DNA of 64,000 bases from an uncultured Bacteroidia bacterium (lineage in GTDB: Bacteria; Bacteroidota; Bacteroidia; NS11-12g; UBA9320): contig OX044357.1 in assembly GCA_943846675.1 (NCBI GenBank), positions 1,408,500 to 1,472,499 of the forward strand, in the 5' to 3' direction. The notes beneath the pieces were generated by a model. It worked only from the letters and a program-made list of their open reading frames with translations, did no database searches and had not been told where the DNA came from. Below are positions 1-64,000 of the stretch, piece by piece (the stretch's first letter is position 1; each line of letters begins with the position of its first letter). Both the position numbers and the translations under genes were made by a program.

Positions 1-276
1 TTGATGAATAAAATTTGTCGTGCCGTCTAGAGGGTCGATTATCCATTGGTATGCGCTGTCAGATTTCTGCCCAGTGTCTTCTTCGGCTATGATCGAGCTT
101 CCGGGAATAAGTTTTAAAAAGGAAGCAACAAGGTATTTTTCTGTAGCGACATCTATATCCGTCACCAATTGATTTAGGCCTTTGGTATCCAAGGTCTCAA
201 ACTGGTTGTGGTTGTTCTGAAAGAATTGACTCTTAGCCTGTTTTATAATGGATTTTATGTCTTCTGTAAATTGCAT
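1..276 (-). CDS. Inositol monophosphatase family protein, N-terminal part; the gene continues past the window start
   Basis: The minus-strand ATG is at 276-274. My manual translation MQFTEDIKSII...QWIIDPLDGTTNFIH contains the IMPase metal-binding motif W(I/V)DPLDGT. Confidence 0.7.
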   Translation of the reverse strand, partial: MQFTEDIKSIIKQAKSQFFQNNHNQFETLDTKGLNQLVTDIDVATEKYLVASFLKLIPGSSIIAEEDTGQKSDSAYQWIIDPLDGTTNFIHQ

Positions 277-280
277 TTCT

Positions 281-1015
281 CTAACGTAATAATCTGTCGC
301 AAACAATAGCTGTTGCCACAGCAGCATTTAAACTTTCTGCTTCGCCAGTTTTAGGGATGGTGATATCGATATGCCCTATTGAGCTCAAACCACTTGAAAT
401 GCCATTGGCTTCATTGCCTATTACAATGAGACCGGCATTATGCTTCGGCAAATCGTAAATCGACTCTCCGGCCATTTGGGTGAAAAAGATGGGCTTATCG
501 GTTTGCTTAAATACTTCCAATAGGTCGGTGTATGTCACCATGACCCTGGTGAATGACCCCATCGTGCTGGTAATCGTTTTAGGGTTGTAAACATCGACTG
601 TTTCATGCGAAGCAAAAATTTGTTTAATGCCATACCAGTCTGCAATTCTGATTATCGTTCCAAGATTTCCTGGATCTTTTATATCGTCCAAGCATATGGC
701 CCAAGCACTTTCCAAAACAGTGTTTGAGGCATATTGATTTGCCACCGCAATGACTGGCGAAGCCGACTTAAAATATGACATCCTTTCCAAATCTGTTTTA
801 CCTGCCTCCACAATGTTCAAAGCATCGGTATTCGCATTGTGTTCATTAATCCAGTCAGGTAGTGCATATATAGTGTCAATCTTATATGAGCTGTGGATGA
901 GTTCATCAACCGACTTTACGCCCTCAACGATAAATTGGCCGTATTTTTGACGATATTTCTTTCGGTGAAGAGACTGAACAAATTTTATTTGATTTTTGGT
1001 AACCAAGTTGGTCAT
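281..1015 (-). CDS. TrmH/SpoU-family RNA 2'-O-methyltransferase
   Basis: 244-aa ORF carrying the SPOUT motifs GNEANGIS and ESLNAAVATAI near the C-terminus. Confidence 0.8.
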   Translation of the reverse strand: MTNLVTKNQIKFVQSLHRKKYRQKYGQFIVEGVKSVDELIHSSYKIDTIYALPDWINEHNANTDALNIVEAGKTDLERMSYFKSASPVIAVANQYASNTVLESAWAICLDDIKDPGNLGTIIRIADWYGIKQIFASHETVDVYNPKTITSTMGSFTRVMVTYTDLLEVFKQTDKPIFFTQMAGESIYDLPKHNAGLIVIGNEANGISSGLSSIGHIDITIPKTGEAESLNAAVATAIVCDRLLR

Positions 1016-1021
1016 AATGTT

Positions 1022-3268
1022 ATGGCGACAAAGGTAACGTTAGTTTTGTTTAGTGTTTTGGCATTGTCTTCTTGTAAGTCGAGTAAGCTAGTCCCAGAGA
1101 ATACCTATTTGCTGCAAAAGAATCGAGTGATAGGTGCAAATGAGTCGGTAGCAGAAACAGATCTACTGGACCAAGTACGTCATAAACCCAATAGGAAGTT
1201 AATCATCTTTAAAGCCCATATGTGGGCCAACTACTTTGGCAAACAGGTAGGCTTAAATAAAATCGGTGAACCGCCAGTACTGGTAGATACTTCAGCAGTG
1301 AGGTTAAGTGCAGAAAACATTCAACGCTATCTGGTAAAAAGAGGGTACTTCGACAATGACGTGCGTTATGAGGTTGAGCAAACCAAATTCTCCAAAGCTT
1401 TTAAGTTACGCAAGCAACGGGTGACCTATTATGTGCAAGAAGGACAGCCTTATATTGTTCAAAACATACAGTATCAAACTTCCAATACCGACATTCAGCT
1501 CTTAATACAAGTATCAACAGACGAATCGAAAATTGAGCTAAATAAACCCGTAGACTTTGAAGCATTAGGTGATGAGCGGTCGAGGATTAGTGATTTGTTA
1601 AGAAACAATGGTTACTATAGTTTTAATCCTTCGTTCGTTTCTTTTGAATTGGACACGGCCATATTACCCCGACAAGTATATGTAGACATTCATATTAGCG
1701 ATCCTGACAGTTTTGCCCATGCAAAAAAACGCATCGAACGTGTAAGGGTGGTATATCAGACAGGCATGCAAACATTTGACACAGTTCGGAATGTGAAGCA
1801 CAACATAACTTTTGTTATGAATGGAATGGATATTTCTCCCGCAGTTATTGCGAATAATATTCTACTGAAAGAAGGAGACTACTTTAGTCAGTTGGACTTA
1901 GCCAAAACTTACGAAAGGTTAGTGAGTCTTAATTTATTCAGCAACGTCGGTGTAAGCATTGAAGAAATTGACGAAAAAAAGGGAGTGTTGGATGTTACCG
2001 TTGTGCTTAAAACGTCACCTAAATTTGACTTTGTTTGGCAACCTCAGATTATATCCACGGAACAGCGATTTAGTAACAGCCAGTCAAGTAGAAACTATGG
2101 GTTGGCAAATGAGTTTTCGCTTAAAAATAAAAATGTATTTCACAATGGAGAAGAGTTTAATGTGAATATACGAACCGCATTAGAAACCCAATTTACGTCG
2201 GACAGTAACTCCGCATTTAGCACTTTTATTCAGGAGTTAAATACCGAGCTAAAAATACCACAGCTTTTGTTCTTTAGAAAACGAGGTAATGCGTTAAAAA
2301 TTAACTCAGTAAGTACAAATTTTAACGCCAGTTATTTATTCGAAACAAATCCGTTTTATCGCAGAAACTTCTTTCCCTTGTCTTACACATATGAACTTGC
2401 AGACAAGCGTTTTAGATTTACATACTCACCCTTATTGGTCAGTTTGAACGAGGCCACTTACAAACAGAAGTTGTTCGATCAAGCCAGTGCGAGTTATCTG
2501 CAAACCTTAGAACGAATATTTACAAACAACTTAATTACCAGTCAACAAATCGGGGGCTTTTATACCACCAAAACTGCTGATGCCAAACAGTATTGGTCTA
2601 TACGTTCCAACCTTTTAGAAGTGTCTGGTATTTGGTTGCCACAAATCACGGATTACGGGAAGGCATTTGGTGTCAATCATTCAACGTTCATCAGAACGGA
2701 TGCAGATCTGCGCTATCACGTAATATTTAATGAAAACAACGAGCTGGTTTTGCGCGGTTATGGAGGTATTGGAGTGCCACTAGGAGAAAGATCCGTATTG
2801 CCTTACGAAAGACGGTTTATCAGTGGTGGATCGAATTATTTGCGTGGATGGCGTCTAAGGACGGTAGGCCCAGGGGCATTTTCAGCAGCCGATAACTTAC
2901 AATTGACGAGAACTGGAGAACTGGGAATATTAGGGAATTTTGAATATCGATTCAATATTATAAGAAATGCGATAGACCTGAATGGTGCTTTATTTGTTGA
3001 CGTGGGTAACGTTTGGAACTTAAAAAAAGATACACTGTTTCCTGAAGGAGAATTTAGCCCTGATCGGTTTTTGCAAGAATTTGCCATAAATTCTGGCCTT
3101 GGGTTTAGATTGGATATGAGTTTCTTGCTGCTCCGATTTGATTGGGGTGTACCTTTGTGGGATCCAAATTTTCCGCTTGAAGACAGAGCCGTTATTCAAG
3201 GGGCTTTTAAAGACGGATGGATTTTTAAACGCCCAGTTTGGAATATTGCAGTTGGTTATCCATTTTAA
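1022..3268 (+). CDS. Omp85-family (BamA/TamA-like) outer-membrane protein with a lipoprotein-type signal
   Basis: Internal ATG at 1022 gives MATKVTLVLFSVLALSSCKSS (signal peptide plus Cys). The C-terminus has the Omp85-like GGSNYLRGWRLRTVGPG motif and ends with an aromatic residue (...GYPF). The ORF-track start at 893 is probably an upstream over-extension. Confidence 0.65.
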   Translation: MATKVTLVLFSVLALSSCKSSKLVPENTYLLQKNRVIGANESVAETDLLDQVRHKPNRKLIIFKAHMWANYFGKQVGLNKIGEPPVLVDTSAVRLSAENIQRYLVKRGYFDNDVRYEVEQTKFSKAFKLRKQRVTYYVQEGQPYIVQNIQYQTSNTDIQLLIQVSTDESKIELNKPVDFEALGDERSRISDLLRNNGYYSFNPSFVSFELDTAILPRQVYVDIHISDPDSFAHAKKRIERVRVVYQTGMQTFDTVRNVKHNITFVMNGMDISPAVIANNILLKEGDYFSQLDLAKTYERLVSLNLFSNVGVSIEEIDEKKGVLDVTVVLKTSPKFDFVWQPQIISTEQRFSNSQSSRNYGLANEFSLKNKNVFHNGEEFNVNIRTALETQFTSDSNSAFSTFIQELNTELKIPQLLFFRKRGNALKINSVSTNFNASYLFETNPFYRRNFFPLSYTYELADKRFRFTYSPLLVSLNEATYKQKLFDQASASYLQTLERIFTNNLITSQQIGGFYTTKTADAKQYWSIRSNLLEVSGIWLPQITDYGKAFGVNHSTFIRTDADLRYHVIFNENNELVLRGYGGIGVPLGERSVLPYERRFISGGSNYLRGWRLRTVGPGAFSAADNLQLTRTGELGILGNFEYRFNIIRNAIDLNGALFVDVGNVWNLKKDTLFPEGEFSPDRFLQEFAINSGLGFRLDMSFLLLRFDWGVPLWDPNFPLEDRAVIQGAFKDGWIFKRPVWNIAVGYPF

Positions 3269-3302
3269 AAATGTTGGCTTACTTTTGCGCAGCGTAATAA
3301 AC

Positions 3303-4112
3303 ATGAAGAATAAGTTTACATTAATCCTTTTAGCAGCCGTAACCCTTGCGACTGGTTTTTCAGGATGTAAGGATGAAGATGGAAATTCCAAAGGAATTAA
3401 CCTCTTTAGCTTGCAAGATGATATTACTTTCGGTGCGCAGGTTGCGACAGAAATAGAATCTGATCCAGTTAACTTTCCAATCTTAGATAGTGCTTCATAT
3501 CCTGAAGCCTACGGTCATTTAAGACGTATTACGAAAACGATTTTGAATAGTGGTAAGGTCACATACAAGGATGACTTCGTATGGCAAACCAAAATCATTG
3601 AAGACGATTCTACATTAAACGCGTTTTGCACGCCAGGCGGCTACATTTACGTATATACCGGATTAATTAAGTACTTGGCGAGCGAGGATGAACTTGCTGG
3701 CGTCATGGGTCACGAAATTGCTCATGCTGATGAGCGACATTCAACTGAAGCATTAACAAAACAATATGGCACGGATGTACTGTTTGCGATACTATTTGGT
3801 AATGACCAAGGGACGTTAACCCAGGTTGCCAAAGGAATGATTGGTTTACAGTATAGTCGCAACAACGAATCTGAGGCTGATATGCGCTCGGTTGACTATC
3901 TGTATCCAACAGAATACGACGCACGTGGTGCAGCAAGATTTTTTGAAAAAATAATTGCCCAAGGGGGGGGGAGTGGACCTGAATTTTTGAGTACACACCC
4001 AAATCCTGAGAATAGAGTTGCTGATATCATTTCTTACTGGGAAGATAAGGGTGGCAATGAAGGCGAACGATTTGAAGACCGTTATAAAGACTTTAAAAAT
4101 AGTTTACCCTAG
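3303..4112 (+). CDS. M48-family zinc metallopeptidase, lipoprotein
   Basis: Internal start MKNKFTLILLAAVTLATGFSGC (lipobox). HEIAHADERH is an HEXXH motif, with a downstream Glu in ESEADMRS. Confidence 0.75.
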   Translation: MKNKFTLILLAAVTLATGFSGCKDEDGNSKGINLFSLQDDITFGAQVATEIESDPVNFPILDSASYPEAYGHLRRITKTILNSGKVTYKDDFVWQTKIIEDDSTLNAFCTPGGYIYVYTGLIKYLASEDELAGVMGHEIAHADERHSTEALTKQYGTDVLFAILFGNDQGTLTQVAKGMIGLQYSRNNESEADMRSVDYLYPTEYDARGAARFFEKIIAQGGGSGPEFLSTHPNPENRVADIISYWEDKGGNEGERFEDRYKDFKNSLP

Positions 4113-4183
4113 CTGGCACTAGAAAAGCATTACAAGCCTTTTTGCCAGAGCAGAAAGGCTTTTTTTATATAATAGTTACAACA

Positions 4184-5416
4184 ATGGAATTACAAGAAAC
4201 AAGTTATCAGATCCAAGGGGTTGATTTACTTAACGTAGCAAATGAGTTTGGTTCACCAGTTTATGTCTATGATGCAGATAAAATTGTGAAGCAATATAAA
4301 AAGCTTTGCAACGCGTTTGAAGGAGTTGACTTAAAGATAAAATATGCTTGTAAGGCACTAACCAATATTAACATTCTAAAACTGTTGCGTCAGCAAGGAT
4401 GCGGTTTAGATACGGTTTCGATTCAGGAAGTACTGCTAGGATTAGAAGCTGGCTTCGAACCAAGCGAAATTCTGTATACGCCAAACTGTGTTTCTTTCGA
4501 AGAAATTCAAAAAGCGGTTGACGTTGGTGTTCAGATAAACATCGACAACATTTCGATATTGGAACAATTTGGAAACGAATATGGATCAACAGTTCCGGTA
4601 TGTATTAGGTTAAATCCACATATCATGGCCGGTGGTCATTCACATATTTCTGTTGGTCATATCGATTCTAAGTTTGGCGTTTCGATTCATCAAGTGCCTC
4701 ATTTATTGCGCGTAGTTAAAACCTACGACATCAAAGTAAATGGGCTACACATGCACACGGGGTCAGATATTCTAGATGCAGAGGTGTTTTTAATTGGCGC
4801 AGAGTTACTATTTAACGTAGCTAAGGAATTTAAAGATCTTGAGTTTATGGATTTTGGCTCAGGATTTAAAGTTGGTTATAGACCTGGTGACGTCACTACC
4901 GATATTGAGTCTTTGGGGAAGAAAATCACAACAAGATTTAATGCTTTTTGTAAAGAGTATGGAAAAGAATTGGAACTATGGTTTGAGCCTGGGAAATTTT
5001 TAGTGAGTGAATCTGGTTTCTTTTTAGTTCGATCTAACGTGATTAAGCAAACGACATCAACTGTGTTTGTTGGTGTGGATAGCGGTCAAAACCATTTACT
5101 GCGCCCTAAGTTGTACGACGCCTATCATGAAATTACCAACTTGAGCAATCCTTTTGGTACCAAGCGGGTTTACTCTGTTGTTGGCTATATATGCGAAGCA
5201 GATACCCTGGCCTACGACAGGCAATTGAATGAGGTTCGTGAGGGAGATATTTTAGCGATTCACAACGCCGGAGCATACGCCATCAGTATGAGTTCCAACT
5301 ACAATTCGCGATTCCGCCCAGCAGAAGTGCTCATTTACAAGGGTAAAGCCCATTTGATTAGACAACGGGAAACATTCGAAGACTTGATGAAAACTCAAGT
5401 GAGTGTAGAAATTTAG
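4184..5416 (+). CDS. lysA: Diaminopimelate decarboxylase (fold-type III PLP decarboxylase, Orn/DAP/Arg family)
   Basis: ATG at 4184 (MELQET...). Family motifs include KYACKALTN (PLP-Lys region) and GYICEADTLAYD near the C-terminus. Assigning it specifically to LysA rather than another family member is an inference. Confidence 0.65.
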   Translation: MELQETSYQIQGVDLLNVANEFGSPVYVYDADKIVKQYKKLCNAFEGVDLKIKYACKALTNINILKLLRQQGCGLDTVSIQEVLLGLEAGFEPSEILYTPNCVSFEEIQKAVDVGVQINIDNISILEQFGNEYGSTVPVCIRLNPHIMAGGHSHISVGHIDSKFGVSIHQVPHLLRVVKTYDIKVNGLHMHTGSDILDAEVFLIGAELLFNVAKEFKDLEFMDFGSGFKVGYRPGDVTTDIESLGKKITTRFNAFCKEYGKELELWFEPGKFLVSESGFFLVRSNVIKQTTSTVFVGVDSGQNHLLRPKLYDAYHEITNLSNPFGTKRVYSVVGYICEADTLAYDRQLNEVREGDILAIHNAGAYAISMSSNYNSRFRPAEVLIYKGKAHLIRQRETFEDLMKTQVSVEI

Positions 5417-6312
5417 ATTTCTTTTTCAACTGTAGTGATGGATTCGCCTTCTTTACGGGTGCGTTTCCAACGCTTATGCGTCCAAAGCCAATTTGACGGC
5501 TCATCCAGAATTTGCTTTTCTAACCGGCGTGTATGTTCAATGCTGATGAAACCATGAGCGGTCTCGTTTGGTTTGTCGGTTATCAGAGACAGTTCAAAGC
5601 TATAGTGCCCGCGTTTGGTGCGCTGAATTGCTCCGTATAACACGGGATAGTCGTATTTTTTAGCATAACGTTCAGTGCCAAAAGCCAATGCAGTTTCTTG
5701 ATTTAAAAAGTGTGTCCAAACCACATTTTTATTATAGGTAGGACTTTGGTCTGCTCCAAAAATAATTGCAGTATTGTCGCGGCTTTCTTGTTCAAAGTAC
5801 CTTGCTGAATCCTTAGTGGTAACCATTTTGATACCAAACTTGGTTCTAGATTCAAGCATCACTTTGTTGAAAAACACGTCATTCAGTTTTGTGAACAAAG
5901 CAACCGATTGGTGTTTAATGTTTAAGTCAAGTGCAATCGCTATGATCTCCCAGTTGCAATAATGTCCACCAACTATAATGACACTTTGACCTTTATCTGC
6001 GTAATCATCAATCAATTCTGGATTGATCACATGAAGACGCTGTAAAGCTTGTCGTTTTGATATGCTGAAAAACTTGACGCTTTCTACAATTAAATCAGAT
6101 AGGTGTTTATAAAACCGACTGACGATTTGGTTTATTTCGGCATCCGACTTGTCTGGGAAGGAGGCTGTCAAATTGCGTATAACGACCTTTTTGCGATATC
6201 CGACTAGCTTGTATAATACCACATATAAAAAGCTCGATAGCAGATATAATAGGCTAAATGGTAACCACGATAGTGGTTTAATAACGAGGTAGTATAGGGC
6301 TTTACTCATCAT
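5413..6312 (-). CDS. LpxL/HtrB-family lipid A biosynthesis (late) acyltransferase
   Basis: 299 aa with an N-terminal TM anchor, then the lysophospholipid-acyltransferase-like region (...VVIRNLTASFPDKS...IVGGHYCNWEI...). It overlaps the lysA stop by 4 nt. Confidence 0.6.
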   Translation of the reverse strand: MMSKALYYLVIKPLSWLPFSLLYLLSSFLYVVLYKLVGYRKKVVIRNLTASFPDKSDAEINQIVSRFYKHLSDLIVESVKFFSISKRQALQRLHVINPELIDDYADKGQSVIIVGGHYCNWEIIAIALDLNIKHQSVALFTKLNDVFFNKVMLESRTKFGIKMVTTKDSARYFEQESRDNTAIIFGADQSPTYNKNVVWTHFLNQETALAFGTERYAKKYDYPVLYGAIQRTKRGHYSFELSLITDKPNETAHGFISIEHTRRLEKQILDEPSNWLWTHKRWKRTRKEGESITTVEKEI

Positions 6313-6315
6313 CGG

Positions 6316-6822
6316 CTACGAATCTAGTTGAATTAAGCCGTCAGGCACAGTTACGATTATTACACGTGCATCGTCATTTACGTCTTCAACTATCGCATCA
6401 ACAAACGGTATGAGTATTTCTTTTTGTCCGTAGGTAATAAGTAGGAGGTCTTGTGCACTGTTTTCTATAACTTCTTTTACCGGTCCAAGATTACCTAGGT
6501 TGTTGTCAACAACCTGATATCCAATCAATGTGTCTTCGTCTTCGTCAAAGTCTAATTGATCGACTGGAAGATAAAGTGCTTTACTAAGAAAAGATTGGGC
6601 GTGTTCTAAATTGCTGACATCTTGAATAGCAACTATGTATGGGTTTTTAGTCGAAATTTCGTTTATAAAAAAAGGAACCGGCTTATGATCAAACATCATA
6701 AAGATCGGTTCCTTTTGATTAATTTCTATTCCGTTGAATAATTCGAATCTCAATTTGCCCTCATACCCATGGGTTTTGATGACACGACCTACTTCTAATA
6801 AATGGCCGGCTGAGAATATCAT
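6316..6822 (-). CDS. rimM: Ribosome maturation factor RimM
   Basis: N-terminal GRVIKTHGYEGKLRF is the typical RimM / PRC-barrel motif. The gene sits immediately downstream of rpsP, the conserved rpsP-rimM arrangement. Confidence 0.8.
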   Translation of the reverse strand: MIFSAGHLLEVGRVIKTHGYEGKLRFELFNGIEINQKEPIFMMFDHKPVPFFINEISTKNPYIVAIQDVSNLEHAQSFLSKALYLPVDQLDFDEDEDTLIGYQVVDNNLGNLGPVKEVIENSAQDLLLITYGQKEILIPFVDAIVEDVNDDARVIIVTVPDGLIQLDS

Positions 6823-6827
6823 GTGAA

Positions 6828-7541
6828 TTACTCTGCTGGTTTTTCTTCTTCAGCTGGAGCTTCAGCTTCCGCTTTTGGCTCTTCAGCTTCCGCTTTTGGC
6901 TCTTCAGCTTCCGCTTTTGGCTCTTCTGCAGGAGCTTCTTCCGCTGCTGGTGCTTCTTCTGCTACCGGAGCTTCTTCTGCTGCAGGAGCTTCAGTCTCAG
7001 CAACTGTTTCTTCAACAGCTGGTGCCTCTTCGGCAACTGCTTCAGTTGTTTCTGCTGCTGCTTCTTCAACTTCCTCAGCTAAAGGAGAGTTCTTAGCCAA
7101 AATGGCTTTTTCTCTTTCTTCTCTAACCTTAGATTCACGTGCAAAAATTTCTGCTTCAGCTGCTGCTTTCGCGTCGGCTAATTGTGTCTTTTTCGCATCA
7201 ATCTGAGTGGCTTTTCCTTCTATCCAAGCGTTGAACTTAGTTTCAACTTCTTCAACAGGAAATGCACCCTTTGCTGCACCTTTCAAAAGGTGGTTTTTGT
7301 ACATCGCACCTTTGTAACTTAAAATAGCTCTAACCGTGTCTGTAGGTTGAGCGCCGTTTTGTAGCCACTGCACAGATTTCTCAAGGTCGAGGTCAATTGT
7401 CGCTGGGTTTGTGTTCGGGTTATACGAACCAACGCGTTCAATAAATCTACCATCCCTTGGAGCACGTGCATCCGCCGCCACAATGTAGTAAAAAGGCTTT
7501 CTTTTTCGCCCTTTTCTTAATAATCTTAATTTAACTGACAT
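6828..7541 (-). CDS. rpsP: 30S ribosomal protein S16 with a long Ala/Glu/Pro/Lys-rich C-terminal extension
   Basis: Internal Met gives [42 protein letters not shown], the canonical S16 N-terminus. The tail is low-complexity, including EEPKAEA x3. The 30 codons upstream in the ORF track are probably not translated. Confidence 0.85.
6859..6921. repeat. 3 x 21-bp perfect tandem repeat (cttcagcttccgcttttggct) inside the rpsP tail-coding region
   Basis: Read directly from the sequence. It encodes the heptad EEPKAEA x3 on the minus strand. Confidence 0.9.
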
Positions 7542-7910
7542 ATAATATAATTTGTTAAAACGCTGGGTCTCCATTCCAGCGGCTGCAAAGGTCGTATTAG
7601 TACTTGAGTTATCCAAGTAAATTGAGTACAAATAACACAGTTCAAAGAGAATAAAAAAAGGGTATCTAGATATTCGTGTAAGTAGCTCATTTAAAGCGCA
7701 TTGTGCGTCAAAAGATTAGTGGGGAATCTTACTCGCGTATCAACTTGATGCAATTCACGTTTGAGTCTGCACATTTTCCCAGTACTTTGACTTTATACAA
7801 GTCGCATTGTAAGGAGAGCCAATGGTCAGGTTTAATCAACATTTTATCTGCATTAATCGAATTGCTATAATCGCTGGGCGGTATGACTTAAATTTGGAAA
7901 AATTTTAAGG

Positions 7911-8576
7911 TTGATTGAATTAAACGGCATTGAAAAGTCTTACCAGACTGGTTCCAATACACTCAAAGTGTTGAAAGGGATCGATATTGATATTCAAGAT
8001 GGTGAGTTGGTTAGTATCATGGGGTCTTCCGGATCAGGCAAATCGACCTTACTAAACATTTTGGGTATTCTGGATTCCTATGACACAGGATCTTATGAAA
8101 TAGACGGTCAATTAATAAGAGACTTGTCTGAAACGGAAGCCGCAAAATTCAGAGGTAATTTTATTGGTTTTGTATTTCAATCTTTCAATTTAATCCCATT
8201 CAAAACTGCTGTAGAAAACGTAGCGCTGCCATTGTATTACAAGGGCATAAAAAAGCATAAACGAAACGAAATGGCACTCGATTATCTAGATAAAGTAGGT
8301 CTAAAACCGTGGGCGCATCACAAACCAAGCGAACTAAGTGGTGGACAAAAACAGCGTGTCGCTATTGCAAGAGCGCTGATTACAGAGCCAAAGTTGTTGC
8401 TAGCAGATGAACCTACTGGAGCGTTGGATTCGGTAACTTCTCAAGAAGTAATGGATTTACTGAAGGAGATTAATAAAACGGGCAAAACAGTAATAATCGT
8501 TACCCATGAGCAAGAAATCGCTGACCAAACGGATAGAATCATCATGCTTAAAGACGGTCTAGTCCAAAAAGAGTAA
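7911..8576 (+). CDS. ABC transporter ATP-binding protein (LolD/MacB-type)
   Basis: Walker A GSSGSGKST, signature LSGGQKQRVAIARAL, Walker B LLLADEPTGALD. Confidence 0.85.
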   Translation: MIELNGIEKSYQTGSNTLKVLKGIDIDIQDGELVSIMGSSGSGKSTLLNILGILDSYDTGSYEIDGQLIRDLSETEAAKFRGNFIGFVFQSFNLIPFKTAVENVALPLYYKGIKKHKRNEMALDYLDKVGLKPWAHHKPSELSGGQKQRVAIARALITEPKLLLADEPTGALDSVTSQEVMDLLKEINKTGKTVIIVTHEQEIADQTDRIIMLKDGLVQKE

Positions 8577-9802
8577 TGGAAAGACTTTTTGAAATATTAG
8601 AAAGTATTAAAACGAATCGGCTAAGAACTTTTCTTACCGGATTTAGTGTAGCCTGGGGAATCTTCATGCTTGTGATTTTGTTGGGGCTAGGCAATGGCTT
8701 ACAAAATGGCACAAAAGAAAAGTTTAAGGGCAGCGCTATTAACAGTATTTTTATTCGTCCAGGTCAAACAAGCTTGAGCTACGACGGATTGTTGCCAGGC
8801 AGAAAGATTCGGTTTCGTAACGATGACTACGATCTGTTAAAAAAAGAAATTGCTGGGATAGATAAAATTTCCGCGCGAGTAGCGCAATGGCGGTCTTTTG
8901 TTGTTTCGTATAAGGACAAGGCAGCGGCGTATCGGGTGCGTGGGGTGCATCCCGACCATCAATTCGTTGAGAAAACCGAGATTGTGAAAGGGCGTTATGT
9001 CAATGAATCGGATTTAAAAGAAAACAGAAAAGTCTGTGTAATAAGTAAAATAATCAAAACAGAATTGTTCGGTGACCAAGCAGCCATAGGAGAATGGTTG
9101 AGCTTAAGCGGAACACCTTGCAAGGTTGTTGGAATCTTTGAAGACGCTGGAAGCGAGGGAGAAAATGGGGTGCTATATATGCCCCTTACTACGGCTCAGC
9201 TCGCTTTTGGACGTGCGGATAGAATTGACCGCATTGTTTTTACAACAGGTGATGCCAATCTTGAGGAAACTCAAGCTATGGCGGCACAAGCTCTCGATAT
9301 GATGTCGGCCAAACACCACTTCTCAAAAGACGATCCAAGGGCGGTACGCATTCGGAATAATTATGAGTCTTATAAGCGGATTGCAGGCACCATAGATATA
9401 ATGAAGTCGTTCTTTTGGTTGATTGGTATCTTTACCATTATTGCCGGTATAATTGGGGTGAGCAACATCATGTTGATTACCGTCCAAGAAAGAACAAAAG
9501 AAATAGGTATTCGGAAATCTATAGGAGCAACGCCACTGTCTGTTGTTTCCATCATTGTTCAGGAGTCCTTGCTTATTACCGGAATATTTGGCTATGTCGG
9601 TTTGTTTATGGGTGTTTTCTTATTAGAACTTGTAGCCAAATTTTTACCAAGTACCGGTGCCGTTATCAGTAATCCGACGGTTGATTTTCAAACCGCGATT
9701 ATCGCCTTACTAGTACTCATTCTTGCAGGAGGTTTAGCGGCTTTACGTCCGTCAATGAAGGCAGCGCAGATTAAGCCAGTGGTTGCCCTCGCTGCCGATT
9801 AG
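8576..9802 (+). CDS. ABC transporter permease, FtsX/MacB/LolCE-like
   Basis: 408 aa with an N-terminal TM, a large periplasmic domain and three C-terminal TM segments. The start overlaps the stop of the ATPase gene. Confidence 0.8.
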   Translation: MERLFEILESIKTNRLRTFLTGFSVAWGIFMLVILLGLGNGLQNGTKEKFKGSAINSIFIRPGQTSLSYDGLLPGRKIRFRNDDYDLLKKEIAGIDKISARVAQWRSFVVSYKDKAAAYRVRGVHPDHQFVEKTEIVKGRYVNESDLKENRKVCVISKIIKTELFGDQAAIGEWLSLSGTPCKVVGIFEDAGSEGENGVLYMPLTTAQLAFGRADRIDRIVFTTGDANLEETQAMAAQALDMMSAKHHFSKDDPRAVRIRNNYESYKRIAGTIDIMKSFFWLIGIFTIIAGIIGVSNIMLITVQERTKEIGIRKSIGATPLSVVSIIVQESLLITGIFGYVGLFMGVFLLELVAKFLPSTGAVISNPTVDFQTAIIALLVLILAGGLAALRPSMKAAQIKPVVALAAD

Positions 9803-9846
9803 ACTTTCTGAATTGTATATTTGGACGATAGCGACAAACTTAAACA

Positions 9847-10128
9847 ATGATACTATCTGTTTTTGCCATTATTCTCGGGATACTTACTGTTTTGATGTGT
9901 CGTCAAGAAAGTGCAAAACGTAAGATTTCTTTTTCAGTAGCACTGCTTTACTGCATGGTGTTAACACCAATCCTAGGTTATATCATTATTTTACACAGAC
10001 CGCTGCGACATCCGTTAAGCTGTGAAACTTGTGGTAGTGAATTAAATGAAGCGGGTTATTGTCAAACATGTAAAAGCCATAAGTCCGGTTTGTCCGCCTC
10101 AGATATAGAGAAACATCTTGTAGATTAA
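9847..10128 (+). CDS. Hypothetical small membrane protein with a C-terminal Cys4 zinc-ribbon-like motif
   Basis: Two hydrophobic segments, then CETCGSELNEAGYCQTCK. Confidence 0.4.
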   Translation: MILSVFAIILGILTVLMCRQESAKRKISFSVALLYCMVLTPILGYIIILHRPLRHPLSCETCGSELNEAGYCQTCKSHKSGLSASDIEKHLVD

Positions 10129-10137
10129 TGGAGCAAT

Positions 10138-10485
10138 ATGAACGGCATTGACTCTTTTTACTTCAATAAGTCAGAACCAACTAAAAGTTGTTTGCTCACC
10201 TTACGCGATATGATTTTGCAAAGTGACGCAGAGCTGTCTGAAACAGTTAAATACGGAATGCCTTGCTTTTGTTTAGCGCAACGCGCTGTCTGTTATTTGT
10301 GGACCGATGAGCAATCGGGTTATCCTTATATTCTTTTTGTTGATGGCAACAAGCTAGAGCATCCAAGTCTTTTAGCAGGCAGTCGTAAAAGAATGAAAGT
10401 GCTCAAGGTCAATCCGCATGAAGATATTCCAGTGAAACTCATTACTGACGTGCTTAACAGTATGTTGAGTGTATACAGAAGTTAA
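10138..10485 (+). CDS. DUF1801 (YdhG-like) domain protein
   Basis: 115 aa. The pattern ...SETVKYGMPCFCL...YLWTDEQSG... is typical of the DUF1801 family. I recognised this by memory of the family, not by a search. Confidence 0.45.
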   Translation: MNGIDSFYFNKSEPTKSCLLTLRDMILQSDAELSETVKYGMPCFCLAQRAVCYLWTDEQSGYPYILFVDGNKLEHPSLLAGSRKRMKVLKVNPHEDIPVKLITDVLNSMLSVYRS

Positions 10486-10501
10486 ATTAGAGCAAAAAAA
10501 A

Positions 10502-10526
10502 GGCCCTTGACTAATCAAGGACCCTG
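10502..10526. terminator. Imperfect hairpin between convergent genes, a possible bidirectional terminator
   Basis: ggcccttga-ctaa-tcaaggaccc, flanked by an A8 run on one side and a T-rich tract on the other. Confidence 0.4.
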
Positions 10527-10543
10527 AGTATTTATCTAAGTTC

Positions 10544-11062
10544 TTATTTTTCCTCAAAACCGTAATGGCTAGAATACGATTTCAATTGTTTACGTAATCT
10601 TCTTTTGGCTACAAAAATGCGTGTTTTAACTGTTCCAATCGGAATATCTAGTTCTTCTGCAATCTCATGATATTTAAAGCCTTCCATGTTTAATTCAAAA
10701 GTTACTTTCAAGTCTTCAGGTAGAGTAGCTATAGCTTCCTGTATATCTTCAGCAAGAAATTTGCCTTCACCACCATTTTCAGTGCTGTGGTTGGCAGAAT
10801 CTAAGAAGTATGTATTGTCGGTCGTATCGATAAATGTATTACGACGCATAATTCGTCTGTAATTATTTATGAAGCTGTTGCGCATTATGGTGTATAACCA
10901 ACCTTTAAGGTTTGTACCTTCTTTAAACTTGGTCTGGTAGGTTAATGCTTTCAACATGGTTTCCTGAACCAAATCATTGGCATCTTCAGAATTCTTAGTG
11001 AGTTGTAAAGCGTAACTATTTAGTGCGTTATGTTCGTTGTGAATTTTTGTCGAGATGTCCAT
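10544..11062 (-). CDS. RNA polymerase sigma-70 factor, ECF subfamily
   Basis: Region 2 (LVQETMLKALTYQTKF...WLYTIMRNSFINNYRR) and a region 4 HTH (IPIGTVKTRIFVAKRRLRKQL). No anti-sigma gene lies downstream on the same strand. Confidence 0.85.
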   Translation of the reverse strand: MDISTKIHNEHNALNSYALQLTKNSEDANDLVQETMLKALTYQTKFKEGTNLKGWLYTIMRNSFINNYRRIMRRNTFIDTTDNTYFLDSANHSTENGGEGKFLAEDIQEAIATLPEDLKVTFELNMEGFKYHEIAEELDIPIGTVKTRIFVAKRRLRKQLKSYSSHYGFEEK

Positions 11063-11288
11063 GTTTCTGTTTTTTTGTTAGTCCAAATATAGAAGCGATA
11101 TGTGTATGTACAAGTAATTTTCTGTCATCCCCATGTAAAGGCCCAATATAGGGGTTTAAATAACTGTTTATCAGTATTTTGAAATCATATAAATAAACCT
11201 TATCTGGGTATGTGATTTTCCTATTTGTTTAACTTTTGACTAATAACGTGCAACAAAAGGGCCAAACGCAATCTGCGCCAGAATAGCA

Positions 11289-11323
11289 TTTTTTGTCCAT
11301 TTTTGTCATGAATTTTTGTCATC
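11289..11323. promoter_or_regulatory. Three direct repeats of TTTTTGTCA(T) in the divergent sigE-like / queD intergenic region
   Basis: ttttgtccat ttttgtcatg aatttttgtcat, spaced 10 and 13 bp, about 75 bp upstream of the queD-like start. Confidence 0.35.
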
Positions 11324-11399
11324 TTCTGTCAGAATTTATTGAACTACGATTTGAGTTTGACGATATTTGCATGAAAGGATTCAACCCTCATTTTTTTCT

Positions 11400-11807
11400 A
11401 TGAAAGTTTCAGTATACAGAAAAGCACATTTCAACGCTGCGCATCGATTACATGTAGCAGATTGGCCTGATGATAAAAATAAAGCGGTTTTTGGCAAGTG
11501 CAATATGCCTAACTATCATGGTCACAATTATGTGATGGAAGTTAAACTTACTGGAGAAATTGACCCCAAAACAGGCTATGTCATGGATTTGGGCATTCTA
11601 AAATCTATAATGGAAGCAGAAGTGATTGAGCGCTATGATCACCGAAACTTAAACTTGGATGTCCCAGACTTTAAAGACTTAAACCCAACCGTTGAAAATA
11701 TCGCCGTTACTATCTATAATCGACTAAGAAAAAAGATTGATGAACAACTTACCCTTGGTTTACGTTTGTATGAAACTGAAAGAAACTTTGTTGACATAGA
11801 AGAATAG
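11400..11807 (+). CDS. 6-carboxytetrahydropterin / 6-pyruvoyltetrahydropterin synthase family (QueD/PTPS)
   Basis: The Cx5HGH zinc motif (CNMPNYHGHNY) and HRLHVADWPDD are typical of the QueD/PTPS fold. ATG at 11400. Confidence 0.8.
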   Translation: MKVSVYRKAHFNAAHRLHVADWPDDKNKAVFGKCNMPNYHGHNYVMEVKLTGEIDPKTGYVMDLGILKSIMEAEVIERYDHRNLNLDVPDFKDLNPTVENIAVTIYNRLRKKIDEQLTLGLRLYETERNFVDIEE

Positions 11808-11811
11808 AATT

Positions 11812-12426
11812 ATGGATGATAACACGAAAACTCCCTTAAAGGCAAACGCCTTTGATTTAACGGACGACCAGAAAGTTGAAAAGATTGAGAAACATGTAGA
11901 GTCTATACTGGATATTTTAGGCATGGATTTAACGGATGATAGTATATCCAAAACACCTCATAGAGTCGCAAAAATGTATGTTAAGGAAATTTTTAGCGGA
12001 CTCAATCCAGCCAACAAACCGTCTGTAACCTTATTTGAGAATAAGTATAAGTACAGCCAGATGCTGGTTGAAAAAGAAATTGCCGTTTTTTCTACATGCG
12101 AGCATCACCTCGTACCTATTTATGGTAAGGCACACGTAGCATACATCTCAAATGGTGAGGTAATCGGGTTGTCTAAAATAAATAGGATTGTCAAGTACTA
12201 TTGTAAAAGACCCCAGGTTCAGGAGCGTCTTACACGACAAATCGCTGCAGAATTGCGTTCAACGTTAAAAACGGAGGATGTTGCTGTTGTTATAGATGCT
12301 TCCCACATGTGTGTAGCTGCACGTGGAGTTGAGGATGTTAATTCATCAACGGTTACAGCCGATCTTAGTGGACAGTTTTTAAAAGAAGCCACGCGTATGG
12401 AATTCTTACGCTACATCGGTTACTAA
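11812..12426 (+). CDS. folE: GTP cyclohydrolase I
   Basis: The signature STCEHHLVPIYGKAHVAYI and QVQERLT are canonical FolE motifs. Confidence 0.9.
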   Translation: MDDNTKTPLKANAFDLTDDQKVEKIEKHVESILDILGMDLTDDSISKTPHRVAKMYVKEIFSGLNPANKPSVTLFENKYKYSQMLVEKEIAVFSTCEHHLVPIYGKAHVAYISNGEVIGLSKINRIVKYYCKRPQVQERLTRQIAAELRSTLKTEDVAVVIDASHMCVAARGVEDVNSSTVTADLSGQFLKEATRMEFLRYIGY

Positions 12427-12479
12427 TTTCGTCCTAAAACAATTTTTTGACTTTCTTTGTCCGAACGAATTTTTCGGAT

Positions 12480-15400
12480 ATGAGAAACAACATTACCTGC
12501 GCCATTTTGGTGTTACTTTCTTTTGCTGGTTTTGCTCAGCAACCAACAGCTGAATTGCAGCAATATCAGTCAAAAACAAATAAGTTCTATTGGAAGAACA
12601 GAACCCCAATTCCGGGGTATTGGCAACAAGATGTTCATTATAAAATGAACGTTGTTGTCGACGACAAAGAAGAATCCATAGGAGGGACGGAGCAATTAAC
12701 ATATTGGAATAATTCAGATGATGAATTGACGCGTTTGTATTTCCATTTGTACCAGAATGCTTTTACGCCAAACTCATATCTGAAAAACATGCGTGATGCG
12801 GACAAAATAAAAAGTGTTTTTGGTGAGCATGAGCGCAAAGGTGTCAATACGGTTATCAATTCCTTATCTATAAACGGTAAGGCGATGACCTATACCATCG
12901 ACAATTCTATTCTGTACGTTGATCTCGATGAACCCTTGTTGCCGAATTCTGGACTAACAATCGACATTAATTTTAAAACCTTTTGGGATAAAGACGACGG
13001 TGGCAATATCCGTAGAAGGATGAAAACTTTTCGTCACGGAGGGGCAAACGACAACACCTTTTTACATTTCGATGGGGTGCATTGGTATCCAAGAATCTCG
13101 GTATATGATAGAAAATTTGGTTGGACAACTGACCAACATTTAGGTAAAGAGTTTTACGGCGACTACGGCATATTTGAAGTAGACATAACATTCCCGAATC
13201 AATACGTTGTTGAAGCTACTGGTGTTCTTCAAAACGAAAAAGAAATGTACCCTGGCGATTTGCGTCAGCGATTGGACATCAAAAACTTCGAAAAAAGAAA
13301 GGCAGCATACTCCAACCCGATTACCCCAGACGGTTCAACTAAAACATGGAAGTTTAAAGCCATTAATGTGCACGATTTTGCCTTTACGGCTGACCCTACT
13401 TACCGTATCGGTGAAGTGGTTTGGAATAAGGTTCGTTGCATTGCTTTGGCGCAAGAAGAACACGCCCATGCTTGGCAGCCATCTGCTCAATATGTAGCCG
13501 ACGTAGTTAAAGCCTATTCAACCAAGGTTGGCATGTTTGCTTACCCAAAAATGATTGCAGCTGATGCTAGAGACGGTATGGAATATCCTATGTTAACCCT
13601 TGATGGGGGATCGTTTCCTGGTCACAAAGGATTAATTGCACATGAGGTAGGTCACAACTGGTTTTTTGGTATGGTGGGAAATAACGAAACCTATCGCGCA
13701 TCATTGGATGAAGGATTTACGCAATTCCTAACGGCCATGTCCATGAAGACGATTGATGGGATTAACTATATGCCTAATTACAGAGATGATCAAACGGTTT
13801 TTTACGGCTACATGGCGCACGCTACCGGCGATAATACTGCCCGGTTAAATATGCACTCAGATCATTTCAATTCTGCCGCACGACATGGCGGTGGCTACGG
13901 ACAAGTGTATTACAAAACAGCAACTATGTTGTATAACTTGCAGTATATTTTAGGAGATGAGTTGTTTGCCGAAGCATTTTCTAACTACTTTAACCAGTGG
14001 AAAATATGTCATCCGTATTGGGAAGATTTTAGAAACTCCATTATCCAATATACCGAGGTTGACTTAAACTGGTTTTTTGATGAATGGTTGGAAAACAATT
14101 CATTTATCGATTATAGCGTCAAAAGCGTAAAACGTGTCGAAGGAGACCAATATGCGATTACGTTTGAGCGTAAAGGCGATCCAATGCCGATTGATTTTAC
14201 GGTAATCGACAAAGCTGGACAGCAGCATCATTACTATATACCCAATAGTTATTTCGAGAAAAAAACCAAAGCGACGGTATTGCCTAAATGGACAGGTTGG
14301 GACTTAGTTAACCAAAACTATACGGCTACAGTGACCATTACTGGTGGTATAAAGGATGTTATCATTGATGTTAGCGGTCGAATGGCAGATATCAATAGGT
14401 TAGACAACAGCAAAAAGATGCCCGTCTATTGGTCGTATGATCGCTTGCAATATGGTCCAACTACGTTCCGCAAGTACGTTGCGAAGTATAGACTTGATGG
14501 TTGGTATAACGCTATTGACGGTGTTAAAATTGGTGCGAAATTCTCAGGAAACTATTTCAACCATAAACACCTTGTTAAAGCTCGGGTCTTGTATAATACT
14601 GGTCTTGAGTTTCTTGGTACGGATGAGGCGTTGGTTGAAGACAGAGATCCTATTTCTTATGAAGTTGACTACAAGTCGAAAGTTGCAGACCATACAAACC
14701 TTAAGTTGTCTTCTAGGTGGATGGCTGGGTGGTTGTACCATTCTGTTGGCCTAAATAAACAAACCCACAAAGGATTGATAGAACTGGATTTCGCAAGTGC
14801 TAAACGCAACAATACAAGCTATCTGTTGTACCCTGAATTTGCAAATAATGGTTTGGACAATTGGGTTAACCTTTCCTTTACCAGAGCCTATAAACAGTTT
14901 AACGGAGGTGGAAGTTTAAAACTTAAAACCCAAGCTCCTGTAATCTTTTCTGATTATGCCTATGCAAGTGTTTCGGCTGAATTAAAAAATAACCAAAATG
15001 TAAAGCGAATGGTGCTTCGTACAAGAGCGTTTGCACAATACATCTCTGGTACCAATGTTGCCCCTGAAGCCATGTTGCAATTAAGTGTTGCCAATACCTA
15101 CCAATTAATGGATAACCGCTATTCGCGAGCCATCGGTTGGTTGTCGCCAGACCAATTGATTCACAATCGAGATGGTAACAACGTTCACCAAGGTGGTGGT
15201 TTGAATTTACGTGGATATTCAGGCGTTGCGGCTACCAACATTCAAGGTAGCGATACGTTTTTTAGTTATGCTGGAAGAAGTGGGGCAGCGGTAAATGCCG
15301 AGCTTGATTTTGGAAGATATATCAATCCAAAGCTTGGTAAGGTTGGAAGAATCGTTCAAATCAACCCATACATATTTACAGATGTAGGTGTGTTGGGTGT

Positions 15401-15599
15401 AAAGGATGATCTGACCAGTGGATTGCGCATGGACGCAGGTGTTGGTGCCAATTTTGCCCTACAGTTCAATAGAAGGTTTTCAAGCATGAAACCATTAAAT
15501 ATTCGTTTTGACATGCCATTCTTCTTAAATAGGATTCCTGAAGAGCAGTCTGAATACGTTCAGATGAGATATGTGTTTGGCGTTAACCGCGCTTTTTAA
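12480..15599 (+). CDS. M1-family (gluzincin) metallopeptidase with a ~500-aa C-terminal domain of unknown function ending in Phe
   Basis: Signal peptide [25 protein letters not shown]-like DGMEYPM, HEXXH ([10 protein letters not shown]) and the third-ligand motif LDEGFTQF all fit M1. The C-terminal half is rich in predicted beta structure and ends ...GVNRAF. Confidence 0.7.
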
Positions 15600-16252
15600 T
15601 GATTAAATTAGAAAACATACACAAACAGTTTGGCGCTGTAAAAGTGATAAATGGTGTTGACTTAACCGTTAATGCCTCTGAAGTGGTAAGTATTGTCGGT
15701 GCCTCGGGTGCGGGCAAAACAACGCTGTTACAAATTCTTGGCACGCTAGATAAACCCGACAAAGGAGAAGTCTTTTACGAAGGCCAAGCTATATCAAGTT
15801 TAACGCATAAAAATTTAGCCAAGTTTAGGAATGAGAACATCGGATTTATATTCCAGTTTCATCACTTGTTACCTGAGTTTACCGCGGTCGAGAATGTATG
15901 TATTCCAGCCTATATTGGTAAAAAGTCACGACAAGAAAGTGAAACACGTGCCAAAGAATTATTAGACTTTTTAGGTCTTTCTCATCGTCTGGAGCATAAA
16001 CCAAATCAATTAAGTGGTGGGGAGCAGCAGCGTGTTGCTGTAGCTCGTGCATTGATGAATAAACCTTTAGTCATACTGGCGGATGAACCTTCAGGTAATC
16101 TAGATACTGAGAATGCCAATGAGTTGCATCAATTGTTTTTTGATTTAAGAGATGAGTTTAAGCAGACCTTTGTGATTGTAACACATAATAACCAACTCGC
16201 TGATAGTGCTGATCGAAAAATCGTGATGAAAGACGGCCAATTGTTGGTCTAG
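15599..16252 (+). CDS. ABC transporter ATP-binding protein (LolD-like)
   Basis: Walker [36 protein letters not shown]. The start overlaps the peptidase stop (ATGA). Confidence 0.85.
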
Positions 16253-17385
16253 AAAGCCTCTCCAATGTGGAAGTAAAATCCCATCCCTTCGGACGTAAAC
16301 GCAACATCAAGACGATTGTAAACGTCCTTTTTAGGAAAAATTAAAAACCTGGGTCCAGCGCCAGCTGCCCATCGCAATGGACTGTTGGTGTAGCTATTAA
16401 CATCTGGGAAAACACTGCCTGCAGCAGCAAACATGGCAAAGCCCCACCGTTTAGCAAAAGAAAAAGGTAACATCCGATATTCTATTTGCCCAGCCAATAA
16501 GTTCTTATCTCTATATCGACCAAGGTAATAACCGCGCATTAAGCGTTCGCCTCCCATCATCGCCAAAGAATTAAAAGGGACATCTCCGTTGGTGAATTGA
16601 CCATATACATGAGTGGCCAAAATATTGTTTTTCTTAATTGGGTGATAGAATCTAAAATCTGTAAACCACTGGTCAAACGAAAAAGTACTTCCCCAAGCTG
16701 TATTGCTTTTCAAATAGGCCACTTCCATGTACTTCCCGTGACGCGGATTTAGAACATTGTGTATGTTGTCGTACAATAGACCCCAACCTAAAGACAAGTT
16801 GGTTGAACCATTGCTTCCGGTAGGAATGCCTATGGCTTGTTGATTTCCATCCCACTCAAAATGCACCCGGCTTAAACGCTGGAAATCGACCTCAAATCCC
16901 GTAAAAACTGATGGCGCGATTTGACGTAGAACGCGCTCTCGAAAACGAAATTCAAACGTGTTAACGACTACTTGCTGGTCAAACGGTCTTTGAGGTCCAA
17001 TGCCAAAATAGTTGATAGGGAAGTTTTGAAACCGGATTTCGCCTAAAAAGAAATACTTGTTTTTATCTGTATACAGCGCATGCTCAATTACTGAACCATA
17101 TTGTTGGGCAAGGGTGAGAAACGAGAAAGACTTCATTTCAGACAGTCGATTCGCGGTATCTTGTTTGGCTCTGTACACGAGCAATCCACTTACACCAACT
17201 TCCCAGCTAGTTTCTGGTGTAAATGCCAGCGTAGGGTAGGCAATAAACTTTGGTTTAGCCGGAGGACTAGTATCCATCAAGGTGTATCTCAAGTATTTTG
17301 CCAATATGTTTTGACTACTTGCGCTTAACGGGAATAAGACGAGAAGTGCAAAGACTATAAAACAGTGTCTTTTGATTATTTCCAT
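16249..17385 (-). CDS. Hypothetical outer-membrane beta-barrel protein
   Basis: Signal peptide; alternating amphipathic beta pattern; C-terminal ...HIGEAF (aromatic terminus). Confidence 0.45.
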
Positions 17386-17918
17386 TTACGGTTGATGATT
17401 TTACCTGCGCGGTTTTTAAAACCGGCGCTCTCTTCGTTAAGGTTTTCAGAAATACTGGCGACCAACTCATCATACAATGCTGGGTATATTTTACTTACAT
17501 TGTAAATGGTGGTCATGGCGAAAACACGAATGGCTATGGCGTTCGATCTGTTTTGCAGATGGCGAAAAGCAATATCTACCACTCGACCTGATTGGTTTTC
17601 ATTGAAGGTTGCATATTGGAACATTCTAAAAATGCAGCGTTTAACGGCGTCATGACGATTTGAATCCAACGCGTCTACTAAGTCGTCGATAAATGGTAGA
17701 ACAAGGTCTCGATTTAAATCCGACATGTGGCGGATTATTTCGGCACATGTTTGGCTCAACCGATCAGTTTCTTCAAGCAAAAAATCAAATAACCAACGCA
17801 CAACCTTTTCATCATTGACATAAGTTGTTGCAAATTCTTGCCAGAAATTTTTATGATAACTAACAGATAGCTGTTCCCTTAATGCGGTTTTAGCCTCTGG
17901 TTCTCTAATGTCAATCAT
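17376..17918 (-). CDS. Hypothetical protein, possibly a HEAT/ARM-like helical repeat
   Basis: 180 aa, helical. I recognise no confident family. Confidence 0.35.
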   Translation of the reverse strand: MIDIREPEAKTALREQLSVSYHKNFWQEFATTYVNDEKVVRWLFDFLLEETDRLSQTCAEIIRHMSDLNRDLVLPFIDDLVDALDSNRHDAVKRCIFRMFQYATFNENQSGRVVDIAFRHLQNRSNAIAIRVFAMTTIYNVSKIYPALYDELVASISENLNEESAGFKNRAGKIINRKWK

Positions 17919-17987
17919 TCAAACGCAGTTTTAGTTCTTTTAAGTAAACCGTGCCATATTTTAAAATACGTTTGTGTTGGTGAGCCA

Positions 17988-18260
17988 CTAATCGTGCACA
18001 ATTTTACATGTTGGACATTCATACCCCGAACTTCCTTTTTGTAAGGTGATGCCTTTTACCCGCTCGACTACAAATTTTTGAATAAAGGAATGGTTGGCCT
18101 CATGGTTGTTGACATCAACTTGTTTGTCTTTATACATTTCACGAATCACGTTGTCGTACTGTTGGTTCCCCCAGCAATTAGGGCATAGGCCTTCTGGGGC
18201 CTCTTTGTCCGTTGACTCACTTTTACTAAAGTATTGTATAAGGTTGGTGATTAGCTGCAT
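17988..18260 (-). CDS. Hypothetical small protein with CPNC...CPTC zinc-ribbon-like cysteines
   Basis: 90-aa ORF with two CxxC pairs. Confidence 0.35.
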   Translation of the reverse strand: MQLITNLIQYFSKSESTDKEAPEGLCPNCWGNQQYDNVIREMYKDKQVDVNNHEANHSFIQKFVVERVKGITLQKGSSGYECPTCKIVHD

Positions 18261-18331
18261 AAGATATTGATGAAATTAAAGGTCAAATATAAACTTTACT
18301 ACATGCAATTCTGAGCAGTAAATTAAGTGGG

Positions 18332-19582
18332 TTACTCCTGAAAATTGACAAAGTTTTTGTTCGGAAATTCAAACAACTCCAAGTCAAAATAAGACACCGC
18401 AGCAACGATATGATCAAATATGTCAGACATAATGTGCTCATAATTCTCCCATCGTTTGTCTGCACTAAACGTATACAATTCAATGGGCCAGCCTTGTCCG
18501 GTGGGTTCCAGCTGACGGACCATCAGGGTCATATTTTTATTTATCGCTGGGTGATTCATCAGGTAGGACTCAATATACTTTCTGAATAATCCAATATTGG
18601 TCAAATTACGTCCGTTAATGGGCACAGATTTGTCTACGTTGTTCGAAGCATTAAACCGTTCGATATCGTTTTTTCGTGTTTCGATGTAAGCCGATATCAA
18701 TTGAATCTTTTTTAGGCCTTCCAAATCAGCGTCATTCATAAATCGAACGCTATCTTGTTTAATTTTAATGGAACGTTTTATTCTTCGTCCATCACTTTCC
18801 ATCATACCGCGCCAGTTTCTAAACGAGTCAGATATCAATGCATACGTCGGAATGGTGGTAATCGTTTTATCAAAGTTTTGGACCTTAACCGTGGCAAGGT
18901 TTATCTCAATGACATCGCCATCCGCTCCAAACTTGTCAAAGGTTACCCAATCGCCTATGCGCACCATGTCATTAATTGAGACTTGAATGCTGGCTACAAA
19001 ACCTAAAATGGTGTCTTTAAAAATCAGTAGAATTATAGCTGAAGCAGCTCCTAAACCTGTAACAAATCGCAGAAATTCAATACCCGTAACAATGGCAAAT
19101 ACCGACATTAAGCCAATAATCCAGGCAAAAATCATGAACACCTGAATGTAGCTGTCTATTGGTTTATCTTTAAGGTTCGGTATGGTTTTAAAGAAGTCTT
19201 CTAGCGTTTTTAGCACACTGCGTGTGATGACCAGTATCAGAATGACACCACAAACTTTGAGGCCTTTATCCCAATAAATGGCATAAGGCTCAAAATCGGT
19301 AAAGACATACGGTGTGACTTTAAATGCCAGCACCAACGGAATGATGTGTGCCAGATTGCGGGGCACTTTATTTGTCACCAGTAAATCGTCAAAATGTGTT
19401 TTGGAAGATCTTGCGATTTTAGAAATTACTGCAACCAAGAGTTTGCGCAGCCCAAAATCTATTAGCAAAACGAAAAGTAAAATAACTAGAAGCAATACAA
19501 CTAGATTCGTGTATTTGGCTGTGGCTTCAGTAAATCCATTATCGATAAAGAACTGATACAGGGTGTGATTAACTTTATTCAA
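18332..19582 (-). CDS. Mechanosensitive ion channel, MscS family
   Basis: N-terminal TM helices, then the conserved MscS beta-domain ...IRIGDWVTFDKFGADGDVIEINLATVKVQNFDKTITTIPT. Confidence 0.8.
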   Translation of the reverse strand: MNKVNHTLYQFFIDNGFTEATAKYTNLVVLLLVILLFVLLIDFGLRKLLVAVISKIARSSKTHFDDLLVTNKVPRNLAHIIPLVLAFKVTPYVFTDFEPYAIYWDKGLKVCGVILILVITRSVLKTLEDFFKTIPNLKDKPIDSYIQVFMIFAWIIGLMSVFAIVTGIEFLRFVTGLGAASAIILLIFKDTILGFVASIQVSINDMVRIGDWVTFDKFGADGDVIEINLATVKVQNFDKTITTIPTYALISDSFRNWRGMMESDGRRIKRSIKIKQDSVRFMNDADLEGLKKIQLISAYIETRKNDIERFNASNNVDKSVPINGRNLTNIGLFRKYIESYLMNHPAINKNMTLMVRQLEPTGQGWPIELYTFSADKRWENYEHIMSDIFDHIVAAVSYFDLELFEFPNKNFVNFQE

Positions 19583-19659
19583 GATATGTGCAATTTCTTA
19601 GGACAAAGTTACCAAAGAATAGGCAACTACTGCGTTTGGTATCTATTGTTCAATGCGAA

Positions 19660-22014
19660 TTAGGAAATGTAGCTGAACACGTCTTCGACCTCGCGGCGTA
19701 AAGCCATTATTTCAGGCGAGTTCACTTTCGATAACCGAAAGAAGAAAATATCCTTTTGGTCAGCCTTCAGGTTAGCGAGTTGTTTAAAGCGCTCATATTC
19801 TTGTTTGATACCGGGTCTTAGTTCTTCAATTTGACTAAAATCGTCATCATCTATTCTGGCAAAAAGGAATGATGAAATCGACATGGGTTGTAATGCAATA
19901 TCAAGCTGAGAAGCTGCCAACCAAAGTCGTTGGACGGCTATTCCTGCGTCTAAATAATCCGTATGACTTCTACTGGGCATGGTTAACACACCTAGGCACG
20001 ATGCGGCATCAATGGCCTTTTGCGAAAGCTTGCCAAATTCATTTCCGAGACCCCATTTTTTAATGTGTTTGGTTACGTTCCAGTTTTTCGACAAAATAAG
20101 CCCAGCGCGTTCTGTAGCGGTCAAATCAATTGTGTCGATGTCGATACCGTCTCTGGTAGATTGCACTTCATTTTCATTCCACCGAATTTCTTTAGTGAAA
20201 TGCCCATGACCAATTTTGTTGGTCATAAACAGTTTGTCTATTTCGCCAATAATCGATTTGACCTGCTCCATGTCATCCGGGTCGCTAAACAGTTTCATGT
20301 TTGCTCCTTGGATGGATTGCACTGCTTGCGTTAATAGGTCTTTTTGGTGCTGTGGGATGTTTTTTCGCGGTCCTAGGTTCCTGTTTGTACAACGCTTAAA
20401 CACTTGGTCTATCAAATCTGGGAAAGGATGATGCGGTGTTGTTAGAGGCGAAAAAGAGATGCGTGCGATAAGTTGATTGTCTTCGCCAAGCGGGAAATAT
20501 GCTGATTCGGTTTTGAGTTTTCTTTTCTCTGCGGCAAGGGCAATGTTCTCTAATGCAGCGCCAAAGCTTAATAACGATCCAGTATTGTTATAATTAAGTA
20601 TAGAATTGGATCGCTCAACATCATTAAGCAGTAACAAACTCTCGTTTTTATATACCCAATTCCATGGCTGGACATTTCCGCCAGATGGCGCTTGCACCGC
20701 ATATTTAACGATATCCGCAACCACAGACTCTTCTAGTACTATATTGTTTTGGGTGTCGTGATGAAACAGTTTGTCCTGTGCTAGTTGTAATTCTTCTTTA
20801 TAATCAGATAGGTTAATTTTTGGATTATCTATAGCATAATCATCAAGTTGTTTTTTAAGAATATCATTTTCAACCTCATCATTGATTATTGTTTCAACGT
20901 CGACGATGTATCTACCTGACTTGGTGTATTGATTGAGCAAAATGCGTCTACAAACGTCTGTACAAATACCGCCACCAAAAATGACACCGGAGGCCAGTTG
21001 AGGCCACGTGGTAATGCTGCCTTCAATTTCTAGGATGGAAGCCCGCAGTCTTTCCGATGCGGTATCAATTCCAATCATGGGTAACAAGTACGGTACCTTT
21101 TCTTCGTTGGTTTTTGCTTCTTTGACTTTCGACAGATCTAAGTGATCGATTAGGCCATGAAATATTGGCCAATTAGGATCTAAATCAAAACGTTCTACGT
21201 CTGTCGTTCCTCTATCACTCGAGTTCATCACAACAGGAATACCAAGCTTTTTAGCGACCTGTCTGGTTTGGATTTTGGTAACCAATCCATCACAGACTTC
21301 TATGCATACATCAATGCCTCCATTTACAGCGAAGAAGTCGTGCAAATTTGATTCATCAATGCCCTCATGAAAACATTTAACGTCGAGAAAGGGATCTATT
21401 TCTGCAATTTCTCGCGCAACCACAATCGTCTTTTTGGTATTTAGATTTTGTACCCCAGTTTGAATACGGTTAAGGTTTGATAACTCTATGACGTCAAAAT
21501 CTGCCAGTACCAACGAACCACAAATCCGCTCTGTAGCAATGGTTAAGGCAATAGCCTTGCCCACAGACAAACCAATAATCCCAATGGTTTTCTCATGTAA
21601 AATGGCTTCCTCTTGGGGCGTAATTTTATAATGATTGCGGTTGGTTCTGACTTCAATAAAATCAGGTTCGCTAAGAATGTGAACCAATTTTTCCAGCCAA
21701 GGATAATAGGCCCAAATGCCATATTCCTTTTTGTCTTTGTCCGACAGGTAGTTTACAACTTCTTGGTGCAAAGACGCTTCAGTAAATTTAACCTTAGGAC
21801 TTCTAAGTTTTAATAACTCTAATAATTGACCCTCAATTTCATCAATAATCCGTATATAAGGTTTGGCTTTTAATAGCTCTGTAAGTTCATCAGCATCAGC
21901 AGGTTTGGATAAATTGAAAAGTATAGGCTTGCAAACTAATTGATCATCGTTGGTTACGTTCGTTTCTAGATGTGGCATTTTAAGGGGTTGGTTTGTTGTC
22001 AAAAGGTAAAACAT
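19660..22014 (-). CDS. Rv1355c/MoeY-like fusion: ThiF/MoeB (E1-like) nucleotide-binding domain plus a C-terminal nitroreductase-family domain
   Basis: The E1-like region is IGIIGLSVGKAIALTIATERICGSLVLADFDVIELSNLNRIQ (Rossmann fold plus the D-x-D...SNLNRQ motif). The C-terminal half has nitroreductase-like features (RCTNRNLGP..., ...GGNVQPWNW...). Confidence 0.65.
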   Translation of the reverse strand: MFYLLTTNQPLKMPHLETNVTNDDQLVCKPILFNLSKPADADELTELLKAKPYIRIIDEIEGQLLELLKLRSPKVKFTEASLHQEVVNYLSDKDKKEYGIWAYYPWLEKLVHILSEPDFIEVRTNRNHYKITPQEEAILHEKTIGIIGLSVGKAIALTIATERICGSLVLADFDVIELSNLNRIQTGVQNLNTKKTIVVAREIAEIDPFLDVKCFHEGIDESNLHDFFAVNGGIDVCIEVCDGLVTKIQTRQVAKKLGIPVVMNSSDRGTTDVERFDLDPNWPIFHGLIDHLDLSKVKEAKTNEEKVPYLLPMIGIDTASERLRASILEIEGSITTWPQLASGVIFGGGICTDVCRRILLNQYTKSGRYIVDVETIINDEVENDILKKQLDDYAIDNPKINLSDYKEELQLAQDKLFHHDTQNNIVLEESVVADIVKYAVQAPSGGNVQPWNWVYKNESLLLLNDVERSNSILNYNNTGSLLSFGAALENIALAAEKRKLKTESAYFPLGEDNQLIARISFSPLTTPHHPFPDLIDQVFKRCTNRNLGPRKNIPQHQKDLLTQAVQSIQGANMKLFSDPDDMEQVKSIIGEIDKLFMTNKIGHGHFTKEIRWNENEVQSTRDGIDIDTIDLTATERAGLILSKNWNVTKHIKKWGLGNEFGKLSQKAIDAASCLGVLTMPSRSHTDYLDAGIAVQRLWLAASQLDIALQPMSISSFLFARIDDDDFSQIEELRPGIKQEYERFKQLANLKADQKDIFFFRLSKVNSPEIMALRREVEDVFSYIS

Positions 22015-22372
22015 CTTTTATCGTTATAATGCCAACGACTTGATTGTCTTGAACGATAGGCAGGCAGCCATATTCATTCTTTTTCATAATAGCAATGGCT
22101 TCTGTGATTTCTGTATTTGGAGAAACAGAAACAACATTTGATGCCATGATGTCTTCAACAAGCAAGGTTTTGCCTTTGCCGTCCGCTTGATGTTTTTTCA
22201 TGTGGGTCCAGGTGAGCAAGCCCGATAGCTTTCCGGATCCGTCTTCTACTGGTACGTGATGAATGTTTTTCCAGGCCATAATAGACGTTGCCAAATCGGC
22301 ATGGTCATTATAGTTGACTCTAAACACGTTTGTAGACATAATATGACCAACAAGAAAGGCATCTTCTACCAC
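21980..22372 (-). CDS. CBS domain pair protein
   Basis: Two CBS motifs (IMSTNVFRVNYND..., DIMASNVVSVSPNTEITEAIAIMKKNEYGCLPIV...GIITIKDV). The 3' end overlaps the E1/nitroreductase gene start by about 35 nt. Confidence 0.75.
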   Translation of the reverse strand: MVEDAFLVGHIMSTNVFRVNYNDHADLATSIMAWKNIHHVPVEDGSGKLSGLLTWTHMKKHQADGKGKTLLVEDIMASNVVSVSPNTEITEAIAIMKKNEYGCLPIVQDNQVVGIITIKDVLPFDNKPTP

Positions 22373-22420
22373 ATGTAGGTTTTCTTCTATTGGCCACTTA
22401 TCAACAGGAGTTCCACTGTC

Positions 22421-23851
22421 CTAATTTTTATGCATTGCCTTTGTCAATCGAACAAGGGCGTTGTCACTCTTCATTTTCTTATGGAGCGTACGGTATTGGG
22501 ACGTAATCCATTGGGCACCTGTTTGAGTAAGGGTGCGTCTTTCAATAACACCCAATAGTCGATCAATGTCTTTCTGGTTAATGCCAACCTGCTTTAATCC
22601 TTTTCGAGCTATCGGTAAAAAGGTATTGAGTGTTAAATCGTATGTGCTTCTGATTTCTCCATCCCATCTTAGCATAGATTCTTTCCCATAGCGCGCAGCT
22701 TTTATGAAATTGGCTTTTGCATCGCGAAAGTCCATTTGAGACTCCATATCGTCGTATCTCGAGGGGCGACCAACCATTAAGCCAACCCAGTAGGCAAAAT
22801 TTGCCATCTCATCTAATACGGATGGGCCACTGGGTATATACCTGTTCTCAATGCGTAAATGTGGTTTGCCACCACCTACGCCGTAGCACGGCCGATTCCA
22901 TCGATACAAGGTTCCGTTATTCAAACACAATGCGTCGAGTTTTGGAATGGTCCCTTGGTCTAATTCATCCAATGCATTTTGTTCAATTTCTCGCGCCAAT
23001 AGTATTTTGTGGTTGGCTAAGTCATTTTTAAAAATGTCAGCTGCTGATCCTTTTGACCACTGGTTACCAAAACTAACCCGAGCCTCTTGATTTTTTAAAG
23101 CATAACTGGCGTTTCTGGTATCTATGCTTTGTTGAAACAAAGCAATTCTTGTTTCGCTCCAAAGCTCTCGACCCAACAGAAGTGGAGAATTCGCACTTAT
23201 AGATAACACAGGACCGGTAATGGCTTGGGCCCAATTGTAACTGCTTGTAAAGTCTTTCGGGTCTATTTGTAAATGTAATTGGAAACTGGTGTTACAAGCT
23301 TCAAATAATACAGAATCGTGTGTCACCAACAACTCGTCAACTCCTCTAATTTTGAGTGTAATATCTGATCCACGAGCCTTTTTAATGACCTCATTCATTG
23401 CCCAGTATCGAGGCGATTGGGTCATGTAATCGAACATTAATTCTGACTTACTTATGGTTGGCAAAATGCCGGTAAGCAGAATTTTGGTTTGATTTGCGTC
23501 ACAAACCTTTGTGGCTTTGTCAAGCAAAGACTCTAATTGGTTTTGCATGAGCTCAAAGCAATCTTCTTTGAGGGTAAAGGGGTCGAGGTTTATTTCTAGA
23601 TTATACCGGGCGAGTTCAGTAGTGAAGTGGTCATCATCTATTAGAGGCAATATGTCTTGAGCATTTTTGGCAGGTCGCCAGTGCTTGTCAACTAAACAGA
23701 ACTCTTGCTCCGCGCCAATTCTGGTAATGCCAGTTTCTATAAGATTGTTGTCAATCATGCGTTCTAACGCCTCAATATCATTGAGCAATTGACGAATAAA
23801 CTTTAGACGTGTTTCTCTCGAAACTTGAGTATTTGTTAATTCTTGTCCCAT
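22421..23851 (-). CDS. Glutamate-cysteine ligase family (GCS2 / carboxylate-amine ligase-like) protein
   Basis: 476 aa. The N-terminal RIGAEQEFCLVD resembles the conserved Glu-rich active-site strand of the GCS2/GshA family. This assignment is by motif memory only. Confidence 0.5.
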   Translation of the reverse strand: MGQELTNTQVSRETRLKFIRQLLNDIEALERMIDNNLIETGITRIGAEQEFCLVDKHWRPAKNAQDILPLIDDDHFTTELARYNLEINLDPFTLKEDCFELMQNQLESLLDKATKVCDANQTKILLTGILPTISKSELMFDYMTQSPRYWAMNEVIKKARGSDITLKIRGVDELLVTHDSVLFEACNTSFQLHLQIDPKDFTSSYNWAQAITGPVLSISANSPLLLGRELWSETRIALFQQSIDTRNASYALKNQEARVSFGNQWSKGSAADIFKNDLANHKILLAREIEQNALDELDQGTIPKLDALCLNNGTLYRWNRPCYGVGGGKPHLRIENRYIPSGPSVLDEMANFAYWVGLMVGRPSRYDDMESQMDFRDAKANFIKAARYGKESMLRWDGEIRSTYDLTLNTFLPIARKGLKQVGINQKDIDRLLGVIERRTLTQTGAQWITSQYRTLHKKMKSDNALVRLTKAMHKN

Positions 23852-23967
23852 CTCTGGCTGTTCATGTAAAACACAACATGTCTTACGTTACTTCCAAAAG
23901 TATAAGATGACGACAAGGCATTTTATGATGAATGACAGTTTGCTAACTGTGATTCATCGGTGTATTA

Positions 23968-25704
23968 TCAAATTCTACTTTGATACGTATACAGTTGGTA
24001 GTATCGCCCTTTTTGATCCAGAAGGGACTGGTGTACCCCACGTTCAACAATGTCGCCGTTTTCAATTACAAGAATTTGGTCTGCCTGCTGAATAGTACTT
24101 AGCCTGTGTGCAATGACAAACGTTGTTCTGTTTTTCATCAGGATGTTCAAACTTTGCTGAATGTATGACTCACTTTCTGTGTCAAGATTAGAAGTGGCTT
24201 CATCCAAGATGATGACTTTTGGGTCAGCTAGCAACGCACGAGCAATGGAGATACGCTGTCTTTGGCCTCCAGACAATTTAACACCTCTTTCGCCAATTAC
24301 GGTGTCAAGTCCTTCATCAAACCTGTCTGTGAATTCGTTTACATAAGCGCCTTCTACAGCCGATTGCAGTTCAGCTTCAGTTGCATCTGGTCTTGGGAAC
24401 AAGATATTCTCGCGGATGGTACCTTCATATAAGAAATCGTCTTGCAGCACAACGCCCAAATGTTGCCTAAAACTGCTCAGATGAACTGTTGAAAGGTCCG
24501 TTCCGTCTAAAGTGACCTTGCCTGCCGTGGGATTAAGAAAAGTTGCAGCTAAACTGGCAATGGTTGATTTACCAGAACCCGAAGACCCTACTAATGCGGT
24601 AACGCTGCCAGCTTGTGCCTCGAAAGATATACCGTGTAGCACTTCTTTACTCTCTTCATAACTGAATGACACGTTGTCAAATGATATGTTTCCTTGTATC
24701 TCTTTTATGGTTTTGGTTCGGTCCTCACTTTCATCTTCTTCGGTCATTTGCATTAATTCTTGCGTACGGTCTAAACCAGCCAACGCTTCTGTTAATTGTG
24801 ACCCAATATTGCTCATTTGAACGATGGGTGCAATCATAAATCCAAGAAACAAGGTGAACGATACAAATTCTCCCGTTGTCATCGATTCATTCATGATGAA
24901 ATAACCCCCAATGCCCATAATTCCTGCTGAAGCTAAGCCCAATAAGAATGTGGATGAACTGGTCATAACGGCAGTAGCCGTCAAGCTTTTTTTGACGTTT
25001 TGAAATAATCTATCTACGCCATCTTCGAATGTTTTATTTTCTTGTTCTTCGGCATTAAAGCCTTTAATTACCCGAACACCGTTTAAGGTTTCAGTTAGCC
25101 GCCCTGTAACTTCTGCTTTTATTTTACCTCGATCACGGAAGATTGGCCTGATGTATTTGAATGCTTTTAAGGCAACTACGGCAAAAACGGCAACCGGTAC
25201 CAAAACAAAGGCAGTCATAGTTGCATTAATTTTTATCAGAATAATCAATGAAATGACAGCTGTAATGCTGCCGCCTATAAGCTGGACGAAGCCTGTTCCT
25301 ACCAAGTTTCGAACACCTTCTACATCGCTCATAACCCGAGATACAAGCGCACCTGATTTGTTGTTATCAAAGAAGCTAATAGGCAAGGTGAGCAATTTTC
25401 GTTGCACCTTAGCCCGTAACACAGATATCAAATGTTGCGCTTCCACGCTGAGAATCCTAGTTAAGGCAAATGAAATGATGGCTTGAAGTAAAATGGCAAA
25501 GCCTACATACAATAGGAGAGAGGTTAAAGCTTCCATATTTTGAGAAGGAATAACATCATCGAGCAAGGTCTTACTGGCATATGGCAATACCAAACCGGCA
25601 AGACTGCGAACTATAATTAAACCGAGACCTAAAAGGATGATGCCTTTTCTCGGCCAAATAAATTCTTTGGCTGCCCAAATAAAAGATACTTTCTTATCAC
25701 TCAT
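23968..25704 (-). CDS. ABC transporter, fused permease/ATP-binding (MsbA-like exporter)
   Basis: Six N-terminal TM helices. Walker A GSSGSGKST, LSGGQRQRISIARAL, ILDEATSNLD. Confidence 0.85.
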   Translation of the reverse strand: MSDKKVSFIWAAKEFIWPRKGIILLGLGLIIVRSLAGLVLPYASKTLLDDVIPSQNMEALTSLLLYVGFAILLQAIISFALTRILSVEAQHLISVLRAKVQRKLLTLPISFFDNNKSGALVSRVMSDVEGVRNLVGTGFVQLIGGSITAVISLIILIKINATMTAFVLVPVAVFAVVALKAFKYIRPIFRDRGKIKAEVTGRLTETLNGVRVIKGFNAEEQENKTFEDGVDRLFQNVKKSLTATAVMTSSSTFLLGLASAGIMGIGGYFIMNESMTTGEFVSFTLFLGFMIAPIVQMSNIGSQLTEALAGLDRTQELMQMTEEDESEDRTKTIKEIQGNISFDNVSFSYEESKEVLHGISFEAQAGSVTALVGSSGSGKSTIASLAATFLNPTAGKVTLDGTDLSTVHLSSFRQHLGVVLQDDFLYEGTIRENILFPRPDATEAELQSAVEGAYVNEFTDRFDEGLDTVIGERGVKLSGGQRQRISIARALLADPKVIILDEATSNLDTESESYIQQSLNILMKNRTTFVIAHRLSTIQQADQILVIENGDIVERGVHQSLLDQKGRYYQLYTYQSRI

Positions 25705-25761
25705 GTATTGTTTATGGCTATTATCAAGCCAAAGTACTTTTCATGACGAATCGGCAGAAAC

Positions 25762-25798
25762 AAAAAAATCGCATCCTTTTATGGATACGATTTTTTTT
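25762..25798. terminator. Hairpin with flanking A and T runs (bidirectional rho-independent terminator shape)
   Basis: caaaaaaatcgcatcc-ttttat-ggatacgattttttttg, directly downstream of the minus-strand lipoprotein gene. Confidence 0.55.
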
Positions 25799-25827
25799 GA
25801 TGGTTGGTTCTAGTTTTGGTCAATTCA

Positions 25828-27648
25828 TCAGTCTTCCATAGTAAATTCAATATTTCCTTCTTGCACAATTTTGCGGACGTATTCCTTTTTATCCGTGTCA
25901 TATTCTTCGAACTCTCCGGAAAAAATTATCTTACTATATCCTCCAGGAGATATATCCCATTTATGAAAGTCGACTCTTACACTATTTGGTAAAATAGGTT
26001 CTACGATACCTTTATTGGACGTTGAAAAATCTATGATCCATTTGTCAAGGACGCCTCTGTGAAACGTATAATAGTGTGGTTGTCCGTCTGGTTTAAAGTC
26101 TGACAACATGGTAATGGAAAGGAATGGACCTTGGGTAGAGAATCGATCTGCCGGTAAAACAATGCCCATCTGGTTTTTGCTTTTGTTCTCTCCAACCTTA
26201 GCATCACTGAAGCTATACACTTCCCCATCTATTGAATAAGATGCAGTTAGTGACTTAATCTTATCAGTATAAACTACATCAAGTTGTTCCTTAGGTGGGT
26301 CTGGACAAAACATGAGTTCTCCCATGTCTTTATTGGATTTCTCAACCTTAAGTGGAGTCATTTTTTGTATGACATAATCTTCCCTGTTTCGAAGCAAAAC
26401 GCTTTGTGTTGTATTTGGCTGAATTTTAAAAGAGAACTCCCCGTTTGACGTGCGCACGCCATAACGTCCACCAATCAATACCAAGACATCATCTGTTTTT
26501 TTGGATTCACAGTCAATGACGCGCCCTGTTACGACCACCGGCTCTGGGAAATATTCGTCAGGGATGATTATATCACCAATAATTCCAGATGATGGGATAT
26601 TGATAATAGTATTATAGGGTTTAATGTTTAATCGGCCACCTCTAATGGTTATATTGATATCTATATTAATAGGCATCAAACCACGGAAATGTCCGAATTG
26701 ATCGGTATTGCCATGGGCAGCTCTGGCTCCATTAGCTTTTAATTGCATGGTTGCATATTTTACAGGAGTACCATCCTCATAATATATAGTACCGTTTGCT
26801 TCTCGGGCATCAATAGGTATGTCGCAATTCCAGAATGAGAAATGTTTAACACTGCCTATGTAGGCGTTACCTACTTTAGTAGCTTCGCCTTCTTCTACCC
26901 AATATCCCTTATCTTCATTGAAATACCACAATGGAATACTATTCGGTGCATTGGCACCAAGGCTCGAGGGTATTGGAGATGTTATCTCAGCTGTATTACC
27001 TTCTGCAAGTTGTAATGCAGAACCATTTGTACCTGTTAATTCAACAGCCATCATGCCAAAGGACGACAATAGTGATTCCCCATCGGGGCTTACCGAGCGC
27101 AGACTTCCTGGCATTGTGGTGCCGGCTTCTTCAGAGGTCGGATCTATATATGCACCGCTCACATTTACTTGACCCGTATACGCATTACCAGATTCATCCA
27201 CGAATCCTGAACCCATTTCGATGTTGACAGATTCAAATTCTACTTTTCCTCCACTGGCCGCATCAAAACTTCCCGCAATCGTTTTCTTTAAAAGTTTAAT
27301 GTCAACCAAATTGTTACCATCTGTTGGGTAAAAACTTCTACTTCCTAAGAAGTATCCATTTTTATTCACCTTTACATAGGCGTGTTTATCATAAACTTTC
27401 GCATTGTTAATGTAAAAGAAGCCATTCTCATCTGTCTTGGTAATTGCACCCATCACATCAACATGAGCATCAGCAACAGGTTGATCCGTTTCGTCTACAA
27501 CTACACCAGAAATTGTATGTTCTTCTGCTTGGCCAACATTGATTTCGAAGTCCGGATGGATGTCATCGTTCTCGAGGGCACATCGGTTAAAGGACAGCAG
27601 GTAAAAAATGGATAAAAGAAGGAGGAGTTTTGTGTTTGGTTTTTTCAT
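25828..27648 (-). CDS. Hypothetical secreted protein / lipoprotein with a carboxypeptidase-regulatory-like N-terminal domain
   Basis: Signal peptide plus Cys (SFNRC). ISGVVVDETDQPVADAHVDV...TDENGFF is typical of a CarbopepD_reg-like beta-sandwich. Confidence 0.45.
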   Translation of the reverse strand: MKKPNTKLLLLLSIFYLLSFNRCALENDDIHPDFEINVGQAEEHTISGVVVDETDQPVADAHVDVMGAITKTDENGFFYINNAKVYDKHAYVKVNKNGYFLGSRSFYPTDGNNLVDIKLLKKTIAGSFDAASGGKVEFESVNIEMGSGFVDESGNAYTGQVNVSGAYIDPTSEEAGTTMPGSLRSVSPDGESLLSSFGMMAVELTGTNGSALQLAEGNTAEITSPIPSSLGANAPNSIPLWYFNEDKGYWVEEGEATKVGNAYIGSVKHFSFWNCDIPIDAREANGTIYYEDGTPVKYATMQLKANGARAAHGNTDQFGHFRGLMPINIDINITIRGGRLNIKPYNTIINIPSSGIIGDIIIPDEYFPEPVVVTGRVIDCESKKTDDVLVLIGGRYGVRTSNGEFSFKIQPNTTQSVLLRNREDYVIQKMTPLKVEKSNKDMGELMFCPDPPKEQLDVVYTDKIKSLTASYSIDGEVYSFSDAKVGENKSKNQMGIVLPADRFSTQGPFLSITMLSDFKPDGQPHYYTFHRGVLDKWIIDFSTSNKGIVEPILPNSVRVDFHKWDISPGGYSKIIFSGEFEEYDTDKKEYVRKIVQEGNIEFTMED

Positions 27649-27988
27649 AATCTTAGGATTTGTTTTTCATGGGTGATACTTAATTACAGACACAATGTAG
27701 AGAAAAAAGGTTGCCTATAGAAGGTATATGAAACGTGTGAAAGCCGGTTGAAATGAAACAAACCCCGACCATTGCTAGAATCAAGGAGACAAATTAAATC
27801 TTAATATGTCAGCGACCTGACAAAGGTTTTAAGTTCAAATGACAATCGAAAAATATCATAGAATTTCAGAAGTATCGATAGAAACAACTTCATAATTTGT
27901 AACAAATAAGGTGTAATCACTTTTCAGCATTTAATGCTGATTTTACAGTAAATGCAAAAACGGTTTTGGGTTTTGAAAAGCGCTTGTT

Positions 27989-28414
27989 TTACTCATAGAA
28001 TGGAATTCCGCTTTCTAAGCTTATCCAGTCTATGGCCTCTTCTTTAGTTTTGGTGCACACTTGGTGACCTTCAAGGCGTGCAAATAAATTGAATATCGGG
28101 ATTAGCATACGTAGCAAGAAATTCGGATTTACAAATGCATGTAATTGAATTCTGTTGGCATATGTTTTGTCTAAGTTGAAAATGCCTTTACCTAAATAAA
28201 TGATTGTTTTGATGCTGGCCCATTTCATTGCTTTCATGTCCGAAATTATAAATAGAGGCCCAGAAGAATTCTGTAAAACACTCTCTATAAGGTCTAAGTG
28301 TTCTCGCGTCTGAGGGATTGTTGGGTTAAGGTTTTTAACAGTCTGAACAATTAACGGCAAACGGCTTATATCAACAGTCGCACAGGCACTTTCCATTGTG
28401 GTAGGCTGTGACAT
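27989..28414 (-). CDS. Hypothetical protein
   Basis: 141-aa ORF with no confident family. Confidence 0.35.
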   Translation of the reverse strand: MSQPTTMESACATVDISRLPLIVQTVKNLNPTIPQTREHLDLIESVLQNSSGPLFIISDMKAMKWASIKTIIYLGKGIFNLDKTYANRIQLHAFVNPNFLLRMLIPIFNLFARLEGHQVCTKTKEEAIDWISLESGIPFYE

Positions 28415-28599
28415 TTTCGTATCGTGTGATTAAATCGAACAGTGCAAAGTTAGTAAAACAGTTATATGTAGTTAGTTATAGTTCGGTTTGAGGTTTTCAT
28501 TTTTGTGTAAATGATAGTAATACTATTGAATATGGTAGTTTTAATAACAAAAGTGAAAATAAGTAAAACATTTACAATGTTTTACTGTTTAACCCTCTG

Positions 28600-29283
28600 A
28601 TGAATGACTTATTAAGTACGGTTCACATCAAAGTGAACGAAGGCATATATCTAAAAGATCCTGATTCTTCTGAATTGGGGAAAGGGATTGTCTCTGAAGG
28701 GCTTTTATTGATTGATGAAATTGGGTTGGAGAAAACAACGTTTAAAAAACTTGCCCAAAGACTTGGTACGACAGAAGCCTCTATCTATCGCTATTTTGAA
28801 AGTAAATTCAAGTTGTTGGTTTATTTAACTTCCTGGTATTGGGGATGGCTTGAGTACCAACTTGTATTCAGTATCACAAACATTTTAGATCCAGAGAAAA
28901 AACTGCGCATCGCGATTGATGTTTTAAGTCAACTCAACGAAAAAAAAGAAAGTGGAAGCCACATAAACTTTACGGTACTCACGCGTGTTGTGGTGTCTGA
29001 GTCATCCAAAGCGTACCTAACCAAAGACGTGGATGAAGCTAATAAGGAAGGGTTTTATGCCGGCTATAAACGTGTGGTTCAACGTGTTAGCGACGTAATG
29101 TTAGAAATTCAGCCTGAATTTGAATTTTCACATACATTGTCGTCAACGGTAATGGAAGGCATACACCATCAAAAATACTTTGCCCAACATTTACCGTCGC
29201 TCACGGATACAACTGAAAAACCAAGTCAGATGTCTCAATTCTATGGAGATATGGTTTTAGCCACTTTAAAATCAAATAAGTAA
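28600..29283 (+). CDS. TetR/AcrR-family transcriptional regulator
   Basis: N-terminal HTH TFKKLAQRLGTTEASIYRYFESK. It sits directly upstream of the ABC-HlyD-TolC genes. Confidence 0.7.
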   Translation: MNDLLSTVHIKVNEGIYLKDPDSSELGKGIVSEGLLLIDEIGLEKTTFKKLAQRLGTTEASIYRYFESKFKLLVYLTSWYWGWLEYQLVFSITNILDPEKKLRIAIDVLSQLNEKKESGSHINFTVLTRVVVSESSKAYLTKDVDEANKEGFYAGYKRVVQRVSDVMLEIQPEFEFSHTLSSTVMEGIHHQKYFAQHLPSLTDTTEKPSQMSQFYGDMVLATLKSNK

Positions 29284-29284
29284 A

Positions 29285-31000
29285 ATGACTAACCCATTAA
29301 CGCCAATTAATAGATTCTTTAACCTGTTAAAAGTTGACAGGCAAGATATTGTTAGTATATACGTTTACGCCATATTTCAAGGACTGGTAACACTTTCGTT
29401 ACCGCTTGGTATTCAGTCAATTATTAACCTAATAACCGGTGGGCAGGTTTCGACTTCATGGATTGTTATGGTGATTTTTGTTGTCTTAGGAGTTGCGTTT
29501 ACAGGAGTATTGCAAATCATGCAGCTTACCATATCTGAGAATTTGCAGCAAAAGATATTTACACGATCTGCGTTTGAGTTCGCCTATCGGATTCCGCGGA
29601 TGAAGGTGGAAGCTGTAGACAAAACATATATACCCGAATTGGTAAACCGGTTCTTCGACACCTTGTCTATTCAAAAAGGATTGTCAAAGATCTTGTTAGA
29701 TTTTTCATCTGCGTCACTGCAAGTGTTGTTTGGGTTGATGCTATTATCACTATATCACCCGTTCTTTATTCTTTTCAGTTTTTTGTTGTTATTAGGCGCA
29801 TATATCATTTTCCGACTTACAGGGCCAAGAGGTTTGAAAACCAGCATTGTTGAGTCCAAATACAAATATGAAGTGGCGCATTGGCTAGAGGAAATTGCAC
29901 GGGCAATGGAAACCTTCAAATTAGCTGGAGACTCTCCGCTACCACTGCAGAAAACAGATGAAAAAGTTGAGGGGTATTTGAAGTCAAGAAAGTCGCATTA
30001 CAAAACCTTGGTTATGCAATACATAAACCTGGTTGGTTTAAAGGTGTTTATTGTGGCTGGGTTGCTCATTATTGGTGGGATGTTGGTTATAAATCAACAA
30101 ATGAATATTGGCCAGTTTGTAGCATCGGAGATTATTATACTGCTGATTCTTGCCTCCATTGAAAAACTCATACTGAGTATGGAGACGATATACGACGTGT
30201 TAACGGCGATCGAGAAAATTGGTAATGTGACGGACCTACCACTTGACCGTGACAACGGAACCCGATTTGATCCAGTTCAAATGTCAAATATCGGCATCGA
30301 GATGGACCATGTGTCTTATAAGTTCCTTGGTGAAAAGGAAGATTTTCTTAAGAATATTGACTTAAAGTTATCAGGAGGAGACAAACTCTGCCTGTCGGGT
30401 TATAATGGTTCAGGTAAATCGCTATTACTCCAATTTATGGCTGGTCTTTACGATGAATTTAGAGGAAACATTACATACAACGGGATTCCTATAGGGAATT
30501 GGTATAAAGAAGACTTGCATAGAATTATAGGTGACAACTTAATAAAAGAAGAAATATTCAAGGGGACGTTATTAGAAAATATAACCTTAGGTAAGCCATA
30601 CATTAGCCATGAAGAAGTTCAGTCCATATGTGATGTAGTTGGTTTAGGCGGATTTGTCGCAAGCCAGCAAGAAGGCTTTAATGCCGAGATGATACCTGGA
30701 GGCCGAAACTTACCAAAAAGCACACGGTTGAAAGTGATACTTGCGAGGTGTTTAGTCGGTAAACCAAAAGTAATTCTCATTGAGAATAGCTTCAATTTAC
30801 TCGGTGAAACAAGTAAAAAAGCTTTTGTCGATTACCTGTTAAAATCTGATGTTACCGTGGTTGTGATATCAAACGACCCGAAAGTCGCCGCTCGTTTCGA
30901 AAGAAACATAGTGATGAAGGATGGAAGCATCCTGGCTGACACAAATTTCAATACGCTCCAAAAAGAGCCATGGTTCAATGAAGTATTTGATATTAACTAA
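29285..31000 (+). CDS. ABC exporter, fused TM and ATP-binding, with degenerate Walker B and signature motifs
   Basis: Walker A SGYNGSGKS. The signature-like PGGRNLP and Walker-B-like VILIENSF (D/E replaced) suggest a catalytically atypical NBD. Confidence 0.7.
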   Translation: MTNPLTPINRFFNLLKVDRQDIVSIYVYAIFQGLVTLSLPLGIQSIINLITGGQVSTSWIVMVIFVVLGVAFTGVLQIMQLTISENLQQKIFTRSAFEFAYRIPRMKVEAVDKTYIPELVNRFFDTLSIQKGLSKILLDFSSASLQVLFGLMLLSLYHPFFILFSFLLLLGAYIIFRLTGPRGLKTSIVESKYKYEVAHWLEEIARAMETFKLAGDSPLPLQKTDEKVEGYLKSRKSHYKTLVMQYINLVGLKVFIVAGLLIIGGMLVINQQMNIGQFVASEIIILLILASIEKLILSMETIYDVLTAIEKIGNVTDLPLDRDNGTRFDPVQMSNIGIEMDHVSYKFLGEKEDFLKNIDLKLSGGDKLCLSGYNGSGKSLLLQFMAGLYDEFRGNITYNGIPIGNWYKEDLHRIIGDNLIKEEIFKGTLLENITLGKPYISHEEVQSICDVVGLGGFVASQQEGFNAEMIPGGRNLPKSTRLKVILARCLVGKPKVILIENSFNLLGETSKKAFVDYLLKSDVTVVVISNDPKVAARFERNIVMKDGSILADTNFNTLQKEPWFNEVFDIN

Positions 31001-31002
31001 AC

Positions 31003-32364
31003 ATGCTAAACTTAAGTCCAAATAGAATAGACGGTAAGATCGAAACCAATAAGTATCGATCGTTTTCTATCGTTAAAGATTATAAATCAGGGAAGATTTT
31101 AGCTCGATTACTTATTATTTCTTTACTCACGTTTATTGTGGTCTTGTTTTTTCCTTGGACACAAAATATTCAAGTGAGAGGATATGTAACAACGCTTCAG
31201 CCAGACCAACGACCACAAACAGTGAATTCAATTATTGCTGGTCGGATTGAAAAATGGTTCGTACGTGAAGGGAATTTCGTGTCGAAAGGTGATACCATCA
31301 TGTTTATCTCAGAAATCAAAGACGCCTATTTTGATCCTGGATTACTTGCCAATACGGAATCCCAAATTAAGTCGAAGGAGTTAACAGTGGATGCCTACAT
31401 GGACAAAATTAAATCCTTGGATAGCCAGATAGACGCACTACTGCGCACTAAAGAGTTAAAAAGAGAACAGGCAAATAATTACATCGAGCAAGCCAGGTTA
31501 AAAATACAGTCGGACAGTATGGATTTAAGAGCAGCCGAAACGAATTTGACCATAGCCAAACGACAGTTCGAACGAATGGAAGAATTGTATAAGCAAGGCT
31601 TAAACTCTTTAACGGATTTGGAGTCTCGTAAGTTGAAGCTGCAAGAAACCCAGGCGAAGCGCATAAGTGCTGAAAACAAATTATTAAAAAGTAGGAATGA
31701 GCTTATCAATGCGGAAGTGGAACTAAGCTCAATTGATAACCAGTACCGTGATAAACTGTCTAAGGCAGAAAGCGAGAAATACGCATCACTGTCTAACATG
31801 TATGATGCAGAAGCCATTGTGACTAAAATGCAAAATCAGTATATGAATTATTCCATACGGACGGGTATGTATTATATAACGGCTCCGCAAGATGGTTACA
31901 TTACCAAAGCCATTCGGTCTGGTATTGGCGAAACTGTGAAAGAGGGAGAGGAGCTCTTGAGTATAATGCCAAGTAACTACGATTTGGCGGTTTCGATGTA
32001 TGTTAAACCCATGGACTTACCGTTGATGCAAAATGGTCAGAAGGTACGTTTTATGTTTGACGGTTGGCCCACGGTTGTGTTTTCAGGTTGGCCAAATTTA
32101 TCGTACGGTACATTTGGCGGAGAGGTGGTTGCCATTGATAATTTTATTAGTGAAAATGGCAAATACAGAATCTTAGTTGCTCCAGATCCAACTGATGAAG
32201 AATGGCCAACAGCATTGCGTGTAGGGTCGGGTGCAGATGGCATGTCTCTATTGCAAGACGTACCTATTTGGTACGAGATTTGGCGAAAGCTAAATGGATT
32301 CCCGCCAGATTACTACATCGATTTGAATTCCCAGAACCAAACACAAACAAAAAAAGGTACATGA
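31003..32364 (+). CDS. HlyD-family periplasmic adaptor (membrane fusion protein)
   Basis: N-terminal TM, a long coiled-coil region, and a C-terminal beta domain. It is positioned between the ABC and TolC genes. Confidence 0.8.
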   Translation: MLNLSPNRIDGKIETNKYRSFSIVKDYKSGKILARLLIISLLTFIVVLFFPWTQNIQVRGYVTTLQPDQRPQTVNSIIAGRIEKWFVREGNFVSKGDTIMFISEIKDAYFDPGLLANTESQIKSKELTVDAYMDKIKSLDSQIDALLRTKELKREQANNYIEQARLKIQSDSMDLRAAETNLTIAKRQFERMEELYKQGLNSLTDLESRKLKLQETQAKRISAENKLLKSRNELINAEVELSSIDNQYRDKLSKAESEKYASLSNMYDAEAIVTKMQNQYMNYSIRTGMYYITAPQDGYITKAIRSGIGETVKEGEELLSIMPSNYDLAVSMYVKPMDLPLMQNGQKVRFMFDGWPTVVFSGWPNLSYGTFGGEVVAIDNFISENGKYRILVAPDPTDEEWPTALRVGSGADGMSLLQDVPIWYEIWRKLNGFPPDYYIDLNSQNQTQTKKGT

Positions 32365-33776
32365 GTAAGCGAATTATAGGAATCATTTTTTGGTTGTTAT
32401 TGCCTTTTTATGGTTGGACGCAAGCAACGATAAAAACGTTTAGTCAAGATCAACTGCTCTGGTTTGTGCAGAATTATCACCCTTTAGCCAAACAAGCCAA
32501 CTTGGTTATCCAAAAAGGAGAAAGCACCGTACGCATGGCAAGAGGTGGTTTTGATCCGAAATTAGAAGGTCAGTTTGATCAAAAAACGTTTGACGATAAA
32601 AACTATTATAGTCTTTTGCAAGGTGGATTAAAGATTCCTACTTGGTATGGCATAGCGTTGAAAACAGGTTACGACCAAAACAGTGGCATTCGACTTAATC
32701 CTGAGGATGATGTGCCAAACGGAGGGTTGTGGTATGGGGGTATTTCTGTAACGCTGGGTAACGGTTTATTTATTGATCAGAGACGAGCAACCTTAAGACA
32801 AGCCCAAATATTTTCAGAATCGACGTATGCTGAGCAGCGTAAGTTGATGAACGATTTGTACTTTGATGCCATCAAGTCTTATTGGAAATGGGTCGCCGCA
32901 TGGAATCAGTTTTCTGTCTACGATGAGTCTTTGACACTTGCCCTCGACAGGTTTGAGGCTGTAAAGGGTAGTTTCTCCTTGGGCGACAAACCAGCTATTG
33001 ACACCTTAGAGGCATTTATTCTGGTTCAAAAACGTCAATTGAATCGGACGGATTATGCGCTCGAATATCAGAATGCAACCCTTGAATTATCCAATTTTTT
33101 GTGGTTTGAAAACAACACGCCGTTGTTGATTACAGACAGTTTAATACCAGTAAATTTGGACCAGTTGTCACTGCAAAAGACAATGCCTTACGACACCTTG
33201 GAGCAATTGATGATTGGACTTGACGGCAACCACCCAGATATGGTCTTGTATGATTTCAAACTTGCGACAATGAATATTGACAGAAGGTTGAAAAAAGAGG
33301 CTTTAAAACCGACGGTAAATGTACAATACAATGTATTAAACGAACCTATTGGGAATAGTGTGATTACAGGTTTAACACCCAACAATAGCAAACTTGGCGT
33401 ATCTACAGGATTCCCCATTTTCTTGCGTAAACAACGTGGTGCCCTGCAATTAGCAAACATCAAAATTCAAGAAACACAATTAGGGCGACAACAAAAGTTG
33501 CTTGAACTTCAAAATAAGTTACGGGTATACTACAACGAGCAACTGACATTAAATAATCAAGTAATTCTGTATACAGATGCAGTTGCGAACAGCAACAGGC
33601 TTTTGGCCGGAGAAAGGCAAAAGTTTAGCGCTGGAGAAAGCTCCGTATTTATGGTGAACACCCGGGAGAATTATGTGATTAACGCAAGATTGAAACTGGT
33701 TGAGTTAACCACTAAATACCAGATTTCTTCATCAGGTGTTCAGTGGGCAGCAGGAACACTGTTCACCATCAATTAA
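32361..33776 (+). CDS. TolC-family outer-membrane efflux protein
   Basis: ATG at 32361 overlaps the HlyD stop (ATGA). Signal peptide MSKRIIGIIFWLLLPFYGWTQA; two-repeat OEP architecture. Confidence 0.75.
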   Translation: MSKRIIGIIFWLLLPFYGWTQATIKTFSQDQLLWFVQNYHPLAKQANLVIQKGESTVRMARGGFDPKLEGQFDQKTFDDKNYYSLLQGGLKIPTWYGIALKTGYDQNSGIRLNPEDDVPNGGLWYGGISVTLGNGLFIDQRRATLRQAQIFSESTYAEQRKLMNDLYFDAIKSYWKWVAAWNQFSVYDESLTLALDRFEAVKGSFSLGDKPAIDTLEAFILVQKRQLNRTDYALEYQNATLELSNFLWFENNTPLLITDSLIPVNLDQLSLQKTMPYDTLEQLMIGLDGNHPDMVLYDFKLATMNIDRRLKKEALKPTVNVQYNVLNEPIGNSVITGLTPNNSKLGVSTGFPIFLRKQRGALQLANIKIQETQLGRQQKLLELQNKLRVYYNEQLTLNNQVILYTDAVANSNRLLAGERQKFSAGESSVFMVNTRENYVINARLKLVELTTKYQISSSGVQWAAGTLFTIN

Positions 33777-34000
33777 ACACTCTTTTGTGCGCTAAGGCCT
33801 GAACCACATGGGCCAAATGGTGATTGCAGTGCCAAGCGTATAAGCCTATAAAGTGATTTATGGTTAAAGTTGCCTCATGTTCTGGATGAACCAATAGCTT
33901 TTGTAGTTCGTCTGCTGACAAGTGATTTAAAAGGTATGACCACTTTTCATGTAAGCCATCTCTAGTGGTGAGTATGTTTTTTTTATATACATAATGTTTA
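33777..34000 (-). pseudogene. DinB/YfiT-superfamily-like C-terminal fragment lacking an in-frame ATG; a frameshift at an A8 tract restores a Met start
   Basis: The minus-strand frame ...NILTTRDGLHEKWSYLLNHLSADELQKLLVHPEHEATLTINHFIGLYAWHCNHHLAHVVQAL... has a His-rich HxxxHH tail. A +1 A in the aaaaaaaa run at about 33977-33984 would join it to ATG TAT ATA. Confidence 0.25.
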
Positions 34001-34104
34001 ATTCATGGGAATTTACAAAGGCCTACATGTACTTATGTTTATTCCCGCTATAAATGTAGGAAATCCACTTGGGTATCAGTGAAAAAATCAAAAAATCTAA
34101 ACAG

Positions 34105-34343
34105 GATTATTCCTCAAACCTTCGCAAGCTTCGGTTTTCTGTGTTTGTAAGATTTTCTGATTAGAACAATGTCGTTCTAGTAAGTGCTGAGATTTGTTTT
34201 TAATTTGAATAAATGAGAATTTCCGCCAACCGCCAACCGCCAACCGCCAACCTCAATGGTTAACGACATTTTATCCTAAATCAAAAATCATCAGTCAGAA
34301 ATCACCACAAGATTATTCCTCAAACCTTCGCAAGCTCCGGTTT
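34105..34343. repeat. Two ~33-bp direct repeats (gattattcctcaaaccttcgcaagctYcggttt) about 206 bp apart, each preceded by aatcaaaaa(a)tc, flanking a CCGCCAA x4 microsatellite
   Basis: Copies at 34105-34137 and 34311-34343, read directly from the sequence. Confidence 0.8.
34223..34250. repeat. Heptanucleotide tandem repeat (CCGCCAA)4
   Basis: ccgccaaccgccaaccgccaaccgccaa followed by the degenerate cctcaat. Confidence 0.9.
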
Positions 34344-34456
34344 ACGTCAAGATCCTGATAGGCTCCAAATTCCGAAAGCAAAGTTCATCCGCCTTTGGCG
34401 GCTTACTTTTTTGTTCCCTTTCGAAAACTCAAGCGAGCTTGGTTTTCTCTGGAAAC

Positions 34457-34497
34457 AAAAAAGTCCACCAACCGATCGGTTGGTGGACTTTGCTTTC
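34457..34497. terminator. Strong GC-rich perfect palindrome flanked by A and T runs (bidirectional terminator-like)
   Basis: aaaaaa-gtccaccaaccgatcggttggtggac-tttgcttt, a 26-bp palindrome at 34463-34488. Confidence 0.6.
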
Positions 34498-34563
34498 TTA
34501 GTGACCTTGGCAGGACAGAGTTCAAACTTTTTTGAGGATTTTAAGTTATTTAATAATTATGTA

Positions 34564-34941
34564 GGTTCTGTCGCACCTATTAGACAAGAATTTAAAAGTA
34601 CAATTATTTTTTAATTCTAAGCGGCCAATGACATGAACGATTTAAACATAGTTTTATCTTGACCAATCAACTGATTTTTCTTAATCATTCTGACAATTTC
34701 AATTCCTGATAAGGTTCTTCTAGCAGATTCAAATTCTTTAAATCCCAAACCTTGCTGAATTCGCCATTTGATAAAACGGTGATCTTGTTCGGTTCTGTCG
34801 CATCTGACTATTTTATTCCTTTTCTTTATCAAAAATGGAATCAGATAAATAATTAAAGTGCTGATTTTCAATTGAATTTATTTTATGACATTTGAATTTT
34901 ATCAGTTTAAATCGGTTAAATTTGGTAGATGCGACAGAACC
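34564..34941. mobile_element. Internally deleted IS6-family insertion-sequence remnant (MITE-like, ~378 bp) with terminal inverted repeats
   Basis: Left end GGTTCTGTCGCAC (34564-34576) and right end GTGCGACAGAACC-like (34930-34941) are inverted copies and resemble the IS6-family IR consensus GGTTCTGTTGCAAAGT. They enclose only a truncated transposase C-terminus. Confidence 0.5.
34617..34871 (-). pseudogene. Truncated IS6-family transposase (C-terminal ~50 aa only)
   Basis: ...DRTEQDHRFIKWRIQQGLGFKEFESARRTLSGIEIVRMIKKNQL matches the conserved IS6/IS26-type transposase C-terminal block (NxIEQDHRxIKxRxxxMxGFKSFxSAxxTLxGIExxxMIRKGQ). Confidence 0.5.
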
Positions 34942-35006
34942 CAAGCGTTGGCTTGTGTGAATTGCAAATGTGCTTGCGGCTACCTTTTTTAAGTTAATCA
35001 ATTATT

Positions 35007-36236
35007 TCACTTTTTTACTATTCTTGATAAGTATACCAATGGTTTTACAATAAGTAAATAGCTAAACTTCTTTAAAACGAAACTTTTATCAATAACCTTT
35101 GCTGCCTTTTCGCCATAATGGTAATACCATTTAACGAAACTTTCTCCCCAGTTTTTTGTTAAAATCCATTCATCTCGGAAATAACGTAATTCCATCACTT
35201 GTGGGTCGTCATAGCTGCCCATTGCTGCGGTTGCTATAAAACAAAAAGACTTATTACCGCATTCATGGCACACTCCTCTTTTCGCCTTTTTTGCTTTAAC
35301 GGTCATTGGGAGGCCGCATTTATCACATTTAACTGGCCGGTGGATACGGAGAAAAAATCGTTTAAAATATGAATTAGTACTAATGTTATCCCAATTTAAA
35401 GCTTTTAGGTTTATGAGGGTGTTTACTTTCAAAGAGATTATTATAAAATTTTTTTCTAGTAATGCAGGGTTTAATTTGAAAAAATCAAAAACTTTAGAAG
35501 AAATATTACTAACAGATTCCGAATCCGTTGTCAAGGTTAAACCACCATATGTAAATGATATTATTTGTTTATACACCTGTTCATTTGTAATTTTAATTTC
35601 AGCATCATTAAGAATAATGGATTTTTCAACAGAAGTTTGAGGAACTTCAAAAAAACTTTCTATTTTATTTAAAGGGTTACCTGATAAATCAATCTTTATT
35701 AGATAGTTAAAAGTATCATTTACATTTATCACAGAGACTTCGTTATTTGAAAGATTAATCTCCATAACATTAGGGAATAAAGCTAAATCTGATAAATCAT
35801 TAATTTTATTATTGCTAACATCTAAGAACCTTACCATTTCTAGTTCTGTATCACTAAACCAATCCGCTAGTTCAGAAATACTGATAAGTCCTTTATTTGT
35901 AACTTTTAATAAACCTGCACCTCCTGAGTAATCCGATTCAATATCATCTCTAAAAAATTTAGATGGTCTATTTTTAAAATGAACTATCCATCCATCATCA
36001 ACTCTAACTTTGTTATGTAGCTCAGAAAAATTAGGAACAGTTGATATTTTCTTTTCTTTTGGAGGTACTATGTGAGGTTTTGACTTTATTCTGCTTACAT
36101 GTTCTGTTTGAATTGACTTTCTTTTTATTGATGGAGTGCTTATCAAGTTAGAACAAAATTCACATTTCACATTAGATTGACCATCTTCATAAACGTTAGC
36201 AGCGCCACAACTGGTGCATGAAATTGACTTACTCAT
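35007..36236 (-). CDS. Zinc-ribbon plus leucine-rich-repeat protein with a second CxxC...CxxC pair and a conserved C-terminal module (paralog B)
   Basis: N-terminal CTSCGAANVY...CEFCSNL zinc ribbon. LRR units (LDVSNNKINDLSDLALFPNVMEINLSNNEVSVINVN...IDLSGNPLNKIE). CDKCG...CHECG, then FCFIATAAMGSYDDPQVMELRYFRDEWIL...LVYLSRIVKK. Confidence 0.6.
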   Translation of the reverse strand: MSKSISCTSCGAANVYEDGQSNVKCEFCSNLISTPSIKRKSIQTEHVSRIKSKPHIVPPKEKKISTVPNFSELHNKVRVDDGWIVHFKNRPSKFFRDDIESDYSGGAGLLKVTNKGLISISELADWFSDTELEMVRFLDVSNNKINDLSDLALFPNVMEINLSNNEVSVINVNDTFNYLIKIDLSGNPLNKIESFFEVPQTSVEKSIILNDAEIKITNEQVYKQIISFTYGGLTLTTDSESVSNISSKVFDFFKLNPALLEKNFIIISLKVNTLINLKALNWDNISTNSYFKRFFLRIHRPVKCDKCGLPMTVKAKKAKRGVCHECGNKSFCFIATAAMGSYDDPQVMELRYFRDEWILTKNWGESFVKWYYHYGEKAAKVIDKSFVLKKFSYLLIVKPLVYLSRIVKK

Positions 36237-36449
36237 TTCAATTTTTAAATTTGGTTATTTTTTTTAAATCTGTTATTTCCTTCAATAAGGTATCGCCTTC
36301 TTCTAAGTGTTTAAATAGCAATACTTTCAAGTTCCTTTAACATACTTCAAAGTGCTGTAAAAAACCCTTCTATCTCATAGTTTTTATTAGCTCTTTTTTT
36401 AATGACTTCAAGTGATTCTTCAATAAATTTTCTTATTTCTTCCATAATT

Positions 36450-37697
36450 TTACTTTTTTACTATTCTTGATAAGTATACTAATGGTTTCACAATAAGTAA
36501 ATAGCTAAACTTCTTTAAGATGTAACTTTTTTCAATGAACTTAGCAGCAATTGCTCCATAATGGTAATACCATTTAACAAAACTTTCACCCCAACTTTTT
36601 TGTAAAATCCATTCATCACGAAAATGACGTAACTCCATGACCTGAGGATGGTCATAACTGCCCATGGTGGCAGTTGCAATAAAGCAAAAAGAAGTTTCTT
36701 TATCTTTAAATGAGGTGCTATATTTTTTCAAATATGCTTCCTTAAGTTGGGAGAAATTGCCCGTCCTTATCTTTATTTCGTGATTACTCCCTTTTGAGTC
36801 AATAATATTCATTTTAAAAAGGATCTTATTTTCAAAATCCTTGGCCTTTAGGTAATTCCCGCTTTTCATTCGAATAAGAGGACCGTAATTAATTTTAGAC
36901 AACAAATCTGGTGAACCATCTGGGTATTTGTTTTTAAGTTTACGTATTGTGTCAGATAAATCAACAGGGTTGTCTGTAAAGTCTAAATTAACGCTGATAC
37001 CATCAATAATTAACACCTCTAATGCAACAAAATCAATCGTTTGTATTTTATTCTTTGACAGATCTATTTGCAGTATATTCTGTATTTTCCAATAATTAGT
37101 ATCAATTATTGTGTTTATATTGAAGGTAGTAATTAAGTTCTCTGATAAGTCTAATTTTTTTAATTCATTCGATTTTATGTTAAAATTAGTAGAGGTAATT
37201 TCATTATTTTTGAGAATTAATCTCTCAAGATTAATTAAATGAGAAATATCATAAGAGTCACTAAGTTTATTGTTCGAAAGATCTAGAAATCTGATACTTT
37301 GAAGTTCAGTATCGGTATACCAATCGAATAAGTCTTCAAATGCTTGTAAGTTCTTCCTCGTTAAAAGAAGTTCACCTCCCCCATTAGAATAATCAAATAC
37401 AATTTTATCTTGAACAAACTTAGAAGGTTTGTTTTTGAAATGAGCAATCCAACCATTGTCAACCCTAACAAGATTATGAGGTTCACCAAAATTGGGAGGG
37501 TTTGATGATTTTTTCTGCCTAGGCTTTGTAATTTCGGGTTTTGTTTTTAGGCGACTTTCTCCTCCATTTTTTATAGCTTTAGTTTCATTGATGGGAATAT
37601 TTATTACACTACCACAAAAATCACATTTAACTGATGATTCCCCCGATTCATAGATATTTGCCCCACCACAACTTTGACAGTTAATTGCTCTACTCAT
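36450..37697 (-). CDS. Zinc-ribbon plus leucine-rich-repeat protein sharing the N-terminal ribbon and the C-terminal module with 35007..36236 (paralog A)
   Basis: CQSCGGANIY...CDFCGSV, LRRs (LDLSNNKLSDSYDISHLINLERLILKNNEITS...LDLSENLIT...IDLSKNKIQTID). The C-terminal FCFIATATMGSYDHPQVMELRHFRDEWIL...LVYLSRIVKK is near-identical to the paralog. Confidence 0.6.
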   Translation of the reverse strand: MSRAINCQSCGGANIYESGESSVKCDFCGSVINIPINETKAIKNGGESRLKTKPEITKPRQKKSSNPPNFGEPHNLVRVDNGWIAHFKNKPSKFVQDKIVFDYSNGGGELLLTRKNLQAFEDLFDWYTDTELQSIRFLDLSNNKLSDSYDISHLINLERLILKNNEITSTNFNIKSNELKKLDLSENLITTFNINTIIDTNYWKIQNILQIDLSKNKIQTIDFVALEVLIIDGISVNLDFTDNPVDLSDTIRKLKNKYPDGSPDLLSKINYGPLIRMKSGNYLKAKDFENKILFKMNIIDSKGSNHEIKIRTGNFSQLKEAYLKKYSTSFKDKETSFCFIATATMGSYDHPQVMELRHFRDEWILQKSWGESFVKWYYHYGAIAAKFIEKSYILKKFSYLLIVKPLVYLSRIVKK

Positions 37698-38148
37698 TTT
37701 TATCGTTTTTAAATTGGATAAACATTTTTTTTGCTAATTTTTCAAAACTTACCTTTTCACCTTCGATCAGGATATATGTGTTTTGGTTAAAGGGTTTTAA
37801 TTTTTCTAACTCATTATTTACTTCTTCTACCTTGCCTAGCAATAGAAAACATTGAAAAATACCGTAATGACATTTTGCTGCGGTTTTTCCAAATTCATTT
37901 CCGCTGTCTAATGCAGAAATTGTTGCATCAGGATAATTAGTAATTACTTGATTGAATGTTTCAATTGCTTGCTCGAACTGTTTTATTTTAAAGTAGCAAA
38001 GACCAACATTATATAATGCATCATCAGCTAAATCACTTTGAGGGTATTCATCAATTAACATTTTGAATTTGTTGATTGAATCAAGATAAAATTCATCTTT
38101 AGCAAGATTAAGTCCTTCTGTAAAATACTGTATTTCGTTATCGTGCAT
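37690..38148 (-). CDS. Tetratricopeptide-repeat (TPR) protein
   Basis: 152 aa with about three TPR-like units (ADDALYNVGLCYFKIKQFEQAIETFNQVITNYPD...). The stop overlaps the start of the LRR gene. Confidence 0.55.
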   Translation of the reverse strand: MHDNEIQYFTEGLNLAKDEFYLDSINKFKMLIDEYPQSDLADDALYNVGLCYFKIKQFEQAIETFNQVITNYPDATISALDSGNEFGKTAAKCHYGIFQCFLLLGKVEEVNNELEKLKPFNQNTYILIEGEKVSFEKLAKKMFIQFKNDKNE

Positions 38149-38500
38149 TTCGTTTGTTTTTTTGTTCTTGTTTATAATCGGATGCCGAAAAAGTTTCGGC
38201 TTTAGAAACTTTCAAAATATATGTTGCTCCACCTAAAAGTAAAGCAAGTGCGACACCAAATCCTGTATCGTACCAAACTTGTTTGTAACAGATATAGCCA
38301 CCTACAATTAAAATAGAACTGAATAGAAATACAGCTACTTTACCGTTAATAGATGAAATAAAAGCGATAGGCAGAAATAAAATAATAAAAGCTATAATGA
38401 TTTGAGCAAACGAACGGTCAGTTTCAAAAGCATAAATTAATATCCCACAACTTAAACCTGCTAATAGTATTCCGATAATTGTACTTGCTATTTTACTCAT
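38138..38500 (-). CDS. Small integral membrane protein (3-4 TM helices)
   Basis: 120 aa, almost entirely hydrophobic helices, with a basic C-terminal tail. Coupled to its neighbours by overlapping start and stop codons. Confidence 0.5.
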   Translation of the reverse strand: MSKIASTIIGILLAGLSCGILIYAFETDRSFAQIIIAFIILFLPIAFISSINGKVAVFLFSSILIVGGYICYKQVWYDTGFGVALALLLGGATYILKVSKAETFSASDYKQEQKNKRNAR

Positions 38501-39483
38501 TATAAGTTGTTTAAAATTCGTTTTTTAGTTTCGTTAAACTCTTCTTGGTCAATGGCTCCCATATCCAATAACTCTTTAAGTTTTTTCAATTTTGAAAAAG
38601 AGTCTTCTTCTGTATCTGCTGATTGATTATTCTGTTGCATAGCTTGATTCATCATTTGTGGAATCATAAACCCCATACCCATACCTGCTCCGAGCCCCAT
38701 TCCTTCACCAGCATTTCCTGTAGGATTTTCTGCCGCCTTTTCCATTGATTGTCCCATTTGAAACTTCATAAAATCGTCCATATTTCCGACAGCAGACATT
38801 CCTGAGCGAGTGTCAATCATTTTTTGAACTTCTGGTGGAACTGAAACAGAATTAATTAAGAAATCATGTAATTCTAAACCCAGCCCTTCAAAATCAAGAT
38901 TTAAGCTGTTTTTTATTAAAATTGATAGGTTATCAAAATGTTGCGGTAAGTCGAATACTGTTTTCACATGTTGTCCGAGAGTAACGTTCAGTTTTTGAAG
39001 AATGATTGATTTTAAGTAATCCGAAATGTCGGAATCTCGAAAAACACCTTGTGTACCAACAACTTTATTTAGAAATAACGAAGGTTCTTTTATTGTAATG
39101 GAAAATGCTCCATAACTCCTCAACCTTATCATTTTCAATTCAGAATCTCTAAATAAGATTGGCTCTTTTGTTCCCCACTTTAAGTTTCGAAACAACTTCA
39201 TGTTAAGGAAATAAACCTCAGATTTGAATGGAGAGTCTTTTCCGTAACCTAATGAAGTTATTAATTTGGTTAAAATTGGAATGTTTTGAGTTTTTAAAAC
39301 ATGTCTACCAGCACTAAAAACATCTAATGATTTTCCATCTCTGAAAAAGACAGCCTTTTGACTTTCTCGAACAATGAGTTGAGCACCCATTTTAAATTCA
39401 CCACTACTATCTTCTGGTACTCTTTGCACCATAGAGTCTCCTGTGTTATCAAGGTATTCTATTATTTCCATTAGTTTTCCCAT
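38500..39483 (-). CDS. SPFH/band-7-like protein of the YdjI (COG4260, 'virion core protein'-annotated) type with a C-terminal SHOCT domain
   Basis: Architecture and blocks (GTKEPILF..., ...HDFLINSVSVPPEVQKMIDTRSGMSAVG) parallel Bacillus YdjI. A Gly/Met-rich linker leads to FSKLKKLKELLDMGAIDQEEFNETKKRIL, the SHOCT motif. Confidence 0.65.
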   Translation of the reverse strand: MGKLMEIIEYLDNTGDSMVQRVPEDSSGEFKMGAQLIVRESQKAVFFRDGKSLDVFSAGRHVLKTQNIPILTKLITSLGYGKDSPFKSEVYFLNMKLFRNLKWGTKEPILFRDSELKMIRLRSYGAFSITIKEPSLFLNKVVGTQGVFRDSDISDYLKSIILQKLNVTLGQHVKTVFDLPQHFDNLSILIKNSLNLDFEGLGLELHDFLINSVSVPPEVQKMIDTRSGMSAVGNMDDFMKFQMGQSMEKAAENPTGNAGEGMGLGAGMGMGFMIPQMMNQAMQQNNQSADTEEDSFSKLKKLKELLDMGAIDQEEFNETKKRILNNL

Positions 39484-39484
39484 C

Positions 39485-39934
39485 TTACAAATCTTTTAAG
39501 TACTGGTTTCTTTTATTAATTGAGTTTTCAAGTGATTGAATATGTTGTTTCGTATTCTCTAAATTCGTAGCTGCTAGTCCTTCTTGCAAATTTTCTGTAG
39601 CATCAAAAATGTCTAAATCCATTTGATAGATATTTTCAAGTTCCTCATTTTTAATTACTGAGTCTGAAAAAAAAGCAGAAGCCCCATAAGGTGAATACTT
39701 TATTAAATCTTTCAGATTATTGATTTTCTTCCTCACTTTTTCAATTTCAGCTAACTCAGATAATTCAGAAACTTCAATTAATGAATTGATAATTTTTTCT
39801 GTTTCAGAAAGCTTATCTGCAATTTGTTCTCTTAATTGTCGGTCGCATTCTCTTCTGCTGTCTCTTTCTTGATAACCTTTATAACCAGGTATCAATGTTC
39901 CGATTTTGTCAAATATGTTTGTTTTTCTATTCAT
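39485..39934 (-). CDS. Hypothetical coiled-coil protein, first gene of the operon
   Basis: 149 aa, highly charged with helical heptad character. The weak N-terminal IFDKIGTLI resembles PspA/Vipp1 starts, but I cannot establish that. Confidence 0.4.
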   Translation of the reverse strand: MNRKTNIFDKIGTLIPGYKGYQERDSRRECDRQLREQIADKLSETEKIINSLIEVSELSELAEIEKVRKKINNLKDLIKYSPYGASAFFSDSVIKNEELENIYQMDLDIFDATENLQEGLAATNLENTKQHIQSLENSINKRNQYLKDL

Positions 39935-40092
39935 ATTTATCAGTTATGTAAGCGTTGTCAAAAAAGCAATGTGTGCGCAGCACTCTTTGCTTTGTGCGGT
40001 GTTACCACATAAGTGCCTGCACCTCTTTGATAATAAATAATAAAATGTTTTGCAGCCATAGAGTTATTTTGTAAGTCTTCAAACACAAGCTC

Positions 40093-40115
40093 AAAATGCA
40101 GCCAATCTGCATTTT
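40093..40115. promoter_or_regulatory. Perfect 9-bp inverted repeat with a 5-bp spacer (aaaatgcag-ccaat-ctgcatttt) in the promoter region of the island operon; candidate operator
   Basis: Read directly. It lies between the XRE regulator gene end (40171) and the operon start (39934). Confidence 0.45.
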
Positions 40116-40170
40116 CGATTTAACAGGTATGTTTGTGCAGAATCAATAATTATTTTCATTAAAATTTAAT

Positions 40171-40362
40171 CTATCTACTTGAAACAATTAAATCTTTTAT
40201 ATCTACATCTATAATCTCAGCGATTTCATTCAAAATCTCCAATCGGGGTTGTTGTCTGTTTTGTACATAGCCGTTCACCATATTATAACTTTTATCTAAC
40301 TCTTCAGCTAGCCAAGTTTGCTTGATACCCTTTTCTTCTAGTACTTCTTTTATTCTGTTCAT
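40171..40362 (-). CDS. XRE-family (Cro/CI-type) helix-turn-helix transcriptional regulator
   Basis: 63 aa with the HTH_3 pattern IKQTWLAEELDKSYNMVNGYVQNRQQPRLEILNEIAEII. Confidence 0.8.
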   Translation of the reverse strand: MNRIKEVLEEKGIKQTWLAEELDKSYNMVNGYVQNRQQPRLEILNEIAEIIDVDIKDLIVSSR

Positions 40363-40453
40363 GATAATTTGAAATTCAATATCTAAAATAGATATTATAT
40401 ATTGAAAAACAAGATGTAAAAGACACTTATTTCAATACCTGTTAAATCGAAAA

Positions 40454-40510
40454 ACGTCGTTTGAACACAAATTACGACGTACAACGACGTTTAACGGCAT
40501 TCGACGTCGT
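40454..40510. promoter_or_regulatory. Cluster of at least four palindromic heptamers ACG(A/T)CGT upstream of the XRE gene; candidate operator or iteron array
   Basis: acgtcgt (40454), acgacgt (40474), acgacgt (40484), cgacgtcgt (40502). Confidence 0.45.
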
Positions 40511-40557
40511 ATTAAGGTTGTTTTTTTTTGAAAATGGAAAAGAGAGGTTACATGAAA

Positions 40558-40592
40558 AATAAAAAAAGGTCATGCAGTTTTCCTTGACCTTT
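40558..40592 (-). terminator. Rho-independent terminator (minus-strand sense)
   Basis: The minus strand reads aaaggtca-aggaaaactgca-tgaccttt followed by ttttttt; an 8-bp stem plus T-run downstream of the 40640-40962 small genes. Confidence 0.6.
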
Positions 40593-40758
40593 AGACCTGA
40601 ATAATGAAACTAAAAGAGTACAGATTATTTACATTCCCATATCCTTAAAATCTCCTATCAGTATTTTACTTAATCTTAACAAGGCAGTAACCCCTGCAAC
40701 AATAATTACTGCTCCAATCATTGTCTTAACTATTTTCTGAATCTCTTCATTAGAAGAT

Positions 40759-40962
40759 TTAGTCTTTTCCGTTTTCATTTTCTTTAGGTTTAATTTTAAT
40801 ACTATTCTGTTGTGCTCTTCTCGTAACGGCTGCGGAAACTGCTACTCCTATGAGTAGAACTCCGCCGACGATTATGAATTTTAACCAAGGATTTGATCCT
40901 GGTTGTGAATTTGTCCCCGAATTAAATCCGGGTAAGTTTTCTATTGGTGTTGGTACATTCAT
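40759..40962 (-). CDS. Small hypothetical membrane protein
   Basis: 67 aa with one TM (KFIIVGGVLLIGVAVSAAV). A 49-aa TM ORF in another frame (about 40640-40787) overlaps it. Which is real is unclear. Confidence 0.35.
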   Translation of the reverse strand: MNVPTPIENLPGFNSGTNSQPGSNPWLKFIIVGGVLLIGVAVSAAVTRRAQQNSIKIKPKENENGKD

Positions 40963-41402
40963 CGTTTTTTAATTTTTATTTTAAGAACTTCATTTCTCGC
41001 GTATATGCGATACATATATCTATAAGTAATATGATACTCTTTTTCATTATGGTTAATTCTTCCGATGTGATAACCAGATTTGAAACCATCAGCTTTAAGG
41101 ACATCATAAAACCTTTCAATTTCATCCTGTCTCTTCTCGCTATTAAAATGTCTTTCTAGAACGTTGTCATTCTTCAGTAGTATTTTTTCATCTCTTATTC
41201 TGTGTCTATTCTTGGACTTTCTCTTTCCGTGGTTGTAAGCAAAGTCAGCATGCTGCTTGTTTAAATAAATATTATCACTTCTACTAGGATAGAATGAATA
41301 GCCGCAACCACATTCACATTCTCTAGCGGAAATCGGTCTTGGTAGAGGTGTGCTTCCCTTAGGATCTAGTATTTCTTCTATTTCTATATTGTTTGGCTCC
41401 AT
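40959..41402 (-). CDS. Hypothetical protein
   Basis: 147-aa ORF with a CECGCG motif and no confident family. Confidence 0.35.
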   Translation of the reverse strand: MEPNNIEIEEILDPKGSTPLPRPISARECECGCGYSFYPSRSDNIYLNKQHADFAYNHGKRKSKNRHRIRDEKILLKNDNVLERHFNSEKRQDEIERFYDVLKADGFKSGYHIGRINHNEKEYHITYRYMYRIYARNEVLKIKIKKR

Positions 41403-41451
41403 TGTAATGAAAATATTACTATATTTGACAAATATAATAATTATTACGCAT

Positions 41452-42402
41452 ATGTCAGAACGAATAAATATTTTAAATCAGGAAGAGTTGGAGTACCTCA
41501 ACAGTTCTGAATATAAATTCGAATATCCAGGTCTTAGAAATGCTATGGACGTTCCCAGATTTACAATAAGTGATTTAGGGGTTACGGCAAGAGATGCAAC
41601 GTATTGGTCAAAGAAAGAAATTCTGCCTGAAGTCAAAGGCGGAAATACAACAAGGAGAAAATATACTTTAAAGCAAGCTCTATGGATAAAGCTAATTCAG
41701 CAACTAAGGTCTTTTGATATTTCACTTAACCAAATCAAAAAAATAAAGGATCATTTATTAACCTCAGATGTTAATATAAAGGAGCTGATGGAAAATGAGC
41801 AAGTGAATATTATACTCGAAAGATTGGTTGATAAAGATGGTCAGCTTGAAGAATATAAAAAATTAATGAAAGACCCTTCTTTTCTTAAAGAATTAGAAGG
41901 CCAAAATCTTGATGTTTTTGAGATGATGGTATTATATACAATTATATTCAGAAGGGATGTAAGCTACATAGTGACAGTCGATGGTTATGGCCTCCCATAT
42001 GTCTTTGATAAACATGAGATCATGAAAAAGAACTTTCCGGAGTTCGAGTTATTAATGAAAAGCCCTCATATCGTCCTTTCATTATCTCAAGCATATAGTC
42101 AGTTAATCCAGGATTGGAGTGAGAAAAAATGGTTTAATGAAGTGTCTATTGTTTCAAAGGATGAGAAAAAAATACTTGGTCTGATGCGGGATAAAACGAC
42201 CAAAGAATTGAGAATAATGAAGAATAAGGATGAGATAGACAGAGTAATCCTTATTAAGGACAAATCCATTAACGCCATAGAAGAGTTTGCTAATCACATC
42301 GTAAGAAACGGTTATCAGACAATTACGATTAGCACACGTCAAGGCAAGCCGGTCCATTTCAAAAATGAAGTATCTATTAAACTAAAGAACATACCGGAAT
42401 AA
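41452..42402 (+). CDS. Hypothetical protein with an N-terminal MerR/excisionase-type HTH
   Basis: Internal ATG at 41452 (MSERIN...). RFTISDLGVTARDATYWSKKEIL resembles the HTH_17/excisionase-like DNA-binding helix. It sits adjacent to the recombinase. Confidence 0.4.
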   Translation: MSERINILNQEELEYLNSSEYKFEYPGLRNAMDVPRFTISDLGVTARDATYWSKKEILPEVKGGNTTRRKYTLKQALWIKLIQQLRSFDISLNQIKKIKDHLLTSDVNIKELMENEQVNIILERLVDKDGQLEEYKKLMKDPSFLKELEGQNLDVFEMMVLYTIIFRRDVSYIVTVDGYGLPYVFDKHEIMKKNFPEFELLMKSPHIVLSLSQAYSQLIQDWSEKKWFNEVSIVSKDEKKILGLMRDKTTKELRIMKNKDEIDRVILIKDKSINAIEEFANHIVRNGYQTITISTRQGKPVHFKNEVSIKLKNIPE

Positions 42403-42639
42403 CCGGACAATTGATCTCCGCTTTCAGCACCGAAGAACGGACGTAAAGCACATGGGGAATAAATGTGAAAACAACTAACCAAATTAAAAGTGAACTTACA
42501 AATGATAAAAGAACACTAGAAAAAAGAAGAGAGGTAAAAGAGAAATTAAAAGTGCTTGGTGAAACAGAAGAGAACACCGAACGAATACTCACGTCAATTG
42601 AGTGTTATTGTCAACTGGTGTTGCAATCAATAAAAAAGA

Positions 42640-44238
42640 GTGAATATGGATAAACTAAACGAATTCAAAAAATTTAGCCCTGAGCGGAAAACTCTTGGAG
42701 AAAATAATAATGCAATTATCTATACTCGCGTGTCAACAAAAGAACAAGCGGACACAAACACTAGTCTTGGAACTCAAAAAAGGTATTGCGAAAATTATGC
42801 TAAAGCCAATGGGTTATATGTAGTAGCCTACTTTGGAGGAACCCACGAGTCAGCAAAAAGTGATGATAGAAAGGAGTTTAAAAGAATGCTTAAGTATGTC
42901 AAGCAAAGTGGCTCTATAGGTTACATTATTGTTTATTCATACGATCGGTTTTCAAGAACAGGATCTAGTGCATCTCAAATTACTCATGAATTACTCGATC
43001 AAGGAATTCAAGTTAAAGCTGTCACTCAAGAGGTTGATGCAACTTCGGCTTCAGGTAAATTCCAACAAAATCTATTCTATATGTTCAGTCAATTTGACAA
43101 CGAACTGAGAAGAGATAAGACAATCACTGCAATGAGTGACTTATTACGAAAAGGCTATTGGCTTTGGAATCCTCCGGTAGGCTATATTAACCAGAAAAAA
43201 TATCATAAAGCCGTGGAATGGGATATTGTGATTGATGAGAACGGAAAACAATTGAAGAAAGCTTTTAAGTGGAGATTGAAAAATACCTACTCGAATGTAG
43301 AAATAGTGCGAAGGCTGAATGCAGCAGGAATGATGATAAATGAAAAGCGCTTGCATGAGATTTTTAAGAATCCTTTTTATTGCGGAATCCTTGTCTGTAA
43401 AATGTTACCCGGAGAGATAATTGAAGGAAAGCACAAGCCTATTGTATCTAAAGAGGATTTTTTAATAATCAACTCTGAAAGAACACCCCAACTGAAAGAA
43501 TATAAAACGGATAACGATCAACTTCCTTTAAAGCAATTCGTTTATTGTGAGGCTTGCAAAACACCTTTGACGGGTTTTCTTGTCAAGCAAAAAGGGTTGT
43601 ATTATTATAAATGCAGAACCAAAGGATGCAGCTGCAACAAGTCTGCGAAACATCTACACGAGCAGTTTGAAAAGAAATTAAGTAGTTATCAAGTCGATTC
43701 TAAATATGTGGATATAATCAAAGAGGTAATGATTTACACGTATGATTCTGTAACTAAAGAAATAAGAGAGAATGAAGCAAATGTAAAGAAGCAATTGAGC
43801 CTGCTAAAGTCTAAAATTGATACCATAGAAGAACGCTTTGCAATTGGAGAAATTGACAATGAAATCTACAAGAAATTTAAAACTAAATATGAAGCGGAAG
43901 AAAAGAAGTTAGAGTCAAATTTATTCAGTTCTACAGTTTCGAGTTCGAACCTTCAAATAGCAATAGATAAAGCATTAAAAATGTCTTCCAACCTCAGTGA
44001 ATTATGGACTTCTGGAGATTTATCTCAAAAGAAGAAAATACAAAGTTTAGTGTTTCCATCCGGAATAGGTTACGACAAGTTAAAAGGCAAAGTTCAAACC
44101 AAAAGAGTTAACTCTATTTTCTCATCTATTCCACTATTGACAAAGGATTTGGATAAAATAAAAAGCGGAGAACCAGTTGATTTCAACCAATTCTCCGCAA
44201 GAGTGACCCTGCCAGGATTCAAACCTGGAACCTTCTGA
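42640..44238 (+). CDS. Large serine recombinase (resolvase/invertase-type N-terminal domain plus recombinase domain plus zinc ribbon)
   Basis: The catalytic region AIIYTRVSTKEQ...SYDRFSRT carries the resolvase Ser/Arg motifs. A C-terminal Cys cluster (CEACKTPLTG...CRTKGCSC) and coiled coil follow. The 3' end overlaps tRNA-Arg. Confidence 0.85.
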   Translation: MNMDKLNEFKKFSPERKTLGENNNAIIYTRVSTKEQADTNTSLGTQKRYCENYAKANGLYVVAYFGGTHESAKSDDRKEFKRMLKYVKQSGSIGYIIVYSYDRFSRTGSSASQITHELLDQGIQVKAVTQEVDATSASGKFQQNLFYMFSQFDNELRRDKTITAMSDLLRKGYWLWNPPVGYINQKKYHKAVEWDIVIDENGKQLKKAFKWRLKNTYSNVEIVRRLNAAGMMINEKRLHEIFKNPFYCGILVCKMLPGEIIEGKHKPIVSKEDFLIINSERTPQLKEYKTDNDQLPLKQFVYCEACKTPLTGFLVKQKGLYYYKCRTKGCSCNKSAKHLHEQFEKKLSSYQVDSKYVDIIKEVMIYTYDSVTKEIRENEANVKKQLSLLKSKIDTIEERFAIGEIDNEIYKKFKTKYEAEEKKLESNLFSSTVSSSNLQIAIDKALKMSSNLSELWTSGDLSQKKKIQSLVFPSGIGYDKLKGKVQTKRVNSIFSSIPLLTKDLDKIKSGEPVDFNQFSARVTLPGFKPGTF

Positions 44239-44277
44239 TCCGTAGTCAGATACTCTATTCAGTTGAGCTACAGGGCC
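44204..44277 (-). tRNA. tRNA-Arg (anticodon ACG)
   Basis: Hand-folded. Acceptor GGCCCTG/CAGGGTC with one G-U pair, D-arm GCTC/GAGT, anticodon stem TCTGA/TCAGA with loop CTACGGA (U33, ACG), T-arm CCAGG-TTTGAAT-CCTGG, discriminator A. No CCA is encoded. Confidence 0.7.
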
Positions 44278-44433
44278 GATTAAGGGGTGCAAAGATAAAA
44301 CGGTTTATATAATTATCTAACGTTTTTGTCCATTTGATTTAATTTTATGCCTTATCGTAAAATTCATATAACAATTCGATTTAGATTGATTATAATGTGA
44401 TGCCTTCTATATCTTTGTTAGCAATCCGAAAAA

Positions 44434-46821
44434 ATGAGAAAACACATTTTGTTTTGGTTATTAATAACCAGCTATAACATAATTCAGGCACAAACGGAAC
44501 ATCACTTTTCAGGGTTTGTGACTTCCGAAACAACAGATAATTCCTTGTCCAATTTACGCGTTTGGATCCCTGCAGATTCCATCGAGTCGGCAACAAATGC
44601 TTTTGGCTTTTTTAATCTGATAACATCCAAAGATTCGTTTACGGCGTATATGGAAAAACCGGGCTACGAAAGAAGAGAAATGCAGGTCGTGTTTCAAGAA
44701 AATGGTGCAACATTGGTTGTGCCGATCTTTAGAAACCCTGGTTTGTCAACCAAACTACTCCGTTTTGATGCAGATGAAAATGGGAATTTTAATCTAAACC
44801 TAGTCCCAATTTTTAATACCGAATTCACACATTATACACCGAGTTCTTCCACAAATCATGAAATAACAGATGTAGAGTCAGACAAGATTGTAATGACAAA
44901 AGCAGAGTTAGATGCTCTTCCATTCATATTTTCTGAACCAGATGTTTCTAAAGCCTTACAGGTTAACGCAGGTGTAGAGTTTGCTTCTGATGGCTATAGT
45001 GATATGACCGTTCGTGGCGGTGGACTTGGACAAAATCAGATTCTTTTAAATGGAGCACCAGTATATAGCCTCGGTCACTTCGAAGGATATATATCGAATT
45101 TTAGCAGCGCAACTGCCGAAGAGGTTGTGTTGTACAAAGCGGCTTTCCCAGCGCGTTTTGGTGGACGTTTATCCAGTGTGATGGACGTTAAATCAACAGC
45201 CGGCAATGCACAAGAGGCTGAAGCGGATATTGCCATAAGTCCTGTTTTGGGTAATTTTAAAGTGGGGTTACCGCTGGGTAATGGCAATTCTTTGGGTATT
45301 ACGTTCAGACGGTCGTACATCGATCTTTTATTAGATGTGGCTGATCAAGAATTGTTTTATAGAGATTTTAGCGGAAAGCTAGATCTTAACTTAAATCCTA
45401 AGAATAAATTAACCCTTAGTTATTACAGCTTAAAAGATAAAATTAAGGTTTCTGGGTCAGAATTTAACGACACCAACACAAGTGTTAAAGAGCTGGATTT
45501 TACGTTTGATATAACGGTGAAAAATCAAACAACATCGGCTGATTGGCTGCATATATTTGATAAAAAAACAACGGCTACTTTCACGGCCTATTATACCAAC
45601 TATTCTAACGGCATAACCTTAAGCGAAACGGACTATACCGCACCAATTGGCTCAAACGCAATTAGTGATTATACCGTGCGTTTTTCCGCTGGAGAAGTTG
45701 GCGCTCAAGCAGATTTTGAGCATAGAAAGAACAAAAAAGTGGTGCTTCGTTACGGGCTTCAAAATAGACTTCATTTAAACAACTCGGGTTCGCTTGTAGA
45801 CAAACGGTATACCATTGACGGAGATTTAATCACAGACGATCAATATGGAGATACGGTTATCCAAACAGGTATAGAAACATCATTATACATAGAAGACGAG
45901 TACACGTATAACGACAAACTGGCTTTTAACGCAGGAATGCGCGCCACGGTGTATTCATACCATAATTTTACACGGGTTTATCCAGAACCGAGGTTCTCAG
46001 GTCGATACTTGGTTTCACCAACATCGTCAGTAAAATTCTCTTACTCAAGAATGCATCAGTTTATGCATTTGTACAATACCGACGGAACTGCTACCGATAA
46101 TTTTGTCGTCTACCTTCCTGCTAGTGAGAAATTGAAGCCGCAAACCAGTGACATTATATCATTGGGCTACCATACAAAACCCGGTAAACGAACCAGATTC
46201 TCGAGTGAAGCCTATTATAAAATTTTGTCTAATCAACCCATTTTTTATGCGGCAGACCTATTTGATAGAGACGATATGGAAGCCAATTCACTTGTTGGTG
46301 ATGGAGCAGTTATTGGAATTGAAAATAGCTTCAAGTATGTTGGAGACAATACAATTTTTTGGGCAAGTGCGACATTCTCAAATGCCACCAGAAAATACGC
46401 TGAGCTCAATAGGGGAGAGTCATTTTCTTTTGACTACGACAGACGTGTTATAGGTAAAATCGGGTACATCGTTAACCTTGAAAATTTTGTATTCTCAGTA
46501 ATAGGCGTCGGAGCGACTGGAAATCCATTTACGCTGCCAACGTCAAAGTATCGTGATTTAGACGGTGATGTGGTATTGGCCTACGACGAGATTAACAATT
46601 ATAGGTCTACGTATCATGCCCGACTCGATGCGAAGTTTGAATGGCACTTTTCCGACGAAGTCCAAAGCTTAGAATTAAGCGTATATAACTTGTTGGGTAC
46701 CCGTAATGTGCAATCCATCTTTAGTGAGCGAGACGACACCACAACCAATTATAAGTACACCGCATATACAAGGTCGAGTTATTCTTTTCTTCCATTTCTA
46801 ACCTACCGTGTCAATATCTAA
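44434..46821 (+). CDS. TonB-dependent receptor (CarbopepD_reg domain plus plug plus barrel)
   Basis: Signal peptide, N-terminal carboxypeptidase-regulatory-like fold, plug motif DALPFIFSEPDVSKALQVNAGVEF...DMTVRGG, and a long beta-barrel. Confidence 0.75.
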   Translation: MRKHILFWLLITSYNIIQAQTEHHFSGFVTSETTDNSLSNLRVWIPADSIESATNAFGFFNLITSKDSFTAYMEKPGYERREMQVVFQENGATLVVPIFRNPGLSTKLLRFDADENGNFNLNLVPIFNTEFTHYTPSSSTNHEITDVESDKIVMTKAELDALPFIFSEPDVSKALQVNAGVEFASDGYSDMTVRGGGLGQNQILLNGAPVYSLGHFEGYISNFSSATAEEVVLYKAAFPARFGGRLSSVMDVKSTAGNAQEAEADIAISPVLGNFKVGLPLGNGNSLGITFRRSYIDLLLDVADQELFYRDFSGKLDLNLNPKNKLTLSYYSLKDKIKVSGSEFNDTNTSVKELDFTFDITVKNQTTSADWLHIFDKKTTATFTAYYTNYSNGITLSETDYTAPIGSNAISDYTVRFSAGEVGAQADFEHRKNKKVVLRYGLQNRLHLNNSGSLVDKRYTIDGDLITDDQYGDTVIQTGIETSLYIEDEYTYNDKLAFNAGMRATVYSYHNFTRVYPEPRFSGRYLVSPTSSVKFSYSRMHQFMHLYNTDGTATDNFVVYLPASEKLKPQTSDIISLGYHTKPGKRTRFSSEAYYKILSNQPIFYAADLFDRDDMEANSLVGDGAVIGIENSFKYVGDNTIFWASATFSNATRKYAELNRGESFSFDYDRRVIGKIGYIVNLENFVFSVIGVGATGNPFTLPTSKYRDLDGDVVLAYDEINNYRSTYHARLDAKFEWHFSDEVQSLELSVYNLLGTRNVQSIFSERDDTTTNYKYTAYTRSSYSFLPFLTYRVNI

Positions 46822-46823
46822 TC

Positions 46824-47717
46824 ATGAAACAAACAATCAAAATACTTACGTTTATCGTTCTGATTGGCATATTGCAATCATGTAGCAACGATCAACCCAT
46901 ACCACAAGGTCAATTACCAAGTTTCCAACCTAAACTGGTTGTAAACAGTTCGTTGAATAACCTGGAACCCATTCATATTAAAATAAGCGACAATGCCGGT
47001 GCTTACACCAACGATTTGCCTTTAGACTATAGCGACGTGACCATATTACTCAAAGCCGACGGAAGCACTGTTTCTACCACATATGATGCGGCTAGCAAAA
47101 GTTTCTTGTCAAACCAATCAGCGATTTCTGGAAAATCCTATACTATTGAGGTTCAGGATAATGCAGGAGAAAGGCCAACGGTTTTCGCTCGGAGCTTTAT
47201 TCCACTTGAAGTAGGAAATAAATCAATTGGTTATATCGAGAATGGCGGTACTGACATGGATGGGCGACCTTCCGATCTAATTTCTATTGAGTGGACGGAC
47301 CAAGCAGGAAGTAACTATTACATGCTTCATTTTTATTACTATAGCGAAACAGCAGACCTGTTTATTCCTTTTGAATTTCAGATCAATGATGCCTCTCTAA
47401 AAGCACCAGAAACGATGAAGTTAAATGATGGAGGATTCCTGTTTAATGATGTTTTATTTAACGGACAAACCAAGAAGATCGAGGCTGTGCCACCAGGAGG
47501 ATTGGTAGCTGCAAACTCCGATGTGCTGTACTTGATCGAATTGCGTTCAGTGACGCGAGACTTCTACAATTATTACAAGACGTTACAGCAATACCGCGAT
47601 AGGGATGATTTGCAACAAGCTGGCCCGTTTGGTAGTGCGGTTATTGTGCATAGCAATATCATCAACGGATTAGGAGCCTTTATCGCGTCCAATGTTGAAA
47701 GTGATACCATACGGTAA
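46824..47717 (+). CDS. DUF4249-like lipoprotein (typical partner of Bacteroidota TonB-dependent receptors)
   Basis: Lipobox LQSCSND. Its position immediately after a TonB-dependent receptor gives family-level recognition only. Confidence 0.5.
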   Translation: MKQTIKILTFIVLIGILQSCSNDQPIPQGQLPSFQPKLVVNSSLNNLEPIHIKISDNAGAYTNDLPLDYSDVTILLKADGSTVSTTYDAASKSFLSNQSAISGKSYTIEVQDNAGERPTVFARSFIPLEVGNKSIGYIENGGTDMDGRPSDLISIEWTDQAGSNYYMLHFYYYSETADLFIPFEFQINDASLKAPETMKLNDGGFLFNDVLFNGQTKKIEAVPPGGLVAANSDVLYLIELRSVTRDFYNYYKTLQQYRDRDDLQQAGPFGSAVIVHSNIINGLGAFIASNVESDTIR

Positions 47718-47791
47718 ATGGATTACTTCTAGCACGGTAATGGATATGGTATTGTGCATTAACCTTGTTTCATTTACTGAAAATACGTGCT

Positions 47792-48883
47792 TTACTTATT
47801 CGGGTCCGACCATTTCGGATTATTGAGTAACGAGTCGTCGTTTAAGGTTATTAGAAAAGCAATCAAGTCTCGTTTATCTTGTTCAGTCCATGCTCGCGCA
47901 ACGGGTTTCCTATCCTTTGTGTGTTTTAACAAGTCTAAACTCAATGTTGGAGAAACATGAAATCCCGTATCATAGAAGTCGACAACTTCACGAAGCGTTT
48001 GAAACCGACCATCATGCATATATGGAGCCGTATGTCGTAAATTAAGTAATGACGGCGTTTTGAACTTGCCCGCGTCATTAGGGTCACCAGTTTGACCTCC
48101 TAAACCAGTGTTTTGGCTTGGGTTTTCAATGAGACCATTGTTAAAGAAATCAAAGTTGGTCGTAAAAGTGGTTAATGTGTGGCAGTGAAAACAATCACCT
48201 TTGGTTTCGTCTTGAAAAACCTGTAAGCCACGCTGTTGGACAGGGTTTCTTAAGTCCTTACCTAAGTTTGGCAATGACCTATAATTATAAGAAACGATGC
48301 TGCGCATAAACTGCGCCATGGCCTTAGCCATATTCTCAACCGTTATCGCCGAATCACAAAACGCTTGATAGAACATACTTGGATATTGATCCGAATCTTG
48401 CAGTTTCTTAACTGCTCTGAACACACTTTCGTGCATTTCTACTTCGGATTGAATCGGAAACAAAACAACTTCTTCCAAAGAATTGGCTTTGCCGTCCCAA
48501 AAGTATTTGTCTGCCCATGCAGCATTAGCAATGGGCATGGCTCCACGAGAACCCGCAAATCCATCAATTCCAATACTAAACTTGTTTACATCGGCAAAAG
48601 CTTCTGATTGTAAATGGCACCCAGCACAAGCCAATGTATTGTCACCCGACAACATTTTTTCGTAGAAAAGATGCTTGCCAAGTTCTATCCCTTCAACCGT
48701 CATTGGGTTGTCTTCTGGAATTGGCATTGGTGGGGTTTGAGCAGGAAGAACAACTTCAAATGGCGTTCCACATGATATGAATGGGCTGTTTACGGCTGGA
48801 TCTTTAACACATGATGTTACTAGGAATAACGTTGAAATGAATAGAAATCCGAATAATTTTTGCCGTTTGTCAAGCATCTTCAT
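47792..48883 (-). CDS. Di-haem cytochrome c peroxidase (CCP/MauG family)
   Basis: Two CxxCH haem motifs (CAGCH, CFHCH). Signal and lipobox start MKMLDKRQKLFGFLFISTLFLVTSC, chosen at 48883. Confidence 0.85.
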   Translation of the reverse strand: MKMLDKRQKLFGFLFISTLFLVTSCVKDPAVNSPFISCGTPFEVVLPAQTPPMPIPEDNPMTVEGIELGKHLFYEKMLSGDNTLACAGCHLQSEAFADVNKFSIGIDGFAGSRGAMPIANAAWADKYFWDGKANSLEEVVLFPIQSEVEMHESVFRAVKKLQDSDQYPSMFYQAFCDSAITVENMAKAMAQFMRSIVSYNYRSLPNLGKDLRNPVQQRGLQVFQDETKGDCFHCHTLTTFTTNFDFFNNGLIENPSQNTGLGGQTGDPNDAGKFKTPSLLNLRHTAPYMHDGRFQTLREVVDFYDTGFHVSPTLSLDLLKHTKDRKPVARAWTEQDKRDLIAFLITLNDDSLLNNPKWSDPNK

Positions 48884-48991
48884 GCAGTTGTAAAATGAGT
48901 TCAATTTAATTACGGTAAAGATACAATATTGACCCTGATTCGTTGCAGCTACTTTGCAATAATTACTTAACATTGCGCCTCTCAAAAGGGA

Positions 48992-51313
48992 TTGTATTTG
49001 AAATATATTCTAACGTTTTGTTCACTAATCATCTTTGCTTTTTCGGCAATGGGTCAGAAAGGTGAAATCAAAGGATTTGTATACAATCAGAAAACGGGAG
49101 AGGCTATACCGTATAGCACCATCGTTGTCGAAAACCAACCCTTAGGCGCATTAACAGATGAATATGGATATTTTACCGTTGGCGATGTAGATCCAGGTAA
49201 ATACAGAATCGTTGCCATATCCGTGGGCTACGACAGCGTTGTAAAGGATATCACCATCAGACCAGGCCAGAGAGATTTAATTAATCTGTTCCTCGCTCCT
49301 AATAAAAATACCCTTGGGCGTGTGGATATTGATCTGGAGCGCAAGAAGAACGAAGCTACGGTGCGTATAAGTGAGGTCAGCATTTCACCGAAGCAACTTA
49401 CCCAAATTCCTACGGTTGGTGGCGAACCAGATTTGGTTCAGTACTTGCAAGTATTGCCTGGTGTGGTGTTCAGTGGAGATCAAGGTGGCCAACTTTATAT
49501 TCGTGGAGGATCACCAATCATGAACAAGGTGTTGTTGGATGGAATGACCATCTACAACCCGTTTCACTCCATTGGGTTATTTTCTGTTTTCGATACAGAT
49601 ATTCTTAAAACAACCGATGTGTATTCCGCCGGCTTTTCTGCCGAATATGGAGGAAGAATCTCTGCAATTGTTGATGTGCAAACCCGTGATGGAAATAGAA
49701 ACGAAATGTCGGGTAAGCTCAATGTCAACCCATTTACAGCGAAAGCTTTAATTGAAGGACCTTTAAAGAGTAAGAATAAAGAGGGAAAGGCGAATGCTTC
49801 GTACATTGTTAGTTATAAGAATAGTTATTTAGACAATACGTCTAACCTGTTTTACAACTACGTAGGAGAAGACCAATTACCATATAGTTTCAGCGATCTG
49901 TATACCAAGTTATCGTTGAACAGCCAGAGTGGTAGTTTTCTGAAACTGTTTTATTTCGATTACAATGACTTGGTGGATTTCCCGAACACAACCACATACG
50001 ATTGGAAATCATCTGGATTTGGCGGGAAGTTTTTGATGGTTCCTCAAGCTTCAAAAAACATCATTGACGGATCATTTGCCTACTCTAAGTACAATATAGA
50101 TCAAATTGAGCAAGATGCTCAGCCAAGAAGTTCGGGTATAGATGGGTTTAATTTAGGATTGAACTTTTCGTATTTCATGAAAGACGCCAAATTGAAGTAT
50201 GGTATGGAACTGAATGGTTTCAAGACCGCATTTCAAATTTATAACGCAGTCAACAGAAGGATTACCCAAGAGAATAATACCACTGAACTTGCAGCTTTTG
50301 TAAATTATAATGCAAAGGTCCAAAACAGATTCATATTTGAACCAGGACTTCGGGTTCAGTTATATGCTTCTTTAGGTAATTCGAGCTGGGAACCAAGGTT
50401 CAGGTTTAAATACCTGATTGGAAAAAGATTACGGTTTAAAATGGCCACCGGTTTATATTCTCAGAACCTAATGAGTGCATCGAGTGATCGAGACGTGGTG
50501 AATTTGTTTTATGGATTTTTAAGCGGTCCAGATGAGTTACCTGATATGGTTGGCACAAAACCAGTAACACACAGAATGCAAACGGCACGTCATTTGGTTG
50601 GCGGCTTTGAAATTGACGCAGATAGTTTGTCGTCGTTTAATATTGAAGGGTATGCTAAAGACTTTACGCAGATCACCAATATCAATAGAGACAAAATTTA
50701 CGACGATAACCTTGAATATGCCGATAAACCAGAGTACCAGCGCAAGGATTACGTTGTTGAAACCGGACTGGCTTATGGTTTTGATATAACCTACAAACGC
50801 CAAACGGATCGTTGGTATTTATGGCTGGTGTATTCGTATAACAACGTTTCTCGTAACGATGGAAGAAGAAAATATCAACCTCATTTTGATAGACGACATA
50901 ACATCAACGTAGTAACTTCGTATGCGTTTGGTGAAGATAAACTTTGGGAAGCGAATGTTAGGTTGAACTTTGGAAGTGGATTCCCATTTACCCTGACGCA
51001 GGGCTTTTACGAGAACTTAACGTTTAATGATGGGACCTCTGATGATTACAGAACAGCGAATGGTGATTTTACGGTGGTGTATGACGAAATCAATCGTGGC
51101 AGATTGCCTTACTATCACCGTCTTGACGCAAGTGTGAAAAGAACAATTGAATTCCGCAAAGACGGCAAACTAACTGACAAACTGATGGAAGTGATTTTGA
51201 GTTGTACCAACATGTACAATCGCGATAATATCTTCTATTTTGATCGTGTTAGCTACAAACGAATAAATCAGCTGCCGATTCTTCCGAGTTTATCTGTTAG
51301 CTATAAATTCTAA
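48992..51313 (+). CDS. TonB-dependent receptor (second copy)
   Basis: CarbopepD_reg-like N-terminus (IKGFVYNQKTGEAIPYSTIVV...ENGYFT), then a plug (PDLVQYLQVLPGVVFSGDQGGQLYIRGG). The apparent start is TTG at 48992. Confidence 0.7.
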   Translation: MYLKYILTFCSLIIFAFSAMGQKGEIKGFVYNQKTGEAIPYSTIVVENQPLGALTDEYGYFTVGDVDPGKYRIVAISVGYDSVVKDITIRPGQRDLINLFLAPNKNTLGRVDIDLERKKNEATVRISEVSISPKQLTQIPTVGGEPDLVQYLQVLPGVVFSGDQGGQLYIRGGSPIMNKVLLDGMTIYNPFHSIGLFSVFDTDILKTTDVYSAGFSAEYGGRISAIVDVQTRDGNRNEMSGKLNVNPFTAKALIEGPLKSKNKEGKANASYIVSYKNSYLDNTSNLFYNYVGEDQLPYSFSDLYTKLSLNSQSGSFLKLFYFDYNDLVDFPNTTTYDWKSSGFGGKFLMVPQASKNIIDGSFAYSKYNIDQIEQDAQPRSSGIDGFNLGLNFSYFMKDAKLKYGMELNGFKTAFQIYNAVNRRITQENNTTELAAFVNYNAKVQNRFIFEPGLRVQLYASLGNSSWEPRFRFKYLIGKRLRFKMATGLYSQNLMSASSDRDVVNLFYGFLSGPDELPDMVGTKPVTHRMQTARHLVGGFEIDADSLSSFNIEGYAKDFTQITNINRDKIYDDNLEYADKPEYQRKDYVVETGLAYGFDITYKRQTDRWYLWLVYSYNNVSRNDGRRKYQPHFDRRHNINVVTSYAFGEDKLWEANVRLNFGSGFPFTLTQGFYENLTFNDGTSDDYRTANGDFTVVYDEINRGRLPYYHRLDASVKRTIEFRKDGKLTDKLMEVILSCTNMYNRDNIFYFDRVSYKRINQLPILPSLSVSYKF

Positions 51314-51337
51314 TTCTATTCGCCCTATTTTTGTTTC

Positions 51338-51805
51338 ATGCGGATAAGCCTATTTTTCATTGTTCTTGTTATGTGCACGGTTAAAGTGAACGCACAGGAC
51401 TGGACATTAAATAGCGCTATAGGAACGTCTTATTCTGGAATCAATCACAACATAACCGCTCAGCGAAATTTTAATCATTGGCATGTTAGTGTTGGCCCAA
51501 GTTTTAATTATGGCAAGAACAAACTACCGTGGTCGGCAACACCAGGAATAAACGTTCAAACGGGATATAACCTTATCGATTCTGGCGCTATTCAAACAAA
51601 GGCATTTGTAAGCTATCTTTTACTACCAATTCAGGAAGCTACAATTCAGGAAGTGAATCTTGGATACACCATGATGTTTAGGCTCACACCAAAATTACAA
51701 GCTACCAATAGTGTTGGTTTTGGTGGCTATGGAGAGACCGCAGAACACTACTCAATTAATGGATTTTCGTATTGCATAAATTTTGGACTTTCATATCGAT
51801 TGTAG
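51338..51805 (+). CDS. Small outer-membrane beta-barrel-like hypothetical protein
   Basis: Signal peptide and alternating beta pattern (OmpW/OmpA-barrel-like), 155 aa. Confidence 0.4.
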   Translation: MRISLFFIVLVMCTVKVNAQDWTLNSAIGTSYSGINHNITAQRNFNHWHVSVGPSFNYGKNKLPWSATPGINVQTGYNLIDSGAIQTKAFVSYLLLPIQEATIQEVNLGYTMMFRLTPKLQATNSVGFGGYGETAEHYSINGFSYCINFGLSYRL

Positions 51806-52611
51806 TTGCCTTAACTGGATGCAATGACGCAACAATATCAAAAGACGGTATTGTCGTATTAGGTCATGCCGGGTCTGGCTTTCCAAGTGTCAATAATCAC
51901 TATCCAACCAACTCTAAACTAAGTATTACGCAAGCCTTGTTGTCTCAAGGTGCTGATGGGGTAGAAGTCGATATTCAAATTACTGCAGACTCGCAAATCG
52001 TATTGTATCATGATCGAAAGCTGGAGTCTGGAACAAACGATACAGGTTATATCTCTCAAAAAACTTGGGCCGAACTTCAAACCGTAAGCAGGCGAGATGG
52101 CCAAACGACTATCTATAATGATGTTGGGCTTTGGCGATTATGTGATTTATTCAAATACATTGATAGCCTCCAGTTGGATGTCTTTCTATTTTTAAACATC
52201 CAAAATCAATATGAGGTTAGTGATCAAAAGTCATACAATAGGCTACTTGAAAATGCCTTAAGCAAAGCTCTAGGTAAATACTCCAATTTATCTAAAACCA
52301 TTGTAGAAACTAGAGATCACGATTGCATTGTAAAGCTAAAATTTCTAGAGAAAGTAATGGGGTTCAAACTTTTTTTTACTGCGCCAATCACAGATGAAAA
52401 TATCGATAAAACGGGTCTATATGTTTCGGGTTTTGTTGTGAATTATTTGGACGAAACCAGTGCAACTATTCAAAAAGCAAAAGACGCAGGCTTCGAGATT
52501 GCTTTGTATGGAGTTAAAATCCGTCAGGATATTTCACCTGCAATTAAATTCGAACCAGACTACATTCAGACCGACAATATTCCATTGACGTTGTCGTATT
52601 TGGGAAGATAA
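51772..52611 (+). CDS. Glycerophosphodiester phosphodiesterase (GDPD)-family lipoprotein
   Basis: Lipobox LTGC. VLGHAGSG...GADGVEVDIQITADSQIVLYHD fits the GDPD catalytic His/Glu/Asp region. The apparent TTG start overlaps the previous ORF by 34 nt. Confidence 0.6.
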   Translation: MHKFWTFISIVVALTGCNDATISKDGIVVLGHAGSGFPSVNNHYPTNSKLSITQALLSQGADGVEVDIQITADSQIVLYHDRKLESGTNDTGYISQKTWAELQTVSRRDGQTTIYNDVGLWRLCDLFKYIDSLQLDVFLFLNIQNQYEVSDQKSYNRLLENALSKALGKYSNLSKTIVETRDHDCIVKLKFLEKVMGFKLFFTAPITDENIDKTGLYVSGFVVNYLDETSATIQKAKDAGFEIALYGVKIRQDISPAIKFEPDYIQTDNIPLTLSYLGR

Positions 52612-52811
52612 ATCATTCAAATTTAAATTTTTTTTCATGTCGAAAGTCCTAGGCATAACGCGCCATTTCGACATTTTAGCATTGCTGCATTGTATAAACA
52701 CATGCAACCATTTTGACATCTGTCAGACAAATTAATGAAACGTTTCGAGGAATGCTGAAAACTCGCTGTTGGTTCAGTACAGAGTAAGCAGAACTACTAA
52801 TATTTAATAAA

Positions 52812-55466
52812 ATGCTAAAACTATTCAAAACCCTAATAGCGGTGTGCCTTGTCGTAACGTTTTCTGACGCATCAGCTCAAAGCAATTACAAATACCGACT
52901 CAAAAAAATGCAGGCTGAAAACGCCAAAATAGAAAAATACATTCGGGCTAATGTGGCTAATACACCAAGAGCCGATATCAATGCTTTTATCAAAACGCTT
53001 ATACCGACTGCCGACCATCCAAAAAAATTCACACAGAGTGAAATAGATGCTAGTGTCAAAACCTTTAAAAAACGCTATTGGAGGATTCATTATTTTTCAA
53101 AGTACCCTGCTGTTTATTCACTTTTTACGGATCAACCCGTTTTAAATTGTGAGAATGGTGACTTTGAAGACGGAAATTTAAATGGATTTATCTTAGAGTC
53201 TAGCGATGCCTCAACAGGAGACGGTTATAATGGGGGGCATTGTGACTGGGATCCAACATCAATTATGTATACACCCGAATTTGAAGGTTTTAATGAAGAT
53301 AATTTTTTAATCGTAGATGATACTGAGCAAGACTCAATAACAGGGTTTGATATGGTTCATGGGGGTAACTTTGCTGTAAAGTTGAACAGTTCTAAGCCAC
53401 TAGAAACGGCACTTCTGGGGAATAATCTATGCTATCCTTACAAAGGCGTTCAGAAGCTTAGCAAGAAAATAGTTCTTGAGTCGACTGGTGAGGAGCTATC
53501 GTTATATTTTGCACTAGTTTTGGAAGAGGCGGGTCACATTGCGGTTGAAGATCAGCCCATGTTCATCGCTCTCGCACGTGCTGAAAATGGGACTGTATTG
53601 GACAAAATATGTAATGTCGCTATCCCAGGCCCATTCTTTGATGAATATGAAACTGAAAATGATGCCGACTGCCCTCATAACACCGTATTGGGCAAAGATT
53701 GGGATTGTGAAAGTTTAGAGGTCTCAGGAGATATTGGTGATACGATCACCCTTGAAATTTACGTAACAGACTGTGGTGCTGGCGGTCATTTTGGCTATGC
53801 CTATGTGGATGACATCTGTGAGCCCTGTATCAAAGATTCGTGTAACAACACTGGTGGTATCGATTTAAACCCAAGCGATCCCTGTTTCGATACGGAAGGT
53901 TTTTTTCAAGTATGCGGAACATACACTCTTCCCGCTTTAAATTGTGAAGACGGTACTTTGGAAAACATTCAATTATACGTTGTTCAAGGCACGGACGAAA
54001 CCTTGTTAACCCTAGATGCGAGTCAAATTAATATTAATGAAGACGACCAAATTTTTTGCTTTACCCTGGCTGCGGATGATTTTCCTAGTGTAACTGATGA
54101 TAACTATGACTTCTTAGTTGTAGCAACCTTTGAAATTGACAACGAGACTTTCACTCAAAATGACTACAACACAAATCCGGGTGAAACCAATGATGTGGAA
54201 TTTGATTGTACACCGGTGTGTTGCCGTGTTAGGCCTAATGAAAACTCAATCCAAAACCCTCAGTTTAGTGGTGGTTTAGGTGGATTTGGCTCTGAATACG
54301 ACATGGTTTCTACCATCGACTATGCATCAATTTATCCTGGAGCAGTAACTGTTGGAGACTCTTCTGACGGTTTGGTAATCTCATCAACATGGGATGTTGG
54401 ATGCAACGACGGTAATAATCACTTATTCGTAAATGGTTTAACTGGCCAAACAGGGTCGTCGGTAATCTATAGCAACACGGTTCAAGTTAGTGAAGGTCGA
54501 TACACCTTCTGTGGTAATTTTAAGAACTTGGCACAATGTGGATTCGACGTACTGCCTACAATAACCATCCGTTTTGATGGTGTTACGGGATATGACCTCG
54601 AAGACGTGGTAATTGATGTAGCCGATGCGGGTTGTGATTGGCAGTTACTTAATCAAATAATTGACGTGCCTGGTGGGTTATCTTATATAGATATTGAGAT
54701 CATTTTGGATGAAACGCCTTTGGGTGACGGCAATGACTTAGCCATCGACAACCTTGTGTTTGCTGAGATTGATGCTGTTCCTGCCAATCAAATGTTATTT
54801 GACATTACGCCAATTCCACTCACCACTACTACCTATACGTTTGAAGCAGAACCGATATCTACGATTCCCAATAGCTGCAGCTACTCTTGGACTGTGGCAG
54901 AAATAGACGGTGCTTTTGATGATATTCCTGGAACGGTAGTTGAAAACCCCATTGAATGGCAAACGTACCCAGACGTAAATGAATTTATCGGTTACAACGG
55001 AACAAATACCCTCAGCGGAACTAACCCAGGTGTATTTCAACTGTCGGAGACCTATAGAATCACCTTTACTAAGTGGTGTGAATGCTTGTTACCAAGTTCG
55101 AGAACATATCATTCGTTTCCGGGCAAGTCTTCGGCACGTGTGCCTACCTTAAAACTCGTTGAAGAAAAGAATACAACGTCTAAGCGGTCAGAAGCACATC
55201 TGGGTGATGACAATATGCTTAACAGCGCGTCTTTAGGTGTTTATCCGAGTCCAACAAAAGAATACATTAATGTAGATCTGAGATTAATTGGACGGTCTAA
55301 CGTTGACATACTCGATAATCAAGGGAAGGTTGTCCGTTCAGATAAATTGGATGGGGCTGAGGTCAAATCTTTTAAAATTGATGACTTAGGCCAGGGCGTG
55401 TACTTCGTCAAGGTTACTGAACTTTCTTCAGGCAAAACCTTTGTCCAGAAGTTTGTAAAACAATAG
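52812..55466 (+). CDS. Large Cys-rich secreted protein with a T9SS (Por) C-terminal sorting domain
   Basis: Signal peptide. The C-terminal about 80 aa (...LGVYPSPTKEYINVDL...GQGVYFVKVTELSSGKTFVQKFVKQ) match the T9SS CTD pattern. Confidence 0.65.
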   Translation: MLKLFKTLIAVCLVVTFSDASAQSNYKYRLKKMQAENAKIEKYIRANVANTPRADINAFIKTLIPTADHPKKFTQSEIDASVKTFKKRYWRIHYFSKYPAVYSLFTDQPVLNCENGDFEDGNLNGFILESSDASTGDGYNGGHCDWDPTSIMYTPEFEGFNEDNFLIVDDTEQDSITGFDMVHGGNFAVKLNSSKPLETALLGNNLCYPYKGVQKLSKKIVLESTGEELSLYFALVLEEAGHIAVEDQPMFIALARAENGTVLDKICNVAIPGPFFDEYETENDADCPHNTVLGKDWDCESLEVSGDIGDTITLEIYVTDCGAGGHFGYAYVDDICEPCIKDSCNNTGGIDLNPSDPCFDTEGFFQVCGTYTLPALNCEDGTLENIQLYVVQGTDETLLTLDASQININEDDQIFCFTLAADDFPSVTDDNYDFLVVATFEIDNETFTQNDYNTNPGETNDVEFDCTPVCCRVRPNENSIQNPQFSGGLGGFGSEYDMVSTIDYASIYPGAVTVGDSSDGLVISSTWDVGCNDGNNHLFVNGLTGQTGSSVIYSNTVQVSEGRYTFCGNFKNLAQCGFDVLPTITIRFDGVTGYDLEDVVIDVADAGCDWQLLNQIIDVPGGLSYIDIEIILDETPLGDGNDLAIDNLVFAEIDAVPANQMLFDITPIPLTTTTYTFEAEPISTIPNSCSYSWTVAEIDGAFDDIPGTVVENPIEWQTYPDVNEFIGYNGTNTLSGTNPGVFQLSETYRITFTKWCECLLPSSRTYHSFPGKSSARVPTLKLVEEKNTTSKRSEAHLGDDNMLNSASLGVYPSPTKEYINVDLRLIGRSNVDILDNQGKVVRSDKLDGAEVKSFKIDDLGQGVYFVKVTELSSGKTFVQKFVKQ

Positions 55467-55493
55467 CATAACCATAGTAAATAGTACAAATAA

Positions 55494-55525
55494 AAGGGGG
55501 TGGCTACGGTCACCCTTTTTGTATT
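55494..55525 (+). terminator. Rho-independent terminator after the T9SS cargo gene
   Basis: aaaagggggtggc-tac-ggtcaccc followed by tttttg (imperfect stem plus T-run). Confidence 0.5.
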
Positions 55526-55605
55526 TTGAGAATTGAGGAATGTCATGCGCCTTATGACGAATATCAATGTCAGCACGGTGTACCTTGATTTGAATAAGGG
55601 CACCT

Positions 55606-56859
55606 TTGCACCTAATTTCCAATGTAGCTATGACCTGGACCAAAAAGTCTCATCAAGAGATAAAAGAAATCGTTTTTTCGGCATTAGATAAGAATGTTAA
55701 TTACAGTACCAAAGGCGTATTGGGTATACCTGCTTCTTACCTCGACGACAAGGTCTTTAATCAAGACGATGCATTTTTGGACAATGCGCCCTATATATCG
55801 TCTTTAATCAAAAACCCAAATCACATTGGTTGCCATACCAGAGGAAGTTCGGAGTCATTTTTCTCGGGCACACAACAAATTGAGCGCGACTTAATCGAAA
55901 TGTGTGCCGTTGATATATTGAAAGGTAAACCCATGGAGTTTGATGGTTACGTAGCTTCAGGCGGAACTGAAGCCAATATCCAAGCTATATGGATATATCG
56001 AAACTACTTTGTTAGAGAGCACAATGCCCAACTCAATGAGATAACCATTTTGTGTAGTGCTGACAGCCATTATTCTATGGACAAAGCAGGTAACTTATTG
56101 GTTCTTGACGTGCACAAGGTTCCAGTTGATCTTGATACACGCGAGGTAGCAGAAGTTGATGTACTGGAAACGATTAAAACAGCTAAACAGCAAGGCAAAA
56201 AATACTTCATCGTTATTAGTAACATGATGACGACCATGTTTGGGTCAGTCGATTCAGTTCAGTCATATACCAATGCCTTAGCAAAAGAGGAAGTCGAGTA
56301 TAAGCTTCATATTGATGGTGCCTATGGCGGATTTTATTATCCTTTTACCGAAGGCGATACGTCATTAAACTTTAGAAATGAGCACATTACCTCAGTAACC
56401 TTGGACGCCCATAAAATGGCTCAAGCGCCTTACGGAACGGGTATATTCTTGATTCGAAAGGGATTTATTCAATATGCCAATACCCAAGAAGCGAGTTATG
56501 TGGAAGGGGAGGACTGTACCTTGATTGGCAGTAGGTCAGGAGCTAACGCAGTGGCCATATGGATGATTTTAACGAAAAATGGGCCTTTCGGTTGGTAAGA
56601 GAAAGTTTTCATTCTTCAAAAAAGAACAGAATGGATGTGTAAACAGGTCGATGCATTAAAGGTTGCATATTACCGACATCCGCGTTCCAACATCATCACC
56701 ATTCGGGCAGAATCTATTGCACATAGCATTGCAGAAAAGCATGGTTTGGTTCCAGACAATCACAACGACCCTTCCTGGTTCAAAATTGTTATCATGGAAC
56801 ACGTCACAATTGAAAAATTAATGCCGTTGGTTAACGACTTAAAGGCTTTAAACGTTTAA
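55606..56859 (+). pseudogene. Group II PLP-dependent decarboxylase (tyrosine/glutamate decarboxylase-like) interrupted by one in-frame TAA at 56596-56598
   Basis: ORFs 55606..56598 and 56635..56859 are in the same frame. The read-through is ...NGPFGW*EKVFILQKRTEWMCKQVDALK.... The PLP-lysine region DAHKMAQAPYGTGIFL is in the first part and a C-terminal small-domain-like segment is in the second. Confidence 0.55.
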
Positions 56860-56887
56860 GCCAAAAAAAGTCTGCTTTGTAGATGGG

Positions 56888-57283
56888 TCAGAAGATGGTG
56901 GGTAAGTCAATAATATCCCGGACTAAGAAAACATCTCCGAATTCATTTTCGAGTTTCATCATGAGTTTCTGGGCATCAATCTTACGATAGAAGTTCCCTA
57001 CGCGAACTTTCCAATTTGGCTGATAATAATCTGTATAGATTTCGGTCGATAACTCTGGATATCTGGATTTTAACAGTTGTTCTGTCTTTTTAGCTTCCTT
57101 TCGATCGTTGCCAAAATAGACCTGAATACGATACCCCCAAAGGTCAGTTGTATCTACGCTGGCAATCTTTTTATCGAGTAACAATTCAACTTCCGCATCA
57201 CCTATTACTTCTACATTCCCGTCTTGGCTGAAAGCAACAAAACTTGAGGTAAGTAATATGAGTAATGCGTAAATCCCTTTCAT
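56888..57283 (-). CDS. SPOR-domain protein
   Basis: Signal peptide. The C-terminal YRIQVYFGNDRKEAKKTEQLLKSRYP...WKVRVGNFYRKIDAQKLMMKL fits the SPOR fold pattern. Confidence 0.55.
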   Translation of the reverse strand: MKGIYALLILLTSSFVAFSQDGNVEVIGDAEVELLLDKKIASVDTTDLWGYRIQVYFGNDRKEAKKTEQLLKSRYPELSTEIYTDYYQPNWKVRVGNFYRKIDAQKLMMKLENEFGDVFLVRDIIDLPTIF

Positions 57284-57293
57284 TTATCCGAAT

Positions 57294-60200
57294 TTAAGCA
57301 TTGATACCGTGACATTTCTTATATTTTTTTCCACTTCCACAAGGACATGGTTCATTTCTCCCAACCTTCTTTTCTACACGAACAGGTTGCGTATTTTCCT
57401 TAGTTACTTGTTGTGGAGCAGAGGCTGTCGGCCCAACTTCTTGTGGTCTACTTGTTTGTAAACCGTCGTCTGCTGGACGTCTTTGGCGTTGTGCTTCATT
57501 AACTTGACCAGGGTCTTGGTTTTCTATAAATCCTCTGAACAACAAGGAAAGCATTTCTGAATTCAGTGTGCTAACCATTTGTTTGAAGAGGTTGAAAGAC
57601 TCTAGTTTGTATATCAATAATGGATCTTTTTGTTCTAAAGAGGCATTATTAGCCGCTTGTTTCAAATCATCCAGTTCACGTAAATGCTCTTTCCAGTGTT
57701 CGTCAATACTTGACAAAACCGTCATTCGCTCAAATGAGTCGATTAAATGATCACCCGTACTTGCAATGGTTTTATCCAAATCAACAATAACACGTAAACC
57801 TTTAGTACCATCCGTAAAGGGTACATATACGTTTTTAACCGTGTCTCCTTTGTTGTTTTTTATTCCTGTTAATACCGGAAGGGCTTGTTCTTTGATATAG
57901 GTGTTTTTCTTTTGGTAGTGATTTAACATACCATCAAAAACTTCTTGTACGATATCCGACTTGCCGCTAATAAAGGCTTCTTCTGAAACGCTAGGTTCGT
58001 TAGCCAATACGCGTAAACATTCTAGTTTAAAACCTTCATAGTCCTGACTGTCTTGATATACAGCAACTGCCTCATCACACCAGTCGTACAGGGCATTGTT
58101 TATATCAACCGATAACCGTTCTCCGTATAGTGCGTGACGTCTTTTCGCATACACAGCTTCACGCTGTTTGTTCATCACGTCATCGTATTCAAGCAATCGC
58201 TTACGCATACCAAAGTGGTTTTGCTCCACTTTTTTCTGGTTTCGTTCAATAGACTTGGTGAGCATCGAATGTTGAATTACCTCACCTTCTTCATAACCAA
58301 AACGGTCCATCATTTTGACCACCTTGTCCGAATTGAATAGACGCATCAAATCGTCTTCAAGCGAAACAAAGAATTGAGATGAACCCGGATCTCCTTGACG
58401 ACCAGCACGACCACGTAGCTGACGGTCAACCCGTCTAGACTCATGTCGTTCTGTACCAATAATAGCCAAACCACCAGAATCGAGTACTTCTTGACTAAGC
58501 TTAATGTCGGTACCACGACCTGCCATGTTTGTTGCAATGGTTACACCACCAACATAACCGGCTTCAGCAACGATTTCTGCTTCTCGTTGATGCTGTTTTG
58601 CGTTTAACACATTGTGTTTGATTTTACGCATATTCAACATCTTCCCAAGGATTTCAGATACTTCTACAGATGTTGTACCTACAAGAACCGGTCGACCTTC
58701 CTGCTGCAATTTCAGGATTTCATCAATTACCGCGTTATACTTCTCACGCTTGGTTTTGTATATTAAATCTTCTCTATCGTCACGAATGATTGGCTTGTTT
58801 GTTGGAACTACAGTGACATCCAGTTTGTAGATTTCCCATAATTCACCCGCTTCCGTTTCAGCCGTACCCGTCATACCACTGAGCTTGTGATACATTCTGA
58901 AATAGTTTTGTAACGTAATGGTGGCAAAGGTTTGTGTAGCATCTTCTACTTTCACGTTCTCCTTAGCCTCAATAGCTTGGTGTAACCCATCGCTATATCG
59001 ACGTCCTTCCATTACACGACCTGTTTGTTCGTCAACAATTTTTACCTTGTTTTCTTGAACAATATATTCAATGTCTTTTTCAAATAAAGTGTATGCTTTA
59101 AGCAGTTGGTTTACCGAGTGGATTCTTTCTGATTTTACAGAGAAATCGCGCATCAGTTCGTCTTTGCGACGTACTTTCTCATCATTCGATAAACTTGACT
59201 TTTCTAGTTCAGCAACTTCACCACCAACATCAGGTATAATGAAGAAACTTGAATCTTCACCCGCTGATGTTATTAAGTCAATACCTTTATCGGTAAGTTC
59301 TACTTGATTGTTTTTTTCATCAATCGTGAAAAACAGGTGTTCGTCCACCTTAGGCATTTCCTTTTGATTGTCTTGCAGGTAGAAATTTTCCGTTTTAAGC
59401 ATGAGGGCCTTTGTGCCTGTTTCGCCTAAAAACTTAATTAAAGGTTTACTTTTAGGAAGTCCGCGTTGTGCTTGAAAAAGTTTAAATCCACCTTCTTTAT
59501 CGTTGCCTTCACCAATTAGTCTTTTTGCTTCAAGCAAAGCACCACTTAAGTACTTTTTTTGTGCCTCTACCAATCGTTGAATACGTGGTTTAAGTTCAGC
59601 AAACTCGTGCTGATCACCTTTTGGAATTGCTCCAGATATGATTAATGGCGTACGTGCGTCATCTACAAGTACAGAATCCACTTCATCAATCATGGCGTAA
59701 TGATGTTTTCGTTGCACAAGATCCGAAGTGTCGTGTGCCATGTTATCACGCAAGTAATCGAAGCCAAATTCGTTATTGGTACCGTAGGTAATATCCGCTA
59801 AATACGCTTGTTTTCGTTCTTCTGAATTTGGTCTGTAGTAATCTAAACAGTCCACTGTGATGCCATGAAACTGAAATATTGGCGCATTCCATTCACAGTC
59901 ACGTCGTGATAAATAATCATTCACCGTTACGATGTGTACACCTCTACCAGATAGAGCGTTTAAGTAGGCTGGCAAGGTAGACACTAACGTTTTACCTTCC
60001 CCCGTAGCCATCTCGGCAATTTTACCTTTATGTAATACAACTCCACCAATTAACTGAACATCGTAGTGAACCATGTTCCAGTTGACTTCAGCACCTGCTG
60101 CAAGCCATTTGGTGTGGTAAACGACATCTGAACCCTTGATTTCAATATGCGGTCTAGACGCCGCTAAATCACGATCATAATCCGTTGCCGTTGCAAATAC

Positions 60201-60593
60201 CGTATCTTCTTCAGTGAATCGTCGAGCTGTCTCTTTAACTAAGGCAAAGGCCTCAGGTAGAATTTCTTCTAGAACAACTTCTAAAGACTCATTTCTTTTG
60301 TCTTCTAGTTTGTCGATTTCGTTATACCAAGCTTCTTTTTCATTAACCATATCGAATGAAGCCGCGTCAATCTGATCGCGAAGCACTTTGATTTCTGAAT
60401 CGATATCCGACAGATGGTCAGCAATTCGTGCTCGAAACTCTGTCGTTTTGGCTCTTAGCGCATCATGGCTTAAGCCGGTATATTGTGTATAATAACCATT
60501 TACTTGATCTACAAATGGTTGTAATTCTTTAAAGTCTCGCCCTGCTTTACTCCCGAAAATGCCTGAAAAGCCCTTTACAATGTTGCCTAGCAT
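57294..60593 (-). CDS. secA: Preprotein translocase ATPase SecA
   Basis: 1099 aa. DEAD-like motor motifs ([41 protein letters not shown]) and the C-terminal zinc finger [14 protein letters not shown]. Confidence 0.95.
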
Positions 60594-60654
60594 ATAAATA
60601 TATTATCCGCGTTATAATCCCAGATGGTCTAAGATATAGTTGGTGTATGTATAA

Positions 60655-60693
60655 AATCATGCCAAAGCCCAATATGGCAATAATGGCATGATT
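60655..60693. terminator. 10-bp perfect-stem hairpin (aatcatgcca...tggcatgatt) downstream of the lipoprotein gene and upstream of secA
   Basis: Read directly from the sequence; loop of about 19 nt. Confidence 0.4.
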
Positions 60694-60708
60694 TGTTGAT
60701 GTGTTAAG

Positions 60709-61095
60709 TTATTCTGTGTCTTTGTACGTGAAAATAGCCTGGTAGCCGTCAGTACTTGCTTTAAAAGACATTGTGCTCGCACCTATGGTTTGGAAAACAT
60801 ATTTGAATCGCTGTCCATTATGTGATGAGCAACTCATAGTGTCTCCATTGTTTTGCCATGTCCAACGGCCATCTAAACCACGAGATAGGCGCAATGTTCC
60901 ATCGTTTAAGAATTCATGCTCGATGCCTCCAGCCGACGAAGTTGAAAACCAAACTTTGTCGTATAACAAGGCTTTTTCCGAGTTACTTAGTTTACCAGTG
61001 GTACCACCCGAGGTTGAAGGTGTTTCATCACCGCCACAAGCCCCAATAAAACATACGCCGAACAACAGACTTAGATATAAAGTTACTTTCTTCAT
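60709..61095 (-). CDS. Hypothetical lipoprotein
   Basis: Signal plus lipobox (FIGACGG), 128 aa. Confidence 0.4.
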   Translation of the reverse strand: MKKVTLYLSLLFGVCFIGACGGDETPSTSGGTTGKLSNSEKALLYDKVWFSTSSAGGIEHEFLNDGTLRLSRGLDGRWTWQNNGDTMSCSSHNGQRFKYVFQTIGASTMSFKASTDGYQAIFTYKDTE

Positions 61096-61161
61096 TTTTA
61101 TAAATTTTTACTGAGCCAAAATTAGCCCATGCTAGGGTGATTTCCAACCGTTTTTGAACTG

Positions 61162-62268
61162 TTAATCCACAACACTCAAAAGTTGTCCCTTATCCCAATT
61201 TTCTACCCTTGTCTTTTTGTTCTTGTGGTTGTAAACGGTCCATTTACCGTCTTTTAAACCATTGTGAAAACTGCCTTCACTTTTACCAAAAAGACGAGAG
61301 TGTCCAATAATCCAAGGGCCATGCTTTTTACCCGCTTTGTAAGATCCTGAAGACTTAGATCCATCGTTACTCGCATGCTCAATCCACTCACCCGTTTTTA
61401 GCCCATTCGAATAGTTTCCGCGCATATCGATTTTTTGATCTACCCATTTGATGTATTCACCGTCTAGTTTGCCCGCTTTATAGTGCGCTTGTTCAATTTT
61501 GTAACCGACAGGCGATGCATTGACGGGTGGTCTATACTTGATTGAAACACCATCAAGTTTACCCATTACATAAGTTTGCTCAGACAATTTGTTGTGCTTC
61601 GGATCGTAAACGATTTTTTTTCCGTGGATGAAGCCCATGTTGTATTCGGTCTCCTCACCAATAACGCCGCTTGAATGATAGATATACGAAAAACCGTGAC
61701 GAAGACCATTTACATAGTTTACTTCTTTCCGTTTGGTTTCTATTTGTGTGTAACTAACTACGGTTCCGTGTGGCTTTCCATCTTTAAAATTTCCTTCTTG
61801 TTCTTTTTTTCCGTTTGGGAACCAAATGGTTAATGGTCCGTTCTTAACACCGTCGTCATAGTTTACTTTTCGTTTGTTAATGCCACTCTTGTAGTATTCC
61901 GTAAACACGCCATCACGTTTACCATTAACATAGTTGCATACGATTTTGTCGTTACCGTTGTCGTGAAACGAATGATATGACCCATGTCTTATTCCATTTT
62001 GATACTGCACTTTTTGATCTGTGCGGCCATTAATATACCAGCTTTTGAACCAGCCATGTATTTTTCCTTCCTTCCATTCAACACGTTGCCAATTCTTTTT
62101 GTTATCGAATAGCAAAACAGACGTACCCGTATATGGCTTGCCTTGATACAGGTAGATGTCTCCCTTTTTTTCAAGTTTTTCGAAAAAGACCTTACTCTGT
62201 GCAAATACTTGAGTGCCACCCAGAGAACTAAAAACCAAAAGAGAAATCCAAAAAGACTTTAATCGCAT
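61162..62268 (-). CDS. MORN-repeat (YwqK-like) protein
   Basis: Signal peptide, then many repeats of the G-x-W/Y-x-x-Y/W-x-N-G pattern (WYINGRTDQKVQYQNGIRHG..., WFPNGKKEQEGNFKDGKPHG...). Confidence 0.6.
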   Translation of the reverse strand: MRLKSFWISLLVFSSLGGTQVFAQSKVFFEKLEKKGDIYLYQGKPYTGTSVLLFDNKKNWQRVEWKEGKIHGWFKSWYINGRTDQKVQYQNGIRHGSYHSFHDNGNDKIVCNYVNGKRDGVFTEYYKSGINKRKVNYDDGVKNGPLTIWFPNGKKEQEGNFKDGKPHGTVVSYTQIETKRKEVNYVNGLRHGFSYIYHSSGVIGEETEYNMGFIHGKKIVYDPKHNKLSEQTYVMGKLDGVSIKYRPPVNASPVGYKIEQAHYKAGKLDGEYIKWVDQKIDMRGNYSNGLKTGEWIEHASNDGSKSSGSYKAGKKHGPWIIGHSRLFGKSEGSFHNGLKDGKWTVYNHKNKKTRVENWDKGQLLSVVD

Positions 62269-62397
62269 AAGTATATATAATACGGGTTCAAAACTAAAAC
62301 TATTGTATTACTTCAAAAACTGTGCGCAATTGTTACTGTCCTATTTTGTGAATGATTCGAGGTAGAAGGGGTGAAGGATTGAGGGATAGGAGGATTG

Positions 62398-62465
62398 AAG
62401 GATAGAATGTCTGAAGGATAGAATGTCTGAAGGATAGAATGTCTGAAGGATTGAATGTCTGAATG
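62398..62465. repeat. Tandem 16-bp repeat (aggatagaatgtctga) x3 plus a degenerate fourth unit
   Basis: Read directly from the sequence. Confidence 0.85.
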
Positions 62466-62472
62466 GGTCAAT

Positions 62473-62738
62473 ATCAACGTCAGGTTATCCAGTCCTTAGT
62501 CCTGAGTCTTCCGTCTTGAGTCTATTTTCTATATTCCTAATAAACCAACTCCTGAGGCCTAGTGGCTAATTCCTGCTATTAGAATGTCTGAATGTCGGAA
62601 TGTTTGAATGAGTCATTAATCAACGTCAGGTTATCCAGTCCTTAGTCTTGAGTCTTCCGTCTTGAGTCTCTTTTCTATATTCCTAATAAACCAACTCCTG
62701 ATGCCTAGTGGCTAATTCCTGCTGTTAGAATGTCTGAA
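62473..62738. repeat. Two ~120-bp direct repeat copies (62473-62592 and 62619-62738; about 95% identical, period 146 bp)
   Basis: atcaacgtcaggttatccagtccttagtcYtgagtcttccgtcttgagtct...cctaataaaccaactcctgaKgcctagtggctaattcctgctRttagaatgtctgaa occurs twice. Confidence 0.85.
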
Positions 62739-62794
62739 GGATTGAATGATTGAATGAGTGAAGGTGGAATGAGTGAATGAGTACAATGCATTTT

Positions 62795-62875
62795 CAACTT
62801 TCAACTTTCAATTATCAATTATCAGCTATTAGCTCTCAACTATCAGCTATCAATTATCAACTATCAATTCTCTTT
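62795..62875. repeat. Degenerate short-period repeats (caattatca / ctatcag / tcaacttt units) immediately upstream of the TerC gene
   Basis: tcaactttcaactttcaattatcaattatcagctattagctctcaactatcagctatcaattatcaactatcaattc. Confidence 0.7.
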
Positions 62876-62883
62876 CAATTTAA

Positions 62884-63996
62884 ATGCGTGTATTTTTGCG
62901 CGTCTTAAAAAACCCTATGCAAATACCTTTTTTAGCGATACAGTCGAACGAGTTAATTTTCTTTTCGATCTTTATCGTTTTCATCTTGTTTGTCTTAATG
63001 CTCGATCTGGGTATTTTTTCAAAAGAGAATAAGGTAGTAACCTTCAAAGAGTCTCTAATCTGGTCTGCTATTTGGGTTGCCTGCGCCTTTGGGTTCTTCT
63101 TTTTTCTTAAGAATTATGGTCACTTCATTCATGGGTTTACCGACCTACAGCAGCTGAAATATATCATTGAGAAATTCGAACATCCGATTGAAATTGAAGG
63201 GCATACATTCGAAACACTTACTGAAGCGTACCGTAACAATCTATCCCTTGAGTTTATTACGGGATATTTTATAGAGTATGCGTTGAGCGTCGATAATATT
63301 TTTGTGATGCTGTTAATCTTTCAAACCTTTGGCGTTAAAGAGCGGTATTACAAGCGTGTATTATTCTGGGGGATTTTGGGTGCACTCGTTATGCGTTTTA
63401 CCTTTATTTTCTTAGGTGCAGCGATCATACAACAGTTTCATTGGGTGCTTTACATCTTTGGTGCATTCTTGATTTATAGTGGTGTTAAAATTTTGATTCA
63501 AGGGGATAAGGAAGAAACCATTGATGAGAAGAACCACCCGGTTGTCAAGCTGGTAAGCAAGATTTTTCCAGTTTTTCCGAGATACGTGGGGCATAATTTC
63601 TTTATCAGAAAAGACAAAAGGACTTGGGCTACGCCTTTGTTTATTGTGTTGATGGTGATTGAAGCGTCAGACTTAATCTTTGCCGTCGACTCGGTTCCAG
63701 CCATTTTTGTAGTAACTAAAGATCCATACGTCGTTTTCTTTTCAAACATCTTTGCGATTATGGGACTGAGGTCGATGTTCTTTTTACTCGCCAATGTGGT
63801 ACACTTATTTAGATTCCTAAAGTACGGGCTTGGGGTATTGTTGACGTTTATTGGCGTCAAAATGCTGTTTCATCATTATATCGTTGAGATTTTAGGCATA
63901 GACAACAAGATGTCTTTGTTAATCATAGGCATAATTTTGGGTGGAAGTATTTTGTTATCTATCGCATTTAAAGACACCTCTTCTGACGTCAGTTGA
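62884..63996 (+). CDS. TerC-family integral membrane protein (TerC/Alx-like)
   Basis: Multiple TM helices with the conserved TerC blocks EYALSVDNIFVM and EASDLIFAVDSVPAIF. Which of the N-terminal Met codons is the true start is uncertain. Confidence 0.8.
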   Translation: MRVFLRVLKNPMQIPFLAIQSNELIFFSIFIVFILFVLMLDLGIFSKENKVVTFKESLIWSAIWVACAFGFFFFLKNYGHFIHGFTDLQQLKYIIEKFEHPIEIEGHTFETLTEAYRNNLSLEFITGYFIEYALSVDNIFVMLLIFQTFGVKERYYKRVLFWGILGALVMRFTFIFLGAAIIQQFHWVLYIFGAFLIYSGVKILIQGDKEETIDEKNHPVVKLVSKIFPVFPRYVGHNFFIRKDKRTWATPLFIVLMVIEASDLIFAVDSVPAIFVVTKDPYVVFFSNIFAIMGLRSMFFLLANVVHLFRFLKYGLGVLLTFIGVKMLFHHYIVEILGIDNKMSLLIIGIILGGSILLSIAFKDTSSDVS

Positions 63997-64000
63997 TAAT

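Follow-up and report, generated by a model that had tools for sequence, protein, structure and literature searches.

Two tandem genes, A and B (Table 1), in a 64,000-nt window of DNA from an uncultured Bacteroidia bacterium (contig OX044357.1; all coordinates are positions in this window) encode proteins that we assign from sequence to a Bacteroidota family built as zinc ribbon, variable core and CFI-box. Genes for such proteins are linked in operons to a gene for an SPFH protein of the Band_7_1 type, and the cores have been swapped between near-identical operons by recombination, with crossovers in a small TPR gene and inside the CFI-box. With moderate confidence, we interpret A and B as alternative subunits, with a sensor or adaptor function, of a membrane-associated SPFH complex (Band_7_1, YdjI-like) of Bacteroidota that is encoded by one operon on a mobile island.

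Table 1. Features of the A/B locus (residue numbers refer to the encoded protein)
Feature	Position	Strand	Evidence
A, 409 aa: zinc ribbon, beta domain, three LRRs, divergent region, second zinc ribbon, CFI-box	35007..36236	-	ORF
A, CFI-box, residues 332-409	35007..35243	-	NF041770, E 5.6e-20, 70.9 bits vs cutoff 40
A, second zinc-ribbon-like CxxC...CxxC (C304, C307, C323, C326; CDKCG...CHECG), in A only vs B	35259..35327	-	Sequence
A, LRR region, ~residues 116-200; strict motifs at 135, 157, 179	35637..35891	-	Pattern; Pfam LRR_8 18.5 bits, below cutoff 27
A, N-terminal Cys4 zinc ribbon, residues 1-33	36138..36236	-	Alignment with B; invariant cysteines
Right recombination junction, inside CFI-box of A (codon R354/D355)	35174..35175		Mismatch shift vs L091
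Spacer B/A, frameshifted remnant of a 68-aa small gene	36238..36445	-	Fragments MEEIRKFIEESLEVIKKRANKNYEIEGFFTAL-stop, ...KELESIAI-stop and ...LKEITDLKKI match intact gene at L015 8562-8768
B, 415 aa: zinc ribbon, beta domain, LRR, alpha/beta unit, CFI-box	36450..37697	-	ORF
B, CFI-box, residues 338-415	36450..36686	-	NF041770, E 1.6e-20, 72.7 bits vs cutoff 40; four helices
B, predicted LRR solenoid, ~residues 116-245; strict motifs at 135, 157, 179, 208, plus irregular ~231	36963..37352	-	AF2, Foldseek, pattern
B, N-terminal Cys4 zinc ribbon, residues 1-33	37599..37697	-	AF2 strands E3-6, 13-16, 22-24, 31-33; C7, C10, C25, C28 invariant in 148 sequences
Small TPR protein, 152 aa	37690..38148	-	Pfam TPR_6, E 3e-12
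Left recombination junction, inside small TPR gene (about codon 81)	37906..37907		Mismatch shift vs L091
120-aa protein, four hydrophobic segments, basic tail	38138..38500	-	Conserved position in L004, L010, L015, L091; no family match (Pfam, NCBIfam)
SPFH protein, Band_7_1 plus C-terminal SHOCT, without TM segment	38500..39483	-	Pfam Band_7_1 E 5.9e-62; SHOCT E 4e-9
149-aa predicted helical (coiled-coil-like) protein, operon gene 1	39485..39934	-	Conserved position; weak LIMLP_15305 match below cutoff; no Pfam match
XRE-type HTH regulator, 63 aa, upstream of operon	40171..40362	-	PHROG transcription-regulator families, E 6e-12
Island end: large serine recombinase (plus strand), 3' end overlapping tRNA-Arg(acg) 44203-44277 (minus)	42640..44277		Pfam Resolvase, Recombinase, Zn_ribbon_recom

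A and B are paralogs with constant ends and a divergent core

Pairwise alignment (BLASTP) gave 44% identity between A and B (E 3e-113), a similarity far beyond chance that identifies them as true paralogs. A first-pass annotation of this DNA had proposed that their conservation is mosaic, and per-region identities bore this out: 43-67% in 30-aa windows across residues 1-150, 3-27% with many gaps at alignment columns ~196-345, and ~80% in the tail. Both proteins contain the N-terminal Cys4 ribbon that it described (C7, C10, C25 and C28, all four invariant in 148 relatives) and the (K/L)VRVDxGWIxHFKNxPSKF block. They also share a C-terminal module, although "almost identical" overstated a match of 85-86% over 79-81 aa, of which the last 22 residues are identical. 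The reported difference between the central LRR regions holds after ~residue 190, where the sequences cannot be aligned and the count of strict motifs (three in A, four in B) diverges, but the first three LRRs occupy the same positions and do align. The second CxxC...CxxC pair had been assigned to B alone; the reverse is true, and it sits in A. Such a pair, at most 60 aa before the CFI-box, occurs in 11 of 168 family members. The broader description, of paralogs with constant ends and a variable core of ligand-binding type, was supported.

Further strict-pattern LRR matches in A (residues 148 and 264) are off-period, and a relaxed pattern identified one more repeat, at ~residue 231 of B. In Pfam, B scored 25.1 bits for LRR_8 and 25.0 for LRR_4, under the gathering threshold of 27, and searches of the whole of A and B against Pfam, PHROGs and PADLOC returned nothing beyond sub-threshold LRR matches. 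The AF2 model of B (pLDDT 86.4) comprises a zinc ribbon, a beta domain, the LRR and four terminal helices. Its central part is, as modelled, an LRR solenoid with LxxLxLxxNxL repeats, and Foldseek matched the model to LRR proteins only (such as SDS22, dynein LC1 and InlB; E 4e-5 to 1e-3, probability 1.0). The nearest core relatives of A are P0019 (51% over residues 77-326) and B (51% over residues 1-187).

The start of B overlaps the upstream small TPR gene by 8 nt, and A is preceded by a 213-nt spacer with a decayed small gene. The remnant is 81% identical in DNA to its intact counterpart, which in L015 lies downstream of a CFI gene. No terminator was found between B and A. A scan for sigma-70 promoters was uninformative, since it gave 33 sites where chance predicts 29 and the promoters of Bacteroidota are different.

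The CFI-box and its family

By profile match, the C-terminal module of A and B is NCBIfam NF041770, CFI-box-CTERM, a catalogued, unstudied domain; both proteins cover profile positions 1 to 61-62 of 69, and NCBI already gives their close relatives this name. The first-pass annotation had likened the CFIATA-type motif to C-terminal motifs of some surface proteins and could not place it in a named family. The family is a named one, and the likeness fits its distant members, which have a signal peptide and a C-terminal TM anchor. The cysteine at the start of the box, which opens a C-F/Y-I/V-A-T motif (C332 in A, C338 in B), is invariant in 148 sequences, as are ~20 residues of the box in all, and in nearly all close relatives the box ends 0-9 residues from the C-terminus. 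It is a four-helix module with many aromatic and basic residues, and some 21,000 representative proteins contain it at E <= 1e-3. Our literature search returned no paper on the domain. A model of the CFI-box alone had no fold relatives in the PDB (best E 4.4) or BFVD (best E 5.7), a PDB sequence search with the CFI profile gave no match, and neither did Pfam, PHROGs or PADLOC for the module; because it is without a solved or predicted structural relative, any role given to the CFI-box is a guess. A tblastn search with B found no match in phage genomes and, in plasmids, only four distant CFI-box tails. Sister CFI-box proteins of Bacteroidota have a J-domain-like N-terminus, and their genes adjoin Hsp70 genes.

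All 196 homologs of B carry the zinc ribbon and the CFI-box (65-88% identical) around differing cores. All-against-all BLAST clustering of the cores of 167 zinc ribbon-X-CFI proteins produced at least 18 unrelated groups, among them LRR (96 proteins), TPR-like (31) and P0044-type (15). Two zinc ribbon-CFI genes per operon also occur at L002, L014, L015 and L020, often with unrelated cores. The CFI-box protein remains 72-91% identical (53% in the outlier L031) even at ~30% SPFH identity, between operons from different Bacteroidota classes. This identity across classes, the ~20 invariant residues and a dN/dS of 0.11 (see below) argue for strong purifying selection on the CFI-box protein.

An SPFH operon on a mobile island

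The operon order is coiled-coil protein, SPFH+SHOCT protein, 4-TM protein, small TPR protein, B and A, and the same order was found in L001-L007, L010-L012 and L091. Here 803 nt separate B from the Band_7_1 gene, which lies upstream on the same strand. In a genome survey for which the CFI-box was the only seed, a Band_7_1 gene lay no more than 6 kb upstream on the same strand for 11 of the 14 close CFI genes with a zinc ribbon, as against 1 of the 11 close CFI genes without one (Fisher p = 0.001, for counts that are not phylogenetically independent) and 1 of the 58 distant ones. At L016 and L025, a zinc-ribbon-CFI gene had no SPFH neighbour even though plenty of sequence was available upstream. 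No recognisable enzymatic effector domain was found in the operon proteins, neither the SPFH protein nor the 149-aa protein matched a PDB sequence, and nine operon and island proteins had no match to PADLOC-DB v2 models at E <= 0.01.

The operon is carried by an island of ~10 kb with a serine recombinase, and IS6 debris also lies in the window. GC content is 0.30-0.35 across 34000-44000 and about 0.40 outside. The left island border has no convincing att-type direct repeat of the tRNA-Arg end; a weak 16-nt match lies at 34501-34516. Genes neighbouring homologous operons include those for resolvases, DUF5131, DNA methylase, Mrr, WYL and GmrSD.

This operon could instead be an envelope-stress (Psp-like) module, the Bacteroidota counterpart of pspA-ydjGHI, in which A and B would be chaperone-like adaptors that bring clients to the SPFH scaffold under membrane stress and would have no conflict or defence role. 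LRR and TPR are generic protein-binding scaffolds, the Band_7_1 + SHOCT protein has no TM segment, the operon also encodes a small membrane protein and a partner with a zinc ribbon, as ydjGHI does (PMC8581546, PMC11237479), and inner-leaflet anchoring has been proposed for SHOCT-like domains (PMC11237479). However, none of the operon proteins matched PspA/IM30 (Pfam, NCBIfam), and the operon is carried on an integrative island of low GC, with mobile or defence genes adjoining it in other genomes. Its cores, of at least 18 unrelated types, are swapped on 99.9%-identical backbones, which is unusual for housekeeping stress systems. We regard this alternative as rather unlikely.

Cores are exchanged as cassettes

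The related contig L091 matches the window at 99.7–99.9% DNA identity in the operon flanks and has one TPR-type gene in place of B plus A. From 40084 to 37907 the two differ by 3 mismatches in 2178 nt, after which mismatches are dense; from 35174 to 34791 there is 1 mismatch in 384 nt, compared with 14 in the 69 nt of 35243-35175. Between these arms the window holds 2.7 kb (TPR C-terminus, B, spacer and most of A) and L091 about 1 kb (TPR C-terminus and the core of the TPR-type protein P0067, to whose module the CFI-box protein of A is 97% identical). Comparison of the window, L091 and L010 proteins indicated that the C-terminal ~70 aa of the small TPR protein travel with the cassette; L010, ~91% identical over the whole operon, has B only. 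The flanks are near-identical and a junction falls inside the CFI-box; therefore, most of the variation comes from the replacement of cassettes. Ordinary homologous recombination between related operons appears to account for the exchange, and the window showed no invertase, shufflon or silent cassette array. At any backbone divergence the CFI-box dS is 0.3-1.0, while SPFH dS ranges from 0.01 to 2.96.

Diversifying selection, which the first-pass annotation had expected, was unsupported. Compared with an 89% ortholog, B has a dN/dS of 0.39 for its LRR and of 0.33 for residues 246-335, values that indicate relaxed constraint and not positive selection; the zinc ribbon (0.07) and CFI-box (0.11) are lower. 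The same measure can be used between A and B for the CFI-box only, because dS is saturated elsewhere.

That A-B comparison, with a dS of 0.88 in the CFI-box, is among the observations that would fit plain tandem duplicates in concerted evolution, with a tail conserved by gene conversion between A and B only and devoid of special functional meaning. Identical residues use the same codon at 51 of 69 positions in the CFI-box versus 37 of 81 in the N-terminus (p = 5e-4), and a DNA repeat (34985-35249 and 36428-36692, 83% identical) reaches 22 nt past the stop codons. We nevertheless consider this explanation very unlikely: 35174-34791, comprising the last two-thirds of the A CFI-box and 216 nt of downstream flank, is 99.7% identical to the TPR-type gene of L091 as against 84% to B, the module is conserved across Bacteroidota classes and under strong purifying selection, and paired genes at other loci carry unrelated cores.

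A and B lack export and membrane-spanning signals

Sequence and hydropathy revealed no signal peptide or N-terminal hydrophobic segment in A or B, in which the Cys4 ribbon fills residues 7-28. The canonical distant CFI proteins of our survey combine a hydrophobic segment at the N-terminus with an additional TM and an RRRR tail. Both A and B stop at ...LSRIVKK, which aligns to the helix preceding the TM of canonical members, and their best 19-residue hydropathy is 1.07 versus 1.8-2.3 in canonical tails. As a candidate TM tail anchor the last helix was rejected, since with this hydropathy and a net charge of +5 it is not a classical TM; its peripheral binding to the membrane is possible. With neither a signal peptide nor a TM tail, A and B are most likely cytoplasmic, as far as sequence can indicate. 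The same domain in distant homologs appears outside the cytoplasm (signal peptide plus TM), which is awkward for a purely cytoplasmic function.

Inspection of sequence and hydropathy found no surface anchor (LPXTG, GW, lipobox or TM) in A or B, and internalin-type NCBIfam matches reached 12-21 bits versus cutoffs >1000. The earlier suggestion of surface receptors is not supported, given the missing signal peptide and the stop before the TM helix and basic tail. Internalin-like receptors or adhesins, with LRR cores outside and the CFI-box as a C-terminal sorting or anchoring signal, could appeal to those weak matches and to distant proteins in which the box stands between a signal-peptide passenger and a TM helix with a basic tail, but the N-terminal ribbon, the low hydropathy, the cytoplasmic-type domains of the operon partners (SPFH without TM, SHOCT, GYF_2) and the sister proteins with J-domain-like N-termini beside Hsp70 genes make them extremely improbable.

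A proposed role for A and B

If A and B are subunits of an SPFH complex, their constant zinc ribbon and short conserved KxKPxI linker would be the element tied to the SPFH operon, with the zinc-ribbon end docking on the scaffold by analogy with YdjG/YdjI of B. subtilis. The variable core, a short LRR solenoid here and in relatives either TPR-like or of at least 16 further folds unrelated to these, would bind ligand, so two subunits would widen specificity. The constant CFI-box, which is without the TM helix of canonical CFI-box-CTERM proteins, may keep the protein at the inner membrane face or in an oligomer. The whole would act as an accessory, mobile sensing system, for which conflict or defence is a strong candidate role and envelope-stress sensing the alternative.

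A more elaborate proposal, which we judge unlikely, is that the operon is a mobile sensing or immune system of Bacteroidota, associated with the membrane, that has so far gone unrecognised. An SPFH cage or scaffold would restrain the small 4-TM protein as effector, interchangeable zinc ribbon-LRR/TPR-CFI sensors would detect an invader (phage or MGE) or damage, and the CFI-box would serve both as a membrane-proximal dock and as a DNA homology arm for swapping or stacking cassettes. If true, it would amount to a modular repertoire of LRR/TPR receptors in prokaryotes, assembled through recombination.

SPFH/flotillin-type scaffolds are ubiquitous, and their organising role in bacteria is poorly understood. 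To our knowledge, the Band_7_1 (YdjI) branch has been studied in B. subtilis only; our searches for literature on Band_7_1 and on SPFH in defence found nothing relevant. The locus provides a first contextual handle on the CFI-box. Should the cores be sensors, it would also be a test bed for the coupling of ligand recognition to the membrane by SPFH proteins, for a conserved coding sequence that doubles as a recombination arm, and for the question whether an under-sampled phylum has a new system of defence or stress response.

Comparison with known systems

A and B share with other NF041770 members the C-terminal position, the LRxFRD and WGxxFVxWYY motifs and a CFIATA start whose Cys is invariant. 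The 58 distant members surveyed usually have a signal-peptide-like N-terminus and a trailing TM helix with a basic tail, which may not be formal criteria of the family; both features are absent from A, B and some 100-200 relatives in Bacteroidota, which carry an N-terminal zinc ribbon instead. With short bacterial LRRs (SDS22-like, internalin-type, dynein LC1-like) they share the 22-residue LxxLxLxxNxI period, but they have 3-5 repeats only, set between the zinc ribbon plus beta domain and the CFI-box, and no signal peptide or cell-wall anchor.

In hsdS target-recognition domains and polymorphic toxin C-termini, constant blocks flank a variable specificity block and serve as crossover sites. 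The resemblance lies in near-identical backbones with unrelated cassettes; the difference is that A/B-type proteins are constant at both ends and vary in the middle.

The nearest studied parallel, by analogy, is pspA-ydjGHI (samGHI) of B. subtilis, the zinc ribbons being likened by description. There the cytosolic Band_7_1 SPFH protein YdjI/SamI is recruited by zinc-ribbon YdjG together with YdjH (PMC8581546; PMC9239133; PMC11237479; bioRxiv 10.64898/2026.02.06.704340). YdjG/SamG has a TM segment and an NTF2-like (YpeB-related) domain, and pspA is in the operon (PMC11237479); a primer given in PMC8581546 implies MIISYKCPNC as its first residues. In both systems a cytosolic Band_7_1 SPFH protein is co-encoded with a zinc-ribbon-first protein and a small membrane protein, and may form a sub-membrane scaffold that its operon partners recruit and regulate. 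A and B thus resemble YdjG in the N-terminal zinc ribbon and the Band_7_1 operon and differ from it in TM segment, NTF2-like domain and pspA, the ribbon here being followed by a core of LRR or TPR type and then a CFI-box. As its membrane protein our operon encodes one of 120 aa with four TM segments, where B. subtilis has a TPM-domain protein, and the SPFH tail is SHOCT or GYF_2 versus a zinc ribbon. Our operon has no detected PspA, is mobile and has a polymorphic candidate sensor subunit; the locus would represent a Bacteroidota version with a polymorphic, cassette-swapping scaffold partner.

Two paralogs with conserved ends and divergent middles

The paralogs A and B are both intact open reading frames, and match each other at 44% identity (BLASTP, E 3e-113). 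Over residues 1-150, which contain the N-terminal Cys4 zinc ribbon, a linker, a VRVDxGWIxHFKNxPSKF block and the first leucine-rich repeats (LRRs), identity in 30-aa windows is 43-67%; it falls to 3-27% in the gap-rich alignment columns ~196-345 and rises to ~80-85% over the last ~80 residues. Divergence is therefore mosaic rather than uniform, as the first-pass annotation had proposed. Its description of the LRR cores as diverged holds after about residue 190, the only part where A and B cannot be aligned, and for repeat number (three strict in-register motifs in A and four in B, with one more in B under a relaxed pattern), but not for the first three LRRs, at 135, 157 and 179, which share the same register. 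Similarly, the C-terminal module is identical in its final 22 residues but not near-identical throughout, and the second CxxC...CxxC pair, once assigned to B only, lies in A (C304, C307, C323 and C326). A DNA repeat (34985-35249 and 36428-36692, 83% identity) runs 22 nt beyond both stop codons.

Features of the operon, its surroundings and the predicted structure of B
Feature	Position	Strand	Remarks
Paralog A	35007..36236	-	409 aa
Paralog B	36450..37697	-	415 aa
TPR protein gene	37690..38148	-	152 aa
4-TM protein gene	38138..38500	-	120 aa
SPFH + SHOCT gene	38500..39483	-	Band_7_1
Helical protein gene	39485..39934	-	149 aa
Left junction, window vs L091	37906/37907		inside TPR gene
Right junction, window vs L091	35174/35175		R354/D355, inside CFI-box of A
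Integrative island	34000-44300		~10 kb, low GC
Large serine recombinase	42640..44238	+	3' end overlaps tRNA-Arg(acg); end of low-GC stretch
tRNA-Arg(acg)	44203..44277	-	
MerR_1-type protein	41350..42402		350 aa
147-aa ORF	40959..41402		
XRE HTH regulator	40171..40362		
DDE_Tnp_IS240 transposase	34617..34871	-	C-terminal fragment
B ribbon	residues 1-33		AF2 model
B disordered stretch	residues 37-45		AF2 model
B small beta domain	residues 60-111		AF2 model
B LRR solenoid	residues ~116-245		AF2 model; then helical stretch
B beta-alpha unit	residues 292-326		AF2 model; in place of A's second zinc ribbon
B CFI-box			AF2 model; four terminal helices

The C-terminal module is a CFI-box

The C-terminal module, which the first-pass annotation could not place in a named family, belongs by HMM search to NCBIfam NF041770, 'CFI-box-CTERM' (70.9 bits for A and 72.7 bits for B; cutoff 40). 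Pfam has no model for the CFI-box and gives A and B sub-threshold LRR matches only. An AlphaFold2 (AF2) model of B, built with 66 homologs (pLDDT 86.4), matched only LRR proteins in a Foldseek search of the PDB (SDS22, dynein LC1, InlB and Nogo receptor; E 4e-5 to 1e-3). Modelled alone (pLDDT 84.4), the CFI-box had no fold match in the PDB (best E 4.4) or among viral models; its sequence had no match in the PDB, and a literature search found no paper that mentions the domain. The CFI-box is thus a named yet uncharacterised module and not, as had been allowed, a well-known housekeeping domain. At E <= 1e-3 its profile matched 20,986 representative proteins, at E <= 1e-30 only 92; the domain is very widespread, and the A/B type forms a tight subfamily.

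Fixed ends enclose many unrelated cores

Searching with B returned 196 homologs at E <= 1e-3. In every one inspected, the same Cys4 ribbon opens the protein and a CFI-box of 65-88% identity closes it, and the middle varies: LRR, TPR-like (P0058, P0067, P0095 and P0107) or other (P0044). The ribbon is present in 165 of 202 full-length close relatives; a check of 168 ribbon-bearing sequences found a second ribbon ahead of the CFI-box, as in A, in 11. All-against-all BLAST divided the cores of 167 ribbon-X-CFI proteins into at least 18 unrelated groups (LRR, 96; TPR-like, 31; P0044-type, 15; plus smaller ones). Invariance across 148 sequences is confined to the four ribbon cysteines and to CFI-box residues, C, R, R, D, Y and Y among them.

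We calculated dN/dS for one pair, B and its 89% ortholog on contig L010: 0.07 for the ribbon, 0.39 for the LRR, 0.33 for residues 246-335 and 0.11 for the CFI-box, with 0.06 for the SPFH gene in the same comparison. The CFI-box is under strong purifying selection, and constraint on the core is looser than on the ends, although omega stays far below 1. We saw no evidence of positive selection in this one pair, and thus none for the diversifying selection that had been suggested.

The zinc ribbon is linked to an SPFH operon

The start of B overlaps the gene for a 152-aa TPR protein, which in turn overlaps that for a 120-aa protein with four transmembrane (TM) segments; the latter abuts a Band_7_1 SPFH + SHOCT gene (E 5.9e-62), itself abutting the gene for a 149-aa helical protein. 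Unrelated contigs share this order: small helical protein, Band_7_1 (SHOCT or GYF_2), ~115-120 aa TM protein, an optional TPR gene, then one or two ribbon-X-CFI genes. Operons with a pair of ribbon-CFI genes are also found in L002/L003, L014, L015 and L020; in three, the paired cores are unrelated.

In a survey of 78 genomic loci fetched by CFI-box patterns only, we scored a Band_7_1 gene as linked if it lay <=6 kb upstream on the same strand. Linkage was found for 11 of 14 ribbon-bearing close CFI genes versus 1 of 11 ribbonless ones (Fisher p = 0.001), and for 1 of 58 distant CFI genes. Therefore, the ribbon, rather than the CFI-box, is the element tied to the SPFH operon. At two loci (L006 9276-10664 and L007 9248-10492), a ribbon-LRR-CFI gene is followed by a gene of similar size (414-462 aa) with no CFI motif and no Pfam match, which may encode another kind of partner or sensor.

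Cores are exchanged as cassettes

The operon is also present on contig L091, where one TPR-type gene (P0067) takes the place of B and A. The two sequences agree over a left arm (window 40084-37907, 3 mismatches in 2178) and a right arm (35174-34791, 1 mismatch in 384); between the arms they are unrelated, save for 69 nt at the start of the CFI-box, which differ at 14 positions. The intervening segment is 2.7 kb in the window, comprising the last ~70 TPR codons, B, the spacer and A to codon 354, and about 1 kb in L091. A right junction inside A's CFI-box is consistent with the protein identities of that module, 97% to P0067's and only 86% to B's. Contig L010 shares ~91% identity with the window across the entire operon as far as B, and has an Mrr gene instead of A. 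In the B-A spacer (36238-36445, minus strand) lies a pseudogene, disrupted by frameshift, for a 68-aa helical protein; L015 has an intact copy (8562..8768) downstream of a CFI gene, and small genes resembling it follow CFI genes in other loci too.

Synonymous divergence of the CFI-box is decoupled from that of the backbone: CFI-box dS is 0.3-1.0 in every comparison, with SPFH dS ranging from 0.01 (L091) to 2.96 (L004), and between A and B it is 0.88, with saturation elsewhere. Even in operons whose SPFH domain shares only ~30% identity with that of the window, the CFI-box protein keeps 72-91% (outlier L031, 53%). Taken with the dN/dS of 0.11, these findings show that the module is under strong purifying selection and also acts as a recombination arm for replacing or adding cores. 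We found no prior description of this operon or its cassette exchange.

The TPR protein (37690-38148; L091 2516-2965; L010 3233-3691) is nearly identical in its first 80 residues, and its C-terminal ~70 residues track the cassette, LRR-type in the window and L010 and TPR-type in L091. This covariation could stem from physical contact with the variable core or from linkage alone.

The operon lies in a mobile island

GC content around the operon (34000-44000) is 0.30-0.35 versus ~0.40. The island also holds small TM ORFs; at its left end no clear att repeat was found. IS6-family debris (34564-34941) adjoins A, and because its 151-bp unit (34791-34941) has two copies in L091, that unit is MITE-like. 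An inverted-repeat-like GGTTCTGTCGCA has copies at 34564 and 34791, with a further one in inverted orientation at about 34921-34935. Resolvase, DUF5131, DNA methylase, Mrr, WYL and GmrSD genes lie near homologous operons. PADLOC defence models matched none of nine operon and island proteins of the window (E <= 0.01).

A hairpin with a perfect 14-bp stem and T-runs on each strand (34460-34491) resembles a bidirectional terminator, and the sequence after it (34500-34530) weakly resembles the tRNA-Arg 3' end. To the left of the island lies a non-coding 45-nt direct repeat (34093-34137 and 34299-34343, 89% identical) with a (CCGCCAA)n microsatellite (34223-34250) between its copies. The flanking genes encode an outer-membrane efflux protein on the left (32202-33776; OEP, E 1.3e-30) and, on the right, a 795-aa protein with a signal-peptide-like start (44434-46821).

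A and B are most likely cytoplasmic

The survey contained two kinds of CFI-box protein. Distant members (58 ORFs from Proteobacteria, Bdellovibrionota, Omnitrophota and Bacillota) are mostly large proteins, in which a signal-peptide-like hydrophobic N-terminus is followed by the CFI-box, an extra helix of strong hydrophobicity and a tail rich in Arg. Bacteroidota-type members (25 ORFs, E < 1e-30) lack this kind of N-terminus and end straight after the helix ...LLIVKPLVYLSRIVKK, which in alignment is the helix preceding the TM segment of canonical proteins. Within B's module, hydropathy over 19 residues peaks at 1.07, compared with 1.8-2.3 for canonical tails, and the last helix has a net charge of +5. 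With no N-terminal hydrophobic segment, no trailing TM and low hydropathy, A and B are most likely cytoplasmic, possibly peripheral membrane proteins, and most likely not the exported surface receptors first envisaged.

Other Bacteroidota CFI-box proteins lack the ribbon and have a J-domain-like N-terminus (NPFRILGV) and an adjoining Hsp70-like gene (L008, L019 and L023), which suggests that the CFI-box without a TM serves cytoplasmic machines generally, as a C-terminal module for localisation or assembly. These loci form a second conserved system (L019 7271-15784, L023 128-8547 and L008 3507-10150): tandem ~470-490 aa J-domain-like proteins with no obvious HPD, only the second bearing a CFI-box, followed by a ~350-aa protein, the Hsp70-like protein (~820 aa) and a ~626-aa protein that carries an AAA ATPase annotation in Haliscomenobacter.

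A proposed mechanism and comparison with known systems

Beyond the observed architecture, operon linkage, absence of export or TM signals and cassette exchange, we propose that a sub-membrane SPFH complex uses A and B as alternative subunits, serving as sensors or adaptors. In Bacillus subtilis, YdjG, a zinc-ribbon protein, and YdjH recruit the cytosolic Band_7_1 protein YdjI/SamI, which restrains signalling by the two (PMC8581546; PMC9239133; PMC11237479; bioRxiv 10.64898/2026.02.06.704340). By analogy, docking to the scaffold would fall to the ribbon end together with the conserved KxKPxI linker. The CFI-box would keep the protein in an oligomer or against the inner face of the membrane, and ligand binding would be the task of the LRR core. 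The operon's mobile setting, and sensors that are polymorphic and can be stacked, point to a role in conflict or defence, or in other accessory sensing; the main alternative is a Psp-like envelope-stress role. Having no export or TM signals, A and B do not qualify as internalin-like surface proteins.

By HMM, A and B are members of the CFI-box-CTERM family, but compared with its typical proteins their subfamily is atypical, being TM-less and of cytoplasmic type. YdjG has a TM segment, an NTF2-like domain and pspA in its operon, all absent here, but in logic A and B are like this partner of YdjI.

Follow-up and report, generated by a model that had tools for sequence, protein, structure and literature searches.

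What is the repeat-dense DNA directly before terC in this uncultured Bacteroidia bacterium, and does it do anything for that gene? In other phyla, yybP-ykoY leaders are common in front of terC-family genes. An earlier note, made from the sequence alone, had described the region as non-coding and repetitive, and had named small RNAs, binding-site arrays and a satellite-like element as possible identities. The window, i.e. the whole stretch of DNA that was analysed (64,000 nucleotides), corresponds to C1:1408500-1472499; the genome is closed, has a size of 3.07 Mb and a G+C content of 39.8%. Positions without the prefix C1 are window coordinates. With a probability of roughly 0.7, we read the tract as belonging to a genus-restricted mosaic family of non-coding repeats of the LSSR/STRR/TAACTGA class (see the last section), without a dedicated role for terC.

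The tract and promoter boxes before terC

The gene terC (62917-63996, plus strand; Pfam PF03741, E=4.9e-51) and its left neighbour (61162-62268, minus strand), which encodes a repeat protein with no Pfam match at E≤0.001, form a divergent pair that is kept in the closest relatives examined. The repeat tract occupies 62357-62880, i.e. ~520 bases directly before terC. It consists of an octamer (O) array, two 146-bp units and a heptamer (H) array, all of them placed on the plus strand. The region is non-coding: the longest ORFs within 62280-62883 comprise 54 aa and 43 aa, in agreement with the previous claim that no ORF there reaches 60 aa.

The proximal O array (62357-62472; unit GAAKGNNN) was recognised by repeat search and by TRF periods of 8, 16 and 32, and it matches the genome-wide O family described below. 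Its most regular part is a 16-bp unit (62396-62463) sitting within a longer array of 8-bp period (62365-62470). This 16-bp tandem had been noted before with three copies. The tandem is present, but its copy number is 4.2 (98%, TRF score 129).

The first 146-bp unit follows at 62473-62618 (repeat search and nhmmer) and is made up of a type-A core and a short O array (62582-62610). The core comprises a unique linker, AGTCYTK heptamers (S; 62498-62523) and a unique spacer. The second copy (62619-62759; repeat search and TRF) is 94% identical to the first and has its AGTCYTK heptamers at 62644-62669. The duplicated element measures 141-146 bp (62473-62613 and 62619-62759), and TRF reported a period of 146 with 2.2 copies (score 557). 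The duplication and its start-to-start distance of 146 bp had been seen correctly, but the copies had been taken as 120 bp long and about 95% identical.

A distal O array of the GAATGAGT type (62728-62782; TRF periods 8 and 23) and the H array (62794-62880) complete the tract. The H array has 10.6 copies of TCAAYTW at a TRF period of 7. It is the short-period run that the earlier note had placed next to terC; the run is there, but its units are not of 8-9 bp. The top strand of the H array is poor in G and free of stop codons, and its complement (TARYTGA) has stops in all frames.

Two conserved boxes bracket the tract. TAGTTTTG (62289-62296, minus strand) lies 20 nt before the start of the left gene, and the block was invariant across seven relatives in an alignment of the left-gene upstream regions. 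On the other side, TA.TTTTGC (62891-62899) formed one invariant block in the alignment of the terC upstream regions of ten relatives, 17-21 nt before the ATG; in the window, the distance is 18 nt. Both boxes match TAnnTTTG, which fits the -7 promoter consensus of Bacteroidota. Only two matches to this pattern exist in the spacer. They are divergent, none lies inside the tract, and TATTTTTG (62891-62898) is the sole one on the plus strand. Judging by conservation and position, both boxes are probably core promoters. TAGTTTTG and TATTTTTG would be the -7 boxes of the left gene and of terC, respectively, and would set the left and right limits of the free spacer.

The terC start probably has to be moved. 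Since relatives align from residue 1 at ATG 62917, and since the invariant box (62891-62898) falls inside the extension that begins at ATG 62884, the gene probably starts at 62917. The annotation, which has the start 33 nt further upstream, is probably incorrect. The repeat run had been said to abut the TerC start. It does adjoin ATG 62884, but this codon is probably not where terC begins. As the tract lies between the two promoter boxes, the terC leader would be only ~15 nt long. The whole tract appears to be located upstream of both core promoters, in the sole unconstrained part of the spacer, and the H array ends within 10 nt of the terC -7 box.

A search with 4227 Rfam models gave no match at E≤10 in 61000-64000, and a tRNA was all that was found over the whole window. 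The terC loci of eight relatives gave nothing at E≤1. The yybP-ykoY model (RF00080) had no match in the whole genome, while control genomes including E. coli and B. subtilis did match. The earlier remark that no yybP-ykoY motif could be recognised was thus confirmed by covariance models, here and in the relatives.

Folding gave the same picture. Compared with dinucleotide shuffles, the whole tract had z=+0.26 on the plus strand and z=+3.43 on the minus strand, i.e. the latter is significantly less folded, and eight sub-regions ranged from z=-0.47 to z=+1.59. RNAalifold identified no consensus structure in 17 aligned type-B cores (see the following section) on either strand. The internally complementary segments suspected earlier are a direct AGTCYTK heptamer repeat with no excess folding, and the complementarity of GAAGGATT with the AGTCCTT units, which had been noticed by eye, does not give stable helices.

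The tract is neither a riboswitch nor a folded RNA. The reading as a cis-regulatory RNA (a riboswitch for Mn2+ or another signal), or as small-RNA genes in the 146-bp units, is close to refuted, and we give it next to no weight. What favours a riboswitch is the context, i.e. the yybP-ykoY leaders often carried by terC-family genes elsewhere. Against it stand the missing Rfam matches despite positive controls, folds no better than those of shuffled sequence and a -7 box so close to the ATG (18 nt) that no leader fits in between. Moreover, the tract is not conserved, and it is not placed as a yybP-ykoY leader would be, as it lies upstream of the putative promoter box TA.TTTTGC. The option of small RNAs meets the same obstacles: z values from -0.47 to +3.43, no consensus structure in 17 cores, and no promoter box within the tract. 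This lineage has no Mn2+ riboswitch, and the leader of its terC, which would begin past a conserved promoter box, is probably very short.

A genome-wide repeat family and its turnover

The tract is not peculiar to terC. It is one copy of a genome-wide family with the units GAAKGNNN (O), AGTCYTK (S) and TCARYTW (H). Arrays of at least three consecutive units were counted by simple regular expressions and compared with block-shuffled sequence. The genome contains 60 O, 28 S and 63 H arrays, and the shuffled sequence contained 2, 0 and 0. They group into ~69 composite loci with a total of 8.4 kb. With one exception, all multi-module loci carry O, S and H in this order and on the same strand, and many have the form (O-core)n and then H. 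The family is intergenic: 92% of the repeat bases are outside the crude gene calls, and the few ORFs overlapping arrays are spurious or have over-extended starts. A 1-kb repeat beside two of the tract loci is a duplicated gene for a small secreted protein. It had been considered as an enzyme gene associated with the tracts and was rejected, as its product is not an enzyme.

The unique cores have a length of ~50-120 nt and carry AGTCYTK heptamers. Cores of the window type (type A) were found by nhmmer in six copies at four loci. Type-B cores are more numerous (17 copies at ~12 loci) and share a consensus of ~50 nt around AGTCCTGCGTCC...AGTCAAAA. Copies within a locus are 94-100% identical, compared with 72-77% for type-A copies at different loci, which suggests that local duplication is recent and dispersal older. 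Some type-B copies hundreds of kb apart are also 94-100% identical (cores at three distant loci), and the conserved ~50-nt cores at distant loci generally reach 85-98%. A search for further copies of the duplicated unit had been proposed earlier. It revealed diverged copies of the 146-bp unit at other loci, so the unit is not confined to the terC spacer, and the suggestion of a satellite-like element fits this recurrence.

The family is restricted to one genus of uncultured marine Bacteroidia. Among the 65 family and 300 phylum genomes searched, O arrays were almost confined to the genus. Arrays of four units were found in 5 of 10 congeners and in essentially none of the 55 genomes from other genera of the family. 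Arrays of five units were found in 4 of 300 other Bacteroidota genomes, where they were monotonous, numbered one or two per genome and were built from another unit. Type-B cores were present in three congeners. H-type arrays were rarer within the genus and appeared sporadically in other Bacteroidia (11 of 150). Some of them, in a congener and in other Bacteroidia, were mixed with TCAGTTA, the complement of TAACTGA. The core pattern was absent from viral contigs, and a phage origin was rejected on this ground.

The closest relatives of TerC (75-94% identical) all come from uncultured Bacteroidia or Bacteroidota MAGs. The terC spacer comprises 648 bp here, compared with ~140-305 bp in five relatives (L028, L030, L031, L033 and L034) with different repeats or none; as MAGs under-represent repeats, absence in a relative is a lower bound unless the spacer is fully assembled between conserved flanks. 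Overall, orthologous terC spacers were 2-4 times shorter in other species. In L026, whose TerC is 94% identical, the flanks are the same and enclose ~4 O and ~17 H units without the 146-bp unit. The L028 spacer has a short O array plus other sequence, those of L027 and L029 contain a short O-like run in the opposite orientation, and more distant congeners have no such repeats. The earlier note had named lack of conservation in close relatives as evidence against its proposal, and this is what the congeners show. Three short-read MAG contigs of relatives stop 190-210 bp from terC, in spacers with related low-complexity runs.

Other loci behave in the same way. A tract of 889 bp at C1:1259579 corresponds to a spacer of 25 nt in the closest species and of 122-148 bp in two others. 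For the tract at C1:1999784, the closest species has ~130 bp, another has 314 bp including a type-A-like core, and two more have 45-140 bp. However, five tract loci other than terC had no indel in six environmental contigs of 99.8-100% identity to the genome and one mosaic contig, and strain-level hypervariability was rejected on the basis of these five loci. Length change is visible between species and not between near-identical strains. The missing length polymorphism in near-identical contigs suggests that slippage would be slow on the time-scale of strains. The tracts also have a practical cost: MAG contigs end near terC, and the open array strands give spurious ORFs and over-extended gene starts.

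The clean empty site in the closest species for a tract of 0.9 kb could also suggest a non-autonomous mobile element. O-core-H would then be moved as a whole by an enzyme encoded elsewhere, as MITEs and REP/RAYT elements are, and would target gene 3' ends in a set orientation. The 94-100% identity of cores at three distant loci, which implies recent copying, points in the same direction, as do the fixed internal polarity and the fixed orientation to stop codons. The ends of the tracts argue against it: they lack terminal inverted repeats and are ragged arrays of variable length, not defined termini. No target-site duplication was seen at the one filled-versus-empty junction compared, which is a weak test given its diverged flanks. 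Neither hairpins nor copies in viral contigs were found, and a Y1/RAYT transposase (PF01797) is missing from this genome (G000) and from the other repeat-rich congener (G005). We therefore regard mobility of this kind as improbable.

Placement and orientation of the tracts

Gene positions were taken from a crude ORF-based map made with our own caller (2559 genes, 92% coverage). Convergent spacers made up 26 of the 60 tract-bearing spacers but 16% of all spacers (p=5e-7 by number, 3e-6 by length). Many of these tracts extend over the whole spacer between the two stop codons, and tract-bearing convergent spacers are five times longer than tract-free ones. Tract ends number 138, with 88 directed at stop codons and 50 at start codons. 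The stop-facing ends were overlapping the stop or within 20 nt of it in 34 of 88 cases; start-facing ends were equally close in 6 of 50. The copy at terC is atypical, as it lies between two gene starts.

The two main array types have opposite compositions. O arrays contain 36% G and 3.6% C; 43 of 60 have TGA in every frame, and the complement is free of stops in 57 of 60. H arrays contain 1.9% G and 26% C; 49 of 63 lack stops, and all-frame stops are present in the complement of 63 of 63. A composite tract therefore gives all-frame stops to inward reading from either side. The orientation of the tracts agrees with this. Where a tract end was ≤40 nt from the facing stop, the stop-rich strand was presented in 34 of 38 cases (34:4, p=6e-7), and the rule also held in loci with a single array type (18 of 22, i.e. 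18:4, p=0.004). In co-directional spacers, a slight tendency towards the direction of transcription was seen for H-only arrays (11 same, 5 opposite), and no preference was seen for composites (5 same, 9 opposite).

Taken at face value, this pattern could mean that the tract is a functional gene-boundary element, i.e. a two-way stop for gene expression. RNA read inward would first run into all-frame stops (in O or in the complement of H) and would then become C-rich, G-poor, unstructured and untranslated (in H or in the complement of O). Rho loads on RNA of this type. Such an element would end both transcripts of a convergent pair. At a divergent pair such as terC and the left gene, it would insulate the promoters from stray upstream transcription. 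The extreme strand asymmetry of both arrays, the minus-strand RNA of the window tract that folds less than its shuffles (z=+3.43), the enrichment in convergent spacers with stop-to-stop filling and the 34:4 orientation rule are all consistent with it, and Rho is encoded in the genome. Moreover, no intrinsic terminator was detectable in 19 of the 26 convergent spacers with a tract, despite their fivefold length.

The terminator counts themselves do not decide in its favour. Intrinsic terminators were found in 7 of 26 tract-bearing (27%) and 107 of 262 tract-free (41%) convergent spacers. They are rarer beside tracts, but the difference is not significant (p=0.21), and a substitution of terminators by tracts was rejected. 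The orientation required for Rho loading was rejected as well: in single-array loci, transcription of the adjoining gene reads the array as its G-rich, C-poor strand, whereas a Rho-loading site has the reverse composition. Composites in co-directional spacers have no preferred orientation, as given above. Finally, the orthologous sites of congeners have no tracts, and the neighbouring genes manage without them. We consider a boundary function unlikely. A purpose-built, orientation-independent, Rho-dependent two-way terminator and insulator of the form O-core-H, spread by gene conversion between its own arrays, is likewise unlikely, and we hold it with slightly greater doubt. It is framed for bacteria without Shine-Dalgarno-guided translation and at terC would amount to mutual shielding of the two promoters.

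The many phased short units beside two promoters, with the H array ≤10 nt from the terC -7 box, might instead be an array of binding sites through which a regulator or nucleoid protein controls terC, the divergent gene or both. This is very unlikely. These units are shared by 69 unrelated loci, most of them located at the 3' ends of genes and not next to promoters. In congeners, the promoter boxes are retained but the arrays are not, and no candidate binding protein was identified. In a contingency locus, the repeat would be found within an ORF or between promoter elements, where its unit number switches expression. The tract is not positioned in this way, as it lies upstream of both -7 boxes and outside ORFs. 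The periodicity of the H array extends to a fixed 3' end, so that a gain or loss of units would leave the sequence at -33 unchanged, and a role in phase variation is unlikely for this reason.

In the preferred reading, that of a repeat family without a dedicated terC role, replication slippage would make the arrays grow and shrink. Each 146-bp unit is flanked by O arrays, and unequal recombination between these may have produced the duplication. Entire cores would be copied between loci, possibly by ectopic gene conversion with the arrays as homology arms. The tracts would persist where they are least harmful, mostly flush against the stop codons of convergent genes and in the orientation that halts translation at once. 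If the tracts are simply tolerated, they would be expected to persist at convergent ends and in the stop-giving orientation. The terC copy follows the same logic, as it takes up the room between the promoter boxes without reaching into either of them. It would have taken the sole free space between the divergent core promoters and stretched the gap from ~140-300 to 648 bp.

For terC, the tract most likely lies outside the mRNA leader and has no dedicated regulatory role. A role specific to this gene is unlikely, given the position upstream of a conserved core promoter and the lack of conservation in congeners. This result is negative but useful. The DNA before the gene appears to be a passenger.

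Some observations go beyond the preferred reading. Conserved cores of ~50 nt and a strict polar order are more organised than pure slippage predicts, and some copying mechanism or selection must exist behind them. Tolerance alone sits uneasily with the fact that the orientation rule holds for arrays starting 4-40 nt past the stop codon. The 19 of 26 tract-bearing convergent spacers without a recognisable intrinsic terminator leave room for a role in termination. Should the orientation rule stem from function and not from tolerance, this would suggest that gene ends are marked in a way so far unrecognised. In terms of genome biology, the family is a well-defined example of the poorly understood dispersed 7-8-nt repeats in Bacteroidota.

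Comparison with known systems

The likeness to the yybP-ykoY (Mn2+) riboswitch RF00080 is one of context only, namely a region upstream of a TerC-family gene. The covariance model with its four-way junction and conserved loops was unmatched, and the terC leader would comprise only ~15 nt.

REP/BIME elements of enterobacteria are mosaic and extragenic. They combine a few motif types in set combinations, are present at tens to hundreds of loci and typically follow gene 3' ends. The present family resembles them in these traits. However, it has no palindromic unit and no hairpin (z from -0.47 to +3.43; RNAalifold without a structure for 17 cores), and its blocks are tandem direct repeats. No RAYT was found in this genome. 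A search for the Y1 domain (PF01797) had no match in G000 and G005 and gave matches in congeners without arrays, and the REP/RAYT model was rejected in view of the missing Y1 transposase. The MITE model was rejected as well, as terminal inverted repeats were absent and no clear target-site duplication was seen, the duplication test being weak with one site and diverged flanks.

The closest counterparts are simpler repeats with short units. STRR are heptamers of cyanobacteria, reportedly described by Mazel et al. 1990. In the summary of Mrazek et al. 2007 given in PMC4679880, LSSR are long simple sequence repeats with units of 5-11 nt. Like LSSR and STRR, the present family consists of many dispersed non-coding arrays with 7-8-nt units that are lineage-specific and phylogenetically scattered, with slippage as the proposed origin and no demonstrated function. 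It differs in the fixed polar order of three unit families with non-repetitive cores, in the enrichment at convergent ends and in the orientation rule for stop codons.

Direct repeats of TAACTGA-class heptamers and mixed heptamer assemblages have been described in Beggiatoaceae, cyanobacteria and a few Bacteroidetes (MacGregor 2015, PMC4679880). In the few Bacteroidetes, the mixed-heptamer assemblages are long and intergenic, without predicted structure and with stops in every frame when read in one orientation; the spacers of relatives are shorter and repeat-free (PMC4679880). MacGregor argues by the same tolerance logic for the stop-giving orientation (PMC4679880). The differences from our family are clear. 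Here, the heptamers are one module of an ordered composite with genus-specific octamers and unique cores. The tracts mostly abut convergent stop codons, whereas the repeats of Beggiatoaceae are located just upstream of start codons, and the unit TAACTGA itself is rare in this genome.

The likenesses are nevertheless extensive. Both systems have tandem intergenic heptamers, and the H unit TCARYTW is the complement of TARYTGA. Both have all-frame stops in one orientation with the other one open, no RNA structure, a sporadic phylogeny and close relatives with shorter spacers without the repeats. With respect to the LSSR/STRR/TAACTGA class as a whole, the family has tandem units in the range of 5-11 nt beyond chance expectation. 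Its arrays are intergenic with periods (7 and 8) that are not a multiple of three. Its heptamer is of the TARYTGA type, with all-frame stops in 63 of 63 arrays and no predicted structure (z near or above 0). It is sporadic, lineage-specific and missing from the orthologous spacers of near relatives. Membership in this known class of dispersed short-unit repeats is hence the best-supported reading of the tract before terC.

Chromosomal distribution and orientation

Cumulative GC skew placed the origin of the closed 3.07-Mb source chromosome (G000:C1) at ~3.01 Mb and the terminus at ~1.61 Mb. Only a single repeat tract was present at 0.07–0.74 Mb. Tracts containing the G-rich octamer array (O, GAAKGNNN) or the AGTCYTK heptamers (S) were nearly all in one orientation on the left replichore (about 15 versus 2), and in this prevailing orientation their G-rich strand opposed the local skew. 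The right replichore showed no orientation bias among O- or S-containing tracts (about 9 versus 7).

Effects on assembly and gene calling

In relatives, three short-read MAG contigs carrying terC (L026, L027 and L029) stopped 187–210 bp upstream of the gene, with their ends within or next to the spacer that carries the repeats. Assemblies appear to break at such tracts, which are therefore under-counted in MAGs.

The longest terC ORF starts at an ATG at window position 62884. This start is probably over-called by 11 codons, because the TerC alignments of relatives begin at a second ATG, at position 62917, and the putative, invariant promoter box (62891–62898) falls within the extension (62884–62917).

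The H (TCARYTW heptamer, G-free) and O arrays are a pitfall for gene callers. Their stop-free strands led to spurious ORFs of 81–84 aa, and such a strand also over-extended the 5' end of an ABC-type ATPase gene (these cases lie at G000:C1:1146470–1148248, 1715899–1716144 and 1992552–1992806). Arrays also overlapped the stop codon of an adjacent gene in about 15 tracts. At one of these (L108, G000:C1:1999740–1999790), the upstream lumazine-synthase-like gene ends on the TGA contained in the array's first octamer, which is its stop codon.

Duplicated and exchanged segments

A 958-bp segment adjoining tracts occurred twice in the chromosome (G000:C1:1100448–1101405 and 2840165–2841122, 98% identity), and a further, third copy was 84% identical. 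Every copy takes in part of the neighbouring repeat tract, and the 958-bp segment is a segmental duplication. A repeat-associated enzyme was rejected as its product; the gene there encodes a secreted protein of ~190 aa.

The overall identity of an environmental contig (L129) to G000:C1:1712691–1720497 was 94.3%. Within it, a 1.2-kb part comprising a tRNA gene and two tracts was 99.75% identical to the source genome, with no indels. This difference in identity suggests that conserved and exchanged segments form a mosaic around the tRNA.
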